IMG/VR virus record: IMGVR_UViG_2663762648_000013
DNA: 61,430 nucleotides
Reading direction: 5' to 3' (one strand)
From: a virus
Taxonomy: Duplodnaviria > Heunggongvirae > Uroviricota > Caudoviricetes
Shown: positions 1 to 61,430 of the stretch, piece by piece
Layout: every line of letters starts with the position of its first letter
Position numbering within the stretch: position 1 is the stretch's first letter
Program-made: the position numbers and the translations under genes
The notes under the pieces: generated by a model
Databases searched by the model: none
What the model saw: the letters and a program-made list of their open reading frames with translations, nothing else
What the model was told of the DNA's origin: nothing

Positions 1-414
1 GATGTCGGGCTTTACGTCAGGGGACGGTTGCTTATTGATGATGATCCCCTCGCAAAACGCGCACATGCACACATGAAGGCCGGTTCGTTAACCGGCCTTT
101 CTATTGGGTACGTCCTGAAAGACTGGGAATACGACCGGAGCAAAGAAGCCTTTCTGCTGAAAGAAATCGACCTCTGGGAAGTCAGCCTGGTGACGTTCCC
201 GTCTAACGACGAGGCGCGGATCAGCGACGTCAAGAACGCACTGGCCCGCGGGGAAATCCCCGAACAGAAAAAAATCGAAAGAGTCCTGCGTGATGTCGGA
301 CTCTCCCGTACCCAGGCCAAAGCATTCATGGCCGGGGGCTATGGCGCACTGTCCCTGCGCGACGCTGAGGATGTGGGCTCTGCACTGAATGCACTGAAAA
401 ATCTAAACTTCTAA
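1..414 (+). CDS. prohead protease (HK97 family), C-terminal part; 5' end outside window
   Basis: Frame open from nt 1 to stop at 412-414; translation (...VSLVTFPSNDEARI...) resembles HK97-type prohead protease; lies directly upstream of the capsid gene. Confidence 0.55.
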   Translation, partial: DVGLYVRGRLLIDDDPLAKRAHAHMKAGSLTGLSIGYVLKDWEYDRSKEAFLLKEIDLWEVSLVTFPSNDEARISDVKNALARGEIPEQKKIERVLRDVGLSRTQAKAFMAGGYGALSLRDAEDVGSALNALKNLNF

Positions 415-428
415 TCAGGAGAAATACG

Positions 429-1634
429 ATGGCGGTTGATATTAAAGATGTCGAACAGGTCGCGCAGGAGCTGCAGCAGAAGTTTGACGACTTCAAAGCA
501 AAGAACGACAAGCGCGTGGATGCGATTGAGCAGGAAAAAGGCAAACTTGCCGGGCAGGTGGAAACCCTGAACGGGAAACTCAGCGAGCTGGAAAACCTCA
601 AAAGCGATCTTGAAAAAGAGCTGCTTGAGCTGAAACGTCCGGCAGGTGGTGCGCAAAATAAACTGGCCACCGAGCATAAAGAAGCGTTTGTGGGCTTCCT
701 GCGTAAAGGCCGTGAAGACGGTCTGCGCGATCTGGAGCGCAAGGCATTACAGGTGGGCACCGATGAAGACGGCGGCTATGCCGTGCCGGAAGCACTGGAT
801 CGCAACATTCTCACCCTGCTGAAAGATGAAGTGGTGATGCGCCAGGAAGCCACGGTGATCAGCGTTGGTGGTTCCGACTACAAAAAACTGGTGAATCTGG
901 GCGGCACGGCTTCCGGATGGGTTGGCGAGACTGACGCGCGCTCCAAGACTGCCACCTCAAAACTGGGCCTGATTGAACCTTTCATGGGGGAAATCTACGG
1001 TAACCCGCAGGCCACCCAGAAAATGCTGGATGATGCCTTTTTCAACGTGGAAGCATGGATCAACAGCGAGCTGGCAACCGAATTTGCCGAACAGGAAGAA
1101 ATTGCCTTTACCACCGGCGATGGTACCAAGAAGCCGAAAGGGTTCCTGGCGTATGAGTCCACGGATGAAACAGACAAGGTCCGGGCGTTCGGCAAACTTC
1201 AGCATATTGTATCCGGCGAAGCGACGGCGGTGACCGCAGATGCCATTATCAAACTGATTTACACGCTGCGTAAGGCACACCGCACTGGCGCGAAGTTCAT
1301 GATGAACAACAACAGTCTGTTTGCCATCCGTCTGCTGAAAGACAGTGAGGGTAACTATCTGTGGCGTCCTGGGCTGGAGCTGGGGCAGCCGTCCTCTCTG
1401 GCGGGTTACGCTATCGCTGAAAACGAACAGATGCCGGATATTGCCGCTGATGCGAAAGCCATTGCATTTGGTAACTTCAAACGGGGTTACACCATCGTTG
1501 ACCGTATCGGTACCCGCATTCTGCGTGACCCGTACACCAATAAACCGTTTGTCGGTTTTTATACCACCAAGCGCACCGGCGGCATGCTGGTCGATTCGCA
1601 GGCCATCAAACTGCTGAAGATTGCAGCGGCGTAA
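429..1634 (+). CDS. major capsid protein (HK97 fold)
   Basis: 401-aa ORF with GGAG-type SD upstream; coiled N-terminal delta-like region then capsid-like body; position after protease. Confidence 0.85.
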   Translation: MAVDIKDVEQVAQELQQKFDDFKAKNDKRVDAIEQEKGKLAGQVETLNGKLSELENLKSDLEKELLELKRPAGGAQNKLATEHKEAFVGFLRKGREDGLRDLERKALQVGTDEDGGYAVPEALDRNILTLLKDEVVMRQEATVISVGGSDYKKLVNLGGTASGWVGETDARSKTATSKLGLIEPFMGEIYGNPQATQKMLDDAFFNVEAWINSELATEFAEQEEIAFTTGDGTKKPKGFLAYESTDETDKVRAFGKLQHIVSGEATAVTADAIIKLIYTLRKAHRTGAKFMMNNNSLFAIRLLKDSEGNYLWRPGLELGQPSSLAGYAIAENEQMPDIAADAKAIAFGNFKRGYTIVDRIGTRILRDPYTNKPFVGFYTTKRTGGMLVDSQAIKLLKIAAA

Positions 1635-1642
1635 TCATTCAG

Positions 1643-1664
1643 GGGGCGCAGAAGTGCGCCCCCT
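1643..1664 (+). terminator. GC-rich stem-loop after capsid gene (gggggcgca-gaag-tgcgccccc)
   Basis: Perfect 9-bp inverted repeat 9 nt after capsid stop; no strong U-run, so may be a partial terminator or RNA stability element. Confidence 0.4.
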
Positions 1665-1685
1665 GTTCTGACAGGTGAAAGAATC

Positions 1686-1874
1686 ATGATCCTGAAACAA
1701 GATCTGAAATGGTCACCGGACGGTATGCGTGTTGAGATTATTCGGGCCGGTGAGTATGAAGATAAAGAATTACCCGAACGGGTACGCGAAATTGCCACTG
1801 CAGCTGGGATTGTCTCTGATAAGAGAACACCTGTTGCGCGGGGGGCTGATAAGTCTAAAAAACAGCATTCATAG
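1686..1874 (+). CDS. hypothetical small head-region protein (62 aa)
   Basis: ORF in track between capsid and connector genes; no recognisable motif. Confidence 0.35.
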   Translation: MILKQDLKWSPDGMRVEIIRAGEYEDKELPERVREIATAAGIVSDKRTPVARGADKSKKQHS

Positions 1875-1885
1875 AGGTTGCCCAA

Positions 1886-2191
1886 ATGATGCCCACTCTG
1901 GAAGAGCTTCGTGTTCAGTGCCGGATTGATGATGACAATGAACAGGAGAATTCTCTTCTTATGATGTATCTGGCTGCTGCCAGGGAAGAGGCTGAAAAGT
2001 TTTTAAACCGGACGCTTTACGATGAAACTGTTTCTGAGCAGGATACGACCGGGCTTGTAATAACACCTCTGATAAAACTGCGTCTTATGCAACTGGTTGG
2101 CTACTGGTACGAGAACAGGGAAATGCAGGATGCAGTGCCTGATTTTTTCTATACCGGACTGCGGATGTATCGATTTCATCCCGGAACATAG
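1886..2191 (+). CDS. head-tail connector protein (gp6-like)
   Basis: 101-aa ORF; sequence and position typical of HK97-type head-tail connector. Confidence 0.6.
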   Translation: MMPTLEELRVQCRIDDDNEQENSLLMMYLAAAREEAEKFLNRTLYDETVSEQDTTGLVITPLIKLRLMQLVGYWYENREMQDAVPDFFYTGLRMYRFHPGT

Positions 2192-2199
2192 GAGGACTC

Positions 2200-2538
2200 A
2201 TGCAGGCAGGAAGATTACGTGATCGTGTGGTTATTCTGAATGCCACCACCGTTCGGTCTCCGTCAGGGCACCCTGTGGAAACAATGACGGAGGGGGCAAC
2301 CATATGGGCAGAAGTTAAGGGGATCAGTGGCAGGGAGAGAATATCCGGAGGCGCAGAAACTGCTCAGGCTACAGTGAGGGTCTGGATGAGATTCCGGCGA
2401 GATGTAACAGCAACTTCATGTCTGAAAGTGCTGACTGGTGCATTCAAAGGCGCGATTCTGAGTATAGACGGTCCGCCGATACCGGATGCTCGTGCCACAC
2501 GGCTTGAGATACTCTGTTCTCAGAAGGGGAATGTGTGA
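2200..2538 (+). CDS. head closure / head-tail adaptor protein
   Basis: 112-aa ORF, SD aggagg upstream; position after connector. Confidence 0.6.
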   Translation: MQAGRLRDRVVILNATTVRSPSGHPVETMTEGATIWAEVKGISGRERISGGAETAQATVRVWMRFRRDVTATSCLKVLTGAFKGAILSIDGPPIPDARATRLEILCSQKGNV

Positions 2539-2984
2539 TGGATTTCAGTCTTGATTTTTCAGGTCTGGCGGATATTGCACGGGATCTGGAGACGCTCAGC
2601 AGGGCAGAAAACAATAAGGTACTGCGCGATGCCACCCGTGCCGGTGCTGAAGTTATGCGGGATGCAGTTGTTGAACGTGCGCCGGAGCGAACCGGGAAAC
2701 TGAAGAAAAATGTGGTTGTTCTCACTCAGCGTTCAAAGCGTCGGGGGGAAATTATCTCGGGTGTCCACATTCGTGGACGGAACCTGCGAACCGGAAACAG
2801 TGATAACAGCATGAAAGCCAGTGATCCCCGAAATGCGTTTTACTGGCGCTTTGTGGAGCTGGGAACGATAAACATGCCCGCGCATCCGTTCATTCGCCCG
2901 GCTTTCGATACGACAGAGGAACTGGCAGCACAGATTGCCATACAGCGAATGAATCAGGCTATTGATGAGGTCTTAAGTAAATGA
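2535..2984 (+). CDS. HK97 gp10-family tail component
   Basis: 149-aa ORF; APERTGKL-type motif typical of HK97 gp10 family. Confidence 0.6.
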   Translation: MMDFSLDFSGLADIARDLETLSRAENNKVLRDATRAGAEVMRDAVVERAPERTGKLKKNVVVLTQRSKRRGEIISGVHIRGRNLRTGNSDNSMKASDPRNAFYWRFVELGTINMPAHPFIRPAFDTTEELAAQIAIQRMNQAIDEVLSK

Positions 2985-3325
2985 GAGAGACCACACTGTA
3001 TTCCCTGCTGTCTCAACTGGCCGGAGGACAGGTTTATCCTTATGTGGTCCCGCTGACGGAGGGAAAGCCTGCGGTATCTCCGCCATGGCTGGTATTTTCT
3101 GTGGTGTCTGACACTGCGTCTGATGTGCTTGATGGTCAGGCTGAATCCAGAATTACCGTGCAGATCGATGTCTGGGCAACAGTACCTGATGACGCAGATG
3201 ATATCCGTGAGCAGGCGCTTGATGCGGTAAGGCAACTTGCACCCTCCGTTATTTCTAAAACTCAGGGTTATGATCCTGATTCCCGTCTGAGCAGAGCCAC
3301 GCTTGAATTTCAGGTAATAGCCTGA
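2981..3325 (+). CDS. tail completion / tail terminator protein (DUF3168-like)
   Basis: 114-aa ORF overlapping neighbours by 4 nt; position before major tail gene. Confidence 0.5.
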   Translation: MRETTLYSLLSQLAGGQVYPYVVPLTEGKPAVSPPWLVFSVVSDTASDVLDGQAESRITVQIDVWATVPDDADDIREQALDAVRQLAPSVISKTQGYDPDSRLSRATLEFQVIA

Positions 3326-3384
3326 GGTCGTTAATGATTTTACCCACCCGCCGCTGGCGGGGTTTTTATTTTCAGGAGACGAGT

Positions 3385-4089
3385 ATGTCCTCTAATTTTG
3401 AGCGTTCGCAACTGACGAAAATTATGATTTCGTCTGCACCGGTAACAGCAGAAACCCTGGATTCTGCCAGCTATCTTGGCCTGAGCTGTACAATCAAAGA
3501 GGTGCAGTTTACCGCAGGACAAAAGCAGGATATTGATGTCACCACGCTGTGTTCTGTTGAGCAGGAAAATATTAACGGCCTTGGTGCCGCGTCAGAGATT
3601 TCCATGTCAGGCAACTTTTACCTCAATGCTGCCCAGAACGCGTTGCGCAGTGCCTATGACAATGACACCACGTATGGCTTTAAAGTTATTTTTCCGTCAG
3701 GCAACGGATTTACCTTTATGGCAGAGGTGCGTCAGCATACCTGGTCTGCAGGAACTAATGGTGTTGTGGCTGGAACGTTTTTCCTGCGCCTGAAAGGTAA
3801 ACCTGTGCTGACGACAGAGCCGCTGAAAGTGAAGGTCGATTTAAACAGCACGCTGCAGGTTTCTGCCGGAGCGAAACTCGAAATGGTGGTTGAGGCTGCC
3901 GGTGGTGTGCCGCCTTATTCTTATGTCTGGAAGAAAGGTAGTTCTCCTGTTTCCGGACAGACGGCGGCAACATTCAGTAAGGCATCAGCAGCATCAGGTG
4001 ATGCCGGTGCGTATACCTGCGAGATTTCTGATTCAGCAAGCCCTGTTAACAAGGTGACCTCCACTTCCTGCACTGTTACCGTCAGTTAA
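3385..4089 (+). CDS. major tail protein with C-terminal Ig-like domain
   Basis: ORF 3334-4089, start moved to ATG at 3385 preceded by caggagacgagt SD; C-terminus (VPPYSYVWKKG...AGAYTCEI) is Ig-like. Confidence 0.7.
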   Translation: MSSNFERSQLTKIMISSAPVTAETLDSASYLGLSCTIKEVQFTAGQKQDIDVTTLCSVEQENINGLGAASEISMSGNFYLNAAQNALRSAYDNDTTYGFKVIFPSGNGFTFMAEVRQHTWSAGTNGVVAGTFFLRLKGKPVLTTEPLKVKVDLNSTLQVSAGAKLEMVVEAAGGVPPYSYVWKKGSSPVSGQTAATFSKASAASGDAGAYTCEISDSASPVNKVTSTSCTVTVS

Positions 4090-4475
4090 TGAGGATAGAT
4101 GTGATGACTAAAAATATCCGCAATCTGGCACTGGCAACGATGTCGGGGTTTCGCCATAAAACTGTTGATGTGCCTGAATGGGAAGGGGCAACGGTTGTAT
4201 TACGGGAACCTTCTGCAGAAGCCTGGTTGCGCTGGCAGGAGATCGTTAAAGCAAAAGATGATGAGACACCGTTATCCGTTGCGGAGCGCGCCCGCCGAAA
4301 TCTGGAGGCAGATGTTGAACTGTTCATTGATGTTCTGTGTGATACCGGACTGCAACCTGTATTTTCAGAGGATGATCGTGAACAGGTGATTGCCGTGTAT
4401 GGCCCGGTGCATGCGCGGCTTCTTCGGCAGTCTCTGGAACTGATCAGTGATGCCGGCGAGGTTAAAAAAAAGTAG
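4089..4475 (+). CDS. tail assembly chaperone (gpG-like)
   Basis: 128-aa ORF directly upstream of tape measure; ends in slippery run GTT AAA AAA AAG TAG. Confidence 0.7.
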   Translation: MRIDVMTKNIRNLALATMSGFRHKTVDVPEWEGATVVLREPSAEAWLRWQEIVKAKDDETPLSVAERARRNLEADVELFIDVLCDTGLQPVFSEDDREQVIAVYGPVHARLLRQSLELISDAGEVKKK

Positions 4476-4777
4476 AGCTTCCGGGGATGCGTTTTCTGAT
4501 GATGCTGGCGCTCAGGATCGGGCGCACATTGTCAGAGTTACGCCGGGAAATGTCCGCATCAGAAATCATGATGTGGGCAGAATTTGACAGGTTCAGCCCG
4601 CTGGGTGACGAGCGGGCTGATATCCGGGCTGCCCAGATAGTTTCTGCGGTTTACGGTGCGCAGGGTGTCAAAGTCCCACTGAATGATGCGCTTCTTCAGT
4701 GGGAACAAGAGCAGACAGAAGGCGTCTCAGATCCATTTGCCGGACTGGAAAACGCGCTTTTAATAGTGTCTCAGTGA
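4089..4777 (+). CDS. tail assembly chaperone G-T fusion, predicted programmed -1 frameshift at A_AAA_AAG (4466-4472)
   Basis: -1 frame is open from 4466 to stop at 4775-4777; heptamer A AAA AAG lies in-frame at the end of G; matches the conserved G/GT arrangement of long-tailed phages. Confidence 0.6.
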
Positions 4778-4785
4778 GTCAACAT

Positions 4786-4806
4786 AACCGCTTCGGCGGT
4801 TTTTTT
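4786..4806 (+). terminator. rho-independent terminator-like hairpin between GT and tape measure genes
   Basis: aaccgc-ttcg-gcggtt followed by T6 (4802-4807). Confidence 0.5.
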
Positions 4807-4816
4807 CGTCCGGAGA

Positions 4817-7800
4817 ATGAGTGTGGCGACATTACGTGAACTGATTATTAAAATCTCGGCAAATTCCCGGTCATTCCAGTCAGAGATCTCCCGGGCTTCG
4901 CGTATGGGGCAGGATTACTACCGTACCATGCAGAACGGAGGCCGGCAGTCCGCTGCTGCATCCCGTGAAATGCGGCGTGCACTGGCAGAAGTGACGGATC
5001 AGATAAATACAGCTAAATCTTCGGCACTGAATATGGCGGGGGCATTTGCCGGAGCTTTTGCTACCGGTCATCTTATTTCTCTCGCCGATGAGTGGAATTC
5101 AGTAAATGCCCGTCTGAAGCAGGCTTCACAGTCCAGTGATGATTTTCAGGTATCACAACGTGAATTAATGGCAATCAGCCAGAGAACGGGAACGGCGTTT
5201 TCTGATAACGCCAGCCTTTTTGCCCGCTCTGCAGCTTCCATGCGGGAGTATGGCTACAGTTCTGAGGAGGTACTGAAAGTCACCGAGGCGATCTCCACGG
5301 GCCTGAAATTATCCGGTGCCAGTACAGCAGAAGCCAGTTCGGTGATCACGCAGTTCAGTCAGGCACTGGCGCAGGGAGTGCTGCGCGGTGAAGAATTTAA
5401 CTCTGTGAATGAGAACGGCGATCGTGTTATTCGTGCGCTGGCTGCGGGAATGGGTGTTGCCCGTAAGGATCTGAAGGCCATGGCGGATAACGGAAAACTG
5501 ACCGCCGATAAGGTTGTTCCTGCACTGATTAGTCAGCTTGGGGCGTTGCGTGATGAATATGCAGCAATGCCTGATACTGTTTCATCCTCTGCAACCAAAG
5601 TTGAAAACGCCTTTATGGCCTGGGTTGGTGGTGCGAACGAGGCAAGCGGAGTGACAAAGACACTCACCGGGGTGTTGAATGGTGTTGCAGACAATATTGA
5701 TACCGTGGCTGCTGCAGCTGGCGCACTGGTTGCCGTCGGGGTAGCCCGATATTTTGGCAATATGGCGTCGTCTGCTGGATCTGCAACTGCCGGATTAATT
5801 ACTGCAGCCAGAAACGAAGTGGCTCTTGCTGAAGCGCAACTTCGGGGGACACAGATAGCAACCGCCAGGGCGCGTGCGGCGGTTTATCGTGCGCAACAGG
5901 CGGTTGTTGCTGCTCGCGGTACCGAAAGGCAGGCCGCAGCAGAAGCGAAGCTGACAGCTGCCCAGGCGTCACTTACCCGTAATATTGCGGCCAGAACAGC
6001 GGCACAGACAACGCTGAATACTGTCACGTCAGTGGGGAGTCGTCTGTTAAGTGGTGCGCTGGGGTTGGTTGGTGGTGTGCCGGGACTCGTCATGCTGGGG
6101 GCGACGGCCTGGTACACGATGTATCAGAATCAGGAGCAGGCCAGAGAATCTGCACGCCAGTATGCCGCAACAATCGACGAAATTCGCCAGAAAACGTCGG
6201 CAATGTCGCTTCCTGAAGCGTCAGATAATGAGGAAATGACGCGGCAGGCACTTGATGAGCAAAACAGGTTAATTGACGAGCAGAAAAGTAAGATTAAATC
6301 CTTACAGGAAAAAATTGCTGGCTATCAGTATGTGCTGGCAAACCCGGGCTGGACAACCGATAACGGTTTTATGATTAACCACATGACGTCGGTAAAAACT
6401 GTCACAGAAGGGCTTGCAGAAGCAACAAATCAACTGGCAGTTGAACAGTCCCGTCTCACACAAATGCAGGGCAAAGCGCAATCCATTCAGGATGTGCTTG
6501 CCGGGCTGGAGGAGCGACGGGTGGCGTTGATCCGTCAACAGGCCGCGGAACAAAACAAAGCGTATCAGTCCCTGTTGATCATGAATGGGCAGCATACCGA
6601 GTTTAATCGCCTTCTCGGGCTCGGTAATGAATTACTTCAGCAGCGACAGGGGCTGGTGAATGTACCGTTACGGCTACCACAGGCAACCCTGGATGATAAA
6701 CAGCAGACTGCACTGAATAACAGCGAGCGCGAACTGGCTCTGTCCCGCCTGAAGGGGGAAGCCCGTGAGCGTGCCCGCTTGGGTTATGCTGCGGATGATC
6801 TCGGCTTTGTGGGAGAGGCGTATCAGACAGCCAGGCAGAATTATATCAATAACTCACTGGATGCCTGGCGAAATAACCAGGCAAATAAACCCAAAGCGCA
6901 TAAAAAGACCGAAGCGGAAAAAACAGAAGATATTTATAAACGGCTGATTAAACAGCAAAAAGAACAAATAGCACTGGCAGGGCAGAATACTGAACTGGCT
7001 AAGATGAAATATCAGGTCAGTCAGGGCGAATTATCAACCCTGTCAGAAGCGCAGAAAAAAACGCTTTTGCAGAATGCAGCACTCATCGACCAGAAAAAGA
7101 TTCGTGAGCAGCTTGCTGCGTATGAGAGCAGTCTGGCGGACAGTAATGCCAGTGCCCGGGCATCTGACGAAGCGCAGTTGTTGGGATATGGTGAAGGCTC
7201 ACGGATGCGTGAACGACTCCAGGAAATGTGGAGTATCCGGCAGGCGTTTGAGCAGAAAAATAACGAGCTGCTGAGACAGTATCAGGCCGGAGAAATTGAA
7301 GAAGCCCTGTGGAAACAGGAGAAAGAACTGAATAAAAAATATCTGGAAGAGCGTCTCAGCGATCAGCAGAATTATTATGCAAAGGCCGATGCTTTACGTA
7401 ATAACTGGAATGCCGGACTCCAGGAGGGACTGACCAACTGGGCAGACAGTGCCACCGATTATGCTTCACAGGCGGCAGATGCTGTCGTTTCCACGATGGA
7501 CGGGCTGGTATCAAATATTTCCGATGCACTGGCCGGAAATGTTGTGGACTGGAGAAACTGGGGGAGTTCAATTCTCCAGGAAGTTTCAAAAATTCTGATG
7601 AACGCTGCCATCGTTAACGGGCTGAAGTCACTTTCCAAAAGCATGTCCGGTGCCGGAGGATGGCTTGGTACAGTCGGCGACTGGCTTTCCGGTGCAGTGG
7701 CAAACGCAAAAGGTGGTGTTTACACATCGGCAAATCTGAGTGCTTACAGTAACACTATTGTGGATACACCGACGTATTTTGCTTTTGCGAAAGGTGCCGG

Positions 7801-8062
7801 GTTGATGGGCGAGGCCGGGCCTGAAGCAATCATGCCACTGACACGGGCAGCGGACGGCTCTCTTGGGGTCAGGGCCATTGGAAATGTGAATGGTGGCGGT
7901 GGATTTGTTTATTCTCCCGTGTATCACATCAGCATTCAGAATCAAGGGAGCAATGGCGAGATAGATGCGCGCTCAGCCAGGGGACTGGTGGATCTGATCG
8001 ACAGCAGGGTTGTGTCAATTATGCAGTCATCGCGTCGGGATGGAGGATTGTACAGTGCCTGA
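4817..8062 (+). CDS. tail tape measure protein
   Basis: 1081-aa ORF, coiled-coil and Ala/Gln-rich, position after G/GT. Confidence 0.9.
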   Translation: MSVATLRELIIKISANSRSFQSEISRASRMGQDYYRTMQNGGRQSAAASREMRRALAEVTDQINTAKSSALNMAGAFAGAFATGHLISLADEWNSVNARLKQASQSSDDFQVSQRELMAISQRTGTAFSDNASLFARSAASMREYGYSSEEVLKVTEAISTGLKLSGASTAEASSVITQFSQALAQGVLRGEEFNSVNENGDRVIRALAAGMGVARKDLKAMADNGKLTADKVVPALISQLGALRDEYAAMPDTVSSSATKVENAFMAWVGGANEASGVTKTLTGVLNGVADNIDTVAAAAGALVAVGVARYFGNMASSAGSATAGLITAARNEVALAEAQLRGTQIATARARAAVYRAQQAVVAARGTERQAAAEAKLTAAQASLTRNIAARTAAQTTLNTVTSVGSRLLSGALGLVGGVPGLVMLGATAWYTMYQNQEQARESARQYAATIDEIRQKTSAMSLPEASDNEEMTRQALDEQNRLIDEQKSKIKSLQEKIAGYQYVLANPGWTTDNGFMINHMTSVKTVTEGLAEATNQLAVEQSRLTQMQGKAQSIQDVLAGLEERRVALIRQQAAEQNKAYQSLLIMNGQHTEFNRLLGLGNELLQQRQGLVNVPLRLPQATLDDKQQTALNNSERELALSRLKGEARERARLGYAADDLGFVGEAYQTARQNYINNSLDAWRNNQANKPKAHKKTEAEKTEDIYKRLIKQQKEQIALAGQNTELAKMKYQVSQGELSTLSEAQKKTLLQNAALIDQKKIREQLAAYESSLADSNASARASDEAQLLGYGEGSRMRERLQEMWSIRQAFEQKNNELLRQYQAGEIEEALWKQEKELNKKYLEERLSDQQNYYAKADALRNNWNAGLQEGLTNWADSATDYASQAADAVVSTMDGLVSNISDALAGNVVDWRNWGSSILQEVSKILMNAAIVNGLKSLSKSMSGAGGWLGTVGDWLSGAVANAKGGVYTSANLSAYSNTIVDTPTYFAFAKGAGLMGEAGPEAIMPLTRAADGSLGVRAIGNVNGGGGFVYSPVYHISIQNQGSNGEIDARSARGLVDLIDSRVVSIMQSSRRDGGLYSA

Positions 8063-8396
8063 GCCTGAAGTTTTTAACTGGATCCCCCGTGAGGGGATGG
8101 AGACGACACGAAAGCCATCAGTTATTACGGTAAAGTTTGGTGACGGATATGAACAGCGACGGGCTGGTGGTCTGAATGCGGATCTGAAAACGTTTAAACC
8201 GGTATTTCGTGTCACAGATGAATATTCCCGTGCCGCGCTGGACAGTTTTTTATCCCGTCATGCCGGGATTCGTGCTTTTTTGTGGCGTCCGCCAAAACAC
8301 AACAGGACTGTCCGGGTTGTCTGCAGGGAGTGGAGCATTTCGGATAATGCCATGTATACCGATTTTAACTGTACCTTTGAAGAGGTCACTCACTGA
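8040..8396 (+). CDS. minor tail protein M (lambda gpM-like)
   Basis: ORF 8010-8396; start set to ATG 8040 (or GTG 8055); FGDGYEQR motif as in lambda M. Confidence 0.8.
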   Translation: MEDCTVPEPEVFNWIPREGMETTRKPSVITVKFGDGYEQRRAGGLNADLKTFKPVFRVTDEYSRAALDSFLSRHAGIRAFLWRPPKHNRTVRVVCREWSISDNAMYTDFNCTFEEVTH

Positions 8397-9094
8397 TGCA
8401 GGATATACAGCAGGAAACACTCAATGAGTGCACTAAAACGGAGCAATCCGCGCTGGTCGTGCTCTGGGAAATTGATCTGACAGAGGTCGGCGGAGATCGT
8501 TATTTCTTCTGTAATGAGCAGAACGAAAAAGGTGAACCAGTCACCTGGCAGGGGCGGCAGTATCAGGCTTATCCCATTCAGGGAAGCGGATTTGAGATGA
8601 ACGGCAAAGGAGCCAGTGCAAGGCCAACGCTTAAAGTCTCTAATCTGTACGGCATGGTCACCGGGATGGCGGAAGACCTGCAGAGTCTGGTCGGCGGAAC
8701 GGTGGTCAGGCGTAAGGTTTACGCCCGTTTTCTGGATGCGGTGAACTTCGTCAACGGAAACAGTGACGCCGATCCGGAGCAGGAGGTGATCAGCCGCTGG
8801 CGCATCGAGCAGTGCAGCGAACTGAGCGCGGTGAGTGCCTCCTTTGTACTGTCCACGCCGACGGAAACGGATGGCGCTGTTTTTCCGGGGCGTATCATGC
8901 TGGCCAACACCTGCACCTGGACCTATCGCGGCGATGAGTGCGGTTATCACGGTCCGGCTGTCGCGGATGAATATGACCAGCCGACGTCCGATATCACGAA
9001 GGATAAATGCAGCAAATGCCTGAGCGGCTGTAAGTTTCGCAATAACGTCGGCAACTTTGGCGGCTTCCTTTCCATTAACAAACTTTCGCAGTAA
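8396..9094 (+). CDS. minor tail protein L (lambda gpL-like)
   Basis: 232-aa ORF; matches my recollection of lambda L nearly throughout ([12 protein letters not shown]...SINKLSQ). Confidence 0.9.
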   Translation: MQDIQQETLNECTKTEQSALVVLWEIDLTEVGGDRYFFCNEQNEKGEPVTWQGRQYQAYPIQGSGFEMNGKGASARPTLKVSNLYGMVTGMAEDLQSLVGGTVVRRKVYARFLDAVNFVNGNSDADPEQEVISRWRIEQCSELSAVSASFVLSTPTETDGAVFPGRIMLANTCTWTYRGDECGYHGPAVADEYDQPTSDITKDKCSKCLSGCKFRNNVGNFGGFLSINKLSQ

Positions 9095-9099
9095 ATCCC

Positions 9100-9458
9100 A
9101 TGACAGAGACAGAATCAGCGATTCTGGCGCACGCCCGGCGATGTGCGCCAGCAGAGTCGTGCGGCTTCGTGGTGAGAACGCCGGAGGGGGAAAGATATTT
9201 TCCCTGCGTGAATATCTCCGGTGAGCCGGAGGCGTATTTCCGGATGTCGCCGGAGGACTGGCTGCGGGCAGAGATGCAGGGTGAGATTGTGGCGCTGGTC
9301 CACAGCCACCCCGGTGGTCTGCCCTGGCTGAGTGAGGCTGACCGGCGGCTGCAGGTGCAGAGTGATTTGCCGTGGTGGCTGGTCTGCCGGGGGGCGATTC
9401 ATAAATTCCGCTGTGTGCCGCATCTCACCGGGCGGCGCTTTGAGCACGGGGTGACGGA
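9100..9458 (+). CDS. tail tip assembly protein K (MPN/JAB + NlpC/P60), N-terminal fragment truncated at N (9459)
   Basis: MTETESAILAHARRC...HSHPGG motif; sequence breaks at the single N. Confidence 0.65.
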
Positions 9459-9459
9459 N

Positions 9460-9785
9460 ATGTTTGCCGACGTGATGGTCCGGGTGATCGGCGTGTCATA
9501 TTTCACTTCCGTACCCAGCACCGTCTCGGAGCCGGAGGATTCAAACCCCTCCGGCGGTGACTGCTCCTGCTCACCTGCCCGGAACACCACCGTGACGCCG
9601 GAGATGTTGGTATTCCCCTCATTGTCCAGCACCGGCGTACTGTTCAGCAGCACGCTTTTTAATCCATCCACCGGACCTTCAACCGGCCCTTCACTGATGG
9701 CATCGATCACACTCAGCAGCTGCGTGGACTTCAGGTTGTCCTTCGCTTCGCGCGGGGTATGCCCCTTACTGCTGCCTTTACCCAT
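9460..9785 (-). CDS. tail tip protein J, N-terminal fragment (inverted relative to K)
   Basis: Minus-strand translation MGKGSSKGHTPREAKDNLKSTQLL... equals the gpJ N-terminus; interrupted at N 9459. Confidence 0.65.
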
Positions 9786-9845
9786 TCCTCACGCTCCATA
9801 AACGACAAAACCGCCCGCAGGCGGTTTCTCATAAAACATTTTGCA

Positions 9846-10493
9846 TCAGCGACCAATCACCACAACCTGACCACCATCCCCTTCGTCTGCCGTGCTGATC
9901 TCCTGAGAAACCACACGTGACCCCACGCGCATTTCCCCGTACAGAACAGGCAGAACATTACCCTGGGCAACCATGTTATCCAGTGACGAGAAATACGTGT
10001 TCTGTTTGCCGTTATCTGTACTGGCTGCCGTGGGCGTCCTGGCTTTCGGTGCCAGCATCTGCGCCACACCACCCAGGATCATACTGGCCCCTGCTGCATA
10101 CATACCCGATACAGCCGCGGCCCCCAGCCAGCCCACAGGGTTCCACCATGCCACCGCAATCAGCGCCGCACCCAGCACTGCCTGAAAAATACCGCCACTT
10201 TTGGCACCCGCCAGACGCGGAACGATGTGGATCACGGCACCATTTGCCAGCGGTTCATTAAGACGGGCAGATAATTCATTTTCGCCTGCATCACGCCCGG
10301 CAATGCGCACCTGATACCAGCCGTCGCTCAGTTTCTGACGAAATGCCGGGAGCTGTGTGGCCAGTGCCCGGATGGCTTCGGCCCCCGTTTTCACACGAAG
10401 GTCGATGCGGCGGCCAAATCGCTGCAAATCCCCGTAAAGGCAGATGCGTGCCATGCCCGGTGACGCCAGAGGGAGTGTGTGCGTCGCTGCCAT
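9846..10493 (-). CDS. tail assembly protein I (lambda gpI-like)
   Basis: 215-aa ORF MAATHTLPLASPGMARICLYGDLQRFG... Confidence 0.8.
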   Translation of the reverse strand: MAATHTLPLASPGMARICLYGDLQRFGRRIDLRVKTGAEAIRALATQLPAFRQKLSDGWYQVRIAGRDAGENELSARLNEPLANGAVIHIVPRLAGAKSGGIFQAVLGAALIAVAWWNPVGWLGAAAVSGMYAAGASMILGGVAQMLAPKARTPTAASTDNGKQNTYFSSLDNMVAQGNVLPVLYGEMRVGSRVVSQEISTADEGDGGQVVVIGR

Positions 10494-10984
10494 TTGTCGG
10501 TGTACCTCTCTCGTTTACTCAGTTGTTCAGGAATATGGTGCAGCAGCTCGCCGTCACCACAGTAAATGGCGGCATGATTCGGCACCGATGAACCAAAACA
10601 GCACAGCAGCACGTCGCCAGGCTGCGCCTCTGTCAGTGGGACACGGTAAAAACCCGTTGCCTCCATATTGTCAAGATAGAGATTCTGGCCGTGACGCCAC
10701 CAGTCATCCCCGCGATGAAAATCCGGCATCTCAATTCCCGCCAGATGGTAAGCGTCCCGGAACAGCGTGTAACAGTCCGTCACCCCGTGCTCAAAGCGCC
10801 GCCCGGTGAGATGCGGCACACAGCGGAATTTATGAATCGCCCCCCGGCAGACCAGCCACCACGGCAAATCACTCTGCACCTGCAGCCGCCGGTCAGCCTC
10901 ACTCAGCCAGGGCAGACCACCGGGGTGGCTGTGGACCAGCGCCACAATCTCACCCTGCATCTCTGCCCGCAGCCAGTCCTCCGG
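10391..10984 (-). CDS. tail tip assembly protein K, C-terminal fragment (truncated at N 10985)
   Basis: NlpC/P60-like C-terminal part of K, overlaps I by ~100 nt as in the intact copy. Confidence 0.65.
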   Translation of the reverse strand, partial: PEDWLRAEMQGEIVALVHSHPGGLPWLSEADRRLQVQSDLPWWLVCRGAIHKFRCVPHLTGRRFEHGVTDCYTLFRDAYHLAGIEMPDFHRGDDWWRHGQNLYLDNMEATGFYRVPLTEAQPGDVLLCCFGSSVPNHAAIYCGDGELLHHIPEQLSKRERYTDKWQRRTHSLWRHRAWHASAFTGICSDLAAASTFV

Positions 10985-10985
10985 N

Positions 10986-11473
10986 AAGGCACCAGTACGC
11001 GCCCCACGCTGATGGTTTCTAACCTGTACGGTATGGTCACCGGGATGGCGGAAGATCTACAGAGTCTGGTCGGCGGAACGGTGGTCCGGCGTAAGGTTTA
11101 CGCCCGTTTTCTGGATGCGGTGAACTTCGTCAACGGAAACAGTGACGCCGATCCGGAGCAGGAGGTGATCAGCCGCTGGCGCATTGAGCAGTGCAGCGAA
11201 CTGAGCGCGGTGAGTGCCTCTTTTGTACTGTCCACGCCGACGGAAACAGATGGCGCTGTTTTTCCGGGACGTATCATGCTGGCCAACACCTGCACCTGGA
11301 CCTATCGCGGCGATGAGTGCGGTTATCACGGTCCGGCGGTCGCGGATGAATATGACCAGCCAACGTCCGACATCACGAAGGATAAATGCAGCAAATGCCT
11401 GAGTGGCTGTAAGTTTCGCAATAACGTCGGCAACTTTGGCGGCTTCCTTTCCATTAACAAACTTTCGCAGTAA
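10986..11473 (+). CDS. minor tail protein L, C-terminal fragment (begins after N 10985)
   Basis: Near-identical to the 3' part of L at 8396-9094. Confidence 0.65.
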
Positions 11474-11478
11474 ATCCC

Positions 11479-12222
11479 ATGACAGAGACAGAATCAGCGA
11501 TTCTGGCGCACGCCCGGCGATGTGCTCCAGCGGAGTCGTGCGGCTTCGTGGTAAGAACGCCGGAGGGGGAAAGATATTTCCCCTGCGTGAATATCTCCGG
11601 TGAGCCGGAGGCGTATTTCCGTATGTCGCCGGAAGACTGGCTGCAGGCAGAGATGCAGGGTGAGATTGTGGCGCTGGTCCACAGCCACCCCGGTGGTCTG
11701 CCCTGGCTGAGTGAGGCCGACCGGCGGCTGCAGGGGCAGAGTGATTTGTCGTGGTGGCTGGTCTGCCGCGGGGCGATTCACAAGTTCCGCTGTGTGCCGC
11801 ATCTCACCGGGCGGCGCTTTGAGCACGGGGTGACGGACTGTTACACGCTGTTCCGGGATGCTTACCATCTGGCGGGGATTGAGATGCCGGATTTTCATCG
11901 TGAGGATGACTGGTGGCGTCACGGTCAGAATCTCTATCTGGATAATCTGGAGGCCACAGGGCTGTATCAGGTGCCGTTGTCAGCGGCGCAGCCGGGCGAT
12001 GTGCTGCTGTGCTGTTTTGGTTCATCGGTGCCGAATCATGCCGCCATTTACTGTGGTGACGGCGAGCTGCTGCACCATATTCCTGAACAACTGAGCAAAC
12101 GAGAGAGGTATACCGACAAATGGCAGCGACGCACACACTCCCTCTGGCGTCACCGGGCATGGCACGCATCTGCCTTTACGGGGATTTGCAACGATTTGGC
12201 CGCCGCATCGACCTTCGTGTGA
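11479..12222 (+). CDS. tail tip assembly protein K (MPN/JAB + NlpC/P60), intact copy
   Basis: 247-aa ORF with HSHPGG (JAB) motif and Cys/His NlpC/P60-like C-terminus. Confidence 0.85.
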   Translation: MTETESAILAHARRCAPAESCGFVVRTPEGERYFPCVNISGEPEAYFRMSPEDWLQAEMQGEIVALVHSHPGGLPWLSEADRRLQGQSDLSWWLVCRGAIHKFRCVPHLTGRRFEHGVTDCYTLFRDAYHLAGIEMPDFHREDDWWRHGQNLYLDNLEATGLYQVPLSAAQPGDVLLCCFGSSVPNHAAIYCGDGELLHHIPEQLSKRERYTDKWQRRTHSLWRHRAWHASAFTGICNDLAAASTFV

Positions 12223-12441
12223 AAACGGGTGCCGAAGCCATCCGGGCGATGGCCACACAGCTCCCTGCGTTTCGTCAGAAGCTGAGCGACGGCTGGTATC
12301 AGGTGCGTATTGCCGGGCAGGATGTTAGCACGTCCGGATTAACGGCACAGTTACATGAGGCTCTGCCTGACGGCGCTGTGATTCATATTGTTCCCAGAGT
12401 CGCCGGGGCCAAGTCAGGTGGTGTATTCCAGATTGTCCTGG
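12120..12441 (+). CDS. tail assembly protein I, N-terminal fragment (truncated at N 12442)
   Basis: Duplicate of I start; sequence breaks at N. Confidence 0.55.
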
Positions 12442-12519
12442 NGCTGTGGACCAGTGCCACAATCTCACCCTGCATCTCTGCCTGCAGCCAGTCTTCCGGC
12501 GACATACGGAAATACGCCN

Positions 12520-12922
12520 TGAGCACGGGGTGACGGACTGTTACACGCTGTTCCGGGATGCTTACCATCTGGCGGGGATTGAGATGCCGGATTTTCATCG
12601 TGAGGATGACTGGTGGCGTCACGGTCAGAATCTCTATCTGGATAATCTGGAGGCCACAGGGCTGTATCAGGTGCCGTTGTCAGCGGCGCAGCCGGGCGAT
12701 GTGCTGCTGTGCTGTTTTGGTTCATCGGTGCCGAATCATGCCGCCATTTACTGTGGTGACGGCGAGCTGCTGCACCATATTCCTGAACAACTGAGCAAAC
12801 GAGAGAGGTATACCGACAAATGGCAGCGACGCACACACTCCCTCTGGCGTCACCGGGCATGGCACGCATCTGCCTTTACGGGGATTTGCAACGATTTGGC
12901 CGCCGCATCGACCTTCGTGTGA
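12520..12922 (+). CDS. tail tip assembly protein K, C-terminal fragment (after N 12519)
   Basis: Duplicate of 11830-12222. Confidence 0.55.
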
Positions 12923-13491
12923 AAACGGGTGCCGAAGCCATCCGGGCGATGGCCACACAGCTCCCTGCGTTTCGTCAGAAGCTGAGCGACGGCTGGTATC
13001 AGGTGCGTATTGCCGGGCAGGATGTTAGCACGTCCGGATTAACGGCACAGTTACATGAGGCTCTGCCTGACGGCGCTGTGATTCATATTGTTCCCAGAGT
13101 CGCCGGGGCCAAGTCAGGTGGTGTATTCCAGATTGTCCTGGGAGCAGCCGCCATTGCCGGATCATTCTTTACCGCCGGAGCCACCCTTGCAGCATGGGGG
13201 GCTGCCATTGGTGCCGGTGGTATGACCGGCATTCTGTTTTCTCTCGGTGCCAGTATGGTGCTCGGCGGTGTGGCTCAGATGCTGGCACCGAAAGCCAGAA
13301 CTCCCCGCACACAGACAACGGATAACGGTAAGCAGAACACCTATTTCTCCTCACTGGATAACATGGTTGCCCAGGGCAATGTTATGCCTGTTCTGTATGG
13401 TGAAATGCGCGTGGGGTCACGTGTGGTATCTCAGGAGATCAGCACGGCAGACGAAGGGGATGGTGGTCAGGTTGTGGTGATTGGTCGCTGA
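12820..13491 (+). CDS. tail assembly protein I (lambda gpI-like), intact copy
   Basis: 223-aa ORF with Gly/Ala-rich hydrophobic middle segment. Confidence 0.85.
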   Translation: MAATHTLPLASPGMARICLYGDLQRFGRRIDLRVKTGAEAIRAMATQLPAFRQKLSDGWYQVRIAGQDVSTSGLTAQLHEALPDGAVIHIVPRVAGAKSGGVFQIVLGAAAIAGSFFTAGATLAAWGAAIGAGGMTGILFSLGASMVLGGVAQMLAPKARTPRTQTTDNGKQNTYFSSLDNMVAQGNVMPVLYGEMRVGSRVVSQEISTADEGDGGQVVVIGR

Positions 13492-13551
13492 TGCAAAACA
13501 TTTTATGTGAAACCGCCTGCGGGCGGTTTTGTCGTTTATGGAGCGTGACGA

Positions 13552-13790
13552 ATGGGTAAAGGCAGCAGTAAGGGGCATACCCCGCGCGAAGCGAAGGACA
13601 ACCTGAAGTCCACGCAGCTGCTGAGTGTGATCGATGCCATCAGCGAAGGGCCGGTTGAAGGTCCGGTGGATGGATTAAAAAGCGTGCTGCTGAACAGTAC
13701 GCCGGTGCTGGACAGTGAGGGGAATACCAACATCTCCGGCGTCACGGTGGTGTTCCGGGCAGGTGAGCAGGAGCAGTCACCGCCGGAGGG
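13552..13790 (+). CDS. tail tip protein J, N-terminal fragment (truncated at N 13791)
   Basis: MGKGSSKGHTPREAKDNLK...; preceded by hairpin aaaccgcctgcgggcggtttt. Confidence 0.65.
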
Positions 13791-13791
13791 N

Positions 13792-14267
13792 TCCGTTTCC
13801 GTCGGCGTGGACAGTACAAAGGAGGCACTCACCGCGCTCAGTTCGCTGCACTGCTCGATGCGCCAGCGGCTGATCACCTCCTGCTCCGGATCGGCGTCAC
13901 TGTTTCCGTTGACGAAGTTCACCGCATCCAGAAAACGGGCGTAAACCTTACGCCTGACCACCGTTCCGCCGACCAGACTCTGCAGGTCTTCCGCCATCCC
14001 GGTGACCATGCCGTGCAGATTAGAGACTTTCAGCGTTGGCCTTGCACTGGCACCTTTGCCGTTCATCTCAAATCCACTCCCCTGAATGGGATAGGCCTGA
14101 TACTGCCGACTCTGCCAGGTGACAGACTCTCCTTTCTCGTTCTGCTCATTGCAGAAAAAGTAGCGATCCCCGCCTACCTCGGTCAGGTCGATTTCCCAGA
14201 GCACCACGCTGGCCGACTGCTCCGCACGAATGCATTCATTCAGCGTTTCCTGTTGTATGTCCTGCAT
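13792..14267 (-). CDS. minor tail protein L, N-terminal part (second prophage; truncated at N 13791)
   Basis: Minus-strand [25 protein letters not shown]... Confidence 0.7.
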
Positions 14268-14605
14268 CAGATCACCACTTCGTCAAACTGACACGAAAAA
14301 TCGGTATAGGTGATATGTTCTGTCGCTGACCACGTTCGACACACCACTCTGATTTTTCTGTTAATACCCGGCGGGCGCCAAAAAAAAGATTTATAGCCTT
14401 CATGCCGGGCTAAAAATTTTTCAAATGAATCACGTTCATTCGCCTCAACTTTGAAATCACAGGTGAAAACGCGCAGAGAATGATTAAGTCCATTTGGACT
14501 TCGTTGCTCATAACCATCACCAAATCTTACAGTTTTTATCGATGGTTTATTTTCTGTTTTCATTCCATCCTCTGGTAACCAGTGAAATTCTTCCGTATTA
14601 GCCAC
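14267..14605 (-). CDS. minor tail protein M (lambda gpM-like)
   Basis: 112-aa ORF with FGDGYEQR motif; follows tape measure. Confidence 0.8.
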
Positions 14606-17600
14606 TTAACATTCCCCCATCACGTCGCATATTTAACAGATTGCCCTGCACCCGCTGATCAACCATCCCCATAAGTGCTTTTATTGCCTGAGGGCCAATC
14701 TCTCCATTCTGGCCGTCATTTTGAATAGTGATTTGGTATACAGGGGCATAGGTAATATCTCCGCCTCCATTACCACTTTTACTATTAATAGCTCTGACAC
14801 CAAGAGAACCATCGGAAGTTCGTGTTAATGGCATAATGGCTTCCGGTCCAGCCTCACCAAAAACACCAGCCCCTTTTGCAAAAGCAAAAAATTGCGGGGA
14901 ATCATAAATACCGTTCGAATACGTGCTCAATGACGGAGACTCATAAACACCGCCCTTTGCATTCGGAATAAATTTACTAATAGCACTCCCGATAGTTCCT
15001 AAAATCCCCCCAGAAGAACTGTTACTAATGCTGTCGAAAATCCCAGTAATTGAAGCCTTTAATGCTATTCGACTAAGATCCGAAATCACGGAAGTAGCGA
15101 AAGAACGAAAATTTGCCTTGCCTGTCGTGACAAAATCACCCAGCGCATCGGTCATCCCATCAAACATCTGAGTCGTGGTTGATTTTATCTGCTCACTGAT
15201 ATCCTTAGTGTCATCCAGCCAGTTATTGAATCCCTGGGAGGCACCACTAACCCAGTCTCCTGCCTGAATATCGAGCTGCTCGTTTTTCTGTCTGACAATT
15301 TCTTTTTCCCGTTCCAGAGCATCATTCAGAGCCTGCATTTTCTCTTGAAAAACATGATCTGACATTCCACGGGATTTATCTGCATAGTCACGTTCAAGTT
15401 GCAGACGCTGATTGTTATATCCATGTTCAATCCGCAGTAATTCCTGCTGGCGTTGCTGATTTTTATCGCCAACCCCATAACCAGCAATCTGAATATCATA
15501 CCCCTGCTGACGATTATCAATCGAAGCCTGCAATGAATCACGCCATGCTGTTATTTCGGCGGATTCCTTGATTAGCCTGTTATTTTTTTCAATCGCAACA
15601 TTTTTCTCCATCAACGTGGTTATTTCTTCCCGGTGTAAGAGAAGCGATTTCTGATCCTGGGTTAATTTCGATGATGGTCGTGACTCTAGGTCGGCAATCC
15701 GCTGACGCCACTTAACCAGTTCCTGTTCAGAGGAACTTAATTTAACGGTCAACTCAGCTTGTGAACTTAGTAACGCATTCTGTTGATTCAGATGATCAAT
15801 CATTCGTTGGGCTGCATCATCAGAATAACCTTTCGCCTTTGGTTGCTTTGGATCTTTATAACGCTCATTTATTTGAGCGATAAGATTATTATATTCTTCC
15901 TTTGAATACTGATTCTTTAGCTTTTCCAGTTTTGCAAGTTCACTAGCTCTCTGCTGCTCCCGGGTCTGATATTGTTTTGAAAAGGCATCTGCTCTCTGTC
16001 TGAGTTCAATTCCTTCCTGTTGTCGCTTGTTGTAATCGTTTATTGATGAATTTAGTACGTCCTGAGCAATTTTTTCTGCTTGAAGTACGCCCAATTGCTG
16101 CTTTAATCGTGCCAGCCTTTTATTTTGAGCTCCGCCATCTCCAATGCCACCTAACCCGAAAACTCCGGGTCGGGTATTTTTTTCTATTTCATCAATTTGA
16201 CGGAGAACATCTGAGATTTTTTGATCAAGGGAGGCCTCACGGCCAATATCCAGCATGGAATCCCATGCCCATTTTGCGGAGTCTGCGACAGCTTTCCATG
16301 CAGTCTCAAGATAACCAAGATTTTCTTTAATCTGGTTGGTGCGCTGGATCATTGAGGATGAGTATTCTTCTGTCGCAATGCGGGCGGCCTCCTGCTGGTT
16401 CCCTTCATCCTGTAGCGCCTTAATCTGGTTATAAGTCGCAAGTGTCAGAAAATGGTACTGATCATTAAGTTTTGATATGGCACTGACAGGATCCTTTGCA
16501 ATTTCATTGAAGTCATTAACCAGTTGTTCGGTTGATATTCCTGTTACTTCGCTCGTTTTTACTATCGCTGTCGTCACTTGCTCCAGCGAACTGCTCGCTA
16601 CCTTTCCCGAACGCACAAGCTGATTTAATACTGCCGCCGCAGCACCAGTTGTCGAATCAGCCGCATTCCCGGCACGTTGAGCTATATCGCCCAATTGCCC
16701 GCTGGTTGTCCCCAACTGATTTCCGGTAAGAATAAGAGATTTATTAAATTCGTCCTGCTCCTGAGAGCCTTTATAGTAAGCCAGTCCTAAGACCCCAACG
16801 GCTGCTGCGGCCAGGGTAAAAGGATTAATTAATCCCAGCACATAAGAACCTACACCTTTGATCGCCGGGCCAATCCCACCGAACATATCTTTTAGCTGGC
16901 CGCCCTGCTGCATTAACACCATAAATGGCGACTGACCAGTGGACAACCCAACAACAATATCCGTCATTTGTACAGGCAACATGCGCATAGCAAAAGCCGT
17001 TTGTTTTGCCGACATTCCGGTTTTGCTTAATTGTGATTGAGTAACCTCAAGCTCACTCCGCATAGCACGAAGTTTTCCAGAAAGCTCCTCATACATTTCA
17101 GGAGAAAGCATCCCCTTAGCTTTTGCTTCATTGAGCTGTTTCTGTTGTTCTACCAGACGATTAAAAGCAGTTCCGACAGGATCAAGTTGAGCAATCAGAC
17201 GTTGCAAAGCAACAACCTGTTCATCATGCGCTTTTGCTGCTTCTCGCTCTGCCTGAGCCTCTCCGGTAAGCTCTCGCCGTGTTTCCTGTATTTTTCGGCT
17301 ATAATTCTCAAACTGAGAACCATTTATTTTCCCGGATGCAAACGCAGCATTAAGTTCATCATGCTGTTGTTCAAGATTTCTTAGCGCCGCAGCCAGAGGG
17401 TCGATCTTGTCCAGCATTCTTTGAAAGGCCTGAGCCTGCGCTTCCTGCTGGGCGGCAGCAAGTTTTCCGGCCTTCTCGGCTTCTCTCTGCGCTTGCGCAA
17501 CCCCGCTCAATTCCTCTGTGGTTTCATTAAGTTTACGGACAAGAAATTCATATTCTTCTTTATCAATAAGCCCTTTATCGAAAAATTTCTTTAATTCAGA

Positions 17601-17831
17601 ATAGCGTCGACCGACAGTATCAATTGCGGCACCAACTGGATCAATAGCTGCTTTTAATTTTGCGAGCGCGTTCTTCTCATCTTCTGTTGCCTTAGTCACT
17701 TTCCCTGCGCTATTTGCAGCAGTTTCCCCAGCCTGCGTCATTTTGACTAATGAGGAGGTCAGATTGTCAGCATTATTTTTCGCTCCAGTGCTATCAATAA
17801 TTATTGCGAGACGCGAGGTTTGCTCTGCCAT
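14598..17831 (-). CDS. tail tape measure protein
   Basis: 1077-aa coiled-coil-rich ORF; SD GGAG upstream. Confidence 0.9.
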
Positions 17832-17852
17832 TTATTAAAACTCCTGACAACA

Positions 17853-17877
17853 AAAAACCCACCGCGAAGTGGGTTTC
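17853..17877 (-). terminator. terminator-like hairpin in spacer between T and tape measure genes
   Basis: Minus strand: aaacccac-ttcgcg-gtgggttt followed by TTTTTG. Confidence 0.35.
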
Positions 17878-17996
17878 AGGCGACATAATAGTAGATATAG
17901 CGATTACGAGGCCACGCAATGCTTTTCTCCAGGAGCATCATCGATTTAATTAAAGACACCATCACATCTCTGTAACAGAGTGTACGTAATTAACAA

Positions 17997-18766
17997 CTAC
18001 ACACACTGCTCCTGAAAATACTGGTCATCCAGTGCAAAGATCACTGCTTCAAATTCATCGCGCTCAATCAATACCGGATGAGTGGCTAAATATTCATTTA
18101 TCTCTGTCAGAGATAAAGGCAAAGGCACCCCAGCCATTCCAGCATAACGTCGGGCACGGGATATTACCGAATAGGCGTACAACAACTCCTTAAGCACCGG
18201 GTCTATTTCTGGTTCCGGTATCGGTGGCAACCTGAGTTTTTCTCGCTTCCATCTTGCCTTTTCCCCCCTTTCTCCCCCGAACTCCGATAACCACCGCTGG
18301 GCAGCTATGGCTTTTTTATCGTATCCTGCTTCTGCTGCTCTTTACCCTGGGCGATGCTGGCTGCTTCTGCAAGGATCTGCCAGTACAACTCTGGATTCTG
18401 CTTAAGCAGCGCGATCCCTCGTTCTGCCGTATATTCCAGTGCAACCTCAACACCATTAACCAGTTCACCAACCCCTTTCCAGTCTTTCAGCAGATAACGA
18501 GCGGCATTATCAATGAGTAAATCATCAACAGAATCCACCTCGGAAACCTTTGAAATATCAAACTCCTTCGTTCCGACGTGCAAACTGGCATCCATTTTCT
18601 CAATGTGGCGACGGATTAATGCATTACGGGAGCGATACTGATCGTTATCGCTGCTTGCCACCAACAGTTTTAACCCGTCTACAGGTTTTAAGTCCTTCAT
18701 TGGCGTAAACCAGCGTTCTCCACCAATGATAATTTTCTGATTAAGAATAAACATCCATAACCTCAT
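17997..18766 (-). CDS. tail assembly chaperone G-T fusion, predicted -1 frameshift at A_AAA_AAG (18311-18317)
   Basis: Hand translation shows the -1 frame is continuous from the heptamer into the downstream ORF ending at 17997. Confidence 0.6.
18305..18766 (-). CDS. tail assembly chaperone (gpG-like)
   Basis: 153-aa ORF ending ...ATA AAA AAG CCA TAG. Confidence 0.7.
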   Translation of the reverse strand: MRLWMFILNQKIIIGGERWFTPMKDLKPVDGLKLLVASSDNDQYRSRNALIRRHIEKMDASLHVGTKEFDISKVSEVDSVDDLLIDNAARYLLKDWKGVGELVNGVEVALEYTAERGIALLKQNPELYWQILAEAASIAQGKEQQKQDTIKKP

Positions 18767-18814
18767 TCAATGCGTCCCCCTGTAGGGCAGTACCACAGGA
18801 GGAATAACGGAAAA

Positions 18815-19777
18815 TCAACTAATCGCCTCAGCACTGGCTTTTGCGATCACGGCAGCCGGGGAATTTTTTTTTCTGGTTATCGTAGGTGCTTCATCTGCTG
18901 CGGTAATGCTCAATTGAACCTGGATAATGTCGCTATTACCCCCATCAGGCCATTCACCTGACACCTGAACCTTCGGGAAACTGAAAGTGTATGCCCCCTC
19001 TCCATTCGAAAGCGTGAAGCTGAACGGAACTGTTTCTCCAGTCAGTGTTTTACTCCAGATTTCCCACGCGGCTTTAGACCATGAAAGCGTCACCGTACCG
19101 GACGGTGTAAAAGTAGTCGGAATATTTGCTCCTGCATAAGGCGAGCCAGTCCCGATACAACGCTGTGTCTGGAGTTTGTTATCGAACTGAATATCAAAAC
19201 TGTCGATACAAAAACCGTTACCTCCGGCAACACCATTCAGGCTTACTGCTGAAACCTCCTTAAACGAATAACGTAGCTTTCCTGCACTATCCACAGGTTC
19301 GCCTTTGATAAAATTCGTATCATCGGCCTTTGATTCCCAGTCCAGTCCGGCAAAGGTTACGGTCGCTGTAATATCGCCGTCGTTAGGGATCTGCATTTTC
19401 CATGAGCCAACCTGCGCTCCTCTGACGACAGAGGCAATTCCGACATCGGACGCATAGGTCGCCAGAGAAAATGTTATTCGCTCATTCCCCATTGTCAGAG
19501 AATCGCCTGACCATTCCGCGCCGAAACAGGATGCAAGAAAATCATCATGTTGACCCCAGCGAAATTTGGTACCAACATCACCGCCGACATCCACAGTGCC
19601 AGGCGTCGCCCCCTGAGCCATCCGGGAGCCACCAATCTCATTATTTTCGCCTTTATTCTGGGTGGGTTTTACTCCCCAGCTTGTGCGTTTTAATAAACTC
19701 CAGTCACCACTTGCTGGCGTAGTGCCTGCAACCGTCTCCCGGATAAATGCCGAGATAACCTTTGCACCTGAACTCAC
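18815..19777 (-). CDS. major tail protein (lambda gpV-like, with Ig-like C-terminus)
   Basis: 320-aa ORF; position between terminator protein and chaperone. Confidence 0.75.
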   Translation of the reverse strand: MSSGAKVISAFIRETVAGTTPASGDWSLLKRTSWGVKPTQNKGENNEIGGSRMAQGATPGTVDVGGDVGTKFRWGQHDDFLASCFGAEWSGDSLTMGNERITFSLATYASDVGIASVVRGAQVGSWKMQIPNDGDITATVTFAGLDWESKADDTNFIKGEPVDSAGKLRYSFKEVSAVSLNGVAGGNGFCIDSFDIQFDNKLQTQRCIGTGSPYAGANIPTTFTPSGTVTLSWSKAAWEIWSKTLTGETVPFSFTLSNGEGAYTFSFPKVQVSGEWPDGGNSDIIQVQLSITAADEAPTITRKKNSPAAVIAKASAEAIS

Positions 19778-19803
19778 AGGAGCCTCCTATGTCATTAATT
19801 GCG

Positions 19804-20196
19804 CTAGAGCGCGCGATATGGAATTTGAAGATTAAGCTGGAACCAGCCATTCTTTTCGCCAACGGCTATTGAGGAAACAGCCTGGTAACTGAGACGATCG
19901 TCATCCTGAAACTCAAACAGTTCCCGCAATTTATCGGCTGTCTCAGTAATGAGTTTTGAACCAGAACCTGCGGGGACAAATAACTGAATAATGATTATCC
20001 CCGTGCGATAAACAACCGGCCCCGCGCCAATTTCATTAACTCCAGCCTGCCCGGGAATATTACTTAACCGCGCCCAGATTAACTTACCGGAAGGATCGAA
20101 CGTTGGCCCGTTCGGATACAATACGTCTTTTCCATCAATAATCGTCTGTGCCGTCATTCTGGAAATAACCGTATTTCTGATTTCAGTAAACTTCAT
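19804..20196 (-). CDS. tail terminator protein (gpU-like)
   Basis: 130-aa ORF in conserved position. Confidence 0.5.
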   Translation of the reverse strand: MKFTEIRNTVISRMTAQTIIDGKDVLYPNGPTFDPSGKLIWARLSNIPGQAGVNEIGAGPVVYRTGIIIIQLFVPAGSGSKLITETADKLRELFEFQDDDRLSYQAVSSIAVGEKNGWFQLNLQIPYRAL

Positions 20197-20573
20197 TTGT
20201 AAGCCTGTAAAACACCATGAAAAGCGTTGGCATACACGCCAGTTGGCGCTTGTTGTGAATGACCGTTTTCAAGAGCCTCTGCATAAGGAAGGTTATTCTG
20301 GATATAAATAACCCCGTAATTTGCAGCTTTCGAAATAACCCCGATCCCACGCTGAACAGCAATCGTACCGTTCGGATCCACGTTATCAGATATACCAAAA
20401 TCGGGATGCTGTAACGACACCAGGTTGTTATTTCTGAAACGTCCGGTATCAACCGGAGCAGCAATATCAATAGCAGTAAGAATCTGCATAGCGATGTAGC
20501 GAATCTTCAGCCCTACATCTTCCTCAATCATCCCGGCAAATATTGACGGTTCTATATCCCATGCCTTTGCCAT
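20193..20573 (-). CDS. HK97 gp10-family tail completion protein
   Basis: 126-aa ORF with PVDTGRFRNN motif typical of the gp10 family. Confidence 0.55.
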   Translation of the reverse strand: MAKAWDIEPSIFAGMIEEDVGLKIRYIAMQILTAIDIAAPVDTGRFRNNNLVSLQHPDFGISDNVDPNGTIAVQRGIGVISKAANYGVIYIQNNLPYAEALENGHSQQAPTGVYANAFHGVLQAYK

Positions 20574-20957
20574 TTACGCTCTCCTTAACTGGATAGAGTA
20601 AACTGATGCGGAAGGATCTACACTTGCTGTAATTACCTCGTATCGTTGTAACTGCCTTGATACAGGATCATAAATCTCAATAATATGGTCGACAGCTGGT
20701 TTATCCGTAACCTCGCATACCAGAGCGGTTAATTTAAGGTCACCATGCAAAATATTAATCCCATCAATTCTGCCCAGCTTATAACGTGTCAACACGCCTC
20801 GCCCGGTATAGATTGCGGTGGATTCGCCGCCAGTTTCCGTCACAGGATCCCAGTGCCGGTGCGTAACGTAAGAACCAGAAAAATCACTCACGGCGTCCGC
20901 TAAATCCTCATCAAAAGCAGCGGCAACCTCTGACTGAATCTCTTCACGAAGCCCCAT
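20574..20957 (-). CDS. head closure / head-tail joining protein
   Basis: 127-aa ORF; assignment by position. Confidence 0.45.
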   Translation of the reverse strand: MGLREEIQSEVAAAFDEDLADAVSDFSGSYVTHRHWDPVTETGGESTAIYTGRGVLTRYKLGRIDGINILHGDLKLTALVCEVTDKPAVDHIIEIYDPVSRQLQRYEVITASVDPSASVYSIQLRRA

Positions 20958-21352
20958 TATCCCCCCCTCACAACCCTGACTTGTGAGCGACTAAGTCCGT
21001 ACGGTTTCAGCAGTGCTATCGCAAGCTGTAAATCGGGTTCAAGCAATGCAGTGCTGTTTGCTGGCAACTCAGAAAATGATTTCGATACACTGACCCCGTC
21101 AGCCGACACGGCTTTACTGATAACAACGCCAGAATCATTTTTCTGCTGAAACAACTTACCGAATGAGGCAATTCTGGCTGCATATGCTCCCGCAAGTTTT
21201 ACCTCTTCCGGAATACGGGATGGGTTAATTTTCAGGTTGAAGCCATTAAGCCAGGCATTAGCCATTAAAACAGCTTTATTTTTAGCGTTCTCACTCGTCC
21301 AGGCGTTCCCAAACGCATTATCAACGTCATCACAGGTCACGTAAGTGATCAT
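20957..21352 (-). CDS. head-tail connector protein
   Basis: 131-aa ORF; assignment by position. Confidence 0.4.
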   Translation of the reverse strand: MITYVTCDDVDNAFGNAWTSENAKNKAVLMANAWLNGFNLKINPSRIPEEVKLAGAYAARIASFGKLFQQKNDSGVVISKAVSADGVSVSKSFSELPANSTALLEPDLQLAIALLKPYGLSRSQVRVVRGG

Positions 21353-21355
21353 GTG

Positions 21356-21532
21356 TTACTCCTGAGTTTTCCAGCCCATAGCCTTCCAGTTGTCAACTTC
21401 ATCAGGATGAACATTAGCGATAGTTGGTGCGCCGGGAAACATCTGATAATCGGTCACCATAACCACTAACTCAATTTGCGTTTTTTGTGCGGCTTCACGC
21501 TGTGCTCTTTGCTCTTTAGTTAATCCGGCCAT
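21356..21532 (-). CDS. small hypothetical head-region protein (58 aa)
   Basis: Hand-translated MAGLTKEQRAQREAAQK...WKTQE; below the ORF-track size cutoff; fills the gap between capsid terminator and connector gene. Confidence 0.3.
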   Translation of the reverse strand: MAGLTKEQRAQREAAQKTQIELVVMVTDYQMFPGAPTIANVHPDEVDNWKAMGWKTQE

Positions 21533-21543
21533 ATGCCCCCCAT

Positions 21544-21564
21544 TAAAAATGGGGCCGAAGCCCC
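21544..21564 (-). terminator. rho-independent terminator after major capsid gene
   Basis: Minus strand GGGGC-ttcg-GCCCC followed by ATTTTTAA. Confidence 0.5.
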
Positions 21565-21574
21565 GTTTGAATGT

Positions 21575-22714
21575 TTAACCAAGAATCAGACAACCATGTG
21601 CCGGCTTCACTGATGAAACACCCCATGCCAGTCCAACTTCATAGCGCACCTGGCGATACTGACGATACAGTGCAATCTGGAACGTAATCCCTGAAATCGG
21701 GTCCGTAACATTCATTACATCATCAGCATTATCGCCACCTTCCGGCATTGCCGGAGTACGGGATGCCAGCAGAAACGCGTTGCGATCAAACGCCATATTT
21801 GCAGTAAAGGCCCCAACAACTGTGATGGCAGTATCATCGGCCAGATCCTGACGCAGTCCGGGCGCTGCAAGAGTAATCAGATTGCTGGTCGCTGCTGCCA
21901 CAACATACTGATTCGGATCACCAGCGAACGTAACAATCTGACCTGCAGAAATACTCCCCGAACCAGTATCAATGGAAATAAGAACATCGCCTTCTTTTTT
22001 CTCTCCATTCACGAGATAACCAGTTGCAGCAACCTTTGGCGCTCGTTTCACACCTGCCGAACTGTGAATATTGAATCCCTCCAGACGCCCCAACACGCCC
22101 TCACGCAGTAGCTGTTCAGTGCCGGATTCATTCACTTTAAACAATACAGACTGTTTTCCGCGCAAATTAGCAATGGCAGTGGAGCCAAGCACCATCTGCA
22201 GATCGGTTGTCGGTGCGCCGTTATCCTCCAGAACCTGACGAGCCAGAGCAGCATCAGAAAGATCATCTTTAACACCAAACGGCGTTGTCCCTGCGGTTCC
22301 CACGGCGCGGGAAGCACCGAAATACAACGCACCAAGATCAGCCTCAACCTCGTTTGCAAGGGCGCGAAAAGCCTGCTTGAACTGATCAGCCAGAATGGTG
22401 TTGTAAGTCCCTGAAGGGCCAAGAGCCAGTTGTTCTTCACCATTCCATTTAACCGGTGCCATTTTGGATTTAGTAATTTTTACATCAACAGTGCCAATAT
22501 TTTGATCACCGGTATTCGGAGCTGACGGCCCCGGTACGATATCTTCGGTTTTCGCCTCAGGCGCAACTGGCGCGGTTACCGTCTGATCTTTTGCTGCGGC
22601 GTCAGCTTTTGCGTTTTTTGCTACCGCAGGGATAAAACCTACCTGCTCACGGGATACAACATCCAGGGCGGTATAAATAGTCGGGATCAACCCGGTCAGG
22701 GTATTTCCAGCCAT
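21575..22714 (-). CDS. major capsid protein
   Basis: ORF 21575-22807; start set to ATG 22714 preceded by AAGGAA SD; position after scaffold. Confidence 0.7.
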   Translation of the reverse strand: MAGNTLTGLIPTIYTALDVVSREQVGFIPAVAKNAKADAAAKDQTVTAPVAPEAKTEDIVPGPSAPNTGDQNIGTVDVKITKSKMAPVKWNGEEQLALGPSGTYNTILADQFKQAFRALANEVEADLGALYFGASRAVGTAGTTPFGVKDDLSDAALARQVLEDNGAPTTDLQMVLGSTAIANLRGKQSVLFKVNESGTEQLLREGVLGRLEGFNIHSSAGVKRAPKVAATGYLVNGEKKEGDVLISIDTGSGSISAGQIVTFAGDPNQYVVAAATSNLITLAAPGLRQDLADDTAITVVGAFTANMAFDRNAFLLASRTPAMPEGGDNADDVMNVTDPISGITFQIALYRQYRQVRYEVGLAWGVSSVKPAHGCLILG

Positions 22715-22812
22715 AATTAAATATTCCTTAAAAATTTGCGTAATTGTGAATAGATGGAGTAATGAGCTATCCAGCCCTGACACCAGCTCCCATCCGGAAG
22801 CTGACAAATGTG

Positions 22813-23577
22813 TTAATCAACGATTGTGATACCGTCTTTCAATGCGTTTTGCTTACCTGCAACATCCAGTGCATCAAAAGCAGAGCGTTTCATCGTTTTC
22901 TGACCAATATCATGCTGTGTCGGACGGGAGCCGCCGCCATTGTTGCCACTGGCTTTCAGGATGTAGTCTTTCTGAGGGTAATTTTCGACAAGGAACTCCA
23001 GCGCCTCATCAAACTGCGCCAGTTCGCCAGGCTTCGCGCGGGAATAAATTTTGTTGCCGGAAGCGTCATAAGCAACGATCCTCCCTTCTTCCACTTTGAA
23101 TGCCTGCCCGAAGCGGGCTTGTAATAAATCTGCCGGGATCGCAATTTTATCGGCAATATATTTTGAACCCGCAAAACTACCGCCAATCATAGAATCGTAA
23201 AGCTGCTTCTCCAGCATCTGAGAGCGTTGCTTTTCTTCATCTAATTGCTGCTGAAAATTTTTCGTAATTTCTGCCTTAACCTGGTCAACCTGTCCCGCAT
23301 CGAGCAGCTTTTTCTGGTCGATTTTTGACAGCATTTCCAGTGCCTCGATCGCCTTCTTCGGGTCTTCGATAGCGGCAAACTTAGCCAGTTTTTCCTCTGC
23401 AGCTTCTTTAGCCAGGCGATGATTTTTTGCCTCGCCATTAAGCTCTGTAATTTTTTTTGTCGCCAGCGGTGCATCGAAGCCAATTTCTTTACCATCGTCG
23501 TGCACATAAACTGGCAGGCCAGCAGTATCAATTTCTGCGTATTGTTTTCCGTTAATCTCGACCGTTTTCAGTTTCAT
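22813..23577 (-). CDS. head scaffolding protein
   Basis: Acidic, coiled-coil-rich ORF between morphogenesis and capsid genes; start set to MKLKTVEING. Confidence 0.5.
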   Translation of the reverse strand: MKLKTVEINGKQYAEIDTAGLPVYVHDDGKEIGFDAPLATKKITELNGEAKNHRLAKEAAEEKLAKFAAIEDPKKAIEALEMLSKIDQKKLLDAGQVDQVKAEITKNFQQQLDEEKQRSQMLEKQLYDSMIGGSFAGSKYIADKIAIPADLLQARFGQAFKVEEGRIVAYDASGNKIYSRAKPGELAQFDEALEFLVENYPQKDYILKASGNNGGGSRPTQHDIGQKTMKRSAFDALDVAGKQNALKDGITIVD

Positions 23578-23681
23578 ATTAGTACCTGGTTTAAGTCTTC
23601 CGACAGTTACGCTGCTCACCATCCGGATCGCAGCAATAAAAAAGGCCACCCGAAGGTAGCCTGTTGTAATAAATGATTTAT

Positions 23682-24797
23682 TTAAATCCCTGCTTTTCTG
23701 AATACCTGTGCATCACGCTCACGGAGCTGCTTCAGCGTCAGCCATTCGCCTTTATCGGTGTAAAATTCATCTGGCGACATACCACCATCCCGAATCAGCT
23801 TTGCTCGGCTTTCCCCCACAATCTGTTTTTGTCTGGTGTAAGGCTGACGCAAAAACCATTCCCTGTAGGTTGTATCTCCGGCCACCACGCCATCCATGCT
23901 GGCCCGCTCAGCCGGGGAAATATCGCGAACATCAATACCCAGTTCCTTCGCTGATTTCAGAATGAACGTTTCCGTTGAGCGGCAGCAGAAATGAATTTTT
24001 CCCGGCCCCTGCAAATAAGGCACGCTGTGACCTACAGGTTTATTATTCAGCGTATATTTGAGGCGATCCCTGATTCGACATTGTGGCGTAGTACGATTAT
24101 CAAGCGTTGATAACCATTGCTTACCCTTAATCAAATCATTATTCGCGCTGGCAAAACTCTCACGGGCAGTAGCAGCAAGATGTCCAACCGCTGTTTTTGC
24201 AATGCTGGCCGCATTAGCCCGGCTCATCTGCAATGCACCATCCTGAAATCCCTTACTGACATGTCCCCGAATTTTTCTTGCGATCTGCTCATTGGTATCC
24301 CCCAGCAAAAAACCCTGACGCACTGTATTTGTTATGCGTCTGAGCCGATCCGCCTCAAGATCTGAGGCCCACTCACTGAGCAGTCGTCCCTGGAATGGTC
24401 GCGCCATTGCAGCGGCATAAAGTGCATCAGGAGAGATACCAACCAGAGGGTGAACATCAGCAACAAAATCAGGTAGCATAGAATCAAACAGACTTAACTG
24501 ATAACCAGCCTCATAAATTGCCAGCTCGTTCAGCTCTCCGGAGAGACTGGTAAACATGCTGTTAATAGCAGTGCGGTTAACCTCTCTGACGCTCGCCAGA
24601 AGTGACTCCAGGCGCTTAACGGTAAAACTACCTGGATCGAGGCTGTCCAGTGCTATCAGCAGGCGAGCAGTAAGTTCCGCATCGCTGTCATTCAGTATTT
24701 TCACCATTCTGGCAGCCACGCCAGTGCTATAGCGGGATATCCAGACTGCATGAGCAATTGATTCATCACGCAGCCGTTCATTCACGGTTTGCATCAT
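23682..24797 (-). CDS. head morphogenesis protein (SPP1 gp7 / Mu F-like)
   Basis: 371-aa ORF downstream of portal. Confidence 0.7.
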   Translation of the reverse strand: MMQTVNERLRDESIAHAVWISRYSTGVAARMVKILNDSDAELTARLLIALDSLDPGSFTVKRLESLLASVREVNRTAINSMFTSLSGELNELAIYEAGYQLSLFDSMLPDFVADVHPLVGISPDALYAAAMARPFQGRLLSEWASDLEADRLRRITNTVRQGFLLGDTNEQIARKIRGHVSKGFQDGALQMSRANAASIAKTAVGHLAATARESFASANNDLIKGKQWLSTLDNRTTPQCRIRDRLKYTLNNKPVGHSVPYLQGPGKIHFCCRSTETFILKSAKELGIDVRDISPAERASMDGVVAGDTTYREWFLRQPYTRQKQIVGESRAKLIRDGGMSPDEFYTDKGEWLTLKQLRERDAQVFRKAGI

Positions 24798-26184
24798 TGA
24801 TTTCCATCAGCATTACACTCTGATTTTTTAATTCATCGATCACTTCCTCTGGACGGGAATCCTGATCGATAAATTTCAACGCCTGCAACACCCGAACCGC
24901 ATCAATCTGACGTATATCACCGCCCTGACGCAATGACTGAACAGCCAGCGCGGAGGATGAGTCAAACACCTGGGCAGATACATCCAGTTCAGTGCGCACA
25001 TCCACATTGCCACCGCAACTCTCTCCGATCCATTCCGCCATTATCTGGAGAATATTATCGAGGGCATCTTCGAGGGAGTTCGCCATTGTATAAAGCGGCG
25101 AGTTTTCCTGCATTCGCTCTTCATTAGTCTGATCAACAGATTTGGTGGATGTATTTTCAGCACGCAGAAGTTTAGCGCCGGCATGACGCATCTGATTTTC
25201 CAGCTTCTCAAGTGATGTTTCGCCAGATTCTATCGCTGCGCCACTATGTTCAACATATTCGAGGCCATTTTTTGTTCTGTCCTCAAAAATCGTAGCGGTG
25301 GATGCACCAACCGTCAGTTCTTCATTCCTGTCCAGCCCGTAGGCCACCAGCAATGGAACGCGGGCAACATGAAGAATATTGTCCTGCTCGCTCTGGCTTT
25401 GCCAGTGCTTGATATTCAGCAAGCCAAGATTAAGCAATGGCGGTGTACCACGCATAAATCCTGTTTTCTTCGTGTACAGTGTTACCAGAGGAATATCATC
25501 ACGGCTGGTATTCCATGACTCATGAAGCGTCCAGACAGATTCGCCATTAGTGCCTTCGCTACGTCGATAAATTTCAACTCGACGGGGCATAATATGGCGG
25601 ATCTGCTCCACCTTCTTCTGCCCGAAATCATCACCATCAATAATGATGACCTCTTTTATACGCAAATCAGTGAGAACAACTTTCCCTTTTTCAACTTTCG
25701 ATTTCCATCCAATAACCTGGCGTGGATTCAGCATCGTAACGTACGGACGACCACCGGTCGCGTTTTCATCGGCTTTTGTCCGAATCTCTTTCATATCCGT
25801 TCGTGGATAGTCCACCAGCGCATGTGCCACACCATACTGAAATGCGAGGCTGAAAAATTGCTGCGCCCACACATCCAGTCGGCTCCCCTCCATGTCGATA
25901 TTTTCTGCATATTCCCTGATTTTTGCCGGCGTTTCCTCACTCAATACTGTCGGCTCTGCAAATATGCGCCCAATATTTTGCTTGATGCTTTCTTCATACA
26001 CAGGAAGTAGCGTAGCCACAGACAGGCGTTTTTTATAAGCGTCTTCATCTTCGTTAGGCCATTTTGGGAGATAATTTTCCCCCTGCCTGCGCATTTCAAG
26101 CGTACCGCCCATCAGTGCGTCGTTAATATCCCACGCCTCCAGCATATCGTTATAGTCGAGGTTGGGTGTTGATATATCAGCCAT
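24778..26184 (-). CDS. portal protein
   Basis: 468-aa ORF immediately downstream of large terminase. Confidence 0.8.
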   Translation of the reverse strand: MADISTPNLDYNDMLEAWDINDALMGGTLEMRRQGENYLPKWPNEDEDAYKKRLSVATLLPVYEESIKQNIGRIFAEPTVLSEETPAKIREYAENIDMEGSRLDVWAQQFFSLAFQYGVAHALVDYPRTDMKEIRTKADENATGGRPYVTMLNPRQVIGWKSKVEKGKVVLTDLRIKEVIIIDGDDFGQKKVEQIRHIMPRRVEIYRRSEGTNGESVWTLHESWNTSRDDIPLVTLYTKKTGFMRGTPPLLNLGLLNIKHWQSQSEQDNILHVARVPLLVAYGLDRNEELTVGASTATIFEDRTKNGLEYVEHSGAAIESGETSLEKLENQMRHAGAKLLRAENTSTKSVDQTNEERMQENSPLYTMANSLEDALDNILQIMAEWIGESCGGNVDVRTELDVSAQVFDSSSALAVQSLRQGGDIRQIDAVRVLQALKFIDQDSRPEEVIDELKNQSVMLMEINDANRE

Positions 26185-26186
26185 AA

Positions 26187-27497
26187 TTAAATCCGAAGTG
26201 ATGTGACTCTTCCGGTCGGTTTGACAATAGGGAATTGCTTAACGATGAAATAACCTCCGGCATCATTCGGGTGATCATTGCCAGATTTTTTATCAGGCTC
26301 CCCCTTCTCATCCCAGACCTGTTGCTCCAGAGATTCGGCATATAACGGGCAACGCTTCACATTAACTTTATAGCGACGCTCACCATTGGCATTGCAGAAC
26401 ATTGCATTCATTGAGTTAACGCGATCTTTTACTGGCGGGTTCGAGCTGTTCACCACAACGTTAAAACCAGCCTGCTTAAGCTGGGCTATATCCGTCGTAC
26501 TTGCGTTACTTGATTTTCTGGAATCCCCGGAAGCATCTGGATAAATATAAATTTCCCTCACTTTCCGGTAATCATTCCCATCATACAGCCAGAAGCGTTC
26601 TTTAATGATGCGGATCATATCCGGCGTATCGTAGGCATTGATGATTTCAGTTACCGCACATGGAAGCCCCAAACGCAGCACATGGACGATTCCCGCCATC
26701 TTTCCAACGTTAAAATCCATCCCAATATAAATCGGCTCCCCTGGCTGCTCCACTTCTTCGCAATTATTCAGTTTCCGGTCAAACTGATGGTAAACAGTAC
26801 CACTTGTCAGGTTAGTAAACTGTCCTCGAAGATAGGCTTTAATCAGCTCTGGAGGGTATGATTCAAGAAGCGAAGGAATGTAATCTGCTGGCAGGTTCTT
26901 TTCATTATCGAAAGTAGATGCCTGCACCAGACCATACAGTGAGGCCAGCTCTGTTTTTTCACGCACGGCTTTAACAAACTGCTCGTAGACAAATTTGAAT
27001 CCTTCCGGCGTGGTTGTAACGTCAATACCGTTGCGAAGTCCATCAATCTTATAACGCATACGTGCAATTATCTTGCGCCACGCCGTTCTGGCTTTTTCCT
27101 TCGGCAAAATGTCCAGTTCATCCACCAACGCATTACCAATTTTGAAACCGACGATCGTTTGTGGCTTCTCCATCGATCTGCAGATAGTGGTTCCCCGATA
27201 CTGGCGTCCGTAATAAAAGTGAACCTCTTTATTTCCCTCATTAATTTTTACGTTCAATCCCCAGTCAGCAGCAACTTCTTCCACTGTAGGGTAAAAAATA
27301 TCGCGAATTTGGGGATACGTTGGCGCAAAATATCCCTGATTTATACCTGGATGCTCCCAAATCCCCTTGCATATGCCGCCACACCCAACCCATGTTTTGC
27401 CCGAGCCAAAACCAGCAATATAGGCTTTAAATTTATGGGGCATTGAAAGAAATCGCGCCTGAGGCACATTAAGCGTCGGAGAGATCATCTTCATCAC
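26187..27497 (-). CDS. terminase large subunit
   Basis: Walker A motif AGFGSGKT near N-terminus; acidic nuclease-like C-terminal half. Confidence 0.9.
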   Translation of the reverse strand: MMKMISPTLNVPQARFLSMPHKFKAYIAGFGSGKTWVGCGGICKGIWEHPGINQGYFAPTYPQIRDIFYPTVEEVAADWGLNVKINEGNKEVHFYYGRQYRGTTICRSMEKPQTIVGFKIGNALVDELDILPKEKARTAWRKIIARMRYKIDGLRNGIDVTTTPEGFKFVYEQFVKAVREKTELASLYGLVQASTFDNEKNLPADYIPSLLESYPPELIKAYLRGQFTNLTSGTVYHQFDRKLNNCEEVEQPGEPIYIGMDFNVGKMAGIVHVLRLGLPCAVTEIINAYDTPDMIRIIKERFWLYDGNDYRKVREIYIYPDASGDSRKSSNASTTDIAQLKQAGFNVVVNSSNPPVKDRVNSMNAMFCNANGERRYKVNVKRCPLYAESLEQQVWDEKGEPDKKSGNDHPNDAGGYFIVKQFPIVKPTGRVTSLRI

Positions 27498-28563
27498 TCC
27501 TTACTCTGGCATCAACCACATTAATATTGATCGCCACAGGCTGGGGATGTTCATTATCTTCCACCGTTTCGATCTCTTTGCGCAGCTTCTGGTTTTCCAT
27601 TCTGCGCCGTTCAATTTCCAGTCCCCGTAGCCGCTTATCTGCACATAAAGCCCCGCCAGCAGAAAACAAACGCAACAATTCACGCCGGGCGGCAGCCTTA
27701 TCCTCCAGCAGGATCTCAACGCCGAATTTTCCGAATTTTGCCCCTGCATATAATTGCCGCGCATCCCCATCAAGCAGAGTGGTATCAGCCATATAAAGCT
27801 GTCCCGTTCCCTCACCGCAGCACTTCGGGCAGTCCGGATTGGGTATGGCGTTATCAACAAAGCCGAGGCCTCCATATTCCGGTTCGGGTTTGCCATCTCT
27901 GGAAGCCTGCGCCGCTGCCTTGTCGAATTCTGCTATATCGCGCCACTGGTAGAGATGATTCTCGCCCCAGCAATAACGGCAGTTAACACGGCGAAATTGT
28001 GCAAGCTGATTGGGGTCGGCCAGGACAATAGCCATCAACTGACTCACTAGTAAATCCAGGTCTGCGGTATAGCGTTTCTGGTACTGATTGCGGAAGTAGC
28101 TGATAGCGCGAAAAACCCTGGCATTTCTAAGCATACGACTGGCGTTGCTGTTAGCTGTCGCACCTTGCCCCTCATAACCGGCTAGTCGGTACGCCTCTGT
28201 CGGCTTTTTACCCTGAGCAACAAGCATCGCAAACTTAGCCTGCTGGTCAGAAATGCCGAATTCATCGGGACAGAACGAAAATTCCTCCGCGTCGCCCTCA
28301 TTCAGGCCCGCATCGAATACTGGCTTTTTTTCCTGAGATTTTTCGTTCCGCTTTTGTGCAGTCTGCGCAGATTTTTTCTGCGCACTTTTTTGCGCAGTTT
28401 TGCACATTTCTGTCTGCGCATTTTTCGGAGTTTTTTTGATGTAACGACGGGCTGTTGCGTAATTCAGTCCCCTTGCTTCACACCATGCCACCGGAGATAT
28501 ACCGGAGCGGGTGTATTCAGCAATATACTCCTGCTGCAACGCCCCCCAGTCCGGTCTGCTCAT
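27469..28563 (-). CDS. terminase small subunit-like DNA-binding protein
   Basis: 364-aa ORF with N-terminal HTH-like segment directly upstream of large terminase. Confidence 0.55.
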   Translation of the reverse strand: MSRPDWGALQQEYIAEYTRSGISPVAWCEARGLNYATARRYIKKTPKNAQTEMCKTAQKSAQKKSAQTAQKRNEKSQEKKPVFDAGLNEGDAEEFSFCPDEFGISDQQAKFAMLVAQGKKPTEAYRLAGYEGQGATANSNASRMLRNARVFRAISYFRNQYQKRYTADLDLLVSQLMAIVLADPNQLAQFRRVNCRYCWGENHLYQWRDIAEFDKAAAQASRDGKPEPEYGGLGFVDNAIPNPDCPKCCGEGTGQLYMADTTLLDGDARQLYAGAKFGKFGVEILLEDKAAARRELLRLFSAGGALCADKRLRGLEIERRRMENQKLRKEIETVEDNEHPQPVAININVVDARVRSDEDDLSDA

Positions 28564-28566
28564 CAG

Positions 28567-28818
28567 TTAGTCCTGATTTTTATCCACCCTGAGTAGTTCG
28601 CGCAGAGCAAAGGCATCCCCTTTTCTGGCAAGCTTAAACAATGCCGCTCGTAACTCGGCTTCACCTTTCGCTCTGCCCTTACGGATGGCCGCATAAAAAT
28701 CTGTCATTGCTTCCCGATTTTCTTTCAGTCGGTTCAGATCAACATCCAGAACGTCAGCGATTTGTTGTGCAGTCATCCGGCACGCTGCCAGAGACTCGAC
28801 TTTCGAATACGGAATCAT
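28567..28818 (-). CDS. small HTH protein (packaging-region, function unknown)
   Basis: 83-aa ORF; true start may be the internal ATG (MTAQQIADVL). Confidence 0.4.
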   Translation of the reverse strand: MIPYSKVESLAACRMTAQQIADVLDVDLNRLKENREAMTDFYAAIRKGRAKGEAELRAALFKLARKGDAFALRELLRVDKNQD

Positions 28819-29704
28819 TTGTCACCCCCATTGATATGCAGGGTGTCTTCTTCCTGTATTTTTCGTGAAGGATTTTTACTGCAGCGTTGTTCCAGGTGAC
28901 CTGATGGTGAATGCGTTTATGACTGGCACCCATAAGTGAGATTTTTACGCACGACGGCGCATACATGACGGAGTAAAAACTTTTAACGTAGGTTCCGGAA
29001 TCCAGATACAGCTCGGTCATTCCGCCGCTGTTTTTCTGCGTCTGTTTCTGCCCTAACTGGACAGCACCGATCGTCATAAACAATTCACCACAGCGACCGA
29101 GATTCGTGTACGTATTCACATCCTCGTTAATGCGCCCCATGAATGAGAACGGTCGATCAACCGAACAGATAAAGCTGTTCATTGCCTTGCGTTTCACCCA
29201 CGAAGCATGGCCGCCATTGTCACCAAGAAAATCCCCGCCCTGCGACATAGCGATGGAAAGAGCAGGTATTGATTCGTAGTACGCAAGCATTTCAGAAAGG
29301 ATCTCATCCAGTTTCCTTATCGGGAAATAGGCCTGGTCATAGTTGCGATCCACCCGAAACTGGAACTCGTGATAATCATCATCGAGCTGAATGAAGTATT
29401 TACACCCGACCAGTTTTGCCTGGTCGAAACAGGCATTACGGGCGTAAAAAATTGAGCGGCGGTCACTAAAATTATCGGCTTCGTCAAAACGACTAGCAAT
29501 ATCGGCTTTGGAAAATACCAGCACCTGTTCACCAAATTCAGCCATGTACTGATGCCGTGTCTTATCTTCATCATCAACAACGATAAAAATTTTCCCGGTA
29601 TAGCCAGCACGACGCAACGTCCGGTAAGTCAGAACTTTGTCCGGTCGCCCGTGAGTCAGAATAAAGGCGCAAAAATCATCACGCATATTCCTCCTCCCCG
29701 CCAT
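28754..29704 (-). CDS. GT-A-like (glycosyltransferase-fold) protein, function unknown
   Basis: 316-aa ORF; AFILTHGRPD then IFIVVDDED then YFIQLDDDY pattern resembles a GT-A nucleotide-sugar transferase fold with a DxD motif. Confidence 0.45.
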   Translation of the reverse strand: MAGRRNMRDDFCAFILTHGRPDKVLTYRTLRRAGYTGKIFIVVDDEDKTRHQYMAEFGEQVLVFSKADIASRFDEADNFSDRRSIFYARNACFDQAKLVGCKYFIQLDDDYHEFQFRVDRNYDQAYFPIRKLDEILSEMLAYYESIPALSIAMSQGGDFLGDNGGHASWVKRKAMNSFICSVDRPFSFMGRINEDVNTYTNLGRCGELFMTIGAVQLGQKQTQKNSGGMTELYLDSGTYVKSFYSVMYAPSCVKISLMGASHKRIHHQVTWNNAAVKILHEKYRKKTPCISMGVTNDSVFESRVSGSVPDDCTTNR

Positions 29705-30467
29705 GCATGATCTCCACCATGCGCTGCGTCATTCGGACAAATCCATTTTCAATAGCCTGCTGATAATCAATGATCACCAGCGCCGACTCCTCGAAAAGGC
29801 ACTGAATTTCAGCGGGGGCATGAGCGTAATAGTCCGCAATTCTGCTGAAATTAAACACCGTGTGACGTTCTGCTGCACACAGGAGGAATTTCTCAATATC
29901 AGGATCAAGGGACGCCGAACGTATCCGGCTGATCAGCTCCTGAGTTTTCGTATCGTCGTACAGTTCACTGATATCCGGTTTACCGCCTGACGGCTCATAA
30001 ACAGGCGTATCAATTTTCGTCGTATACGGCTCCTCCTCATTTCCTGTACCGGGCAAAACATCCGTCAACAGTTCATCAATTTCTGCCGGGATGAAGCCTG
30101 TCAGGGAGACATCAAAATCAGCATTGATTAGGTCCGACAGCTCCATCCGCAACAGATCTTCATCCCAGCCAGCATTCATCGGCAGGCGATTATCTGCCAG
30201 GCGGTACGCCTTTTTCTGCTCATCCGTCAGGCCAGACAGAACAATGACCGGAACAGAATCCATTTTGAGCATTTCAGCCGCCATAACACGACCGTGACCC
30301 GCAATAATTTCGCCCTTTTCGTCAATCAGCACCGGATTAGTCCAGCCGAATTGCTTAATACTTTCTACCAGTTGTGCCACCTGCTCAGTACTGTGCGTCC
30401 TGGCGTTGTGCGCATACGGTGACAATTCTTGTAATGGGCGATAGACTATCTTTAATTTCTCGCTCAT
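29679..30467 (-). CDS. ParB-like nuclease domain protein
   Basis: 262-aa ORF; N-terminal ParB/Srx-like motifs (NARTHS..., IIAGHGRV). Confidence 0.65.
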   Translation of the reverse strand: MSEKLKIVYRPLQELSPYAHNARTHSTEQVAQLVESIKQFGWTNPVLIDEKGEIIAGHGRVMAAEMLKMDSVPVIVLSGLTDEQKKAYRLADNRLPMNAGWDEDLLRMELSDLINADFDVSLTGFIPAEIDELLTDVLPGTGNEEEPYTTKIDTPVYEPSGGKPDISELYDDTKTQELISRIRSASLDPDIEKFLLCAAERHTVFNFSRIADYYAHAPAEIQCLFEESALVIIDYQQAIENGFVRMTQRMVEIMHGGEEEYA

Positions 30468-30604
30468 ACAGCCTTGCTTTATGAATAAAACGCACCCCAG
30501 CAGCCAGTGCTACTGGGGGCGGAGGTGTTGCTGGTAAAGTTAGGTATTGGATCAATGAGTGAGTCAACATAATATTAAACTCACAATTATAAATCAGCCA
30601 TATA

Positions 30605-32080
30605 TTAGGAGCGCCAAAAAAAACCTGAAAACAATATAATAACAGGATAAATTTCAAGGCGACCAAGAATCATAGCTATGCACATTAAATATTTTGCAAT
30701 GTCATTAAGCACTCCGAATGACGATGCAGTAGCCCCAAAACCTAATCCCATATTATTAATACATGCAGCCACTGTTGCAAATGATGTAAGAAAATCATAT
30801 CCCATACCATTTAACACCAGTATAAAAAACACCGTGAAGAGAGTATAAAGAAAAAAGAAACTCCATACAGACCTCATTACACGATCTGTAACTATCTTCC
30901 CTCCTACATTTACACTCAACAACGCTCTGGGATGAGAAAGCTGATTTATCTCGTGTTTGCTTTGTTTGAAAAGTATAAGAAATCGAAGTGACTTAATTCC
31001 ACCACAGGTTGAACCTATACATCCCCCAAAGAAACTTGACAACAGCAAAAACACTATCGTGTGCGTGGGCCAGTTTGCATAATCCTGCGTAGCTAAACCA
31101 TTATCAGTGAGCATGGAGCTGGCAAGAAAAAACGAATGAATAAAACTTCCATGCAAGTCATACATACCTATATGCCAGACCTGGAAAGAGGTAACAATGA
31201 TCACCCCTAAGGCTATTAACAGAAAGAAACGAAGTTCAATATCTCTGATTAAAGGTTTTATCGTTTTTCTGCTAATAACAATATACCAAAGAGTGAAGTT
31301 GAAAGCCGATAGCAGGGAAAAAGAACCAGCCACCAGCTCAACCAAATAGTTATTAAAATATCCGATACTCTCGCTATGAGTTGAGAAACCACCAAGCGAA
31401 ACTGTGGAAATCCCGTGACAAATAGCATCAAACAAAGGCATTCCTGCAAGTCTATAACAGACAATACAAGCAATACCTAATAAAGAATAAGTTATCCACA
31501 GTGTCCGTGACGTATCGGCCAGGCGGGGAGTGAGTTTGTCATCCTTAAATGGCCCCGGCATTTCTGACTGATAAAGCTTTGCACCACCAATACCCAATAA
31601 TGGCAATACTGCAACCGCCAGAACAATAACTCCTAAACCACCTATAAAATTTAACTGTGACCGATAGTACAAATATGCCCGAGGTAATGAACTAACATCA
31701 TCAATTACAGTTGCTCCTGTTGTTGTTATTCCAGAAACCCCTTCAAACAGAGCATCAATGAACGTTAAATTAAGTTCTGAGTCAATCCATAAAGGGAATG
31801 CACTAATAACAGAAAACAAAATCCAAAACATTACAATTATAATAAACCCATCACGGGTACGTAATTGAATGCCAGATTTCTTAGTTGTATACCACGCTCC
31901 GCCACCAATGCAAAAAAATATAACGAAAGTTATAAAGAAAACGAACAGGCTTTTTTCTTTATAAAACAATGCTACAACCATTGGTGGCAACATTGAAAGA
32001 CTATAGAGCCAAACCAGGAACCCACACATATGAGTAACAACTCTTACATGAGATGTATTCATATCTAAATATTCTTTCAA
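30605..32080 (-). CDS. trkG: Trk-system potassium uptake membrane protein (TrkG-like), prophage cargo
   Basis: 491-aa polytopic membrane ORF; AAGGTGG SD before ATG 32080; alternative start 32062 (MNTSHVRVV) gives 485 aa. Confidence 0.85.
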   Translation of the reverse strand: MKEYLDMNTSHVRVVTHMCGFLVWLYSLSMLPPMVVALFYKEKSLFVFFITFVIFFCIGGGAWYTTKKSGIQLRTRDGFIIIVMFWILFSVISAFPLWIDSELNLTFIDALFEGVSGITTTGATVIDDVSSLPRAYLYYRSQLNFIGGLGVIVLAVAVLPLLGIGGAKLYQSEMPGPFKDDKLTPRLADTSRTLWITYSLLGIACIVCYRLAGMPLFDAICHGISTVSLGGFSTHSESIGYFNNYLVELVAGSFSLLSAFNFTLWYIVISRKTIKPLIRDIELRFFLLIALGVIIVTSFQVWHIGMYDLHGSFIHSFFLASSMLTDNGLATQDYANWPTHTIVFLLLSSFFGGCIGSTCGGIKSLRFLILFKQSKHEINQLSHPRALLSVNVGGKIVTDRVMRSVWSFFFLYTLFTVFFILVLNGMGYDFLTSFATVAACINNMGLGFGATASSFGVLNDIAKYLMCIAMILGRLEIYPVIILFSGFFWRS

Positions 32081-32199
32081 TTATAACCACCTTGCTGCAA
32101 TATTATGATTATACTGTATAAAATTTAACTCCTCTTAGATCTTACTTCACTGTTCCTTATGAAACAATCATCAAAATGAATCATATTGTAGTTAAGATT

Positions 32200-32664
32200 T
32201 TACTTTAAACACTGCTCGGTTATGTATTGCTGAGCACCTTCAAGTTGGGCCTGCATCATTACCAGTCGTTCCCGGAGGGTGAAATAATCCCGTTCAGCGG
32301 TGTCTGCCAGTCGGGGGCTGGTTGCATTATCCACGCCGGAGGCGGTGGTGGCTTCACGCACTGACTGACAGACTGCTTTGATGTGCAACCGACGACGACC
32401 AGCGGCAACATCATCACGCAGAGCATCATTTTCAGCTTTCGCATCAGCTAACTCCTTCGTGTATTTTGCATCGAGCGCAGCAACATCACGCTGACGCATC
32501 TGCATGTCAGTAATTGCCGCGTTCGCCAGCTTCAGTTCTCTGGCATTTTTGTCGCGCTGGGCTTTGTAGGTAATGGCGTTATCACGGTAATGATTAACAG
32601 CCCATGACAGGCAGACGATGATGCAGATAACCAGAGCGGAGATAATCGCGGTTACTCTGTTCAT
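32200..32664 (-). CDS. i-spanin Rz
   Basis: N-terminal TM helix then coiled coil; ATG overlaps endolysin stop (ATGA). Confidence 0.75.
32259..32444 (-). CDS. o-spanin Rz1 lipoprotein, embedded in Rz in an alternate frame
   Basis: 61-aa ORF with lipobox LVVVGC and proline-rich mature part. Confidence 0.7.
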
Positions 32665-33158
32665 TGCTGACCCCACAAACAGATTTCACGCTCAATCTCA
32701 CGACGAGTCATGAGACCTTTCCATTGCTTACCGCCAGCATATGTCCAGCGACGTAGCTGGTCACATGCGCCTTTGATATCGCCCTGGTTTATTTTGCGAA
32801 GAAGCGTCGATGTTCTGAAATTGCCAGCGCCCACGTTGTAAACGAACGAGTAAAGAGCGCCGCGCGTTGTTTCCGGTATATCGACTTTGATGTACGGGTT
32901 AATTTGTCTGGCGACAGTGGCAAGGTCTTTATTCAAGAGTGTTTTGCATTCTGCTTTGGTATACGTTTTACCGAGCATGATGTCTTTTCCTGTATGCCCG
33001 TGACATACAGTCCATACACCAACAATATCTTTGTATGGTATGTAGCTGACACCTTCCAGACCATCGTTACCACTTGGGCCAGTGATTAACACTGATGCTA
33101 TAGCAATTGCTCCGCCACCAATAGCAGCAGCAACGACTTTTCGTAATGATGGAGGCAT
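32661..33158 (-). CDS. SAR endolysin (phage 21 R-type lysozyme)
   Basis: N-terminal Gly/Ala-rich signal-arrest-release helix ([18 protein letters not shown]) then lysozyme catalytic region. Confidence 0.85.
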
Positions 33159-33373
33159 TATTCACCTCTCGCAGCCTTGCGCTTATCTTCTTTAATCTTG
33201 AAATAAAGGTTTGTCAGGTACGTCAGCAGGCCAAATACCAGACTACCCAGCACACCGATTGCAGCCCACTGTGACGGAGTTACTCTATCGAGCAACTGTA
33301 AAAACCAGTAGCCAGCACTGCCTGCGGAGGTGCCATAGGCAATGCCCGTTGAAATTTTGTCCATGGATTTCAT
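33158..33373 (-). CDS. pinholin (S21-like), dual-start motif MKSMDK
   Basis: ORF 33158-33430; start set to ATG 33373 preceded by GGAGGTGA; two TM helices; matches phage 21 S. Confidence 0.8.
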
Positions 33374-33474
33374 AGCCTCACCTCCGCACGGAACGGATGG
33401 CATAGTTATTATGTGTAGGCTTTCAGACACATCAATCAGAGCCTTAATTGATATATATGCTGGAGACGATGCAA

Positions 33475-33499
33475 TATAAAAAGCTCGCCGTAGCGAGCT
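33475..33499 (-). terminator. rho-independent terminator downstream of lipoprotein gene
   Basis: Minus strand AGCTCGC-tacg-GCGAGCT followed by TTTTATA. Confidence 0.45.
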
Positions 33500-33624
33500 A
33501 ATAAAATGTATTTCTCTGATATTATGTTTATTTGTATTAGCTCAGACTTGACATCACAGGTTTCGTATATAGAACATCATCAAATCTGTCAGTTTGCTAT
33601 GAATGAGATATAGTAATTGAAGAG

Positions 33625-34020
33625 CTAACCTCGCATGTCAAAGCCAGATTTCTGAAAATCTCTGTAGACTTCCGGATTGTTGAAGGCCGGAAATTTGGCT
33701 TTATGAGCTGCGGACTTTATCGCTTCGCAATAGGCTTTATCACCGTTACTGGTAGATATTTTTAACGCCGTGCCATCCTGAGAGAATTCCATATGCAACC
33801 TGCATTTTTTCCCTTTCCAGTTATGCGGCTCATCAAGTTTGGCATTAATTGCAGCTCTGATTCCCCGCGCTTGCGCCCCCCATTCATCCTGATCATCCCA
33901 GCGTCCTGAACTGCAACTACCTGTAGCAGTAGTTTTGTGGCAATCTGAAGGGTGTAAAGGTGTGCATCCCGCAACAAAACCGACCCAAAAAGTCAACATA
34001 ACGATTTTCTTTAATCCCAC
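33625..34020 (-). CDS. lipoprotein with TolA C-terminal (domain III)-like fold
   Basis: Signal peptide plus lipobox VAGC; C-terminal half aligns by eye with the second copy and with E. coli TolA domain III. Confidence 0.6.
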   Translation of the reverse strand: MGLKKIVMLTFWVGFVAGCTPLHPSDCHKTTATGSCSSGRWDDQDEWGAQARGIRAAINAKLDEPHNWKGKKCRLHMEFSQDGTALKISTSNGDKAYCEAIKSAAHKAKFPAFNNPEVYRDFQKSGFDMRG

Positions 34021-34170
34021 TTCTTGCTCCTCAATCCATTAAAATCTCAGCAATAGTAGTTGTTACGTCCGCCACTGGCTCAGAGCTGACTATCCGCTAA
34101 ATTTAGCTCAGTGCCGTAGCTGTGTCAGAACAAACCTAAGCCGAAACCGTTTATTACAAAACAATAAATA

Positions 34171-34599
34171 TCAGGGTTTAAAATCCAGCACCCCATTTTG
34201 AAATACTTTATATACTTCCGGCGAAGGGGGGGCAGGTATATCAGCATTCTTTATCGCATTCATCGCTTCACGACATAAATCGAGGTCTCCACTTTCTCTT
34301 TTAACCTCCAGTAGAAGGCCATTCGGGGCCATATGCATTCTCAGTGTACACTCTTTTCCTGAATACTTACTCGCATCCCCGAACTGTTTTTCGATGGCGC
34401 TCTTGATTTGATGGGCATACAGACGGATATCCTCACTAACATCAGAAGTACGTTCAGATGAACTCACATACTGTGTCTCTATTGCTTTATCGGAGTAATA
34501 TGATGTACGGTCATGATAATTTGTCGATACAGCATCAGTGCACCCGATAATAATCCCACTAATAATCAACGTAAGAATTGATGCGCTACGAAAACCCAT
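34171..34599 (-). CDS. lipoprotein with TolA C-terminal (domain III)-like domain
   Basis: Lipobox IIGC; YAHQIKSAIEKQF...KECTLRMHMAPNGLLLEV...IPAPPSPEVYKVFQNGVLDFKP closely parallels the TolA C-terminus as I recall it; GAGGAA SD. Confidence 0.7.
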   Translation of the reverse strand: MGFRSASILTLIISGIIIGCTDAVSTNYHDRTSYYSDKAIETQYVSSSERTSDVSEDIRLYAHQIKSAIEKQFGDASKYSGKECTLRMHMAPNGLLLEVKRESGDLDLCREAMNAIKNADIPAPPSPEVYKVFQNGVLDFKP

Positions 34600-35185
34600 T
34601 TTTCCTCACATATGTCATATAGTAAAGGATTATATATACCGTTGTTTTGGACGCTCAAACAGCGAATCAGATCAAATAAAACGCACATTTGTTAACATTT
34701 ACACAAAGTCTGCGTGGGATATTCTGAAAGAATATCCATAATGTGGAGAGAATCTATTGAAGTGCATGGTGCTGGGTGCCTCCCGGTGAACAAAATGTTC
34801 GTGATACCTGTCGGCGACAGAAAAGGTTAATGGTATCACCCCACCGCACAGGGGGATTCACCATGCAGGAGTTTTCTTAGCAAACTCACTGCGCGCCCGG
34901 CAACTCCCAACCACATAAAATGCGGAGTTTGTGGCATTTATGCATATAACTCGCAGGAATTATCTTAAAAAACTGATGTCGATCCGGATTAAAAAGAAGC
35001 AGGTCATCATCAGATGACTGGAAAAAAGGAAAACAAAAAATACTCATCATACAGTTTTGATTGCAGGGATGAGCCTGCTATGCACAATATGCAGAATATA
35101 AGCAAGATAAAAATATGCAGGCATATTATTTCGGATCTTGTTATTAACACAACCTTTTTAATAATCATTTGGCATACAATAAACC

Positions 35186-35216
35186 AGCCCAAAAAGAACC
35201 GCCTAAACAGGCGGTT
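35186..35216 (-). terminator. rho-independent terminator (candidate tR'-type) downstream of Q
   Basis: Minus strand AACCGCC-tgttta-GGCGGTT followed by CTTTTTGGG. Confidence 0.45.
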
Positions 35217-35536
35217 GGTCAATACAAAGGATGCTTCGTCTTTATTATAGTAATCTGAGGCGTCGGGTGTCTTGTATCAGACAACATATTGTCCCGCTAA
35301 ACAGCGAATTACAAACCACCCTGCAATGATCTCTCATCTCATTTTATATGAGTTGACGACATCAGGATAACGCATCATCAGCCCCTGCCAAGAAATATCA
35401 AAACTCCCGCCAGCAATGTGTTATCACAATATTGTAAAAAAAACACAGCACCGAAACTATAACTGGTCTCTGTTATAATTTGGAGCAGAAAGACCAGTTG
35501 CCCAACTAGCAGCATTCTCCCCTGCTTTCCTGACGT

Positions 35537-35563
35537 AAAAAAACCGCATTAAGCGGTTTTTTT
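35537..35563. terminator. bidirectional terminator-like palindrome just downstream of Q
   Basis: aaaaaaaccgc-attaa-gcggttttttt, perfect palindrome flanked by A and T runs. Confidence 0.5.
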
Positions 35564-35643
35564 ACGATGTCCATGTCTGCAATCCGCCTCGCGATACAGC
35601 TTTGCGAAGCATAGCAAAATTGAAGCAGTTTATACGTAAGAAA

Positions 35644-36186
35644 TCAAGCCATTTTCTCAGCAAATGATTCACGCATGGGAATATATAGGGCATACTCAGC
35701 AACAGCTAACCAATTAGCAATCCGTTTTTCGCATGTGCTAAAACACCACTCTGGGTGTGCATCATTTAGCAATTCAGCCATTTTGCGCTTAGTCATCCCC
35801 CGCCCTTCATAGCGTTGCCGGAGAATGCAAATCAATCCTGGATGCTCTGCCAGCACCTCACTTATGACTCGATCAATACATAACGCCTCTGCATCAGTAC
35901 AATGCGCCAGCCAGCTCTTTTGCTTGCCGTTGATCATCTCTCGCAAAAACGCTTCCAGCTCAGCTTTCTCTATTCCCGCTTTTTTCATTCTGCGCAGGGC
36001 TTCATTAATGGCTGTTTTCGTCAGTTTTTTGGATGCCAACAACTGATTGAACATATTCCCTGACCTGCCACCGCCAATATACGACCAGCGCCCCCACATA
36101 CGTAGTTTTCCCTGAATCCAGACACTTTCCAGCGTGGTGAGGCGAAGGTGTTCTCCGCTTTTTCCTGTATTCGTTGGGTAAATCAT
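35644..36186 (-). CDS. late-gene antitermination protein Q
   Basis: 180-aa ORF upstream of the lysis cassette; family assigned by recollection and position. Confidence 0.65.
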   Translation of the reverse strand: MIYPTNTGKSGEHLRLTTLESVWIQGKLRMWGRWSYIGGGRSGNMFNQLLASKKLTKTAINEALRRMKKAGIEKAELEAFLREMINGKQKSWLAHCTDAEALCIDRVISEVLAEHPGLICILRQRYEGRGMTKRKMAELLNDAHPEWCFSTCEKRIANWLAVAEYALYIPMRESFAEKMA

Positions 36187-36473
36187 AAATGACCTTTCTT
36201 TCTCCAGATTTCTTGTGTGCGAAAAACCCCTTCAGCATGCATCAGGCGCAATTCTTCTTTGGTGTAATCGCTGGTTTTTACCCGCCCGTCGATTAGATCG
36301 TGGCATGAGCTACAGGCTATCGCCGCCTGCATATCATGTGGTTTTGTCGCTGTTCCGCACGTCCCCGCCAGCCTGTAATGCGCCAGCACAGAGGTTTCGG
36401 GATTGTGATTGCAGTAGCCAGGGATTCTGATCTGGCACATCTGGCCTTTAGCCGCTTTACGTAAATTCACCAT
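36183..36473 (-). CDS. nin-region Cys-rich protein (DUF1364 / YbcO-like)
   Basis: 96-aa ORF with CxxC...CxxC pattern. Confidence 0.5.
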   Translation of the reverse strand: MVNLRKAAKGQMCQIRIPGYCNHNPETSVLAHYRLAGTCGTATKPHDMQAAIACSSCHDLIDGRVKTSDYTKEELRLMHAEGVFRTQEIWRKKGHL

Positions 36474-37072
36474 TACGCAAACTCCAGTAGTTGTGCGGCC
36501 ACATTTTCAACTTCCTCCTGAGAGGAGAATTTACGGAACAGAATCCAGTTCCACAGCACATTCAGTACAGATTTATAAACCTGCTGAAACTCGACTTCGT
36601 CCATATTCGCAAAAGCGATGGATTTTGCCCGACGCCCACGGCTACCGTCCGGATAAATATGCTCGGTGTAAAATCCGGCCTGAATGGTTACCCACTCGCG
36701 GAAAGCCTCAAACGACTTTAGCAACGCCGTATCCCGGGTTCTACGAGTCGCAACGGTGTTAAGGTATTGCTCTGCGGCATCACTCAGGGCTGGCGTGTGT
36801 TCCCGACCAACTGATTCGCACAGGTAATCAACGAAACCAGACAGCAGTTCTCGTTCGCGAGGCGTGATCGCCCCACCGACCGGAGTCCAGTAATCGAAAC
36901 CCAGTTGCAGGAGTTTGAAAAAACGCTTGTGGAATGCGTAGTTACACACACGCTTAAAGTCTGCGTGTATCCACTCACCTATTTTGATTTGATGCAGAAA
37001 ATCGCAACTCTCCGGCGTCGCCGGGAGAAGTAAACCAGAAGAGGTTTGTTTGACCAGTTGTATATGCGCCAT
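36473..37072 (-). CDS. nin-region protein (DUF1367-like)
   Basis: 199-aa ORF upstream of Q. Confidence 0.5.
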   Translation of the reverse strand: MAHIQLVKQTSSGLLLPATPESCDFLHQIKIGEWIHADFKRVCNYAFHKRFFKLLQLGFDYWTPVGGAITPRERELLSGFVDYLCESVGREHTPALSDAAEQYLNTVATRRTRDTALLKSFEAFREWVTIQAGFYTEHIYPDGSRGRRAKSIAFANMDEVEFQQVYKSVLNVLWNWILFRKFSSQEEVENVAAQLLEFA

Positions 37073-37352
37073 TTCTCAATCTCTCGATGGCGCAGCGCAG
37101 CAGATGCCAGTTGTTCAGGCTGACGAATAAAGTATAAATAAACTGGCTATGGTGTAAAGCCCCACATAGCATGAACAAACACTAGATATCAAATAGCTGG
37201 TACAAGGATAGAAATACGACACTTATTATTAAAAACGATTAGATAAATTACATTTTAATGTTATGCAAAAGTTCTTTTTTATCATAACATTTCAATAAAA
37301 GCATTACAGATGCAATCATCCCGTCATCATCAATTATTTAAGGTGGTTAAAC

Positions 37353-37439
37353 ATGGAAAATAACAAGTTCGCACATCTCGCTCCTTTTTTATCCGTAATC
37401 CTTTTCGCTTGTTGTTTTATATGGGCATTATTTTTATAA
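37353..37439 (+). CDS. 28-codon hydrophobic peptide ORF (MENNKFAHLAPFLSVILFACCFIWALFL)
   Basis: Strong SD AAGGTGG 6 nt before ATG; single predicted TM helix; in AT-rich intergenic DNA; not in ORF track (below 60 aa). Confidence 0.3.
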   Translation: MENNKFAHLAPFLSVILFACCFIWALFL

Positions 37440-37885
37440 AGTAGCCACATGATAAGTTGCTGGAATCATATTTCCCACTCAAGTCATTAACATTTGATAA
37501 GATATATCTAAAAGGACGCCTTTACATTATTTATGCGTATATAATTTATTTATATACACAGTAAAGGTATCCTGGGAAAATATTTATCGTTAAAAAATAC
37601 ATCATAAATAATTAAGCTGAAATTTCAGAACACAACTAATACACACAATAAGGTTCAGTAACAGTAATCTATGTGGACTACATCGAGATTTTTTGATTAA
37701 ACTTTAATAACTTATTCCTAACACACAGAATGCATAAACTAAAAGTAAAACAAATAGTTATACGAAAAACAACCATATTTATTCTATCTTCTCCTCTAAT
37801 CAACATATCAATTATGTGTTTCATAACAGCTTGACATAACCCTCCAAAAGATGCATTTTTAATGCATGTTTTGGAGGAGGTGGTT

Positions 37886-38224
37886 ATGACACACAAGAGA
37901 ATTCCTAAAGATTGGGTAATCAAACGCTCAACTCCGTTCTTCACAAAAGAGAACGTACCTTCAGCGTTATTAACACATCATAATACAGCAGCAGGTGTTT
38001 TTGGGCAGTTGTGCGTAATGGAAGGCACTGTAACATATTATGGTTTTACTGATGAGAATGCTACTGAACCGGAGATAAAAGTAGTCATTAATGCTGGCGC
38101 TTTTGCAACAAGCCCACCACAATACTGGCACCGTGTTGAACTAAGCGATGATGCTCAGTTTAATATTAACTTTTGGGTCGCTCCAGACTTTTCGGGCGAA
38201 AAAGTCTATAGCACCAAAAAATAG
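37886..38224 (+). CDS. YeaR-like DUF1971 (TehB N-terminal-like) protein
   Basis: ORF 37862-38224; start set to ATG 37886 after GGAGGAGGTGG; resembles E. coli YeaR as I recall it. Confidence 0.6.
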   Translation: MTHKRIPKDWVIKRSTPFFTKENVPSALLTHHNTAAGVFGQLCVMEGTVTYYGFTDENATEPEIKVVINAGAFATSPPQYWHRVELSDDAQFNINFWVAPDFSGEKVYSTKK

Positions 38225-38253
38225 ATGATCATATTAAAAATGCTTTAACAGTC

Positions 38254-38290
38254 AGACCCGGCAGGGCTATCCCCGACGGGTCTCATTTTT
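38254..38290 (+). terminator. rho-independent terminator after YeaR-like gene
   Basis: agacccg...cgggtct stem followed by CATTTTTG. Confidence 0.55.
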
Positions 38291-38844
38291 GTAAATATAT
38301 TGGTTCTACATTGACAGGAGACTTCAACCATAAGAAGTAATCTGAATACTTGAGCAATAAATTTACTTAAGATTAATGAGCGCACCTTGCCGGACAAAGA
38401 TAAACCAAGGTAACACCTTTTTTCTAGCCAGTATGTAATCAATCAGAAAGCCGCTCCATAAGAACAACAGCAAGACAATAAATTGCCATTACAGCCGCAA
38501 TAGCCAGCGCACATTTGAGAACCAGCACGACAACCCCCTGTATTAGACGCACACCAGTCCTGATAAATATGAGGCTGTCTCGTCAGTGATTCAATACAAC
38601 TATTGGGTATAGTTTCTGTGATTTTATTCTGTAGAAATGGAACACAACAACCAGTCACCACCAGCACTTCCTTAAATGCTCTAAGTCAGAAACAAGCCAA
38701 CATTTTAGTCCGCTTTGAGCGATCTGCAGACATTGCTAGCAGCCTTCTGTGTGAATTCTCAGGGAGCAGGTCGGCATAGCATCACGTTGAGGCTCTTACC
38801 CTACTTGTTCACACCAACCCTAACTCCACAGACTGATTCATAAA

Positions 38845-39846
38845 TTAGTAATCTGCGTGTTTCGCACTTTTCAGAAATGCTTTCATATTTTCATTAGGTC
38901 GCTCAATTTCGAAGTTACTTCCATATAACTCTTGTAATTTTGGCCATAACTTACTTAATAACCCTCTCCTGCGATAAAATGGATGTATCCAAACGGTAGA
39001 TAGGTACGGAGAATTTGCATTTGAATTGTTTATTGTGACCAGCCCAACTAAACATTGTCGATAACCACTATTATCCATTGATTGTATTTCTTCGACGAAT
39101 GGATACGCGATTACATCAGTCCAACCATGATCGGTTGTATCCCATTGCATTCCGTCATGACATTCCTTCGACTGATAGCGGCGTAAAGCTACACACGCGA
39201 GCTTTTGCCAATCTGGAGAATTAATTGTGATCTCTTCATCGTATGACGCGCCTATTGGAGCGGGTATTGGTCTGATTAATCCAGCATGGCATTCATCATA
39301 GAACTTCATGTTTCCCTCAGAAACGTTGTGTACGTTGGGTTGCTCCATGTGTGCGCCATTCAAAAATAGCTCTGATAGTAGTGTATCTACACTGTAATCT
39401 TTATTGATTATTGTCGGCTTAGAGTTTTTCTTATTAAGGCCGCGAGTAACGATTTTTTGATCAATGTTAACAACATGGAATAATCCGTCGGGGAGGCTAG
39501 CGAACCACGATGGGGCATCGGACCAGAATAGCATGCCTTTTGTACTTCTTAAGAGTTTAATTAAGTTAATACAAGCTTCTTCACTAGTCTTGCCGTTGAT
39601 GCGAAGTATGTTAGGACTAAAGTAATATTCATCCATATCAGGGAATGCAGCTTCGCAAAACTCCTGTACATAATTTAGCACCTGGATTCTACAGAGATCA
39701 TCATAGCTGGTAATAACTAAGGGGGTATCTTCATTACTATTATGATTATCAATAATGTAATCTATAGCGAGACTTACTGCTTTGCGTATCACTTCAGTTG
39801 AATCTAACGACTCTAAAAATTTTGTCTTTCGTGTGCGAATATCCAT
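38845..39846 (-). CDS. hypothetical protein B (333 aa) with GNAT-like C-terminal motif; second gene of candidate accessory cassette
   Basis: Clear ORF in low-GC DNA; C-terminus CLVGLVTI...VWIHPFYRRRGLLSKLW resembles GNAT strand/motif-A pattern. Confidence 0.6.
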   Translation of the reverse strand: MDIRTRKTKFLESLDSTEVIRKAVSLAIDYIIDNHNSNEDTPLVITSYDDLCRIQVLNYVQEFCEAAFPDMDEYYFSPNILRINGKTSEEACINLIKLLRSTKGMLFWSDAPSWFASLPDGLFHVVNIDQKIVTRGLNKKNSKPTIINKDYSVDTLLSELFLNGAHMEQPNVHNVSEGNMKFYDECHAGLIRPIPAPIGASYDEEITINSPDWQKLACVALRRYQSKECHDGMQWDTTDHGWTDVIAYPFVEEIQSMDNSGYRQCLVGLVTINNSNANSPYLSTVWIHPFYRRRGLLSKLWPKLQELYGSNFEIERPNENMKAFLKSAKHADY

Positions 39847-39861
39847 GTATGACCTGCGCTA

Positions 39862-40884
39862 TTAAAATTCATGAATGAACGGTTTGTCATCTGGTTGCAA
39901 AATGGTGGTTTTATTCGTTGCTACATTTAAACTGTTGTAGAGCATAATTGCCAGGTTCGATGCATTTTCAATCAGCGTTTCAAGATCCTGGTCTGTAATC
40001 ACTACGAGGTTCCCTTCTTTATCCTTTCCACCACGATGCACTAAGTGATTTCGATTGAGGGTTGCCAATTCAATAGCTTCTATCGGACAGTCTTTTTGTA
40101 CTTTTATATCGAATGTAGCTTCATAGCGGTCGATTACCTTTTTAGTGCTATGCCAGCTTGCACTGATCAAGTGTTCCTTGATTGACCTGATTAGCTCTCC
40201 CCTAATTTTCTCGATGGGTTCACCCTTGAAAGGCAACGCAGCAATATCTTTGCTTACTTTAAATTCAGTCTTACCTTTTTCTATACAATTGGCTATGTAG
40301 ACATCATCTTTCTCTATAGAATTAATGAATAGCTCAACATAAAGCGTTTCCAAAGCTGTAATAACATTCGTGTAGAGCAAACTAAGCAAGTGGTTTTTTT
40401 GCTGTTGTTCAGTTTTATCTTTTGCAAGTTTTTTTATTTTATCGATATTATCAATGAATTTTAAATACGGATTACCGGAAGACGTTACAGCGTCGTAGAT
40501 ATCATCATCGTACCAATCATCTATATTATTTGAGTTTCCAGACCAGTCAAAACATTGTGTTTGTAATTCATCTACTAATTCCTCAATATACTCAGATTTA
40601 ACATATTGACCGAAGATGGATTGTAGTTCTTCGCTCGCATCATACGGCCCGCCATATATGTAAGCATAGCCACCTTCTCTACTTTCATACGGACAAGCAT
40701 TTGCCGGATCTTCAAAGTTTTCAAAGAACCAGTTTTTCATTACTTCGAGTTGATCTTTTTTGCTTATGTATTTTAAAGATTTTAGTGGAACTTTCTTTCC
40801 ATTAACCTCGAAAACAATTTTCACGATGTAACGCTCCCTTGTATCAATTGCGCAACTATTATACCACAGCGAAATACAGGGCAT
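39862..40884 (-). CDS. hypothetical protein A (340 aa) with HEPN-type RNxxxH motif; first gene of candidate accessory cassette
   Basis: ORF 39862-40953; start set to ATG 40884 preceded by AAGGAGG; motif LNRNHLVHRGG at 40027-40053; low GC. Confidence 0.65.
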   Translation of the reverse strand: MPCISLWYNSCAIDTRERYIVKIVFEVNGKKVPLKSLKYISKKDQLEVMKNWFFENFEDPANACPYESREGGYAYIYGGPYDASEELQSIFGQYVKSEYIEELVDELQTQCFDWSGNSNNIDDWYDDDIYDAVTSSGNPYLKFIDNIDKIKKLAKDKTEQQQKNHLLSLLYTNVITALETLYVELFINSIEKDDVYIANCIEKGKTEFKVSKDIAALPFKGEPIEKIRGELIRSIKEHLISASWHSTKKVIDRYEATFDIKVQKDCPIEAIELATLNRNHLVHRGGKDKEGNLVVITDQDLETLIENASNLAIMLYNSLNVATNKTTILQPDDKPFIHEF

Positions 40885-41022
40885 AACCTGCCTCCTTAAA
40901 CTAACATACCATGAGCCAGCAATGTCCGCTATTGGCACAAAGCGGACAACCACGCTAGCTCTCCCCTGTGCCAGAAAAATGTCAATTTACATATGAACTA
41001 ATGCTCTTTGATCTAGTAACGT

Positions 41023-41439
41023 CTATAAATACCGAAGATTTCCTTGATAAAATGCCAGTACACGTTTCATAACTTCACTCTTCCGGCACTCGCGACAGAT
41101 TATGTTCTGACGCCTGTCATAGCGGCGTATTTCTCCGTCTGGTAATGACCAGATAAGGTCAGGATCAACCACAACCGTTTTTTTCACCTTTGCCCTGGAT
41201 AGTTTTTTGCGGGCGTTTTTCCAATCCTTACGAGCCTGTTCAGACGGGAATAACCCGTAGCCAGAGTTGTATACATCCCCACTGGCAACCAGCTCTCTGG
41301 CGAGAACGCTTATTAAATATCTTGTCGCCCCGGTTTTAGCTTCCAGTTGTCGTAACGTCTCGCGCCCACTCTGGCGTACGAGTTCAACAACCTGCCCCTT
41401 AATTTTTTCCCGCTCTTCCTGTGTAAATACTTTTGCCAT
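41023..41439 (-). CDS. winged-helix DNA-binding protein (138 aa), prophage early region
   Basis: N-terminal HTH-like segment; C-terminal CRECRK; three diverged paralogues in window. Confidence 0.55.
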   Translation of the reverse strand: MAKVFTQEEREKIKGQVVELVRQSGRETLRQLEAKTGATRYLISVLARELVASGDVYNSGYGLFPSEQARKDWKNARKKLSRAKVKKTVVVDPDLIWSLPDGEIRRYDRRQNIICRECRKSEVMKRVLAFYQGNLRYL

Positions 41440-41454
41440 AAGCGCCCCCGGCAA

Positions 41455-42180
41455 TCACTTTTCCGACACAATACGACCGGAGGAATCGACAATCTGTCGA
41501 ACAATATCCCGGTGCTTGTTCAGCTCCCGCAACGCGGCGCAGACACGCTCCCACTTCTGGACATGACTTTTCGCCCGACGCAGTTCGCGGTTTGCCATAT
41601 GCAGCGATGGTAAAACCAGGTCATCCGCTTGCGTTTCGGTGAACGATGGCAACGACTGCACAATGTCCGCCACAGTTTCTGTTTTAATTTCTTCCTGTGT
41701 TGCAGCTTCCTGTACCGGTAACGCAACACCTGCTGGCTGAGGAAAGACTTTACCATCCGTTTCCGCTATGGATGCGGCTTTCGGCTCTGCCGGTAAATCA
41801 GCGCCCGGTATGCAGTACCGAAATTTACCGCCCTGATTCACGCGAATCAGACGCCCTTTGCTGATTGCCATGGCCAGCGATGAATTCGCCCGGCGGGAGG
41901 TAATCCCGAACATCAGTGCCAGCTCATCCGCCGTTTGTGGGCCATGTTGTTCAATCGCCTCAGTCAGCATTTGCGCTGTCACTTTCGGTACCGGTGACAC
42001 TGGTTCACTTTCACCAGCCTGAATCAGCCACCACATCGAACCCTTGTTATCCGCTTCACCACGGCGCTTCAGTTTCCACAGTTCGTTGACCGCATCTTCA
42101 CGGCTGATTCCAAGGCGGGACGCCACCACATGTGAAGAGGCTCTTTTCAGTGCTTTCAGTGCGTCAAATACAGTTTCCAT
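41455..42180 (-). CDS. prophage early-region protein (241 aa, winged-helix repeats)
   Basis: ORF 41455-42198 trimmed to ATG 42180 preceded by GGAGGA; paralogue at 43577-44338. Confidence 0.5.
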
Positions 42181-42198
42181 TAAAACATCCTCCAACAA

Positions 42199-42391
42199 AA
42201 ATTACTTCACAACTCCCGGAAAGCTGACATTTGAACGCCAGCTATCCCAGTTAAACGTCACCCACCGACAACCGTTCATGGTCATGCGGTCCATAATCCT
42301 CTCACCAAGAAGCGTGCTCATTGCGGCATGATTCAGGTTTGTTAACATCCCGACACTGCACAGTGATGCTGTCCGGCGATCAATTATCTGG
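42199..42391 (-). CDS. DnaC-like helicase loader, C-terminal fragment (diverged allele; truncated at N 42392)
   Basis: Minus-strand translation parallels the C-terminus of the ydaV-like genes. Confidence 0.4.
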
Positions 42392-42392
42392 N

Positions 42393-43006
42393 TTACCTTT
42401 TTCTATACAATTGGCTATGTAGACATCATCTTTCTCTATAGAATTAATGAATAGCTCAACATAAAGCGTTTCCAAAGCTGTAATAACATTCGTGTAGAGC
42501 AAACTAAGCAAGTGGTTTTTTTGCTGTTGTTCAGTTTTATCTTTTGCAAGTTTTTTTATTTTATCGATATTATCAATGAATTTTAAATACGGATTACCGG
42601 AAGACGTTACAGCGTCGTAGATATCATCATCGTACCAATCATCTATATTATTTGAGTTTCCAGACCAGTCAAAACATTGTGTTTGTAATTCATCTACTAA
42701 TTCCTCAATATACTCAGATTTAACATATTGACCGAAGATGGATTGTAGTTCTTCGCTCGCATCATACGGCCCGCCATATATGTAAGCATAGCCACCTTCT
42801 CTACTTTCATACGGACAAGCATTTGCCGGATCTTCAAAGTTTTCAAAGAACCAGTTTTTCATTACTTCGAGTTGATCTTTTTTGCTTATGTATTTTAAAG
42901 ATTTTAGTGGAACTTTCTTTCCATTAACCTCGAAAACAATTTTCACGATGTAACGCTCCCTTGTATCAATTGCGCAACTATTATACCACAGCGAAATACA
43001 GGGCAT
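42393..43006 (-). CDS. second copy of cassette protein A, N-terminal part only (truncated at N 42392)
   Basis: Identical in translation to 40271-40884 including the upstream AAGGAGG. Confidence 0.5.
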
Positions 43007-43144
43007 AACCTGCCTCCTTAAACTAACATACCATGAGCCAGCAATGTCCGCTATTGGCACAAAGCGGACAACCACGCTAGCTCTCCCCTGTGCCAGAAAA
43101 ATGTCAATTTACATATGAACTAATGCTCTTTGATCTAGTAACGT

Positions 43145-43561
43145 CTATAAATACCGAAGATTTCCTTGATAAAATGCCAGTACACGTTTCATAACTTCAC
43201 TCTTCCGGCACTCGCGACAGATTATGTTCTGACGCCTGTCATAGCGGCGTATTTCTCCGTCTGGTAATGACCAGATAAGGTCAGGATCAACCACAACCGT
43301 TTTTTTCACCTTTGCCCTGGATAGTTTTTTGCGGGCGTTTTTCCAATCCTTACGAGCCTGTTCAGACGGGAATAACCCATAGCCAGAGTTGTATACATCG
43401 CCACTGGCAACCAACTCTCTGGCAAGAATGCTCATCAGATATCTTGTCGCACCTGTCTTGGCCTCCAGTTGCCTTAACGTCTCGCGCCCACTCTGGCGTA
43501 CCAACTCAACAACCTGCTCCTTAATTTTTTCACGCTCTTCCTGTGTAAAAACTTTTGCCAT
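43145..43561 (-). CDS. winged-helix DNA-binding protein (paralogue of 41023-41439)
   Basis: 143-aa ORF, near-identical protein. Confidence 0.55.
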   Translation of the reverse strand: MAKVFTQEEREKIKEQVVELVRQSGRETLRQLEAKTGATRYLMSILARELVASGDVYNSGYGLFPSEQARKDWKNARKKLSRAKVKKTVVVDPDLIWSLPDGEIRRYDRRQNIICRECRKSEVMKRVLAFYQGNLRYL

Positions 43562-43576
43562 AAGCGCCTCCGGCAA

Positions 43577-44338
43577 TCACTTTTCCGACACAATACGACT
43601 GGAGGAATCGACAATCTGTCGGACAATATCCCGGTGCTTGTTCAGCTCCCGCAGCGCGGCGCAGACTCGCTCCCACTTCTGGACATGATTTTTCGCCCGA
43701 CGCAGTTCGCGGTTTGCCATATGCAGCGATGGTAAAACTAGGTCATCCGCTTGCGTTTCGGTGAACGATGGCAACGACTGCACAATGTCCGCCACAGTTT
43801 CTGTTTTAATATCTTCCTGTGTTGCCGCTTCCTGTACTGGTAACGCAACACCGGCTGGCTGAGGAAAGGCTTTACCATCAGTTTCCGCTACCGATGCAGC
43901 TTTCGGCTCTGCTGGTAAATTATCGCCCGGCATGCAGTAACGAAATTTACTGTTCTGGTTTACGCGAATCAGGCGTCCTTTGCTGATTGCCATTGCCAGC
44001 GTTGAAGCAACTTTGCGGGATGTTGTACCGAACAGCGTAGCCAGTTCATCCGCCGTTTGTGGTCCGCGTTGTTCAATCGTCGCGGTTAAATCGCACTCTG
44101 AGATTTTCACTACAGTTGCCGTGGTGGTTTCTTCCGGCAGTTCTGCCTGCATTGGCTGTTCCTGCTGAACGTTGTTATCAGCCACACGCCAGGTGTACGC
44201 GCTTTTATCAACGAAACCAGCTTTTTTCAGTTCCCATAGTTCGTTCAGCACTTCTTCACGACTGATATCAAGTCGCGCAGCAAGTTCTATGGATGTGGCT
44301 TTTCCCATTGCTTTCAGTGCGTCAAAAACAGTCTCCAT
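43577..44338 (-). CDS. prophage early-region protein (253 aa, paralogue of 41455-42180)
   Basis: ORF 43577-44389 trimmed to ATG 44338 preceded by GGGAGGA. Confidence 0.5.
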
Positions 44339-44360
44339 AAAAATTTCCTCCCGGTAAAAA

Positions 44361-45107
44361 TTACTTCTCAATTCCTGGCTGGACGACATTCGGACGCCAG
44401 CTCTCCCAGTTAAAATTCACCCATCGCCCGCCGTTCATGGTCATGCGATCCATAATCCGCTCGCCGAGCAATGTTTTCATGGCCTCATAGTTCAGGTTTG
44501 TCAGCATCCCCACGCTGCGCATCGACGCTGTCCGGCGATCAACAATCTGGTGCAGCACCACCTGCTCGTTTTTCGTCTCGCGCTGAATGCCAATTTCATC
44601 AAGAACCAGCAGATCCACTTCGCATAGTTCCCGCAAAAATTTTTCGCCTGACTGCCCATCGTCATAGCTGGCGTGCAGGGCACTCATAACATCAGCCACG
44701 GTAACCACAATCACTGTCTGACCGTCTTTCAGCAGGCGATTCCCGATAGCTGCCGCTAAGTGGTTCTTCCCGGTACCAGGTTTTCCGCTGAACGCAAAAT
44801 TTGTACACCCGGTCATCAGTTCATCAGCGATGGATTTCGCCTGACTCAACGCGTATCGCTGCGCTTCGTTCTGCACCTGGTAATTCGAAAACGAGCATTT
44901 GCGGTGCAATGGCTGGATGCCAGAGCGATTCAGAATTTTTTCCACCCGCAACTGGCGATTCAGGCGGTTGATCTCCTCGCTACGTTTCTGGCCTTCAGCA
45001 AGTTGCCACTCGCGCCACTCCGCTACCGTTCTGAATGGGGCGGTTACATGTGGCGGGGTCAGTCGGCGGATGCGTTCCAGAACGCCGCCTGTCGCAATAT
45101 TTTTCAT
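44361..45107 (-). CDS. DnaC-like replication protein / helicase loader (YdaV-like)
   Basis: Walker [14 protein letters not shown] and Walker B LLVLDEIG. Confidence 0.85.
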
Positions 45108-45113
45108 GGTCCG

Positions 45114-45383
45114 TTACCCCCTGAAGCCTGGCGGGATCGCACTGTCCGGCAACGAGACGGTGTTAACCTGTCGGAGCAACGTCTCAGGCCGAACACCTTT
45201 CGGCGCGAACAGGCCCTGGTATTCATTGGCGATGCTGTGTCGAATCACCTGCTCAGGTGTAAAACCCTGCTGACGGAATTTTTCCAGTTCCCGTATCGCC
45301 CCGTTAGCGCCCTGCTCCGTTCGAATCGGTTTTCGCAATGCCTGTCTGAACCGGACCCACTCATGCCAGAGTGTTTCCGGCAA
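45114..45383 (-). pseudogene. replication initiator C-terminal domain (YdaU-like), apparently frameshifted variant
   Basis: 89-aa ORF matches the C-terminus of the 285-aa protein at 51642-52499; upstream homologous coding continues in another frame across an A/T run near 45417-45422. Confidence 0.45.
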
Positions 45384-45552
45384 CCAATCGGGCAGCTCAA
45401 TAGCCTCCGGCTCGAATTTTTTAGACGCTCGTTTTTGGCGAGGGGGAGATCAGTATTTAGATCTTCCTCTTCCTCTTCCTCTGGTAACGCTTTTTGATCC
45501 GTTTGTGTAACGCTGGCAGCGTTACCTTTTCGTTTCAGTTCGCGTATTTTTG

Positions 45553-45804
45553 TTACTCGCTCGTTTGTAACCGCCCGTTTTTTTTAGAGCTTTTTCCGTT
45601 ATGACGTTCAAAGTTAGGTAGAGAAAGCCCTCCGTCATTTTCGACCAGCCATCCAACCTGAATTAACGCATCAGCAAAACCAGACATAAAAGTGATGCGA
45701 TCTATTGCACTTTTTGTAACGCCGCGAGCGTTACAATCTGCATTACCGTCTATCATTTGTTGATCCGCCCATGCCCAGAAGCGAATAACCTGAGGTAGCC
45801 TGAG
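45553..45804 (-). CDS. hypothetical early-region protein, partial (interrupted at N 45805)
   Basis: Duplicate of 49674-49911. Confidence 0.35.
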   Translation of the reverse strand, partial: LRLPQVIRFWAWADQQMIDGNADCNARGVTKSAIDRITFMSGFADALIQVGWLVENDGGLSLPNFERHNGKSSKKNGRLQTSE

Positions 45805-45805
45805 T

Positions 45806-46436
45806 TTAACGGACNGCGGTGTAGATTGGTATCGCGCAGAGAATACACACAGCCACAATATTCCTGCTGATAGAATTTTTCGCGCTTGCTGATTTCAATC
45901 ATACGGGACGAGCCGCCCTGCTTGCGCCAGTTATAATCCCAGTACACCATGCCCGGATAATGCGCGACGGCTCGCCGCCCACAGTCGTTAACCTGCTGCA
46001 TATTTTTCCAGCGTGAAATGCCCAGTGAACTGCTGATCACACTGAAACCATTTTCAGCGGCGTACAGCGCTGTCCGCTCAAAACGCATGTCAAAACACAT
46101 GGTGCAACGGATCCCTCGTTCGGGCTCCCATTCCATTCCTTTGGCTCGTTCAAACCAGTTGTCTGTGTCGTAATCAGCATCAATAAACGGCACGCCGTGT
46201 TGTTCAGCAAAGCGAATATTCTCATCCTTACGAATTAAATACTCTTTCTGAGGATGAATGTTCGGGTTGTAGAAAAAGATGGTGTAGTCGATTCCCGAGG
46301 CCTGAAGCGCCTCCATCACCTCACCGGAACATGGAGCACAGCAAGAGTGCAGTAGTAGTTTGTTTGCCCCGTTTGGGAGCTCCAATTTGGGCCGTTTGAA
46401 ATCAGCAACTGTCATAAATATGTTTATTGGGGTCAT
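45806..46436 (-). CDS. epoxyqueuosine reductase QueH-like protein (DUF208), 3' end at N 45805
   Basis: N-terminal [11 protein letters not shown] motif and C-terminal EYCGCVYS, as I recall for QueH. Confidence 0.65.
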
Positions 46437-46583
46437 AAAAATATCAAAGAGTGTAGCATTAGAACGGGGCTATCGGAAACAGATGTGTGACTGCTCCCCG
46501 CCCTTTCGGGTGGTCTCCTGATGATTTGAGGGTGCAGAAATCCCTCCGGTTAAGGATTAAATTTTTAACAGTGCTAAATTTAA

Positions 46584-46940
46584 TTATTCAGTTCTGGATT
46601 TTGTCGCCCTGCGTATCCGCGCTTTCGCGTTACGCTCAATCTGTATCAGCTTTTCTATATTTCTCCGCCTTTCCTGTTCCTCCTGGCGCAATAGCCTTAC
46701 ATCATCTGCCAGTCTGGTTTCTCTTTTTGCCACAGAGAGCATCCAGTCAAACGGCTCCACAACCGCACCGCAGATTTTACAGCGGACCTGACGCTCTTTT
46801 TCGTCAACCCGTACAGAGGCGTGATGGCAATATGGTCTTTCCGATGGCTCATAAAGAAAATTAACCTGATTACGAGGGTCATCCTCTTTTACCGGAAATA
46901 AAACGATATTGCTTAACTCATCTTCTGGTTTTATTTCCAT
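46584..46940 (-). CDS. hypothetical protein (118 aa) with Cys/His cluster and basic coiled-coil tail
   Basis: ORF 46584-46997 trimmed to ATG 46940 preceded by AAAGGAGAGGAG. Confidence 0.45.
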   Translation of the reverse strand: MEIKPEDELSNIVLFPVKEDDPRNQVNFLYEPSERPYCHHASVRVDEKERQVRCKICGAVVEPFDWMLSVAKRETRLADDVRLLRQEEQERRRNIEKLIQIERNAKARIRRATKSRTE

Positions 46941-46997
46941 GCTCCTCTCCTTTGATGCGAATGCCAGCGGTAATTGAAGCCTGATAGCTAATTTCAT

Positions 46998-47420
46998 TCA
47001 CAGTATCGCCTCCTGAAAATTACCCTGATAGAAAGCCAGTACACGCTGCATAGCTTCGCTCTTCCGGCACTCGCGACAGATTATATTCAGGCGCCTGTCG
47101 TAGCGGCGTATTTCTCCGTCAGGTAATGACCAGATAAGGTCCGGATCAACAACAACCGGTTTCCTCACCTTTACTCTCGAGAGTTTTTTGCGGGCGCTTT
47201 GCCAGTCCTTGCGAGCCTGTTCAGACGGGAATAAGCCGTAGCCAGAATTATATACATCACCACTTGCGACCAGTTCTATGCATAAGCGACCGACAGACGC
47301 ACGACTGATACCTGTTTCATCTGACAACTGCCGAATCGTGACCCGACCGTCCTGATGCACGAGTTCCACAATTCGCGTCTTCAGTTCTTCCCGCTGTTCG
47401 GGAGTAAAAGGTTTCGCCAT
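46998..47420 (-). CDS. winged-helix DNA-binding protein (third, more diverged paralogue)
   Basis: 140-aa ORF with conserved ...DVYNSGYGLFPSEQARKDW...CRECRKSE. Confidence 0.55.
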   Translation of the reverse strand: MAKPFTPEQREELKTRIVELVHQDGRVTIRQLSDETGISRASVGRLCIELVASGDVYNSGYGLFPSEQARKDWQSARKKLSRVKVRKPVVVDPDLIWSLPDGEIRRYDRRLNIICRECRKSEAMQRVLAFYQGNFQEAIL

Positions 47421-47434
47421 AAATCCTCCTGAAA

Positions 47435-48181
47435 CTACTTAACAACCCTCGAATGGCTAACATTCGGACGCCAGCTCTCCCAGTTAAAATTCACCCAGCG
47501 CCCGCCGTTCATGACCATGCGATCCATCACCCGCTCGCCGAGCAATGTTTTCATCACCTCATAGTTCAGGTTTGTCAGCATCCCCACGCTGCGCATCGAC
47601 GCTGTCCGGCGATCAACAATCTGGTGCAGCACCACCTGCTCGTTTTTCGTCTCGCGCTGAATGCCAATTTCATCAAGAACCAGCAGATCCACTTCGCACA
47701 GCTCCCGCAAAAATTTTTCGCCTGACTGCCCGTCGTCATAGCTGGCGTGCAGGGCGCTCATAACATCAGCCACGGTAACCACAATCACTGTCTGACCGTC
47801 TTTCAGCAGGCGATTCCCGATAGCTGCCGCTAAGTGATTCTTCCCGGTACCAGGTTTTCCGCTGAACGCAAAATTTGTACACCCGGTCATCAGTTCATCG
47901 GCGATGGATTTCGCCTGGCTTAACGCGTATCGCTGGCCGTCGTTCTGCACCTGGTAATTCGCAAACGAGCATTTACGGTGCAACGGCTGGATGCCTGAGC
48001 GATTCAGAATTTTTTCCACCCGCAACTGACGATTCTGACGGTTGATCTCCTCACAACGTTTCTGGCCTTCGGAAAGTTGCCACTCGCGCCACTCCGCTAC
48101 CGTCTTGAATGGCGCGGTTACATGTGACGGGGCCAGTCTGCGGATACGTTCAAGAACGTCGCCTGTCGCAATATTTTTCAT
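47435..48181 (-). CDS. DnaC-like replication protein / helicase loader (YdaV-like), second allele
   Basis: 248-aa ORF with Walker A/B motifs. Confidence 0.85.
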   Translation of the reverse strand: MKNIATGDVLERIRRLAPSHVTAPFKTVAEWREWQLSEGQKRCEEINRQNRQLRVEKILNRSGIQPLHRKCSFANYQVQNDGQRYALSQAKSIADELMTGCTNFAFSGKPGTGKNHLAAAIGNRLLKDGQTVIVVTVADVMSALHASYDDGQSGEKFLRELCEVDLLVLDEIGIQRETKNEQVVLHQIVDRRTASMRSVGMLTNLNYEVMKTLLGERVMDRMVMNGGRWVNFNWESWRPNVSHSRVVK

Positions 48182-48187
48182 GGTCAG

Positions 48188-48820
48188 TTACCCCCTGAAG
48201 CCTGGCGGGATCGCACTGTCCGGCAACGAGACGGTGTTAACCTGTCGGAGCAACGTCTCAGGCCGAACACCTTTCGGCGCGAACAGGCCCTGGTATTCAT
48301 TGGCGATGCTGTGTCGAATCACCTGCTCAGGTGAAAAACCCTGCTGGCGGAATTTTTCCAGCTCCCGTATCGCCCCGTTAGCGCCCTGCTCCGTTCGAAT
48401 CGGTTTTCGCAATGCCTGGCGAAATTCAACCCACTCACGCCAAAGCGAGACAGAAATCCAGTTCGGCAAAGCAATATCCAGAGGGTCAAACTTTTTGACA
48501 CCTCGATTCCCCCGGGGGGGATTTAGGGGGGGATCTGTTTTTAGATCTTTATCTGTATCTTTATTAGTTGCCTTTGTGTTGACATCATGTTCAAACACCA
48601 CTTCAACATCTGTTTGAACACCTGTTAAATTTCTCTCTTGTTTTGTTTGAACATCTGCTTCCTTTCTGCTTCTTCTGGCCTGAACAGATGCTTTTCCTGC
48701 GGCTGATTTTTTGGTTAATTTTTCCCTGACTGATGCCAGATCTTCCTCAATCCGAAGATGCACCCATTCCTCGCCGTTATCGCAAAAAAACTCCTGCAAG
48801 GATGGTTCAACATCAGCCAC
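48188..48820 (-). CDS. YdaU-like replication protein, 3' two-thirds (part of chimeric ORF 48188-49228)
   Basis: Identical to 51642-52270; joins DnaC-like sequence at about 48821. Confidence 0.4.
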   Translation of the reverse strand: MADVEPSLQEFFCDNGEEWVHLRIEEDLASVREKLTKKSAAGKASVQARRSRKEADVQTKQERNLTGVQTDVEVVFEHDVNTKATNKDTDKDLKTDPPLNPPRGNRGVKKFDPLDIALPNWISVSLWREWVEFRQALRKPIRTEQGANGAIRELEKFRQQGFSPEQVIRHSIANEYQGLFAPKGVRPETLLRQVNTVSLPDSAIPPGFRG

Positions 48821-49228
48821 GGTAACCACAATCACTGTCTGACCGTCTTTCAGCAGGCGATTCCCGATAGCTGCCGCTAAGTGGTTCTTCCCGGTACCAG
48901 GTTTTCCGCTGAACGCAAAATTTGTACACCCGGTCATCAGTTCATCAGCGATGGATTTCGCCTGACTCAACGCGTATCGCTGCGCTTCGTTCTGCACCTG
49001 GTAATTCGAAAACGAGCATTTGCGGTGCAATGGCTGGATGCCAGAGCGATTCAGAATTTTTTCCACCCGCAACTGACGATTCTGACGGTTGATCTCCTCA
49101 CAACGTTTCTGGCCTTCGGAAAGTTGCCACTCGCGCCACTCCGCTACCGTCTTGAATGGCGCGGTTACATGTGACGGGGCCAGTCTGCGGATACGTTCAA
49201 GAACGTCGCCTGTCGCAATATTTTTCAT
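48821..49228 (-). CDS. DnaC-like replication protein, N-terminal part (fused in-frame to preceding fragment)
   Basis: Identical to the N-terminal region of the ydaV-like genes. Confidence 0.4.
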
Positions 49229-49234
49229 GGTCCG

Positions 49235-49504
49235 TTACCCCCTGAAGCCTGGCGGGATCGCACTATCCGGTAACGAGACGGTGTTAACCTGTCGGAGTAA
49301 CGTCTCAGGTCGAACACCTTTCGGCGCGAACAAGCCCTGGTATTCATTGGCGATGCTGTGTCGAATCACCTGCTCAGGTGTAAAACCCTGCTGACGGAAT
49401 TTTTCCAGTTCCCGTATCGCCCCGTTAGCGCCCTGCTCCGTTCGAATCGGTTTTCGCAATGCCTGTCTGAACCGGACCCACTCATGCCAGAGTGTTTCCG
49501 GCAA
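49235..49504 (-). pseudogene. YdaU-like C-terminal domain, duplicate of 45114-45383
   Basis: Identical 89-aa ORF. Confidence 0.4.
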
Positions 49505-49673
49505 CCAATCGGGCAGCTCAATAGCCTCCGGCTCGAATTTTTTAGACGCTCGTTTTTGGCGAGGGGGAGATCAGTATTTAGATCTTCCTCTTCCTCTTCC
49601 TCTGGTAACGCTTTTTGATCCGTTTGTGTAACGCTGGCAGCGTTACCTTTTCGTTTCAGTTCGCGTATTTTTG

Positions 49674-49911
49674 TTACTCGCTCGTTTGTAACCGCCCGTT
49701 TTTTTTAGAGCTTTTTCCGTTATGACGTTCAAAGTTAGGTAGAGAAAGCCCTCCGTCATTTTCGACCAGCCATCCAACCTGAATTAACGCATCAGCAAAA
49801 CCAGACATAAAAGTGATGCGATCTATTGCACTTTTTGTAACGCCGCGAGCGTTACAATCTGCATTACCGTCTATCATTTGTTGATCCGCCCATGCCCAGA
49901 AGCGAATAACC
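49674..49911 (-). CDS. hypothetical early-region protein (about 80 aa); 5' end abuts IS element
   Basis: ORF 49674-49937 in track; start lies inside the predicted IS end. Confidence 0.35.
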
Positions 49912-49975
49912 TGAGGTAGCCTGAGTTTAACGGACACTCCTTCCTGAAATAGAATGGCATCAGAAGGAGCTAATA

Positions 49976-50278
49976 ATGAGCAGAAAAACCCAACGTTACT
50001 CTAAAGAGTTCAAAGCCGAAGCTGTCAGAACGGTTCCTGAAAATCAACTTTCGATCAGTGAAGGCGCTTCCCGATTATCTCTTCCTGAAGGCACTTTAGG
50101 ACAATGGGTTACCGCCGCCAGAAAAGGGCTCGGTACTCCTGGTTCCCGCACGGTGGCTGAACTGGAATCTGAAATTCTGCAACTGCGTAAGGCGTTAAAT
50201 GAAGCTCGCCTTGAGCGAGATATATTAAAAAAAGCAACAGCGTATTTTGCACAGGAGTCGCTGAAAAATACGCGTTAA
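49976..50278 (+). CDS. IS3-family transposase OrfA
   Basis: 100-aa HTH/leucine-zipper ORF with an A7G slippery run (50227-50234). Confidence 0.8.
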   Translation: MSRKTQRYSKEFKAEAVRTVPENQLSISEGASRLSLPEGTLGQWVTAARKGLGTPGSRTVAELESEILQLRKALNEARLERDILKKATAYFAQESLKNTR

Positions 50279-50313
50279 TCGAACAATGGCGACAACAATT
50301 TCCCATTGAAGCG

Positions 50314-51009
50314 ATGTGTCAGGTATTTGGTGTATCCAGGAGCGGTTATTACAACTGGGTACAGCATGAACCCTCAGACAGAAAACAAAGTGATGAGCGG
50401 CTAAAACTGGAGATTAAGGTGGCACATATCCGCACTCGCGAAACATATGGAACCCGGCGGCTCCAGACGGAGCTGGCAGAGAATGGCATCATCGTTGGTC
50501 GTGACCGACTGGCACGTCTTCGTAAGGAGCTAAGGCTACGCTGTAAGCAGAAACGCAAGTTCAGAGCGACTACGAACTCGAACCACAATCTGCCAGTTGC
50601 GCCAAATCTGCTGAACCAGACGTTCGCTCCTACAGCACCAAATCAGGTCTGGGTGGCGGACCTGACGTATGTTGCCACACAGGAGGGATGGTTGTACCTC
50701 GCTGGCATCAAAGATGTTTATACGTGCGAAATTGTCGGCTACGCCATGGGAGAGCGCATGACAAAAGAGCTGACAGGTAAAGCCCTGTTTATGGCGCTCA
50801 GGAGCCAGCGCCCACCTGCCGGGCTAATCCACCACTCTGATCGAGGTTCACAGTACTGCGCATACGATTACCGGGTCATACAGGAGCAGTCTGGTCTGAA
50901 AACATCAATGTCGCGTAAAGGTAACTGTTACGACAACGCTCCGATGGAAAGCTTCTGGGGAACGCTGAAAAATGAGAGCCTGAGCCACTATCGTTTTAAT
51001 AACCGGGAT
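50314..51009 (+). CDS. IS3-family transposase OrfB (catalytic domain), truncated at N
   Basis: -1 frame relative to orfA; frame is open back to the slippery run. Confidence 0.75.
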
Positions 51010-51010
51010 N

Positions 51011-51635
51011 CCTCATAGTTCAGGTTTGTCAGCATCCCCACGCTGCGCATCGACGCTGTCCGGCGATCAACAATCTGGTGCAGCACCACCTGCTCGTTTT
51101 TCGTCTCGCGCTGAATGCCAATTTCATCAAGAACCAGCAGATCCACTTCGCATAGTTCCCGCAAAAATTTTTCGCCTGACTGCCCATCGTCATAGCTGGC
51201 GTGCAGGGCACTCATAACATCAGCCACGGTAACCACAATCACTGTCTGACCGTCTTTCAGCAGGCGATTCCCGATAGCTGCCGCTAAGTGGTTCTTCCCG
51301 GTACCAGGTTTTCCGCTGAACGCAAAATTTGTACACCCGGTCATCAGTTCATCAGCGATGGATTTCGCCTGACTCAACGCGTATCGCTGCGCTTCGTTCT
51401 GCACCTGGTAATTCGAAAACGAGCATTTGCGGTGCAATGGCTGGATGCCAGAGCGATTCAGAATTTTTTCCACCCGCAACTGACGATTCTGACGGTTGAT
51501 CTCCTCACAACGTTTCTGGCCTTCGGAAAGTTGCCACTCGCGCCACTCCGCTACCGTCTTGAATGGCGCGGTTACATGTGACGGGGCCAGTCTGCGGATA
51601 CGTTCAAGAACGTCGCCTGTCGCAATATTTTTCAT
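51011..51635 (-). CDS. DnaC-like replication protein (YdaV-like), 3' end lost at N 51010
   Basis: ORF 50988-51635 with Walker motifs; follows ydaU. Confidence 0.6.
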
Positions 51636-51641
51636 GGTCAG

Positions 51642-52499
51642 TTACCCCCTGAAGCCTGGCGGGATCGCACTATCCGGTAACGAGACGGTGTTAACCTGTC
51701 GGAGTAACGTCTCAGGTCGAACACCTTTCGGCGCGAACAAGCCCTGGTATTCATTGGCGATGCTGTGTCGAATCACCTGCTCAGGTGAAAAACCCTGCTG
51801 GCGGAATTTTTCCAGCTCCCGTATCGCCCCGTTAGCGCCCTGCTCCGTTCGAATCGGTTTTCGCAATGCCTGGCGAAATTCAACCCACTCACGCCAAAGC
51901 GAGACAGAAATCCAGTTCGGCAAAGCAATATCCAGAGGGTCAAACTTTTTGACACCTCGATTCCCCCGGGGGGGATTTAGGGGGGGATCTGTTTTTAGAT
52001 CTTTATCTGTATCTTTATTAGTTGCCTTTGTGTTGACATCATGTTCAAACACCACTTCAACATCTGTTTGAACACCTGTTAAATTTCTCTCTTGTTTTGT
52101 TTGAACATCTGCTTCCTTTCTGCTTCTTCTGGCCTGAACAGATGCTTTTCCTGCGGCTGATTTTTTGGTTAATTTTTCCCTGACTGATGCCAGATCTTCC
52201 TCAATCCGAAGATGCACCCATTCCTCGCCGTTATCGCAAAAAAACTCCTGCAAGGATGGTTCAACATCAGCCCATCGCTCGTTAGTCAGACGGGCAATTT
52301 TTGCCAGCCTGTTTTTAGGTATTGGCTTTCCTGTTTGCCAGTAATTGAACATCAGCAACAAATACGCACCATGCTCCTCTGCTGACAAATGCATGGTGTC
52401 AGCCAGGTAATCAGCTATGTACAGTTGCATGTATGGTAATGCGGCCATAATTGCCCCGTATGATGCTGCCCGGTGGCTTAGAATAAGCACAAACAGCAT
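51642..52499 (-). CDS. ydaU: replication protein YdaU-like (DUF1376 N-terminus plus DnaT-like C-terminus)
   Basis: 285-aa ORF; position between ydaT-like and DnaC-like genes as in Rac. Confidence 0.75.
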   Translation of the reverse strand: MLFVLILSHRAASYGAIMAALPYMQLYIADYLADTMHLSAEEHGAYLLLMFNYWQTGKPIPKNRLAKIARLTNERWADVEPSLQEFFCDNGEEWVHLRIEEDLASVREKLTKKSAAGKASVQARRSRKEADVQTKQERNLTGVQTDVEVVFEHDVNTKATNKDTDKDLKTDPPLNPPRGNRGVKKFDPLDIALPNWISVSLWREWVEFRQALRKPIRTEQGANGAIRELEKFRQQGFSPEQVIRHSIANEYQGLFAPKGVRPETLLRQVNTVSLPDSAIPPGFRG

Positions 52500-52511
52500 G
52501 GAAACTTTTGC

Positions 52512-52934
52512 TTAATGAACAATGACAGAATCGTCGGAAGACCCGCCGCCGCTGAAATGCGCTTTCCGGTAAACGGCTTGGACTGCATCATCATGCGCAT
52601 CAATTGCCGTACTTAACGCTTCCTGCGCCGCCAGTAATGCACGGCGTTCCAGGGTATCGAAGATGCAGAGTCGGTGACGCAGCTCGCGCGGAAGGATTGC
52701 CAGAATTGCTGGGATCAGCTTCTGAATTTTTTCTCTTTGCGTTTTCGTTTCACCTTTCAACCAACGGTGATAGATATTCTGCTGATTATTCCAGTCCTTG
52801 CCTGGTACCAGGGGCAATTCGCCGCCCCCCTGGCGCAGATATTCTTCAGTAATGGCATTGGCTACCCATGCCTGCCCTTTTTCGGCTGCCAGGGCTAACA
52901 ACACTGACTCGATGTGCTCATGCTTGATTTTCAT
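52512..52934 (-). CDS. ydaT: YdaT-like protein
   Basis: 140-aa ORF downstream of Cro-like gene. Confidence 0.65.
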   Translation of the reverse strand: MKIKHEHIESVLLALAAEKGQAWVANAITEEYLRQGGGELPLVPGKDWNNQQNIYHRWLKGETKTQREKIQKLIPAILAILPRELRHRLCIFDTLERRALLAAQEALSTAIDAHDDAVQAVYRKAHFSGGGSSDDSVIVH

Positions 52935-53185
52935 GAATCAACTCCCATCAGCTTTTTCGTAGTAGTTTTATTTCTGCCAATAGTTAAAATTACATCAGCA
53001 GAAAATAATCCGTTTGATGCATGAGCGATTTTTTCAGCGTAATTTGTTTCGCCGGTATATTCTGTGCGAGGCAATTTTCCGTTATCCATCCATTTGTAGA
53101 TTGCTCTTTGGCTGACACCACAAACGTCGGCCACAACAGAAACGCGAACAGTTTTGATTACATCTTCAAGTGTTTTCTGGTTCAT
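52931..53185 (-). CDS. ydaS: Cro-like HTH regulator (YdaS-like)
   Basis: ORF 52931-53257 trimmed to ATG 53185 preceded by GAGGGTGA; divergent from racR. Confidence 0.6.
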   Translation of the reverse strand: MNQKTLEDVIKTVRVSVVADVCGVSQRAIYKWMDNGKLPRTEYTGETNYAEKIAHASNGLFSADVILTIGRNKTTTKKLMGVDS

Positions 53186-53246
53186 ATCACCCTCACAATG
53201 TGAACTTTGAGTACATGCTATAACAGAACTGACAGTACATTCAAGA

Positions 53247-53684
53247 GTGAATATCATTGAACTTATGGTTCATGAAGATAAAGCGCGTAAAGAGTTCGCC
53301 AGTAGGCTTGCGCTAGCCTGTGAAAACGCTGGTTATGAACAACATGGAAGGCAGGCAGAAATTGCCCGTCGAATGAAATTAACACCAAAAGCGGTTAGCA
53401 AATGGTTTAATGGCGAAACAATTCCTCGCCGAGAGAAATTAAGGGAATTAGCAACACTCATTGGAACAACACCAACCTATCTTTTGGGAGAGGATACAGA
53501 AGAAAGTGGACAGGTACGTTTCTATCAGGAGTTAAATCCAAGACAAAAAATCATCATTGACCTTCTGGACGAGCTCCCTGACAGTGAGACAGATGAACTT
53601 TTAAAAACTCTTGAGGAGAAAAAACAGAAGTACAATGCAATTTACGAAGAGCTAGCACGAAAGAAAAAACAAAAAGCCTCTTAA
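53247..53684 (+). CDS. racR: prophage repressor (RacR-like, XRE-type HTH)
   Basis: 145-aa ORF with HTH (QAEIARRMKLTPKAVSKW), divergently arranged with cro-like gene. Confidence 0.7.
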   Translation: MNIIELMVHEDKARKEFASRLALACENAGYEQHGRQAEIARRMKLTPKAVSKWFNGETIPRREKLRELATLIGTTPTYLLGEDTEESGQVRFYQELNPRQKIIIDLLDELPDSETDELLKTLEEKKQKYNAIYEELARKKKQKAS

Positions 53685-53974
53685 ACCAGCATAAATCCGG
53701 TAGCGTCCCCCTCCGGGTTTGTGCTTCACTTTATCCCATCTCATTTTTTTACACACAAAATGTACTTATAGTACTTTACATCAATGAACACAAAGTACAT
53801 TATATACCTACCAACCCACCCCGCCCCACAGAACGCAGGGCAATACTTCGAGTTACCAGGCAGTGGTCAGGGGTTAAGTAGCCAGCCCGAGGCGTATGAA
53901 CATGACGGCAGGGTTCAGATTTTGCAGTGCAGCAGGTTTCAGTTCCGCCACCCGGCGTTAAGGGGAGAGATAAG

Positions 53975-54109
53975 ATGGTGCATTACGAAGTAGTTCAGTA
54001 TTTGATGGATTGTTGCGGTATCACTTACAACCAGGCTGTGCAGGCTTTACGCAGCAACGACTGGGATCTCTGGCAGGCAGAAGTCGCTATACACAGCAAC
54101 AAGATGTGA
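53975..54109 (+). CDS. ydaG: small Rac protein (YdaG-like, 44 aa)
   Basis: ATG 53975 preceded by AAGGGGAGAG; ORF 53927-54109 in track. Confidence 0.45.
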   Translation: MVHYEVVQYLMDCCGITYNQAVQALRSNDWDLWQAEVAIHSNKM

Positions 54110-54119
54110 GATTCGCAAA

Positions 54120-54275
54120 ATGCAAAAAATCGACCTCGGCAACAACGAATCCCTGGTGTGCGGCGTGTTCCCCAACCAGGATGGAACGTTCACTGCCATG
54201 ACGTATACCAAAAGCAAAACATTTAAAACCGAAACTGGTGCGCGCCGATGGTTGGAGAAGCACACAGTAAGCTAA
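54120..54275 (+). CDS. ydaF: small Rac protein (YdaF-like, 51 aa)
   Basis: Hand-translated MQKIDLGNNESLVCGVF...; weak SD; convergent with sieB. Confidence 0.4.
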   Translation: MQKIDLGNNESLVCGVFPNQDGTFTAMTYTKSKTFKTETGARRWLEKHTVS

Positions 54276-54760
54276 CGATTAAAACGTCTACTCCTGCTGT
54301 TCCAGAATAACTTCATAAAATGGGAGTATTTTTCGGTGACGAGATAATAAGAACAGTTTGCGCTATCACTCTGATGTTGAATGATGCCCTTCCGTTCTAA
54401 TTTTTTCATAACCGGGTTACGGCAAGGAGAAGTGATAATAAGATTTCCTGTTTTAAGGAAATCTTTAAATACAGCGATTTCTTTCTCAGATAAACGAAGC
54501 AATACTCGTTGCTCTGGTAGTAATGAATAATGCTTTTGAATATGTGCTCGCAATCTTGAGAAGGAAATGGCGACCACGAAAGAAAAGGCAAAAACGATAA
54601 TCTGAAAGAGCCAAGGTATTTCAGTATAAGCATTGAATGCGACAGTAAACTCTTTCGGTATCAGCCAGAGAGTGAGACCAAAAATGATAATCGTATACAT
54701 AAGTATTTCGAGTGGCTCGTTAGCAAAAAGTTTCAACAATGGAGTAAATACATCCAACAT
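54272..54760 (-). CDS. sieB: superinfection exclusion protein B
   Basis: ORF 54272-54883 trimmed to internal ATG giving 162 aa (MLDVFTPLLKLFANEPLE...); membrane helices. Confidence 0.8.
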   Translation of the reverse strand: MLDVFTPLLKLFANEPLEILMYTIIIFGLTLWLIPKEFTVAFNAYTEIPWLFQIIVFAFSFVVAISFSRLRAHIQKHYSLLPEQRVLLRLSEKEIAVFKDFLKTGNLIITSPCRNPVMKKLERKGIIQHQSDSANCSYYLVTEKYSHFMKLFWNSRSRRFNR

Positions 54761-55201
54761 ATCAATAACTCTCAACTGTAAGGGTATTGAAATGTTAACA
54801 CAAGCTCTCGCTGTAGGGGTATAGCCGAGACCACCGAAGCCCGGAGGTGGTGAAATAAAACCGGGCACAACACGAAGGCGCATTTCCGATATCCATAAAG
54901 AGTCGGTCTTGTCTGTTAAATTTAAATGGTGGGAGTGCGCCTCCGGTTGTAAATAACGACATTGCTGTGTGTAGTCCTGGCGGCATCAGTTTTTTTCTTG
55001 AAGTTCGGCTGATGTCCGCCCTTTTTAAAGTGAATTTTGTGATGCGGTGAATGCGGCTAAGCGCACGTGGCACAGTTAAAAGTCATGTTAGTCCTTATTG
55101 GTTTGGGTGGGAAAGCCGACTGTAATTGTTAACTGGTTGCAGTCACCTGGAGGCACCAGGCACCGCATCAACAAAGTTCATTTGTAAAAATGGAGATAAT
55201 T

Positions 55202-55423
55202 ATGATTGCACATCACTTCGGAACTGATGAAATACCACGTCAGTGTGTGACTCCTGGCGATTATGTTCTTCATGAAGGCCGGACATATATTGCCTCGGCA
55301 AACAATATTAAAAAGCGAAAACTATATATTCGTAACCTGACCACAAAAACATGCATTACTGACCGCATGATTAAAGTCTTCCTCGGTCGTGATGGTTTAC
55401 CTGTAAAGGCGGAGTCATGGTGA
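55202..55423 (+). CDS. kilR: FtsZ-inhibiting killing protein KilR
   Basis: 73 aa from ATG 55202 ([14 protein letters not shown]...) with GGAG SD. Confidence 0.75.
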
Positions 55424-55593
55424 TGACTAAGAAAATAAAATGTGCTTACCACCTTTGCAAAAAAGACGTTGAAGAAAGCAAAGCTATTGAAAGAATGCTT
55501 CACTTCATGCACGGGATTTTATCAAAAGACGAACCGAGAAAATATTGCAGTGAAGCTTGTGCCGAAAAAGACCAGATGGCACATGAACTTTAA
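55423..55593 (+). CDS. ydaE: small Cys-rich protein YdaE-like (56 aa)
   Basis: Hand-translated [14 protein letters not shown]...CSEACAEKDQMAHEL; ATG overlaps kilR stop (TGATG). Confidence 0.55.
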   Translation: MTKKIKCAYHLCKKDVEESKAIERMLHFMHGILSKDEPRKYCSEACAEKDQMAHEL

Positions 55594-55667
55594 TTAATTG
55601 ACTATTCGAAACTGAATTTATGCCAGAAATGGCAGGTATTCGCTCAACCTTAATTAAGGAGAAAAAC

Positions 55668-55943
55668 ATGATTACCAATTATGAAGCCACTGTTGTAACT
55701 ACCGATGACATTGTTCACGAGGTGAATCTGGAAGGAAAGCGCATTGGCTACGTAATTAAAACAGAAAATAAAGAAACCCCATTCACTGTGGTTGATATCG
55801 ATGGTCCATCAGGCAACGTAAAAACACTTGATGAAGGTGTCAAAAAAATGTGCCTGGTGCATATCGGAAAGAATCTGCCCGCAGAAAAAAAAGCCGAATT
55901 TCTGGCAACTCTAATTGCAATGAAATTAAAAGGTGAAATCTGA
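55668..55943 (+). CDS. racC: RacC
   Basis: ORF 55620-55943 trimmed to ATG 55668 preceded by AAGGAG; 91 aa. Confidence 0.65.
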   Translation: MITNYEATVVTTDDIVHEVNLEGKRIGYVIKTENKETPFTVVDIDGPSGNVKTLDEGVKKMCLVHIGKNLPAEKKAEFLATLIAMKLKGEI

Positions 55944-56044
55944 AAGAAATAGCCTGCGTATGGCGCAGGCTATGAACAGTGTGTATCCGGCAAGATCATT
56001 CACTGAACAAAACGAATTTTAATCTGAGTTGAGGTTAAAAAACA

Positions 56045-58645
56045 ATGAGCACAAAACCACTCTTCCTGTTACGGAAAGCGAAAAAATCATCCGGTGAACC
56101 TGACGTCGTCCTGTGGGCAAGCAACGATTTTGAATCGACCTGTGCCACTCTGGACTACCTGATCGTTAAGTCAGGTAAAAAACTGAGCAGCTATTTTAAA
56201 GCTGTTGCCACGAATTTTCCTGTCGTTAATGACCTGCCCGCTGAAGGTGAGATCGATTTTACCTGGAGTGAACGCTATCAACTCAGCAAAGACTCCATGA
56301 CATGGGAACTAAAACCGGGAGCAGCACCAGACAACGCTCACTATCAAGGCAATACCAACGTCAACGGCGAAGACATGACTGAGATTGAGGAGAATATGCT
56401 ACTCCCAATTTCTGGCCAGGAACTGCCCATTCGTTGGCTTGCTCAACACGGCAGCGAAAAACCGGTAACGCACGTTTCACGCGACGGACTCCAGGCATTA
56501 CACATTGCTCGGGCTGAAGAACTACCGGCTGTTACTGCCCTGGCTGTTTCCCACAAAACCAGCCTGCTCGACCCGCTGGAAATTCGCGAACTCCACAAAC
56601 TGGTTCGTGACACTGACAAAGTTTTCCCTAATCCTGGTAATTCAAACCTGGGACTGATAACTGCTTTTTTCGAAGCATACCTGAACGCTGACTACACCGA
56701 TCGAGGACTGCTGACAAAAGAGTGGATGAAGGGTAATCGTGTTTCACACATCACTCGCACGGCTTCCGGTGCTAATGCTGGCGGCGGAAACCTCACCGAT
56801 CGCGGCGAAGGTTTCGTACACGATCTGACGTCACTGGCGCGGGACGTAGCCACTGGCGTACTGGCCCGTTCAATGGATCTGGACATCTATAACCTTCATC
56901 CGGCACACGCTAAACGCATTGAGGAAATTATCGCTGAAAATAAACCGCCCTTTTCTGTTTTCCGCGACAAATTCATCACCATGCCTGGCGGGCTGGATTA
57001 TTCCCGCGCCATCGTGGTTGCGTCCGTAAAAGAAGCACCAATTGGGATCGAGGTCATCCCCGCGCACGTCACTGAATATCTGAACAAAGTACTGACTGAA
57101 ACCGATCATGCCAACCCTGATCCGGAAATCGTGGATATTGCCTGCGGTCGCTCCTCTGCCCCGATGCCGCAGCGAGTAACAGAAGAAGGAAAACAGGATG
57201 ATGAAGAAAAACCGCAACCATCTGGAACAACGGCAGTTGAACAGGGAGAGGCTGAAACAATGGAACCGGACGCAACTGAACATCATCAGGACACGCAGCC
57301 GCTGGATGCTCAGTCACAGGTAAATTCTGTTGATGCGAAATATCAGGAACTGCGGGCAGAACTCCATGAAGCCCGGAAAAACATTCCATCAAAAAATCCT
57401 GTCGATGCCGATAAATTGCTTGCTGCATCACGTGGTGAATTTGTTGACGGAATTAGCGACCCGAACGATCCGAAATGGGTAAAGGGGATCCAGACTCGCG
57501 ATTGTGTGTACCAGAACCAGCCAGAAACGGAAAAAACCAGCCCGGATATGAATCAACCTGAGCCAGTAGTGCAACAGGAACCGGAAATAGCCTGCAATGC
57601 CTGCGGCCAGACTGGCGGGGATAACTGCCCTGACTGTGGTGCGGTGATGGGCGACGCAACATACCAGGAAACATTCGATGAAGAGAGTCAGGTTGAAGCT
57701 AAGGAAAATGATCCGGAGGAAATGGAAGGCGCTGAACATCCGCACAATGAGAATGCTGGCAGCGATCCGCATCGCGATTGCAGTGATGAAACTGGCGAAG
57801 TCGCAGATCCCGTAATCGTAGAAGACATAGAGCCAGGTATTTATTACGGAATTTCGAATGAGAATTACCACGCGGGTCCCGGTGTCAGTAAGTCTCAGCT
57901 CGATGACATTGCTGATACTCCGGCACTGTATTTGTGGCGTAAAAATGCCCCCGTGGACACCACAAAGACAAAAACGCTCGATTTAGGAACCGCTTTCCAC
58001 TGCCGGGTACTTGAGCCGGAAGAATTCAGTAACCGCTTTATCGTAGCACCTGAATTTAACCGCCGGACAAACTCCGGAAAAGAAGAAGAGAAAGCGTTTC
58101 TGAGGGAATGCGCAAGCACAGGAAAAACGGTTATCACTGCCGAAGAAGGCCGGAAAATTGAACTCATGTATCAGAGCGTTATGGCTTTGCCGCTGGGGCA
58201 ATGGCTTGTTGAAAGCGCCGGACACGCTGAATCATCAATTTACTGGGAAGATCCTGAAACAGCAATTTTGTGTCGGTGCCGTCCGGACAAAATTATCCCT
58301 GAATTTCACTGGATCATGGACGTGAAAACTACGGCGGATATTCAACGATTCAAAACCGCTTATTACGACTACCGCTATCACGTTCAGGATGCATTCTACA
58401 GTGACGGTTATGAAGCACAGTTTGGAGTGCAGCCAACTTTCGTTTTTCTGGTTGCCAGCACAACTATTGAATGCGGACGTTATCCGGTTGAAATTTTCAT
58501 GATGGGCGAAGAAGCAAAACTGGCAGGTCAGCTGGAATATCACCGCAATCTGCGAACCCTGGCTGACTGCCTCAATACCGATGAATGGCCAGCTATTAAG
58601 ACGTTATCACTGCCCCGCTGGGCTAAGGAATATGCAAATGACTAA
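56045..58645 (+). CDS. recE: exodeoxyribonuclease VIII (RecE)
   Basis: 866-aa ORF; gene order recE-recT. Confidence 0.9.
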
Positions 58646-59447
58646 GCAACCACCAATCGCAAAAGCCGATCTGCAAAAAACTCAGGGAAACCGTGCACCA
58701 GCAGCAATTAAAAATAACGACGTGATTAGTTTTATTAACCAGCCATCAATGAAAGAGCAACTGGCAGCAGCTCTTCCACGCCATATGACGGCTGAACGTA
58801 TGATCCGTATCGCCACCACAGAAATTCGTAAAGTTCCGGCGTTAGGAAACTGTGACACTATGAGTTTTGTCAGTGCAATCGTACAGTGTTCACAGCTCGG
58901 ACTTGAGCCCGGTAGCGCCCTCGGTCATGCATATTTACTGCCTTTTGGTAATAAAAACGAAAAGAGCGGTAAAAAAAACGTTCAGCTAATCATTGGCTAT
59001 CGCGGCATGATTGATCTGGCTCGCCGTTCAGGTCAAATCGCCAGCCTGTCAGCCCGTGTTGTCCGTGAAGGTGACGAGTTTAATTTCGAATTTGGCCTTG
59101 ATGAAAAGTTAATACACCGCCCAGGAGAAAACGAAGATGCCCCTGTTACCCACGTCTATGCTGTCGCAAGACTGAAAGACGGAGGTACTCAGTTTGAAGT
59201 TATGACGCGCAAACAGATTGAGCTGGTGCGCAGCCAGAGTAAAGCTGGTAATAACGGGCCGTGGGTAACTCACTGGGAAGAAATGGCAAAGAAAACGGCT
59301 ATTCGTCGCCTGTTCAAATATCTGCCCGTATCAATTGAGATCCAGCGTGCAGTATCAATGGATGAAAAGGAACCACTGACAATCGATCCTGCAGATTCCT
59401 CTGTATTAACCGGGGAATACAGTGTAATCGATAATTCAGAGGAATAA
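58638..59447 (+). CDS. recT: recombinase RecT
   Basis: ORF 58581-59447 trimmed to ATG 58638 ([13 protein letters not shown]...), overlapping recE stop. Confidence 0.9.
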
Positions 59448-59502
59448 TTCAGCCTGGCGGTGTAATGCACCGCCAACTTGAAATATTTTTATGAGAAAAA
59501 TT

Positions 59503-59652
59503 ATGAGATATGACAATGTTAAACCATGTCCATTTTGTGGTTGTCCATCAGTAACGGTGAAAGCCATTTCAGGATATTACCGAGCGAAGTGTAACGGATG
59601 CGAATCCCGAACCGGTTATGGTGGAAGTGAAAAAGAAGCACTCGAACGATGA
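59503..59652 (+). pseudogene. ralR: ralR-like toxin gene with premature in-frame TGA (49 codons)
   Basis: MRYDNVKPCPFCGCPSV...EKEALER then TGA at 59650-59652; the same frame continues ...NKRTTGNNNGGVHV to TAA 59695-59697. Confidence 0.45.
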
Positions 59653-59689
59653 AATAAACGAACCACTGGAAATAATAATGGAGGTGTTC

Positions 59690-59878
59690 ATGTATAAAAT
59701 TACCGCCACTATTGAAAAGGAAGGTGGCACTCCTACTAACTGGACAAGATATTCAAAATCTAAACTAACGAAATCAGAATGCGAAAAAATGCTCTCAGGT
59801 AAAAAAGAAGCAGGCGTTTCCAGAGAGCAGAAAGTAAAACTGATAAATTTTAATTGCGAGAAACTTCAGTCCTCGTGA
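59690..59878 (+). CDS. ydaC: YdaC-like protein (62 aa)
   Basis: ATG 59690 preceded by GGAGGTG; ORF 59618-59878 in track. Confidence 0.6.
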   Translation: MYKITATIEKEGGTPTNWTRYSKSKLTKSECEKMLSGKKEAGVSREQKVKLINFNCEKLQSS

Positions 59879-59977
59879 ATTGCATTGTATTCAAATTAAA
59901 ACTTCATAGCTGATTATTAATAATCAACATCGGGCGTCAATTTAAGTCTAACATTGGCGCCTGCCAGAGGTGATGCG

Positions 59978-60193
59978 ATGGCACAAGTAATCTTTAATGA
60001 AGAGTGGATGGTTGAATACGGCCTGATGCTTCGCACTGGTCTGGGGGCCAGACAAATTGAAGCATACCGCCAGAACTGTTGGGTGGAAGGCTTCCACTTC
60101 AAACGAGTATCTCCTTTAGGGAAGCCAGACAGTAAGCGAGGGATTATCTGGTATAACTATCCAAAGATAAATCAGTTTATCAAAGACTCATGA
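59978..60193 (+). CDS. xisR: excisionase (XisR-like)
   Basis: ORF 59954-60193 trimmed to [10 protein letters not shown]...; directly upstream of integrase. Confidence 0.7.
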
Positions 60194-60194
60194 T

Positions 60195-61430
60195 ATGTCT
60201 AAATTACCAACAGGTGTCGAGATTCGAGGTAAATACATTCGCATCTGGTTCATGTTTCGAGGAAAACGATGTCGGGAAACATTGAAAGGCTGGGAGGTTA
60301 CTAACAGTAACATTAAAAAAGCCGGGAATTTAAGAGCGTTGATAGTTCATGAAATCAATTCCGGTGAGTTTGAGTATTTAAGACGTTTTCCCCAGTCCAG
60401 CACTGGGGCAAAAATGGTGACAACGAGGGTCATAAAAACGTTCGGGGAGCTTTGTGATATCTGGACAAAAATTAAAGAAACAGAGTTAACAACAAACACA
60501 ATGAAGAAAACGAAATCACAATTAAAAACACTCAGGATAATAATTTGTGAGAGTACTCCGATATCGCATATTCGTTATAGCGATATCTTAAACTACCGGA
60601 ATGAACTGCTGCATGGAGAAACGCTTTACCTGGATAATCCAAGATCCAACAAAAAAGGAAGAACCGTGCGCACAGTTGATAACTATATCGCCCTGCTCTG
60701 TTCGTTGTTACGTTTTGCGTATCAGTCGGGATTTATATCAACCAAACCATTTGAAGGAGTAAAGAAATTACAGAGAAACAGAATAAAGCCTGACCCGTTA
60801 TCTAAAACAGAATTCAATGCATTAATGGAAAGTGAAAAAGGACAGAGCCAGAACTTGTGGAAATTTGCCGTATACTCCGGGCTTCGTCACGGGGAACTGG
60901 CTGCTCTGGCGTGGGAGGATGTGGATTTCGAGAAGGGAGTTGTGAATGTCAGAAGAAACCTGACGATACTGGATATGTTCGGTCCCCCAAAAACAAATGC
61001 GGGGATCCGGACGGTAACACTACTGCAGCCTGCTCTTGAAGCACTGAAGGAGCAATACAAACTGACCGGGCATCATCGCAAAAGCGAAATCACTTTTTAT
61101 CATCGGGAGTACGGCAGAACCGAAAAGCAAAAACTGCATTTTGTTTTCATGCCCAGAGTGTGTAACGGAAAACAGAAACCTTATTACTCGGTAAGCAGTT
61201 TGGGTGCGAGATGGAATGCAGCAGTAAAACGTGCTGGTATTCGCCGCCGTAATCCGTACCATACGCGGCATACTTTTGCCTGCTGGCTGTTGACGGCAGG
61301 AGCGAACCCGGCGTTTATAGCCAGCCAGATGGGGCATGAAACTGCGCAGATGGTGTATGAAATTTACGGTATGTGGATTGATGACATGAACGACGAACAG
61401 GTAGCCATGTTGAATGCGCGGTTATCGTAG
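60195..61430 (+). CDS. intR: tyrosine-type prophage integrase (IntR-like)
   Basis: 411-aa ORF; C-terminal catalytic region with HTRHTFA...Y signature. Confidence 0.9.
   Translation: MSKLPTGVEIRGKYIRIWFMFRGKRCRETLKGWEVTNSNIKKAGNLRALIVHEINSGEFEYLRRFPQSSTGAKMVTTRVIKTFGELCDIWTKIKETELTTNTMKKTKSQLKTLRIIICESTPISHIRYSDILNYRNELLHGETLYLDNPRSNKKGRTVRTVDNYIALLCSLLRFAYQSGFISTKPFEGVKKLQRNRIKPDPLSKTEFNALMESEKGQSQNLWKFAVYSGLRHGELAALAWEDVDFEKGVVNVRRNLTILDMFGPPKTNAGIRTVTLLQPALEALKEQYKLTGHHRKSEITFYHREYGRTEKQKLHFVFMPRVCNGKQKPYYSVSSLGARWNAAVKRAGIRRRNPYHTRHTFACWLLTAGANPAFIASQMGHETAQMVYEIYGMWIDDMNDEQVAMLNARLS

Follow-up and report, generated by a model that had tools for sequence, protein, structure and literature searches.

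The closest described system to the locus analysed here is DS-33, which was reported under the working name 'GNAT' in the DefensePredictor study (DeWeirdt et al., Science 2026, PMC13092281). It is entered there as defensive (Table S6, TRUE), and the cloned system gave 2-6 logs of protection against T7, T3, Bas67 and Bas26 in plaque counts (PMC13092281). The DefensePredictor log-odds are high for its gene A (9.45) and low for its gene B (1.08), Table S9 gives pTM values for DS-33 without ipTM, and the authors' HHblits search returned PD-T4-2_B as the best remote match of A (probability 96.1, coverage 0.55; PMC13092281). The mutant data for DS-33 are raw counts in a supplementary table of that paper and are not discussed in its main text. 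According to Table S7, wild-type DS-33 gave log10 protection, in two replicates, of 3.8 and 2.6 against T7, 3.3 and 2.4 against T3, 4.0 and 2.0 against Bas67, and 5.0 and 5.9 against Bas26 (PMC13092281). Protection was at most 0.54 throughout when A was deleted and at most 0.78 throughout in the R258A mutant; with B deleted, it was 4.8 and 4.3 for T7, 3.3 and 3.3 for T3, 4.0 and 3.3 for Bas67, and 5.0 and 4.9 for Bas26 (PMC13092281 Table S7). Defence requires A and its Rx4H arginine, R258, and does not require B, the latter as seen with a minority P289L allele of B and only five phages; such an allele and such a panel leave room for a role of a functional B.

The cassette and its setting

Our window, meaning the whole stretch of 61,430 nucleotides of a Caudoviricetes virus record that was analysed (IMG/VR IMGVR_UViG_2663762648_000013), carries an A-B cassette that is DS-33 and is therefore not new. 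By comparison with the supplementary tables of PMC13092281, the A protein of the window is identical to DS-33A at 320 of 320 residues (WP_014639476.1), the B protein agrees with DS-33B at 331 of 333 residues (WP_000354965.1), and the gene order and spacing are the same. The published protection was obtained with an identical A and a near-identical B, not with the B allele of the window. The sequence-only reading had proposed a candidate uncharacterised defence or toxin system here: defence was right, given the protection conferred by identical A and near-identical B (PMC13092281), whereas 'uncharacterised' falls to the publication as DS-33, and a simple toxin-antitoxin pair it is not. In all matters of substance the inferences of that reading hold. 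A real defence system was picked from raw sequence, but one already published in 2026 and hence no discovery. The two genes and the elements in front of A are as follows.

38845-39846, minus strand: gene B, a DS-33B homologue of 333 aa with an N-terminal alpha/beta domain and a C-terminal GNAT-fold domain; 2 of 333 residues differ from the tested DS-33B
39862-40824, minus strand: gene A, DS-33A, 320 aa with a GTG start, a HEPN/RES-NTD1 plus HEPN ribonuclease-type effector; 100% identity to DS-33A of Table S8, PMC13092281
40825-40884, minus strand: 20-codon N-terminal extension of the first reading, for which 5' UTR and promoter are likelier than coding sequence (homologue starts; stop codons in L030, L059 and L026)
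40834-40839, minus strand: Shine-Dalgarno sequence AGGGAG, 9 nt upstream of GTG 40824, from sequence reading; AGGAGG or AGGGAG in most related loci
40858-40866, minus strand: TGgTATAAT, which may be the extended -10 element of a promoter serving A and B, suggested by its conserved position

Both genes lie on the minus strand, co-oriented and with a 15-nt spacer between them, as had been read from the sequence, and B directly follows A and is itself followed by a DUF1971 gene on the opposite strand. The frame of A and its end at 39862 also stand, but its start had been placed 20 codons too far upstream, at ATG 40884, which gave a product of 340 aa. The true start is almost certainly GTG 40824, since all A homologues begin at MK(I/V)VF, a stop codon interrupts the frame further upstream in three related loci (L030, L059 and L026), promoter and Shine-Dalgarno elements fall within the 60 nt in question, and the 320-aa form is used both by PGAP, which calls it as WP_014639476.1 in a matching locus, and in the published construct. 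The AAGGAGG motif that had been taken as the ribosome-binding site of A is indeed present at 40897-40891 and precedes ATG 40884. A likely has a promoter of its own, as predicted from the candidate -10 element, whose counterpart in 11 related loci, drawn from different contexts, is placed identically and reads TATAAT, TACAAT or TAAAAT. A generic promoter and terminator scan returned no more hits than shuffled controls, and missed this element because it comes without a -35 match.

The cassette sits, as first described, between the replication and nin/Q modules of what is a Rac-type prophage. Its GC content is 0.377, against a mean of 0.479 for the window and 0.47-0.54 for the flanking genes, and 0.7% of equal-sized segments are as low, which upholds the AT-rich character noted earlier. 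The entire 2.4-kb query is present in 205 of 5426 complete E. coli genomes and only a partial match is found in 1634. The view of the cassette as separately acquired cargo at a polymorphic prophage site is supported, in agreement with the sequence-only reading. INPHARED phage records contained no copy of the cassette, the query matching at its DUF977 end only.

The N-terminal part of A had also been seen to recur at 42393-43006 behind the same upstream gene. The repeat is real, and 42393-43075 is 100% identical to 40271-40953; the DUF977 gene behind which the partial copy sits, however, is diverged.

42393-42946, minus strand: second, truncated A, with 100% identity over codons 1-184 and ending at an 'n'
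42392, no strand: single 'n', probable contig or scaffold join, where a dnaC 3' fragment abuts the interior of A

The window holds eight single n's of this kind, and the junction at 42392 is spanned by none of the 5426 complete E. coli genomes. At 42392 two related prophage segments have probably been joined in scaffolding, and we reject a biological tandem or partial duplication of A, because the copy ends at the scaffold 'n' and the junction is absent from complete genomes.

Domains of the two proteins

Gene A encodes two domains, the second of which carries the catalytic motif.

40525-40824, minus strand: HEPN/RES-NTD1 domain, A residues about 1-100, the best-conserved part of A (Pfam PF18870)
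39901-40407, minus strand: HEPN helical domain, A residues about 140-308
40036-40053, minus strand: catalytic motif R258-N-H-L-V-H263 (Rx4H), from invariance in homologues and the published R258A mutant

The AF2 model of A (mean pLDDT 88.8) has the four-helix up-and-down HEPN fold, and the Rx4-6H motif that marks the HEPN superfamily is present as R258-NHLV-H263. It lies in the segment LNRNHLVHRGG to which the sequence-only reading had drawn attention, and R258, H263 and R264 are invariant in all 64 A homologues, down to 26% identity. Mutation of the arginine in RNHLVH, proposed there as a check, corresponds to the published R258A substitution, which abolishes protection (PMC13092281). Within NTD1, P45, G58, G59, P60 and F71 are invariant in the homologue alignment. 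PF18870 (HEPN/RES-NTD1) scores 22.2 bits against the A of the window (E 2e-4), under its gathering threshold of 27.4 bits, and matches 58 of 64 family members (E<=0.01); PF18735 (RiboL-PSP-HEPN) gives no match to the window A at E<=1 and reaches E<=0.01 in 30 of the 64 aligned relatives, the lowest E being 7e-11. The NTD1 domain is also found fused to PIN_8, and to RES (Anantharaman et al., 2013, PMC3710099). An NCBIfam search returned nothing for A, the PADLOC v2 HMMs gave no meaningful match for A or B, and profile searches of PDB sequences found no relatives.

Gene B likewise encodes two domains.

39322-39846, minus strand: B residues about 1-175, an alpha/beta domain without family assignment
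38848-39309, minus strand: B residues about 180-333, GNAT-fold domain
38956-38991, minus strand: GNAT motif-A-like strand and loop, B residues W286-L297 (WIHPFYRRRGLL), from family conservation
39757-39759, minus strand: codon 30 of B, Tyr in the window, Cys in 43 of 45 family members and in all 40 related loci

The GNAT-like C-terminus noted earlier is present, and the AF2 model of B (mean pLDDT 90.3) has the alpha/beta fold of the GNAT superfamily. W286, H288, P289 and R292 are invariant in motif A and G295 is found in 35 of 45 members. The canonical Q/R-x-x-G-x-G/A reads R292-R-R-G295-L-L297 here, with L, M or I at the last position in all 45 members of the family and never G or A. B therefore keeps the GNAT fold but its canonical motif A is incomplete. 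NCBIfam yielded only a 13-bit GNAT match for B and a BFVD fold search only weak generic phage GNAT matches. With HEPN and GNAT folds in hand, we reject a virion or replication function for A or B. The two residues at which the window differs from DS-33B are Tyr30 against Cys and Pro289 against Leu. At the latter it is the window that carries the consensus residue: Pro289 is invariant in 45 of 45 relatives, and the Leu of the published DS-33B is a minority allele with 31 contigs on record, the consensus having at least 1000. The exact B allele of the window is itself recorded on only two contigs, both of Shigella sonnei.

Mobility and roles of A and B

In keeping with the published deletions, A and B are separately mobile single genes of defence islands. 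Only a single enterobacterial clade has them as a pair, and within it the two co-diverge. All 55 metagenome loci with an A at most 72% identical are without B, and all 25 with an A at least 83% identical have it. Conversely, 11 of 14 distinct genome loci with B homologues are without A, including a Rahnella B at 86% identity. In the gene-neighbourhood comparison suggested earlier, solo A and solo B homologues both adjoin known defence genes (SIR2-HerA, AbiH, AbiD/PD-T4-5, ThsA-like, PDC-M68 and NsnA). Where the two are paired, the spacing is 15-18 nt and A/B identities run from 98/95 down to 83/77%, as seen in no fewer than 15 non-prophage loci; such steady spacing and parallel divergence in unrelated contexts hint at a functional tie.

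We consider it probable that DS-33 is cargo of a Rac-type lambdoid prophage in which A is a HEPN RNase effector that aborts infection and B is accessory. A would be inactive in the lysogen and would be switched on when T7-like and some other phages infect. The HEPN site of active A, probably formed across a dimer by analogy with other HEPN nucleases, would then cut RNA, and the ensuing stop in translation would abort the infection. Other HEPN defence proteins (DARNA, HepS, ApeA and PrrC) point to tRNA anticodon loops or mRNA as the most likely target. NTD1 would be the regulatory or sensing module, since it recurs in fusions with HEPN, RES and PIN effectors. B, a separately mobile gene, joined A in one enterobacterial lineage, and would either tune A or serve a function of its own, rather than being a required partner or an antitoxin.

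A possible but doubtful alternative is that A and B are unrelated single-gene modules sharing a cargo slot, with B either a separate defence gene against phages outside the panel or a phage-derived host-modifying or counter-defence protein. The company kept by solo B (SIR2-HerA, AbiD/PD-T4-5 and ThsA-like genes) and its low log-odds beside those of A are in keeping with this, as are the phage affinities of its sequence: the C-terminal part of B matches a PHROG family, and the GNAT part belongs to a family of ~160-aa proteins, one of which is encoded on a phage contig, where it comes right behind a DUF3987 gene in the stretch that separates recombination from terminase genes. Against it, the linkage and correlated divergence of A and B persist across contexts, and the A-deleted construct, which still has B, protects against none of the five phages (PMC13092281).

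We find it unlikely that A and B form a true two-component system in which B is an acetyltransferase that holds A back or adjusts it, either by modifying it covalently or by binding to it, much as the MntA nucleotidyltransferase holds back the HEPN toxin HepT. The constant spacing and co-divergence described above speak for such a system, and without B protection against T7 was higher by 1.0 log in one replicate and 1.7 in the other, and slightly higher against T5, T3 and Bas67 (PMC13092281), which fits a negative modulator; the B that was tested may also be partly crippled by P289L. However, these increases are of about 1 log in two replicates and could be effects of expression or construct, solitary genes prevail among the relatives of A (at most 72% identity) and those of B alike, and the strain without B is viable and defends, so that A is not lethal without B. 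An obligate two-gene system does not stand, for deletion of B leaves defence intact (PMC13092281). We give similarly little credence to a reading in which B has acyltransferase activity and acts jointly with A, whether by modifying the HEPN nuclease so as to damp it or by extending the set of phages that are sensed; on this account the apparent dispensability of B would arise from P289L at an invariant motif-A residue and a panel of only five phages.

A classical toxin-antitoxin addiction module mainly stabilising the prophage, in which A would be the HEPN toxin and B its antitoxin, or B the toxin and A the antitoxin, could appeal to two known toxin folds (HepT; TacT, AtaT) in adjacent, co-oriented genes, but is very improbable and we reject it, as cells grow well enough for plaque assays whichever of the two genes the plasmid construct lacks, which largely refutes it, and as both genes are mostly solitary elsewhere and the locus has no small RHH, MNT or HTH partner gene.

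Comparison with known systems

PD-T4-2 (Vassallo et al., 2022, PMC9519451) resembles the cassette in that its B subunit carries a RiboL-PSP-type HEPN domain, and one distant A relative (L078) lies near a PD-T4-2_A/NsnA-like gene. The partner in PD-T4-2 is DUF262/ParB-like, whereas here it has a GNAT fold, and A has an NTD1. The PADLOC HMMs for PD-T4-2_A and _B gave no match to A or B even at E<=1 and no such gene flanks the cassette; we reject membership on account of the wrong kind of partner gene. The same two-domain architecture as in A is found in the HEPN/RES-NTD1-HEPN proteins of Anantharaman et al. (2013, PMC3710099; example KPK_1764), for which a role in conflict or defence was predicted. 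That work is prediction only, and it placed the fusions in the MAE_28990/MAE_18760 HEPN family, whereas Pfam puts the HEPN domain of the A family nearest to RiboL-PSP-HEPN. The type II GNAT toxins (TacT, AtaT, ItaT and KacT) share with B a GNAT-fold domain of ~150 aa, but B has an extra N-terminal domain of 175 aa and a hydrophobic last motif-A residue in place of G/A. No small RHH antitoxin gene lies next to B and no small ORF partner is found at the locus; the literature holds no report of B toxicity.

As a working model for A we take, by analogy, DARNA (PD-T7-3), HepS and ApeA, in each of which a single protein joins a HEPN to a sensor domain. Like DS-33, DARNA protects from T3 and T7, which it does by cleaving tRNA anticodon loops. 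Homology to A is confined to the HEPN core, however, and the domain order is different. In the HepT/MntA type VII toxin-antitoxin system the comparison fails at the partner, which here has a GNAT fold and is not needed, its loss leaving A non-lethal; no MNT nucleotidyltransferase gene lies beside A and the neighbouring B has no NTase match. We reject membership in this case too, the partner gene being of the wrong kind.

With respect to DS-33 itself, this is the same system, with Pro289 and Tyr30 in the B of the window as against Leu289 and Cys30 in the tested allele, and with the window copy in a Rac-type prophage whose host was probably Shigella sonnei. What is added here is that A and B are independently mobile and were joined in one lineage, that the published B deletion concerns a minority allele, and that A starts at GTG 40824 behind a likely promoter, points which sharpen the question of the role of B. 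Were B to prove an active partner after all, DS-33 would be the first HEPN defence nuclease under the control of a GNAT partner. It would do by acetylation what HepT/MntA does by AMPylation, with two modules each of which also works by itself.

Gene layout and identity with DS-33

The cassette is an already published system. Protein A is identical to DS-33A, and protein B differs from DS-33B at residues 30 and 289. DS-33 is listed in the supplementary tables of the DefensePredictor paper (DeWeirdt et al., 2026; PMC13092281) as a transcription unit with the working name GNAT that comprises WP_014639476.1 and WP_000354965.1. The unit comes from an E. coli strain in a mostly-ECOR collection and is classed as 'Predicted novel defense gene' and defensive = TRUE. 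It is absent by name from the main text of that paper, and we found no later paper on it.

38845-39846, minus strand: gene B, an ATG-initiated ORF of 333 codons
40824 (GTG start) to 39862 (end of frame), minus strand: gene A, 320 aa
40839-40834, minus strand: AGGGAG, 9 nt 5′ of GTG 40824
40866-40858, minus strand: TGgTATAAT, conserved

The sequence-only reading had placed the start of A at ATG 40884, behind AAGGAGG (40897-40891). Both elements are present in the window, as are B, the frame of A and the 15-nt gap between the genes, but GTG 40824 is the better supported start: all A homologues, from many genera, begin with MK(I/V)VF in the alignment, a stop codon shuts the frame upstream of A in three related loci (L030, L059 and L026), and the 320-aa form is both the PGAP call and the published construct. 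The TGgTATAAT and AGGGAG elements fall inside the resulting 60-nt 'extension' and, judged by sequence, look like the cassette's own candidate extended -10 promoter and Shine-Dalgarno; a generic promoter scan of the window did not flag TGgTATAAT.

Log10 protection by DS-33 constructs, two replicates each (Table S7 of PMC13092281)
Wild type: T7 3.8/2.6, T3 3.3/2.4, Bas67 4.0/2.0, Bas26 5.0/5.9, T5 0.8/0.1
A deleted: at most 0.54 for T7, T3, Bas67, Bas26 and T5
R258A: at most 0.78 for T7, T3, Bas67, Bas26 and T5
B deleted: T7 4.8/4.3, T3 3.3/3.3, Bas67 4.0/3.3, Bas26 5.0/4.9, T5 1.7/0.5

In the published assay, therefore, defence needs both A and its HEPN arginine, and B is dispensable. The sequence-only reading had described a HEPN and GNAT cassette and taken it for a candidate defence or toxin system. 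That observation is confirmed and its interpretation supported, given that an identical A and a near-identical B protect when cloned and that R258A loses this protection in the published counts. The single deletions are viable, which all but excludes a classical toxin-antitoxin pair.

B is probably accessory. The main rival to this view is that B tunes A, and in its favour are the persistent linkage of the two genes and the gain of about one log in protection against T7 upon deletion of B. The tested allele is a third point for this rival: as listed in Table S8, it has Leu at 289, within the GNAT motif-A region, where Pro is invariant in 45/45 relatives, and P289L is found on 31 contigs versus at least 1000 for the consensus. 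Because the tested B carries this minority allele, its dispensability may not hold for the common one. Window B combines the consensus P289 with a private C30Y (codon 30, 39757-39759; Cys in 43/45 relatives and in all 40 related loci), and this exact protein (WP_052974802.1) is recorded on only two contigs, both of Shigella sonnei, which makes S. sonnei the probable source of the window.

Prophage setting and the second partial copy of A

The AT-richness remarked on from the sequence is borne out, the GC content being 0.377 in the cassette versus 0.479 in the window and 0.47-0.54 in the flanking genes; a value this low occurs in only 0.7% of windows of equal size. The window represents a lambdoid prophage of the Rac type, with recE/recT-sized ORFs, an integrase-sized ORF and the RalA sRNA, and the matching locus of E. 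coli FORC_081 is annotated with trkG, recET, kilR, sieB and ydaT/U.

59696-59874, minus strand: RalA sRNA, antitoxin of the Rac type I toxin RalR (Rfam, 225 bits)
34710-34896, minus strand: STnc100 sRNA (Rfam, 79 bits)

The cassette is preceded by dnaC, DUF1627 and DUF977 (Ren-like, phrog_142) and followed by an opposite-strand DUF1971 gene and then the late-regulation genes DUF1367/DUF1364/DUF1133. It is whole in 205 of 5426 complete E. coli genomes, and 1634 match the 2.4-kb query only in part, which indicates that the site is a polymorphic cargo space. Just downstream, in the region 37073-37861 and 37862-38224 (plus strand), are a very AT-rich stretch (GC 0.305) with no convincing ORF and, beyond it, the DUF1971 gene, which resembles the N-terminal part of TehB. 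This region could represent additional cargo or a remnant.

The recurrence of the N-terminal part of A, also noticed at the outset, is real: 42393-43075 is 100% identical to 40271-40953, with DUF977 alongside. The identity extends about 1 kb into DUF977 and drops to 86-98% across DUF1627. The dnaC-3′/DUF1627/DUF977 module is present twice in diverged form (41023-42391 and 43145-44550; 86-98% identity, then an indel), and identical A sequence follows each copy. The second A copy ends at a single 'n', beyond which lies a dnaC 3′ fragment.

9459, 10985, 12442, 12519, 13791, 42392, 45815 and 51010: eight isolated 'n' bases in the window sequence

Since a dnaC 3′ fragment and the interior of A make discontinuous sides, position 42392 at least is probably where contigs or scaffolds were joined; none of the 5426 genomes spans it. 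A biological partial duplication of A is disfavoured on these two grounds, and we read the second copy, from sequence, as a probable product of scaffolding that joined segments of two related prophages. Two diverged modules with identical A suggest that the source genome had a pair of related lambdoid prophages, each bearing this cargo, and some complete E. coli genomes have two places matching the cassette query. More than one prophage may have contributed pieces to the window, making it a mosaic. Two oppositely oriented ORFs of about 1080 aa (4817-8062, plus; 14598-17831, minus), with about 22% identity and several 'n' between them, are consistent with different prophage segments in one scaffold.

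Conservation and domains of A and B

Across 64 A homologues, down to 26% identity, R258, H263, R264, E159, W224 and H225 are invariant, and the HEPN motif proposed for A stands on R258 and H263 (with R264). An N-terminal block (WFxxNFEDP...PYxSxEGGYxYIxGGPYDA) is still more conserved. Window A gives only a sub-threshold Pfam match, to HEPN/RES-NTD1 (NTD1; 22 bits); over the family NTD1 is matched in 58/64 and RiboL-PSP-HEPN in 30/64 (best E 7e-11). Fusions of NTD1 with HEPN and with RES have already been described (Anantharaman et al., 2013; PMC3710099). In a 407-aa metagenome protein (P0117), NTD1 lies C-terminal to a PIN_8 nuclease domain, so that PIN joins HEPN and RES as effectors known to carry NTD1, which points to a portable module on different RNA-targeting effectors.

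The B family is well conserved, with 33 invariant columns among 45 homologues and four conserved cysteines (C30, C218, C229 and C265). Pfam GNAT is matched by 19/45, window B falling 0.8 bits short of the cut-off. Residues 1-175 form an alpha/beta domain that matched no family and whose sole structural matches are weak and of AAA/NB-ARC type. An exhaustive profile search returned only about 10 full-length representatives, and many stand-alone proteins of 150-180 aa matched residues 180-330 (E 1e-37 to 1e-21). The settings of these vary: one comes after DUF3987 on a phage contig, one after an unassigned 802-aa protein and one after rpoD. In the first two (L097, 1691-3483, and L098, 536-3420), a GNAT relative of about 160 aa overlaps by 4-7 nt the end of the upstream gene, encoding a 437-aa DUF3987 protein and the 802-aa protein, respectively, which hints at translational coupling to a large upstream gene.

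Distribution, proposed mechanism and related systems

We surveyed 80 metagenome loci with A relatives and 14 distinct genome loci with B relatives. B lies directly downstream in 25/25 metagenome loci where A is at least 83% identical and is missing from all 55 where A is at most 72% identical; 11 of the 14 B loci have no A relative, including one from Rahnella whose B is 86% identical. Solo A adjoins PDC-M68A/B, AbiH, PtuA-like, Aga helical-REase, NsnA/PD-T4-2_A-like, PDC-S60 and SIR2 genes, and solo B adjoins SIR2-HerA, AbiD/PD-T4-5, an REase/AAA gene and a ThsA-like gene, which argues that both are autonomous residents of defence islands. Within the paired clade, it is only in the E. coli-type prophage that the pair sits behind DUF977; elsewhere it occupies at least 15 unrelated contexts. 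There the spacing is constant and the divergence correlated (A/B identity from 98/95 down to 83/77%), which indicates that the two genes have been moving together for some time.

We propose that A would be a latent HEPN ribonuclease that is switched on by infection, NTD1 being its putative regulatory or sensing part. By analogy with DARNA/PD-T7-3, HepS, ApeA and PrrC, it may cut tRNA or mRNA and so block translation. A distant A relative (39% identity) also occurs at another locus (L078, 169-4068) in a co-oriented row, where the genes after it encode a 193-aa protein, an NsnA/PD-T4-2_A-like protein (DUF262-type) and a PDC-S60-like protein, and this row resembles PD-T4-2, in which ParB-like and RiboL-PSP-HEPN proteins are paired.

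What the first reader, a model, noticed from the sequence alone, without database searches (positions are those of the whole stretch)
45806..46436. QueH-like (DUF208) epoxyqueuosine reductase homologue in the prophage early region
The ORF has the QueH hallmarks [11 protein letters not shown] and a C-terminal CGC motif. As I recall, E. coli makes queuosine with QueG, not QueH, so a phage-borne QueH-like gene would be an accessory function. It could affect host tRNA Q-modification during infection or belong to a 7-deazaguanine-type DNA-modification pathway. It is co-oriented with replication genes, and its 3' end abuts a scaffold N, so context and completeness are uncertain.
Basis: partly seen in the sequence, partly recalled or inferred. 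Interest (0 to 1): 0.6.

Follow-up and report, generated by a model that had tools for sequence, protein, structure and literature searches.

The report
Prophage-borne QueH tRNA-modification gene
This is a real and apparently functional copy of queH, the vitamin-B12-independent enzyme for the last step of queuosine tRNA modification, carried as cargo by a Rac-like prophage; about one in five E. coli genomes have it and databases already name it, so it is ordinary, though nobody seems to have asked why a phage carries it.

Summary
On the minus strand, 46415→45816 encodes 200 of the 221 residues of an epoxyqueuosine reductase QueH (Pfam PF02677, E=1.4e-65, whole profile). All six family-invariant cysteines are present. 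T. maritima QueH is the best match by sequence and by fold. The gene is cut by a contig junction (the single N at 45815); what follows the N belongs to a replication gene from another contig.

The same gene is intact and annotated "epoxyqueuosine reductase QueH" in 995 of 5426 complete E. coli genomes. It always lies just after the replication module of Rac/Qin-type lambdoid prophages. The cobamide-dependent queG is in all 5426. Prophage copies are under strong purifying selection (dN/dS 0.03–0.07). A conserved extended −10-like motif (TGCTACAYT, 43 nt upstream) travels with the gene. No Tgt/DpdA-like, QueA, QueC, QueD, QueE, QueF, QueG or FolE homologue lies nearby, so the DNA-modification idea is not supported.

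Best reading: a self-contained accessory cassette that gives lysogens a B12-independent oQ→Q step on host tRNA. The gene identity is already known. The biology of a phage-borne copy appears unstudied and is modestly interesting.

The parts
45816..46415 (-). queH coding sequence: codons 1-200 of 221, cut at the contig end. The complete Pfam QueH domain is present. The C-terminal 21 residues and the stop codon are missing from the window.
   Evidence: Pfam PF02677 E=1.4e-65. 100% identical to the annotated QueH of NZ_CP065613. PDB 7lc5 E=6e-22. Invariant C25, C26, C29, C104, C107, C187, C189.
46450..46458 (-). Extended -10-like promoter motif TGCTACACT, 43 nt upstream of the start codon (inferred own promoter).
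   Evidence: Present at -43/-44 in 79/79 IMG/VR copies. Present at -42 to -44 in 7 of 8 Enterobacter, Kluyvera, Scandinavium and Symbiopectobacterium loci whose upstream DNA is otherwise unrelated. Not picked up by the -35/-10 consensus scan.
46416..46486 (-). Leader and promoter region that travels with the gene (upstream limit of the conserved cassette).
   Evidence: Homology between prophage copies in different contexts starts 48-71 nt upstream of the ATG and stops about 5 nt after the stop codon. No Rfam match and no significant fold.
45815..45815 (.). Single N: contig junction that truncates queH. The sequence to its left (45117-45814, minus strand) is a replication-initiator gene from another contig.
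   Evidence: N positions. The tail of full-length QueH is not found anywhere in the window. YdaU C-terminal homology at 45117-45449.
46584..48181 (-). Context, same contig, upstream and co-oriented: hypothetical Zn-ribbon protein (46584-46997, phrog_1621), DUF977/Ren-like (46998-47420), and the DnaC-like ATPase YdaV (47435-48181). This is the replication module of a Rac-type prophage.
   Evidence: Pfam and PHROG scans. Same gene order in NZ_CP065613.

Best explanation
The ORF is a bona fide queH gene. QueH is an epoxyqueuosine reductase containing a [4Fe-4S] cluster plus an extra iron site. It reduces the epoxide of epoxyqueuosine (oQ34) to queuosine (Q34) in tRNA-Asp, -Asn, -His and -Tyr without cobalamin.

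Here it is a single-gene cargo cassette: about 70 nt of leader with an extended -10 promoter, plus the gene. It is inserted directly downstream of the replication module (ydaU/ydaV-DUF1627/DUF977) and upstream of the hokD/nin-like/Q-antiterminator region of Rac/Qin-type lambdoid prophages.

Every E. coli already has the cobamide-dependent QueG but cannot make B12 de novo. The prophage copy therefore most likely makes the last step of Q-tRNA maturation independent of external corrinoids in lysogens. It would also be read through from pR after induction.

Shown: family membership, intact ligands, purifying selection, position, spread, and absence of partner genes. Inferred: enzymatic activity in E. 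coli, promoter function, expression in the lysogen, and benefit under B12 limitation.

In this window the gene is incomplete only because a contig ends inside it.
For: Family membership:
- Pfam QueH E=1.4e-65 over the full profile.
- phmmer to T. maritima QueH 7lc5 E=6e-22 over residues 20-195.
- The AF2 model's five best PDB matches are all T. maritima QueH, TM 0.6-0.7.
- The six Cys plus N52, E58, R62, E99, R103, R111, K137 and Q184 are invariant in 33 QueH sequences down to 36% identity.
- 82-89% identity to QueH encoded in ordinary, syntenic chromosomal loci of Photorhabdus, Providencia and Pantoea.

Maintenance under selection:
- dN/dS 0.03-0.07 at dS up to 0.45 among prophage copies.
- 79/79 complete IMG/VR copies are an intact 221 aa with all Cys.
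- Annotated intact QueH in 995/5426 complete E. coli genomes.
- Also present in an isolated temperate phage, HannyBb.

Redundant with the host enzyme:
- queG is in 5426/5426 genomes.
- QueG is one of E. coli's cobamide-dependent enzymes (PMC11841063).

A cassette with its own promoter:
- Homology limits are -48/-71 to +5.
- TGCTACAYT is conserved at -43 across unrelated upstream sequences.

Stand-alone gene:
- No Q-pathway or Tgt homologues in 944 kb of QueH prophage loci.
- No tRNA genes in the window.

From my own knowledge, not read here: Zallot et al. 2017 (ACS Chem Biol 12:844) showed that DUF208/QueH replaces QueG. Frey et al. 1988 (J Bacteriol 170:2078) showed that E. coli tRNA keeps oQ without B12.
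Against: - No experimental evidence for activity or expression of this prophage copy was found in the searchable literature.
- The promoter is only a conserved motif. The consensus -35/-10 scan found nothing on this strand, and there is no downstream terminator.
- There is no recognisable Shine-Dalgarno sequence before either ATG.
- oQ versus Q has no well-documented phenotype in E. coli, so the selective benefit is unclear.
- The AF2 model is only moderate (pLDDT 67), with low confidence around the metal-binding loops.
- No NCBIfam model matched.
Confidence: 0.7

Rival explanations
1. The same enzyme, but selected for the phage. It would be expressed mainly from pR after induction, to convert host oQ-tRNA to Q-tRNA and so tune decoding of NAU/NAC codons in phage late genes.
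For: The gene is co-oriented with, and immediately downstream of, the early-right replication genes in every context seen. No terminator separates them. An inducible or isolated phage, HannyBb, keeps it.
Against: A conserved gene-proximal promoter motif also occurs in non-phage loci. Many carriers are Rac/Qin-type, often defective, prophages, yet the gene remains under strong purifying selection. No difference in decoding between oQ and Q is known. The linked prophages carry no Q-family tRNAs.
Confidence: 0.15
2. Part of a 7-deazaguanine DNA-modification (anti-restriction) pathway of the phage, as in phages with DpdA plus preQ0/G+ genes.
For: It is a Q-pathway enzyme on a phage. In O157:H7 strain Z1486 the next genes are a cytosine methyltransferase and an NgoMIV-type endonuclease, so the site is a DNA-modification cargo hotspot.
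Against: No homologue of Tgt (proxy for DpdA), QueC, QueD, QueE, QueF, FolE or QueA in the window or in 85 loci, nor in five annotated contexts. Hutinet et al. 2019 found no QueA, QueG or QueH in the deazaguanine-modifying viruses they analysed (PMC6884629). No oQ or Q in DNA is known. The protein is 82-89% identical to chromosomal QueH in ordinary, non-phage loci.
Confidence: 0.02
3. A passenger gene without current function (a decaying remnant in cryptic prophages). The truncation in the window would reflect a real pseudogene.
For: The copy in the window lacks its last 21 codons. Many host prophages are defective, with IS insertions and pseudogenes nearby.
Against: The truncation coincides exactly with a scaffold N. 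The 600 nt present are 100% identical to an intact gene. dN/dS is 0.03-0.07. 79/79 copies are intact with all ligands.
Confidence: 0.03
4. A neofunctionalised QueH-fold reductase that acts on another substrate, for example a different modified nucleoside or a role in phage-host conflict.
For: It is redundant with the universal QueG. It lies in a cargo hotspot next to hokD, methyltransferases or R-M systems. PHROGs lists it as unknown function.
Against: Very high identity (82-89%) to chromosomal QueH in non-phage loci, with all family-invariant residues kept. No PADLOC match. No co-varying partner gene.
Confidence: 0.05

Closest known systems
QueH (DUF208, PF02677) epoxyqueuosine reductase; structure from Thermotoga maritima (PDB 7LC5, 7LC7, 9DEU)
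   Same: Full-length domain match, same fold, same CC...C / RCxxC / CGC metal-ligand pattern, same length class.
   Different: About 30% identity. T. maritima has Asp13 where this protein, and all 33 diverse homologues aligned here, have Cys (C29). This copy is phage-borne and redundant with the host QueG.
Chromosomal QueH of other Enterobacterales (Pantoea, Providencia, Photorhabdus, Erwinia, Serratia)
   Same: 82-89% amino-acid identity and the same length (214-222 aa). Many share the TGCTACAYT motif upstream.
   Different: Those genes lie in ordinary, genus-syntenic chromosomal loci without phage neighbours. The E. coli and E. albertii copies lie inside lambdoid prophages.
E. coli QueG (YjeS), cobalamin-dependent epoxyqueuosine reductase
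   Same: Catalyses the same reaction, oQ34 to Q34 in tRNA (established knowledge; PMC9508795).
   Different: An unrelated protein (no tBLASTn match). It needs a cobamide plus two [4Fe-4S] clusters. It is core, in 5426/5426 genomes, against 995/5426 for queH.
Phage 7-deazaguanine DNA-modification clusters (DpdA with FolE, QueD, QueE, QueC and others; phage 9g, CAjan)
   Same: Phage-encoded enzymes borrowed from the queuosine pathway.
   Different: Those clusters use the early (preQ0) steps plus a DNA transglycosylase, and they lack QueA, QueG and QueH (PMC6884629). Here only the last, tRNA-specific step is present and no transglycosylase.
Lambdoid-phage 'morons' and cargo genes in the replication-to-Q interval (hokD, Dcm-like methyltransferases, R-M systems)
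   Same: A single gene, seemingly with its own promoter, dropped between conserved phage modules. The boundaries are sharp and the neighbours vary.
   Different: No terminator was detected. The function is a housekeeping-type tRNA-modification step rather than a toxin, exclusion or DNA-modification function.

Membership tests
QueH / DUF208 (PF02677) | Profile-HMM match above the curated threshold over the whole domain | tested here: met
   221.1 bits against a cutoff of 23.5, E=1.4e-65, profile positions 1-174 of 175.
QueH / DUF208 (PF02677) | Conserved cysteine ligands for the [4Fe-4S] cluster and the adjacent iron (CCxxC/D, RCxxC, CGC) | tested here: met
   C25, C26, C29, C104, C107, C187 and C189 are present. 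They are invariant in 33 family members of 36-85% identity and align with T. maritima C9, C10, D13, C87, C90, C169 and C171. PDB holds C9S and D13N mutants of these positions.
QueH / DUF208 (PF02677) | QueH fold (adenine-nucleotide-alpha-hydrolase-like Rossmann core) | tested here: met
   The AF2 model (pLDDT 67, pTM 0.71) has all five top Foldseek PDB hits on T. maritima QueH, E about 3e-9 and TM 0.6-0.7. The next hits are TtuA, LarE and other PP-loop enzymes. Model quality is only moderate.
QueH / DUF208 (PF02677) | Complete open reading frame | tested here: inconclusive
   In the window the last 21 codons are cut off by a contig junction. The identical gene is complete in NZ_CP065613, and 79/79 IMG/VR copies are intact.
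QueH / DUF208 (PF02677) | Cobalamin-independent reduction of oQ34-tRNA to Q34-tRNA | not testable with these tools
   Needs delta-queG complementation with LC-MS, or an in-vitro assay.
QueH / DUF208 (PF02677) | Match to an NCBIfam model for QueH | tested here: inconclusive
   No NCBIfam family at E<=0.01. RefSeq/PGAP nevertheless names the protein QueH, so the name probably rests on another rule type.
Phage 7-deazaguanine DNA-modification system | DNA transglycosylase (DpdA/Tgt-like) encoded by the phage | tested here: not met
   No tBLASTn hit of E. coli Tgt at E<=0.01 in the window or in 85 QueH prophage loci, and none annotated in five contexts. Caveat: a very distant DpdA could escape tBLASTn.
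Phage 7-deazaguanine DNA-modification system | preQ0 synthesis genes (FolE, QueD, QueE, QueC) linked to it | tested here: not met
   No hits, and none annotated.
Lambdoid-phage moron (autonomous cargo cassette) | Own promoter | tested here: inconclusive
   The extended -10-like TGCTACAYT is conserved at -43 in otherwise unrelated upstream sequences. There are no transcript data, and it was not found by the -35/-10 scan.
Lambdoid-phage moron (autonomous cargo cassette) | Own terminator | tested here: not met
   No intrinsic-terminator-like site downstream in the complete copy L001.
Lambdoid-phage moron (autonomous cargo cassette) | Sharp insertion boundaries between conserved phage modules, with presence/absence polymorphism | tested here: met
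   Homology limited to -48/-71 through +5. Present in 18% of genomes. A closely related Rac prophage lacks it.

The most novel reading that the evidence does not exclude
Lysogenic conversion of the host epitranscriptome. A lambdoid-prophage cassette (own promoter plus queH) would make queuosine completion cobalamin-independent in about 18% of E. coli. It would shift tRNA from oQ34 to Q34 in corrinoid-poor niches, or during induction, with measurable effects on translation or fitness of the lysogen or phage. As far as I could find, this would be the first phage-borne enzyme of the Q-specific tRNA branch; Hutinet 2019 found none in the viruses they analysed.
Probability: 0.35. Interest if true: 0.5.

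Novelty: already known. Interest (0 to 1): 0.27.

Why it matters
The gene's identity adds nothing new. RefSeq already calls this exact protein QueH in about a thousand complete E. coli genomes, and the family is biochemically and structurally characterised.

Three things are mildly worthwhile:
- **Annotation gap.** Phage resources miss it. PHROG 3217 is listed as "unknown function" and is built on N-terminally truncated models that lack the CCAPC motif. Phage HannyBb calls it hypothetical.
- **An untested question.** A B12-independent back-up for a B12-dependent tRNA-modification step is maintained under strong purifying selection on prophages of a species that cannot make B12. This suggests, but does not show, that oQ versus Q matters physiologically, which has never been clearly demonstrated.
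- **A practical lesson.** The apparent truncation and the local context in this window are artefacts of a fragmented, scaffolded draft assembly.

Tried and rejected
- **Reading the ORF through the N (227 aa).** Rejected. The tail after the N is not QueH, and the flanking DNA is a replication gene from another contig.
- **Start codon at 46436.** Rejected in favour of 46415.
- **Linked Q or deazaguanine genes.** tBLASTn of E. coli QueA, Tgt, QueC, QueD, QueE, QueF, FolE and QueG against the window plus 85 prophage loci found nothing.
- **preQ1 or other riboswitch, or a structured leader.** No Rfam hit at E<=1, and fold z-score -1.1.
- **Phage tRNAs that would need Q.** None in the window. The linked prophages carry only Ile, Arg, Thr and Gly tRNAs.
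- **Defence-system membership.** No PADLOC hit.
- **Consensus promoter and terminator scans.** Nothing on the gene's strand. The extended -10 motif was found only by comparing loci.
- **Literature.** Searches for QueH or DUF208 with prophage, phage, E. coli or cobalamin found no paper on a prophage QueH. The 'queh' plus 'prophage' search was contaminated at least by surname matches such as Quehenberger. Zallot 2017 could not be opened.
- **Origin from a stable Enterobacter chromosomal locus.** Not supported. The Enterobacter copies (91-96% identity) lie in mutually non-syntenic places.

Full report
**1. What is in the sequence**

The window is not one continuous piece of genome. It contains eight single-base Ns, at 9459, 10985, 12442, 12519, 13791, 42392, 45815 and 51010. 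It also carries three similar copies of a DnaC-like ydaV gene. This is the signature of short contigs of a draft E. coli assembly joined into a scaffold.

The finding lies on the contig 45816-51009. On the minus strand an ORF starts at 46436 or 46415 and runs to the contig end at 45816.

The mechanical 227-aa ORF (45753-46436) crosses the N. Its last 20 residues are not QueH. The DNA left of the N belongs to a replication-initiator gene of another contig, with YdaU C-terminal homology at 45117-45449.

The complete protein is 221 aa (WP_012421537.1). The 600 nt present are 100% identical to the copy in E. coli FDAARGOS_944. The window therefore lacks the last 21 codons and the stop codon, and they occur nowhere else in the window.

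The ATG at 46415 is the likely start:
- The upstream ATG is ATT in a divergent copy.
- The N-termini of homologues align with 46415.
- RefSeq uses it.

**2. Family membership**

- Pfam QueH (PF02677) matches with E=1.4e-65 over profile positions 1-174 of 175.
- The only solved relatives by sequence are the T. maritima QueH entries (7lc5 and others), E=6e-22 over residues 20-195.
- An AlphaFold2 model is of moderate quality (pLDDT 67, pTM 0.71). Its five best PDB matches are all T. maritima QueH, including the C9S and D13N mutants and the queuosine complex, with TM 0.6-0.7. PP-loop enzymes such as TtuA and LarE follow.
- I aligned 33 QueH sequences down to 36% identity, drawn from a search of 1.8 billion cluster representatives (4721 hits). 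C25, C26, C29, C104, C107, C187 and C189 are invariant, as are N52, E58, R62, E99, R103, R111, K137 and Q184.
- T. maritima has Asp13 where this protein and all 33 homologues have Cys29.
- No NCBIfam model matched.

**3. Where it occurs**

The 600-nt coding fragment is found in 995 of 5426 complete E. coli genomes. Of these, 985 cover at least 80% of it, identity is 92-100%, and every hit listed is annotated "epoxyqueuosine reductase QueH". In contrast, queG is in all 5426 genomes.

In five annotated contexts the gene is always co-oriented with, and just downstream of, the replication module (ydaT-ydaU/O-like-ydaV-DUF1627/DUF977). It is always upstream of the region that leads to the late-gene antiterminator and the lysis genes: hokD, DUF1367/1364/1133 or DUF968, RusA and a Q-type antiterminator. 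These are Rac/Qin-type lambdoid prophages. The contexts are FDAARGOS_944, TUM14759, O157:H7 Z1486, ATCC 8739 and the isolated temperate phage HannyBb.

- IMG/VR holds at least 188 viral contigs with it. All 79 complete copies among the best 80 encode an intact 221-aa protein with every cysteine.
- Among 50,697 deposited phage genomes, only HannyBb is a credible phage isolate carrying it, and there it is labelled hypothetical.
- PHROGs has it as phrog_3217, "unknown function". That profile starts at Met34 and so lacks the CCAPC motif.
- Hutinet et al. 2019 reported no QueA, QueG or QueH homologues in the viruses they analysed (PMC6884629).

**4. Relatives outside E. coli**

The closest proteins (82-89% identity) are QueH of Erwinia, Pantoea, Photorhabdus, Providencia, Serratia and others. 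In Photorhabdus, Providencia and Pantoea the gene lies in ordinary chromosomal neighbourhoods that are syntenic within each genus and have no phage genes.

Of the 80 best species-representative loci, only E. albertii (99%) has lambdoid neighbours. Enterobacter, Scandinavium and Kluyvera copies (91-96%) lie in mutually non-syntenic places. There only the gene itself is shared.

**5. Evidence for function**

Pairwise dN/dS among prophage copies is 0.03-0.07, with dS up to 0.45. This is strong purifying selection, not decay.

Homology between copies in different prophages begins 48-71 nt upstream of the ATG and ends about 5 nt after the stop codon. The gene therefore moves as a tight cassette.

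Within that leader the motif TGCTACACT (window 46458→46450, minus strand) lies 43 nt upstream of the ATG. It matches TGnTAnnnT, the pattern of an extended -10 promoter. It is present in 79 of 79 IMG/VR copies. It also sits at -42 to -44 in 7 of 8 Enterobacter, Kluyvera, Scandinavium and Symbiopectobacterium loci whose upstream DNA is otherwise unrelated. The eighth has CGCTACAAT at the same place.

I infer that the gene carries its own promoter. This is an inference only:
- The -35/-10 consensus scan found nothing on this strand.
- There is no downstream terminator in a complete copy.
- There is no clear Shine-Dalgarno sequence.
- I have no transcript data.
- No riboswitch or structured leader was detected.

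**6. Partner genes**

tBLASTn with E. coli QueA, Tgt, QueC, QueD, QueE, QueF, FolE and QueG found nothing at E<=0.01 in the window plus 85 QueH-bearing prophage loci (944 kb). None is annotated in the five contexts. The window has no tRNA genes. The linked prophages carry tRNAs for Ile, Arg, Thr and Gly, not the Q-family tRNAs. PADLOC gives no match.

One caveat remains: a very distant DpdA could escape tBLASTn with Tgt.

**7. Most likely mechanism**

QueH reduces epoxyqueuosine to queuosine at position 34 of tRNA-Asp, -Asn, -His and -Tyr. It uses a [4Fe-4S] cluster and an adjacent iron, without cobalamin. This rests on the PDB entries seen, and on established knowledge of the family: Zallot et al. 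2017, cited, which I could not open, and Li et al. 2021, from memory.

E. coli's own enzyme, QueG, is cobamide-dependent (PMC11841063). E. coli does not make B12 de novo, and its tRNA keeps oQ without B12 (Frey et al. 1988, from my own knowledge).

The prophage cassette would therefore make the last step of Q maturation independent of corrinoid supply. It would act in the lysogen if the promoter is real, and by read-through from pR after induction.

Rival readings are scored in the rivals section. The first cannot be separated from the main reading without transcript and phenotype data; the second and third are contradicted by the data above; the last is only made unlikely by the high identity to chromosomal QueH:
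- a purely lytic-phase role in tuning phage translation;
- DNA modification;
- a decaying passenger gene;
- a neofunctionalised reductase.

**8. Comparison with what is known, and novelty**

The gene passes every membership test for QueH that can be run in silico. It is already named QueH in RefSeq in about a thousand complete genomes. Its identity is therefore already known.

I found no paper that addresses a prophage-borne QueH, so the biology of a phage-carried copy appears unstudied. It is a modestly interesting open point, not a surprise.

**9. Verdict**

QueH identity and accessory status hold, the DNA-modification idea does not, and the tRNA effect is plausible but untested.
- Interest is low to moderate.

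Noticed in passing
window 9459, 10985, 12442, 12519, 13791, 42392, 45815, 51010: Eight single-N contig joins. The window is a scaffold of short contigs from several similar Rac/lambdoid prophages, so adjacency across the Ns (for example queH next to a replication gene) is not evidence of linkage.
   Followed up: partly
window 48188-49228 (minus strand): Chimeric ORF: YdaV residues 1-140 fused at a shared 'ADV' to YdaU residues 77-285, followed by a complete ydaV (47435-48181). The ydaV 5' segment recurs at 44688, 47762 and 48809. The third copy is 98% identical to the allele on the neighbouring contig but only 96% to the adjacent one. This is either a real partial tandem duplication or recombination between two prophages, or an assembly chimera.
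   Followed up: partly
window 45816-46415 versus phrog_3217 and phage PP925841 (L002 7935-8621): Annotation gap in phage resources. PHROG 3217 ('unknown function') is this QueH, but its profile starts at Met34 and lacks the CCAPC ligand motif. Phage HannyBb annotates the gene as a hypothetical protein.
   Followed up: yes
loci L097-L176: This QueH clade keeps 80-88% amino-acid identity across Gamma-, Beta- and Alphaproteobacteria (Pseudomonas, Stenotrophomonas, Oxalicibacterium, Sphingomonas, Brevundimonas, Bradyrhizobium). In Enterobacter species it lies in mutually non-syntenic loci where only the gene is shared. That is unusually high conservation, or frequent horizontal transfer of a single-gene cassette.
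   Followed up: partly
L010 (E. coli O157:H7 Z1486) 6851-8861: In this prophage queH is followed directly by a DNA cytosine methyltransferase and an NgoMIV-family restriction endonuclease. In other prophages hokD, a DUF1971 gene or a truncated methyltransferase occupy the neighbouring slots. The replication-to-Q interval is a cargo hotspot.
   Followed up: no
window 49976-51009 and 51011-61430: An IS3-family transposase pair (HTH_Tnp_1 and rve domains) is cut by the contig end at 51009. The next contig is the left arm of a Rac prophage (ydaU at 51645-52499, recE, recT, and intR at 60195-61430). A 98.9% match in strain 08_3323 has IS3/IS600 insertions at corresponding places and carries no queH.
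   Followed up: partly
window 46584-46997 (minus strand): A 137-aa hypothetical protein with a weak zinc-ribbon signal (CxxC...CxxC; Pfam Zn_Ribbon_TF, below threshold) that matches phrog_1621 (unknown function). It lies between DUF977 and queH only in some prophages.
   Followed up: no
QueH residue 29 (window codon 46331-46329): T. maritima QueH has Asp13 (the subject of the D13N mutant structure 9DCO) where this protein and all 33 diverse homologues aligned here have Cys. The crystallised enzyme is therefore the atypical variant at this metal-site or catalytic position.
   Followed up: partly
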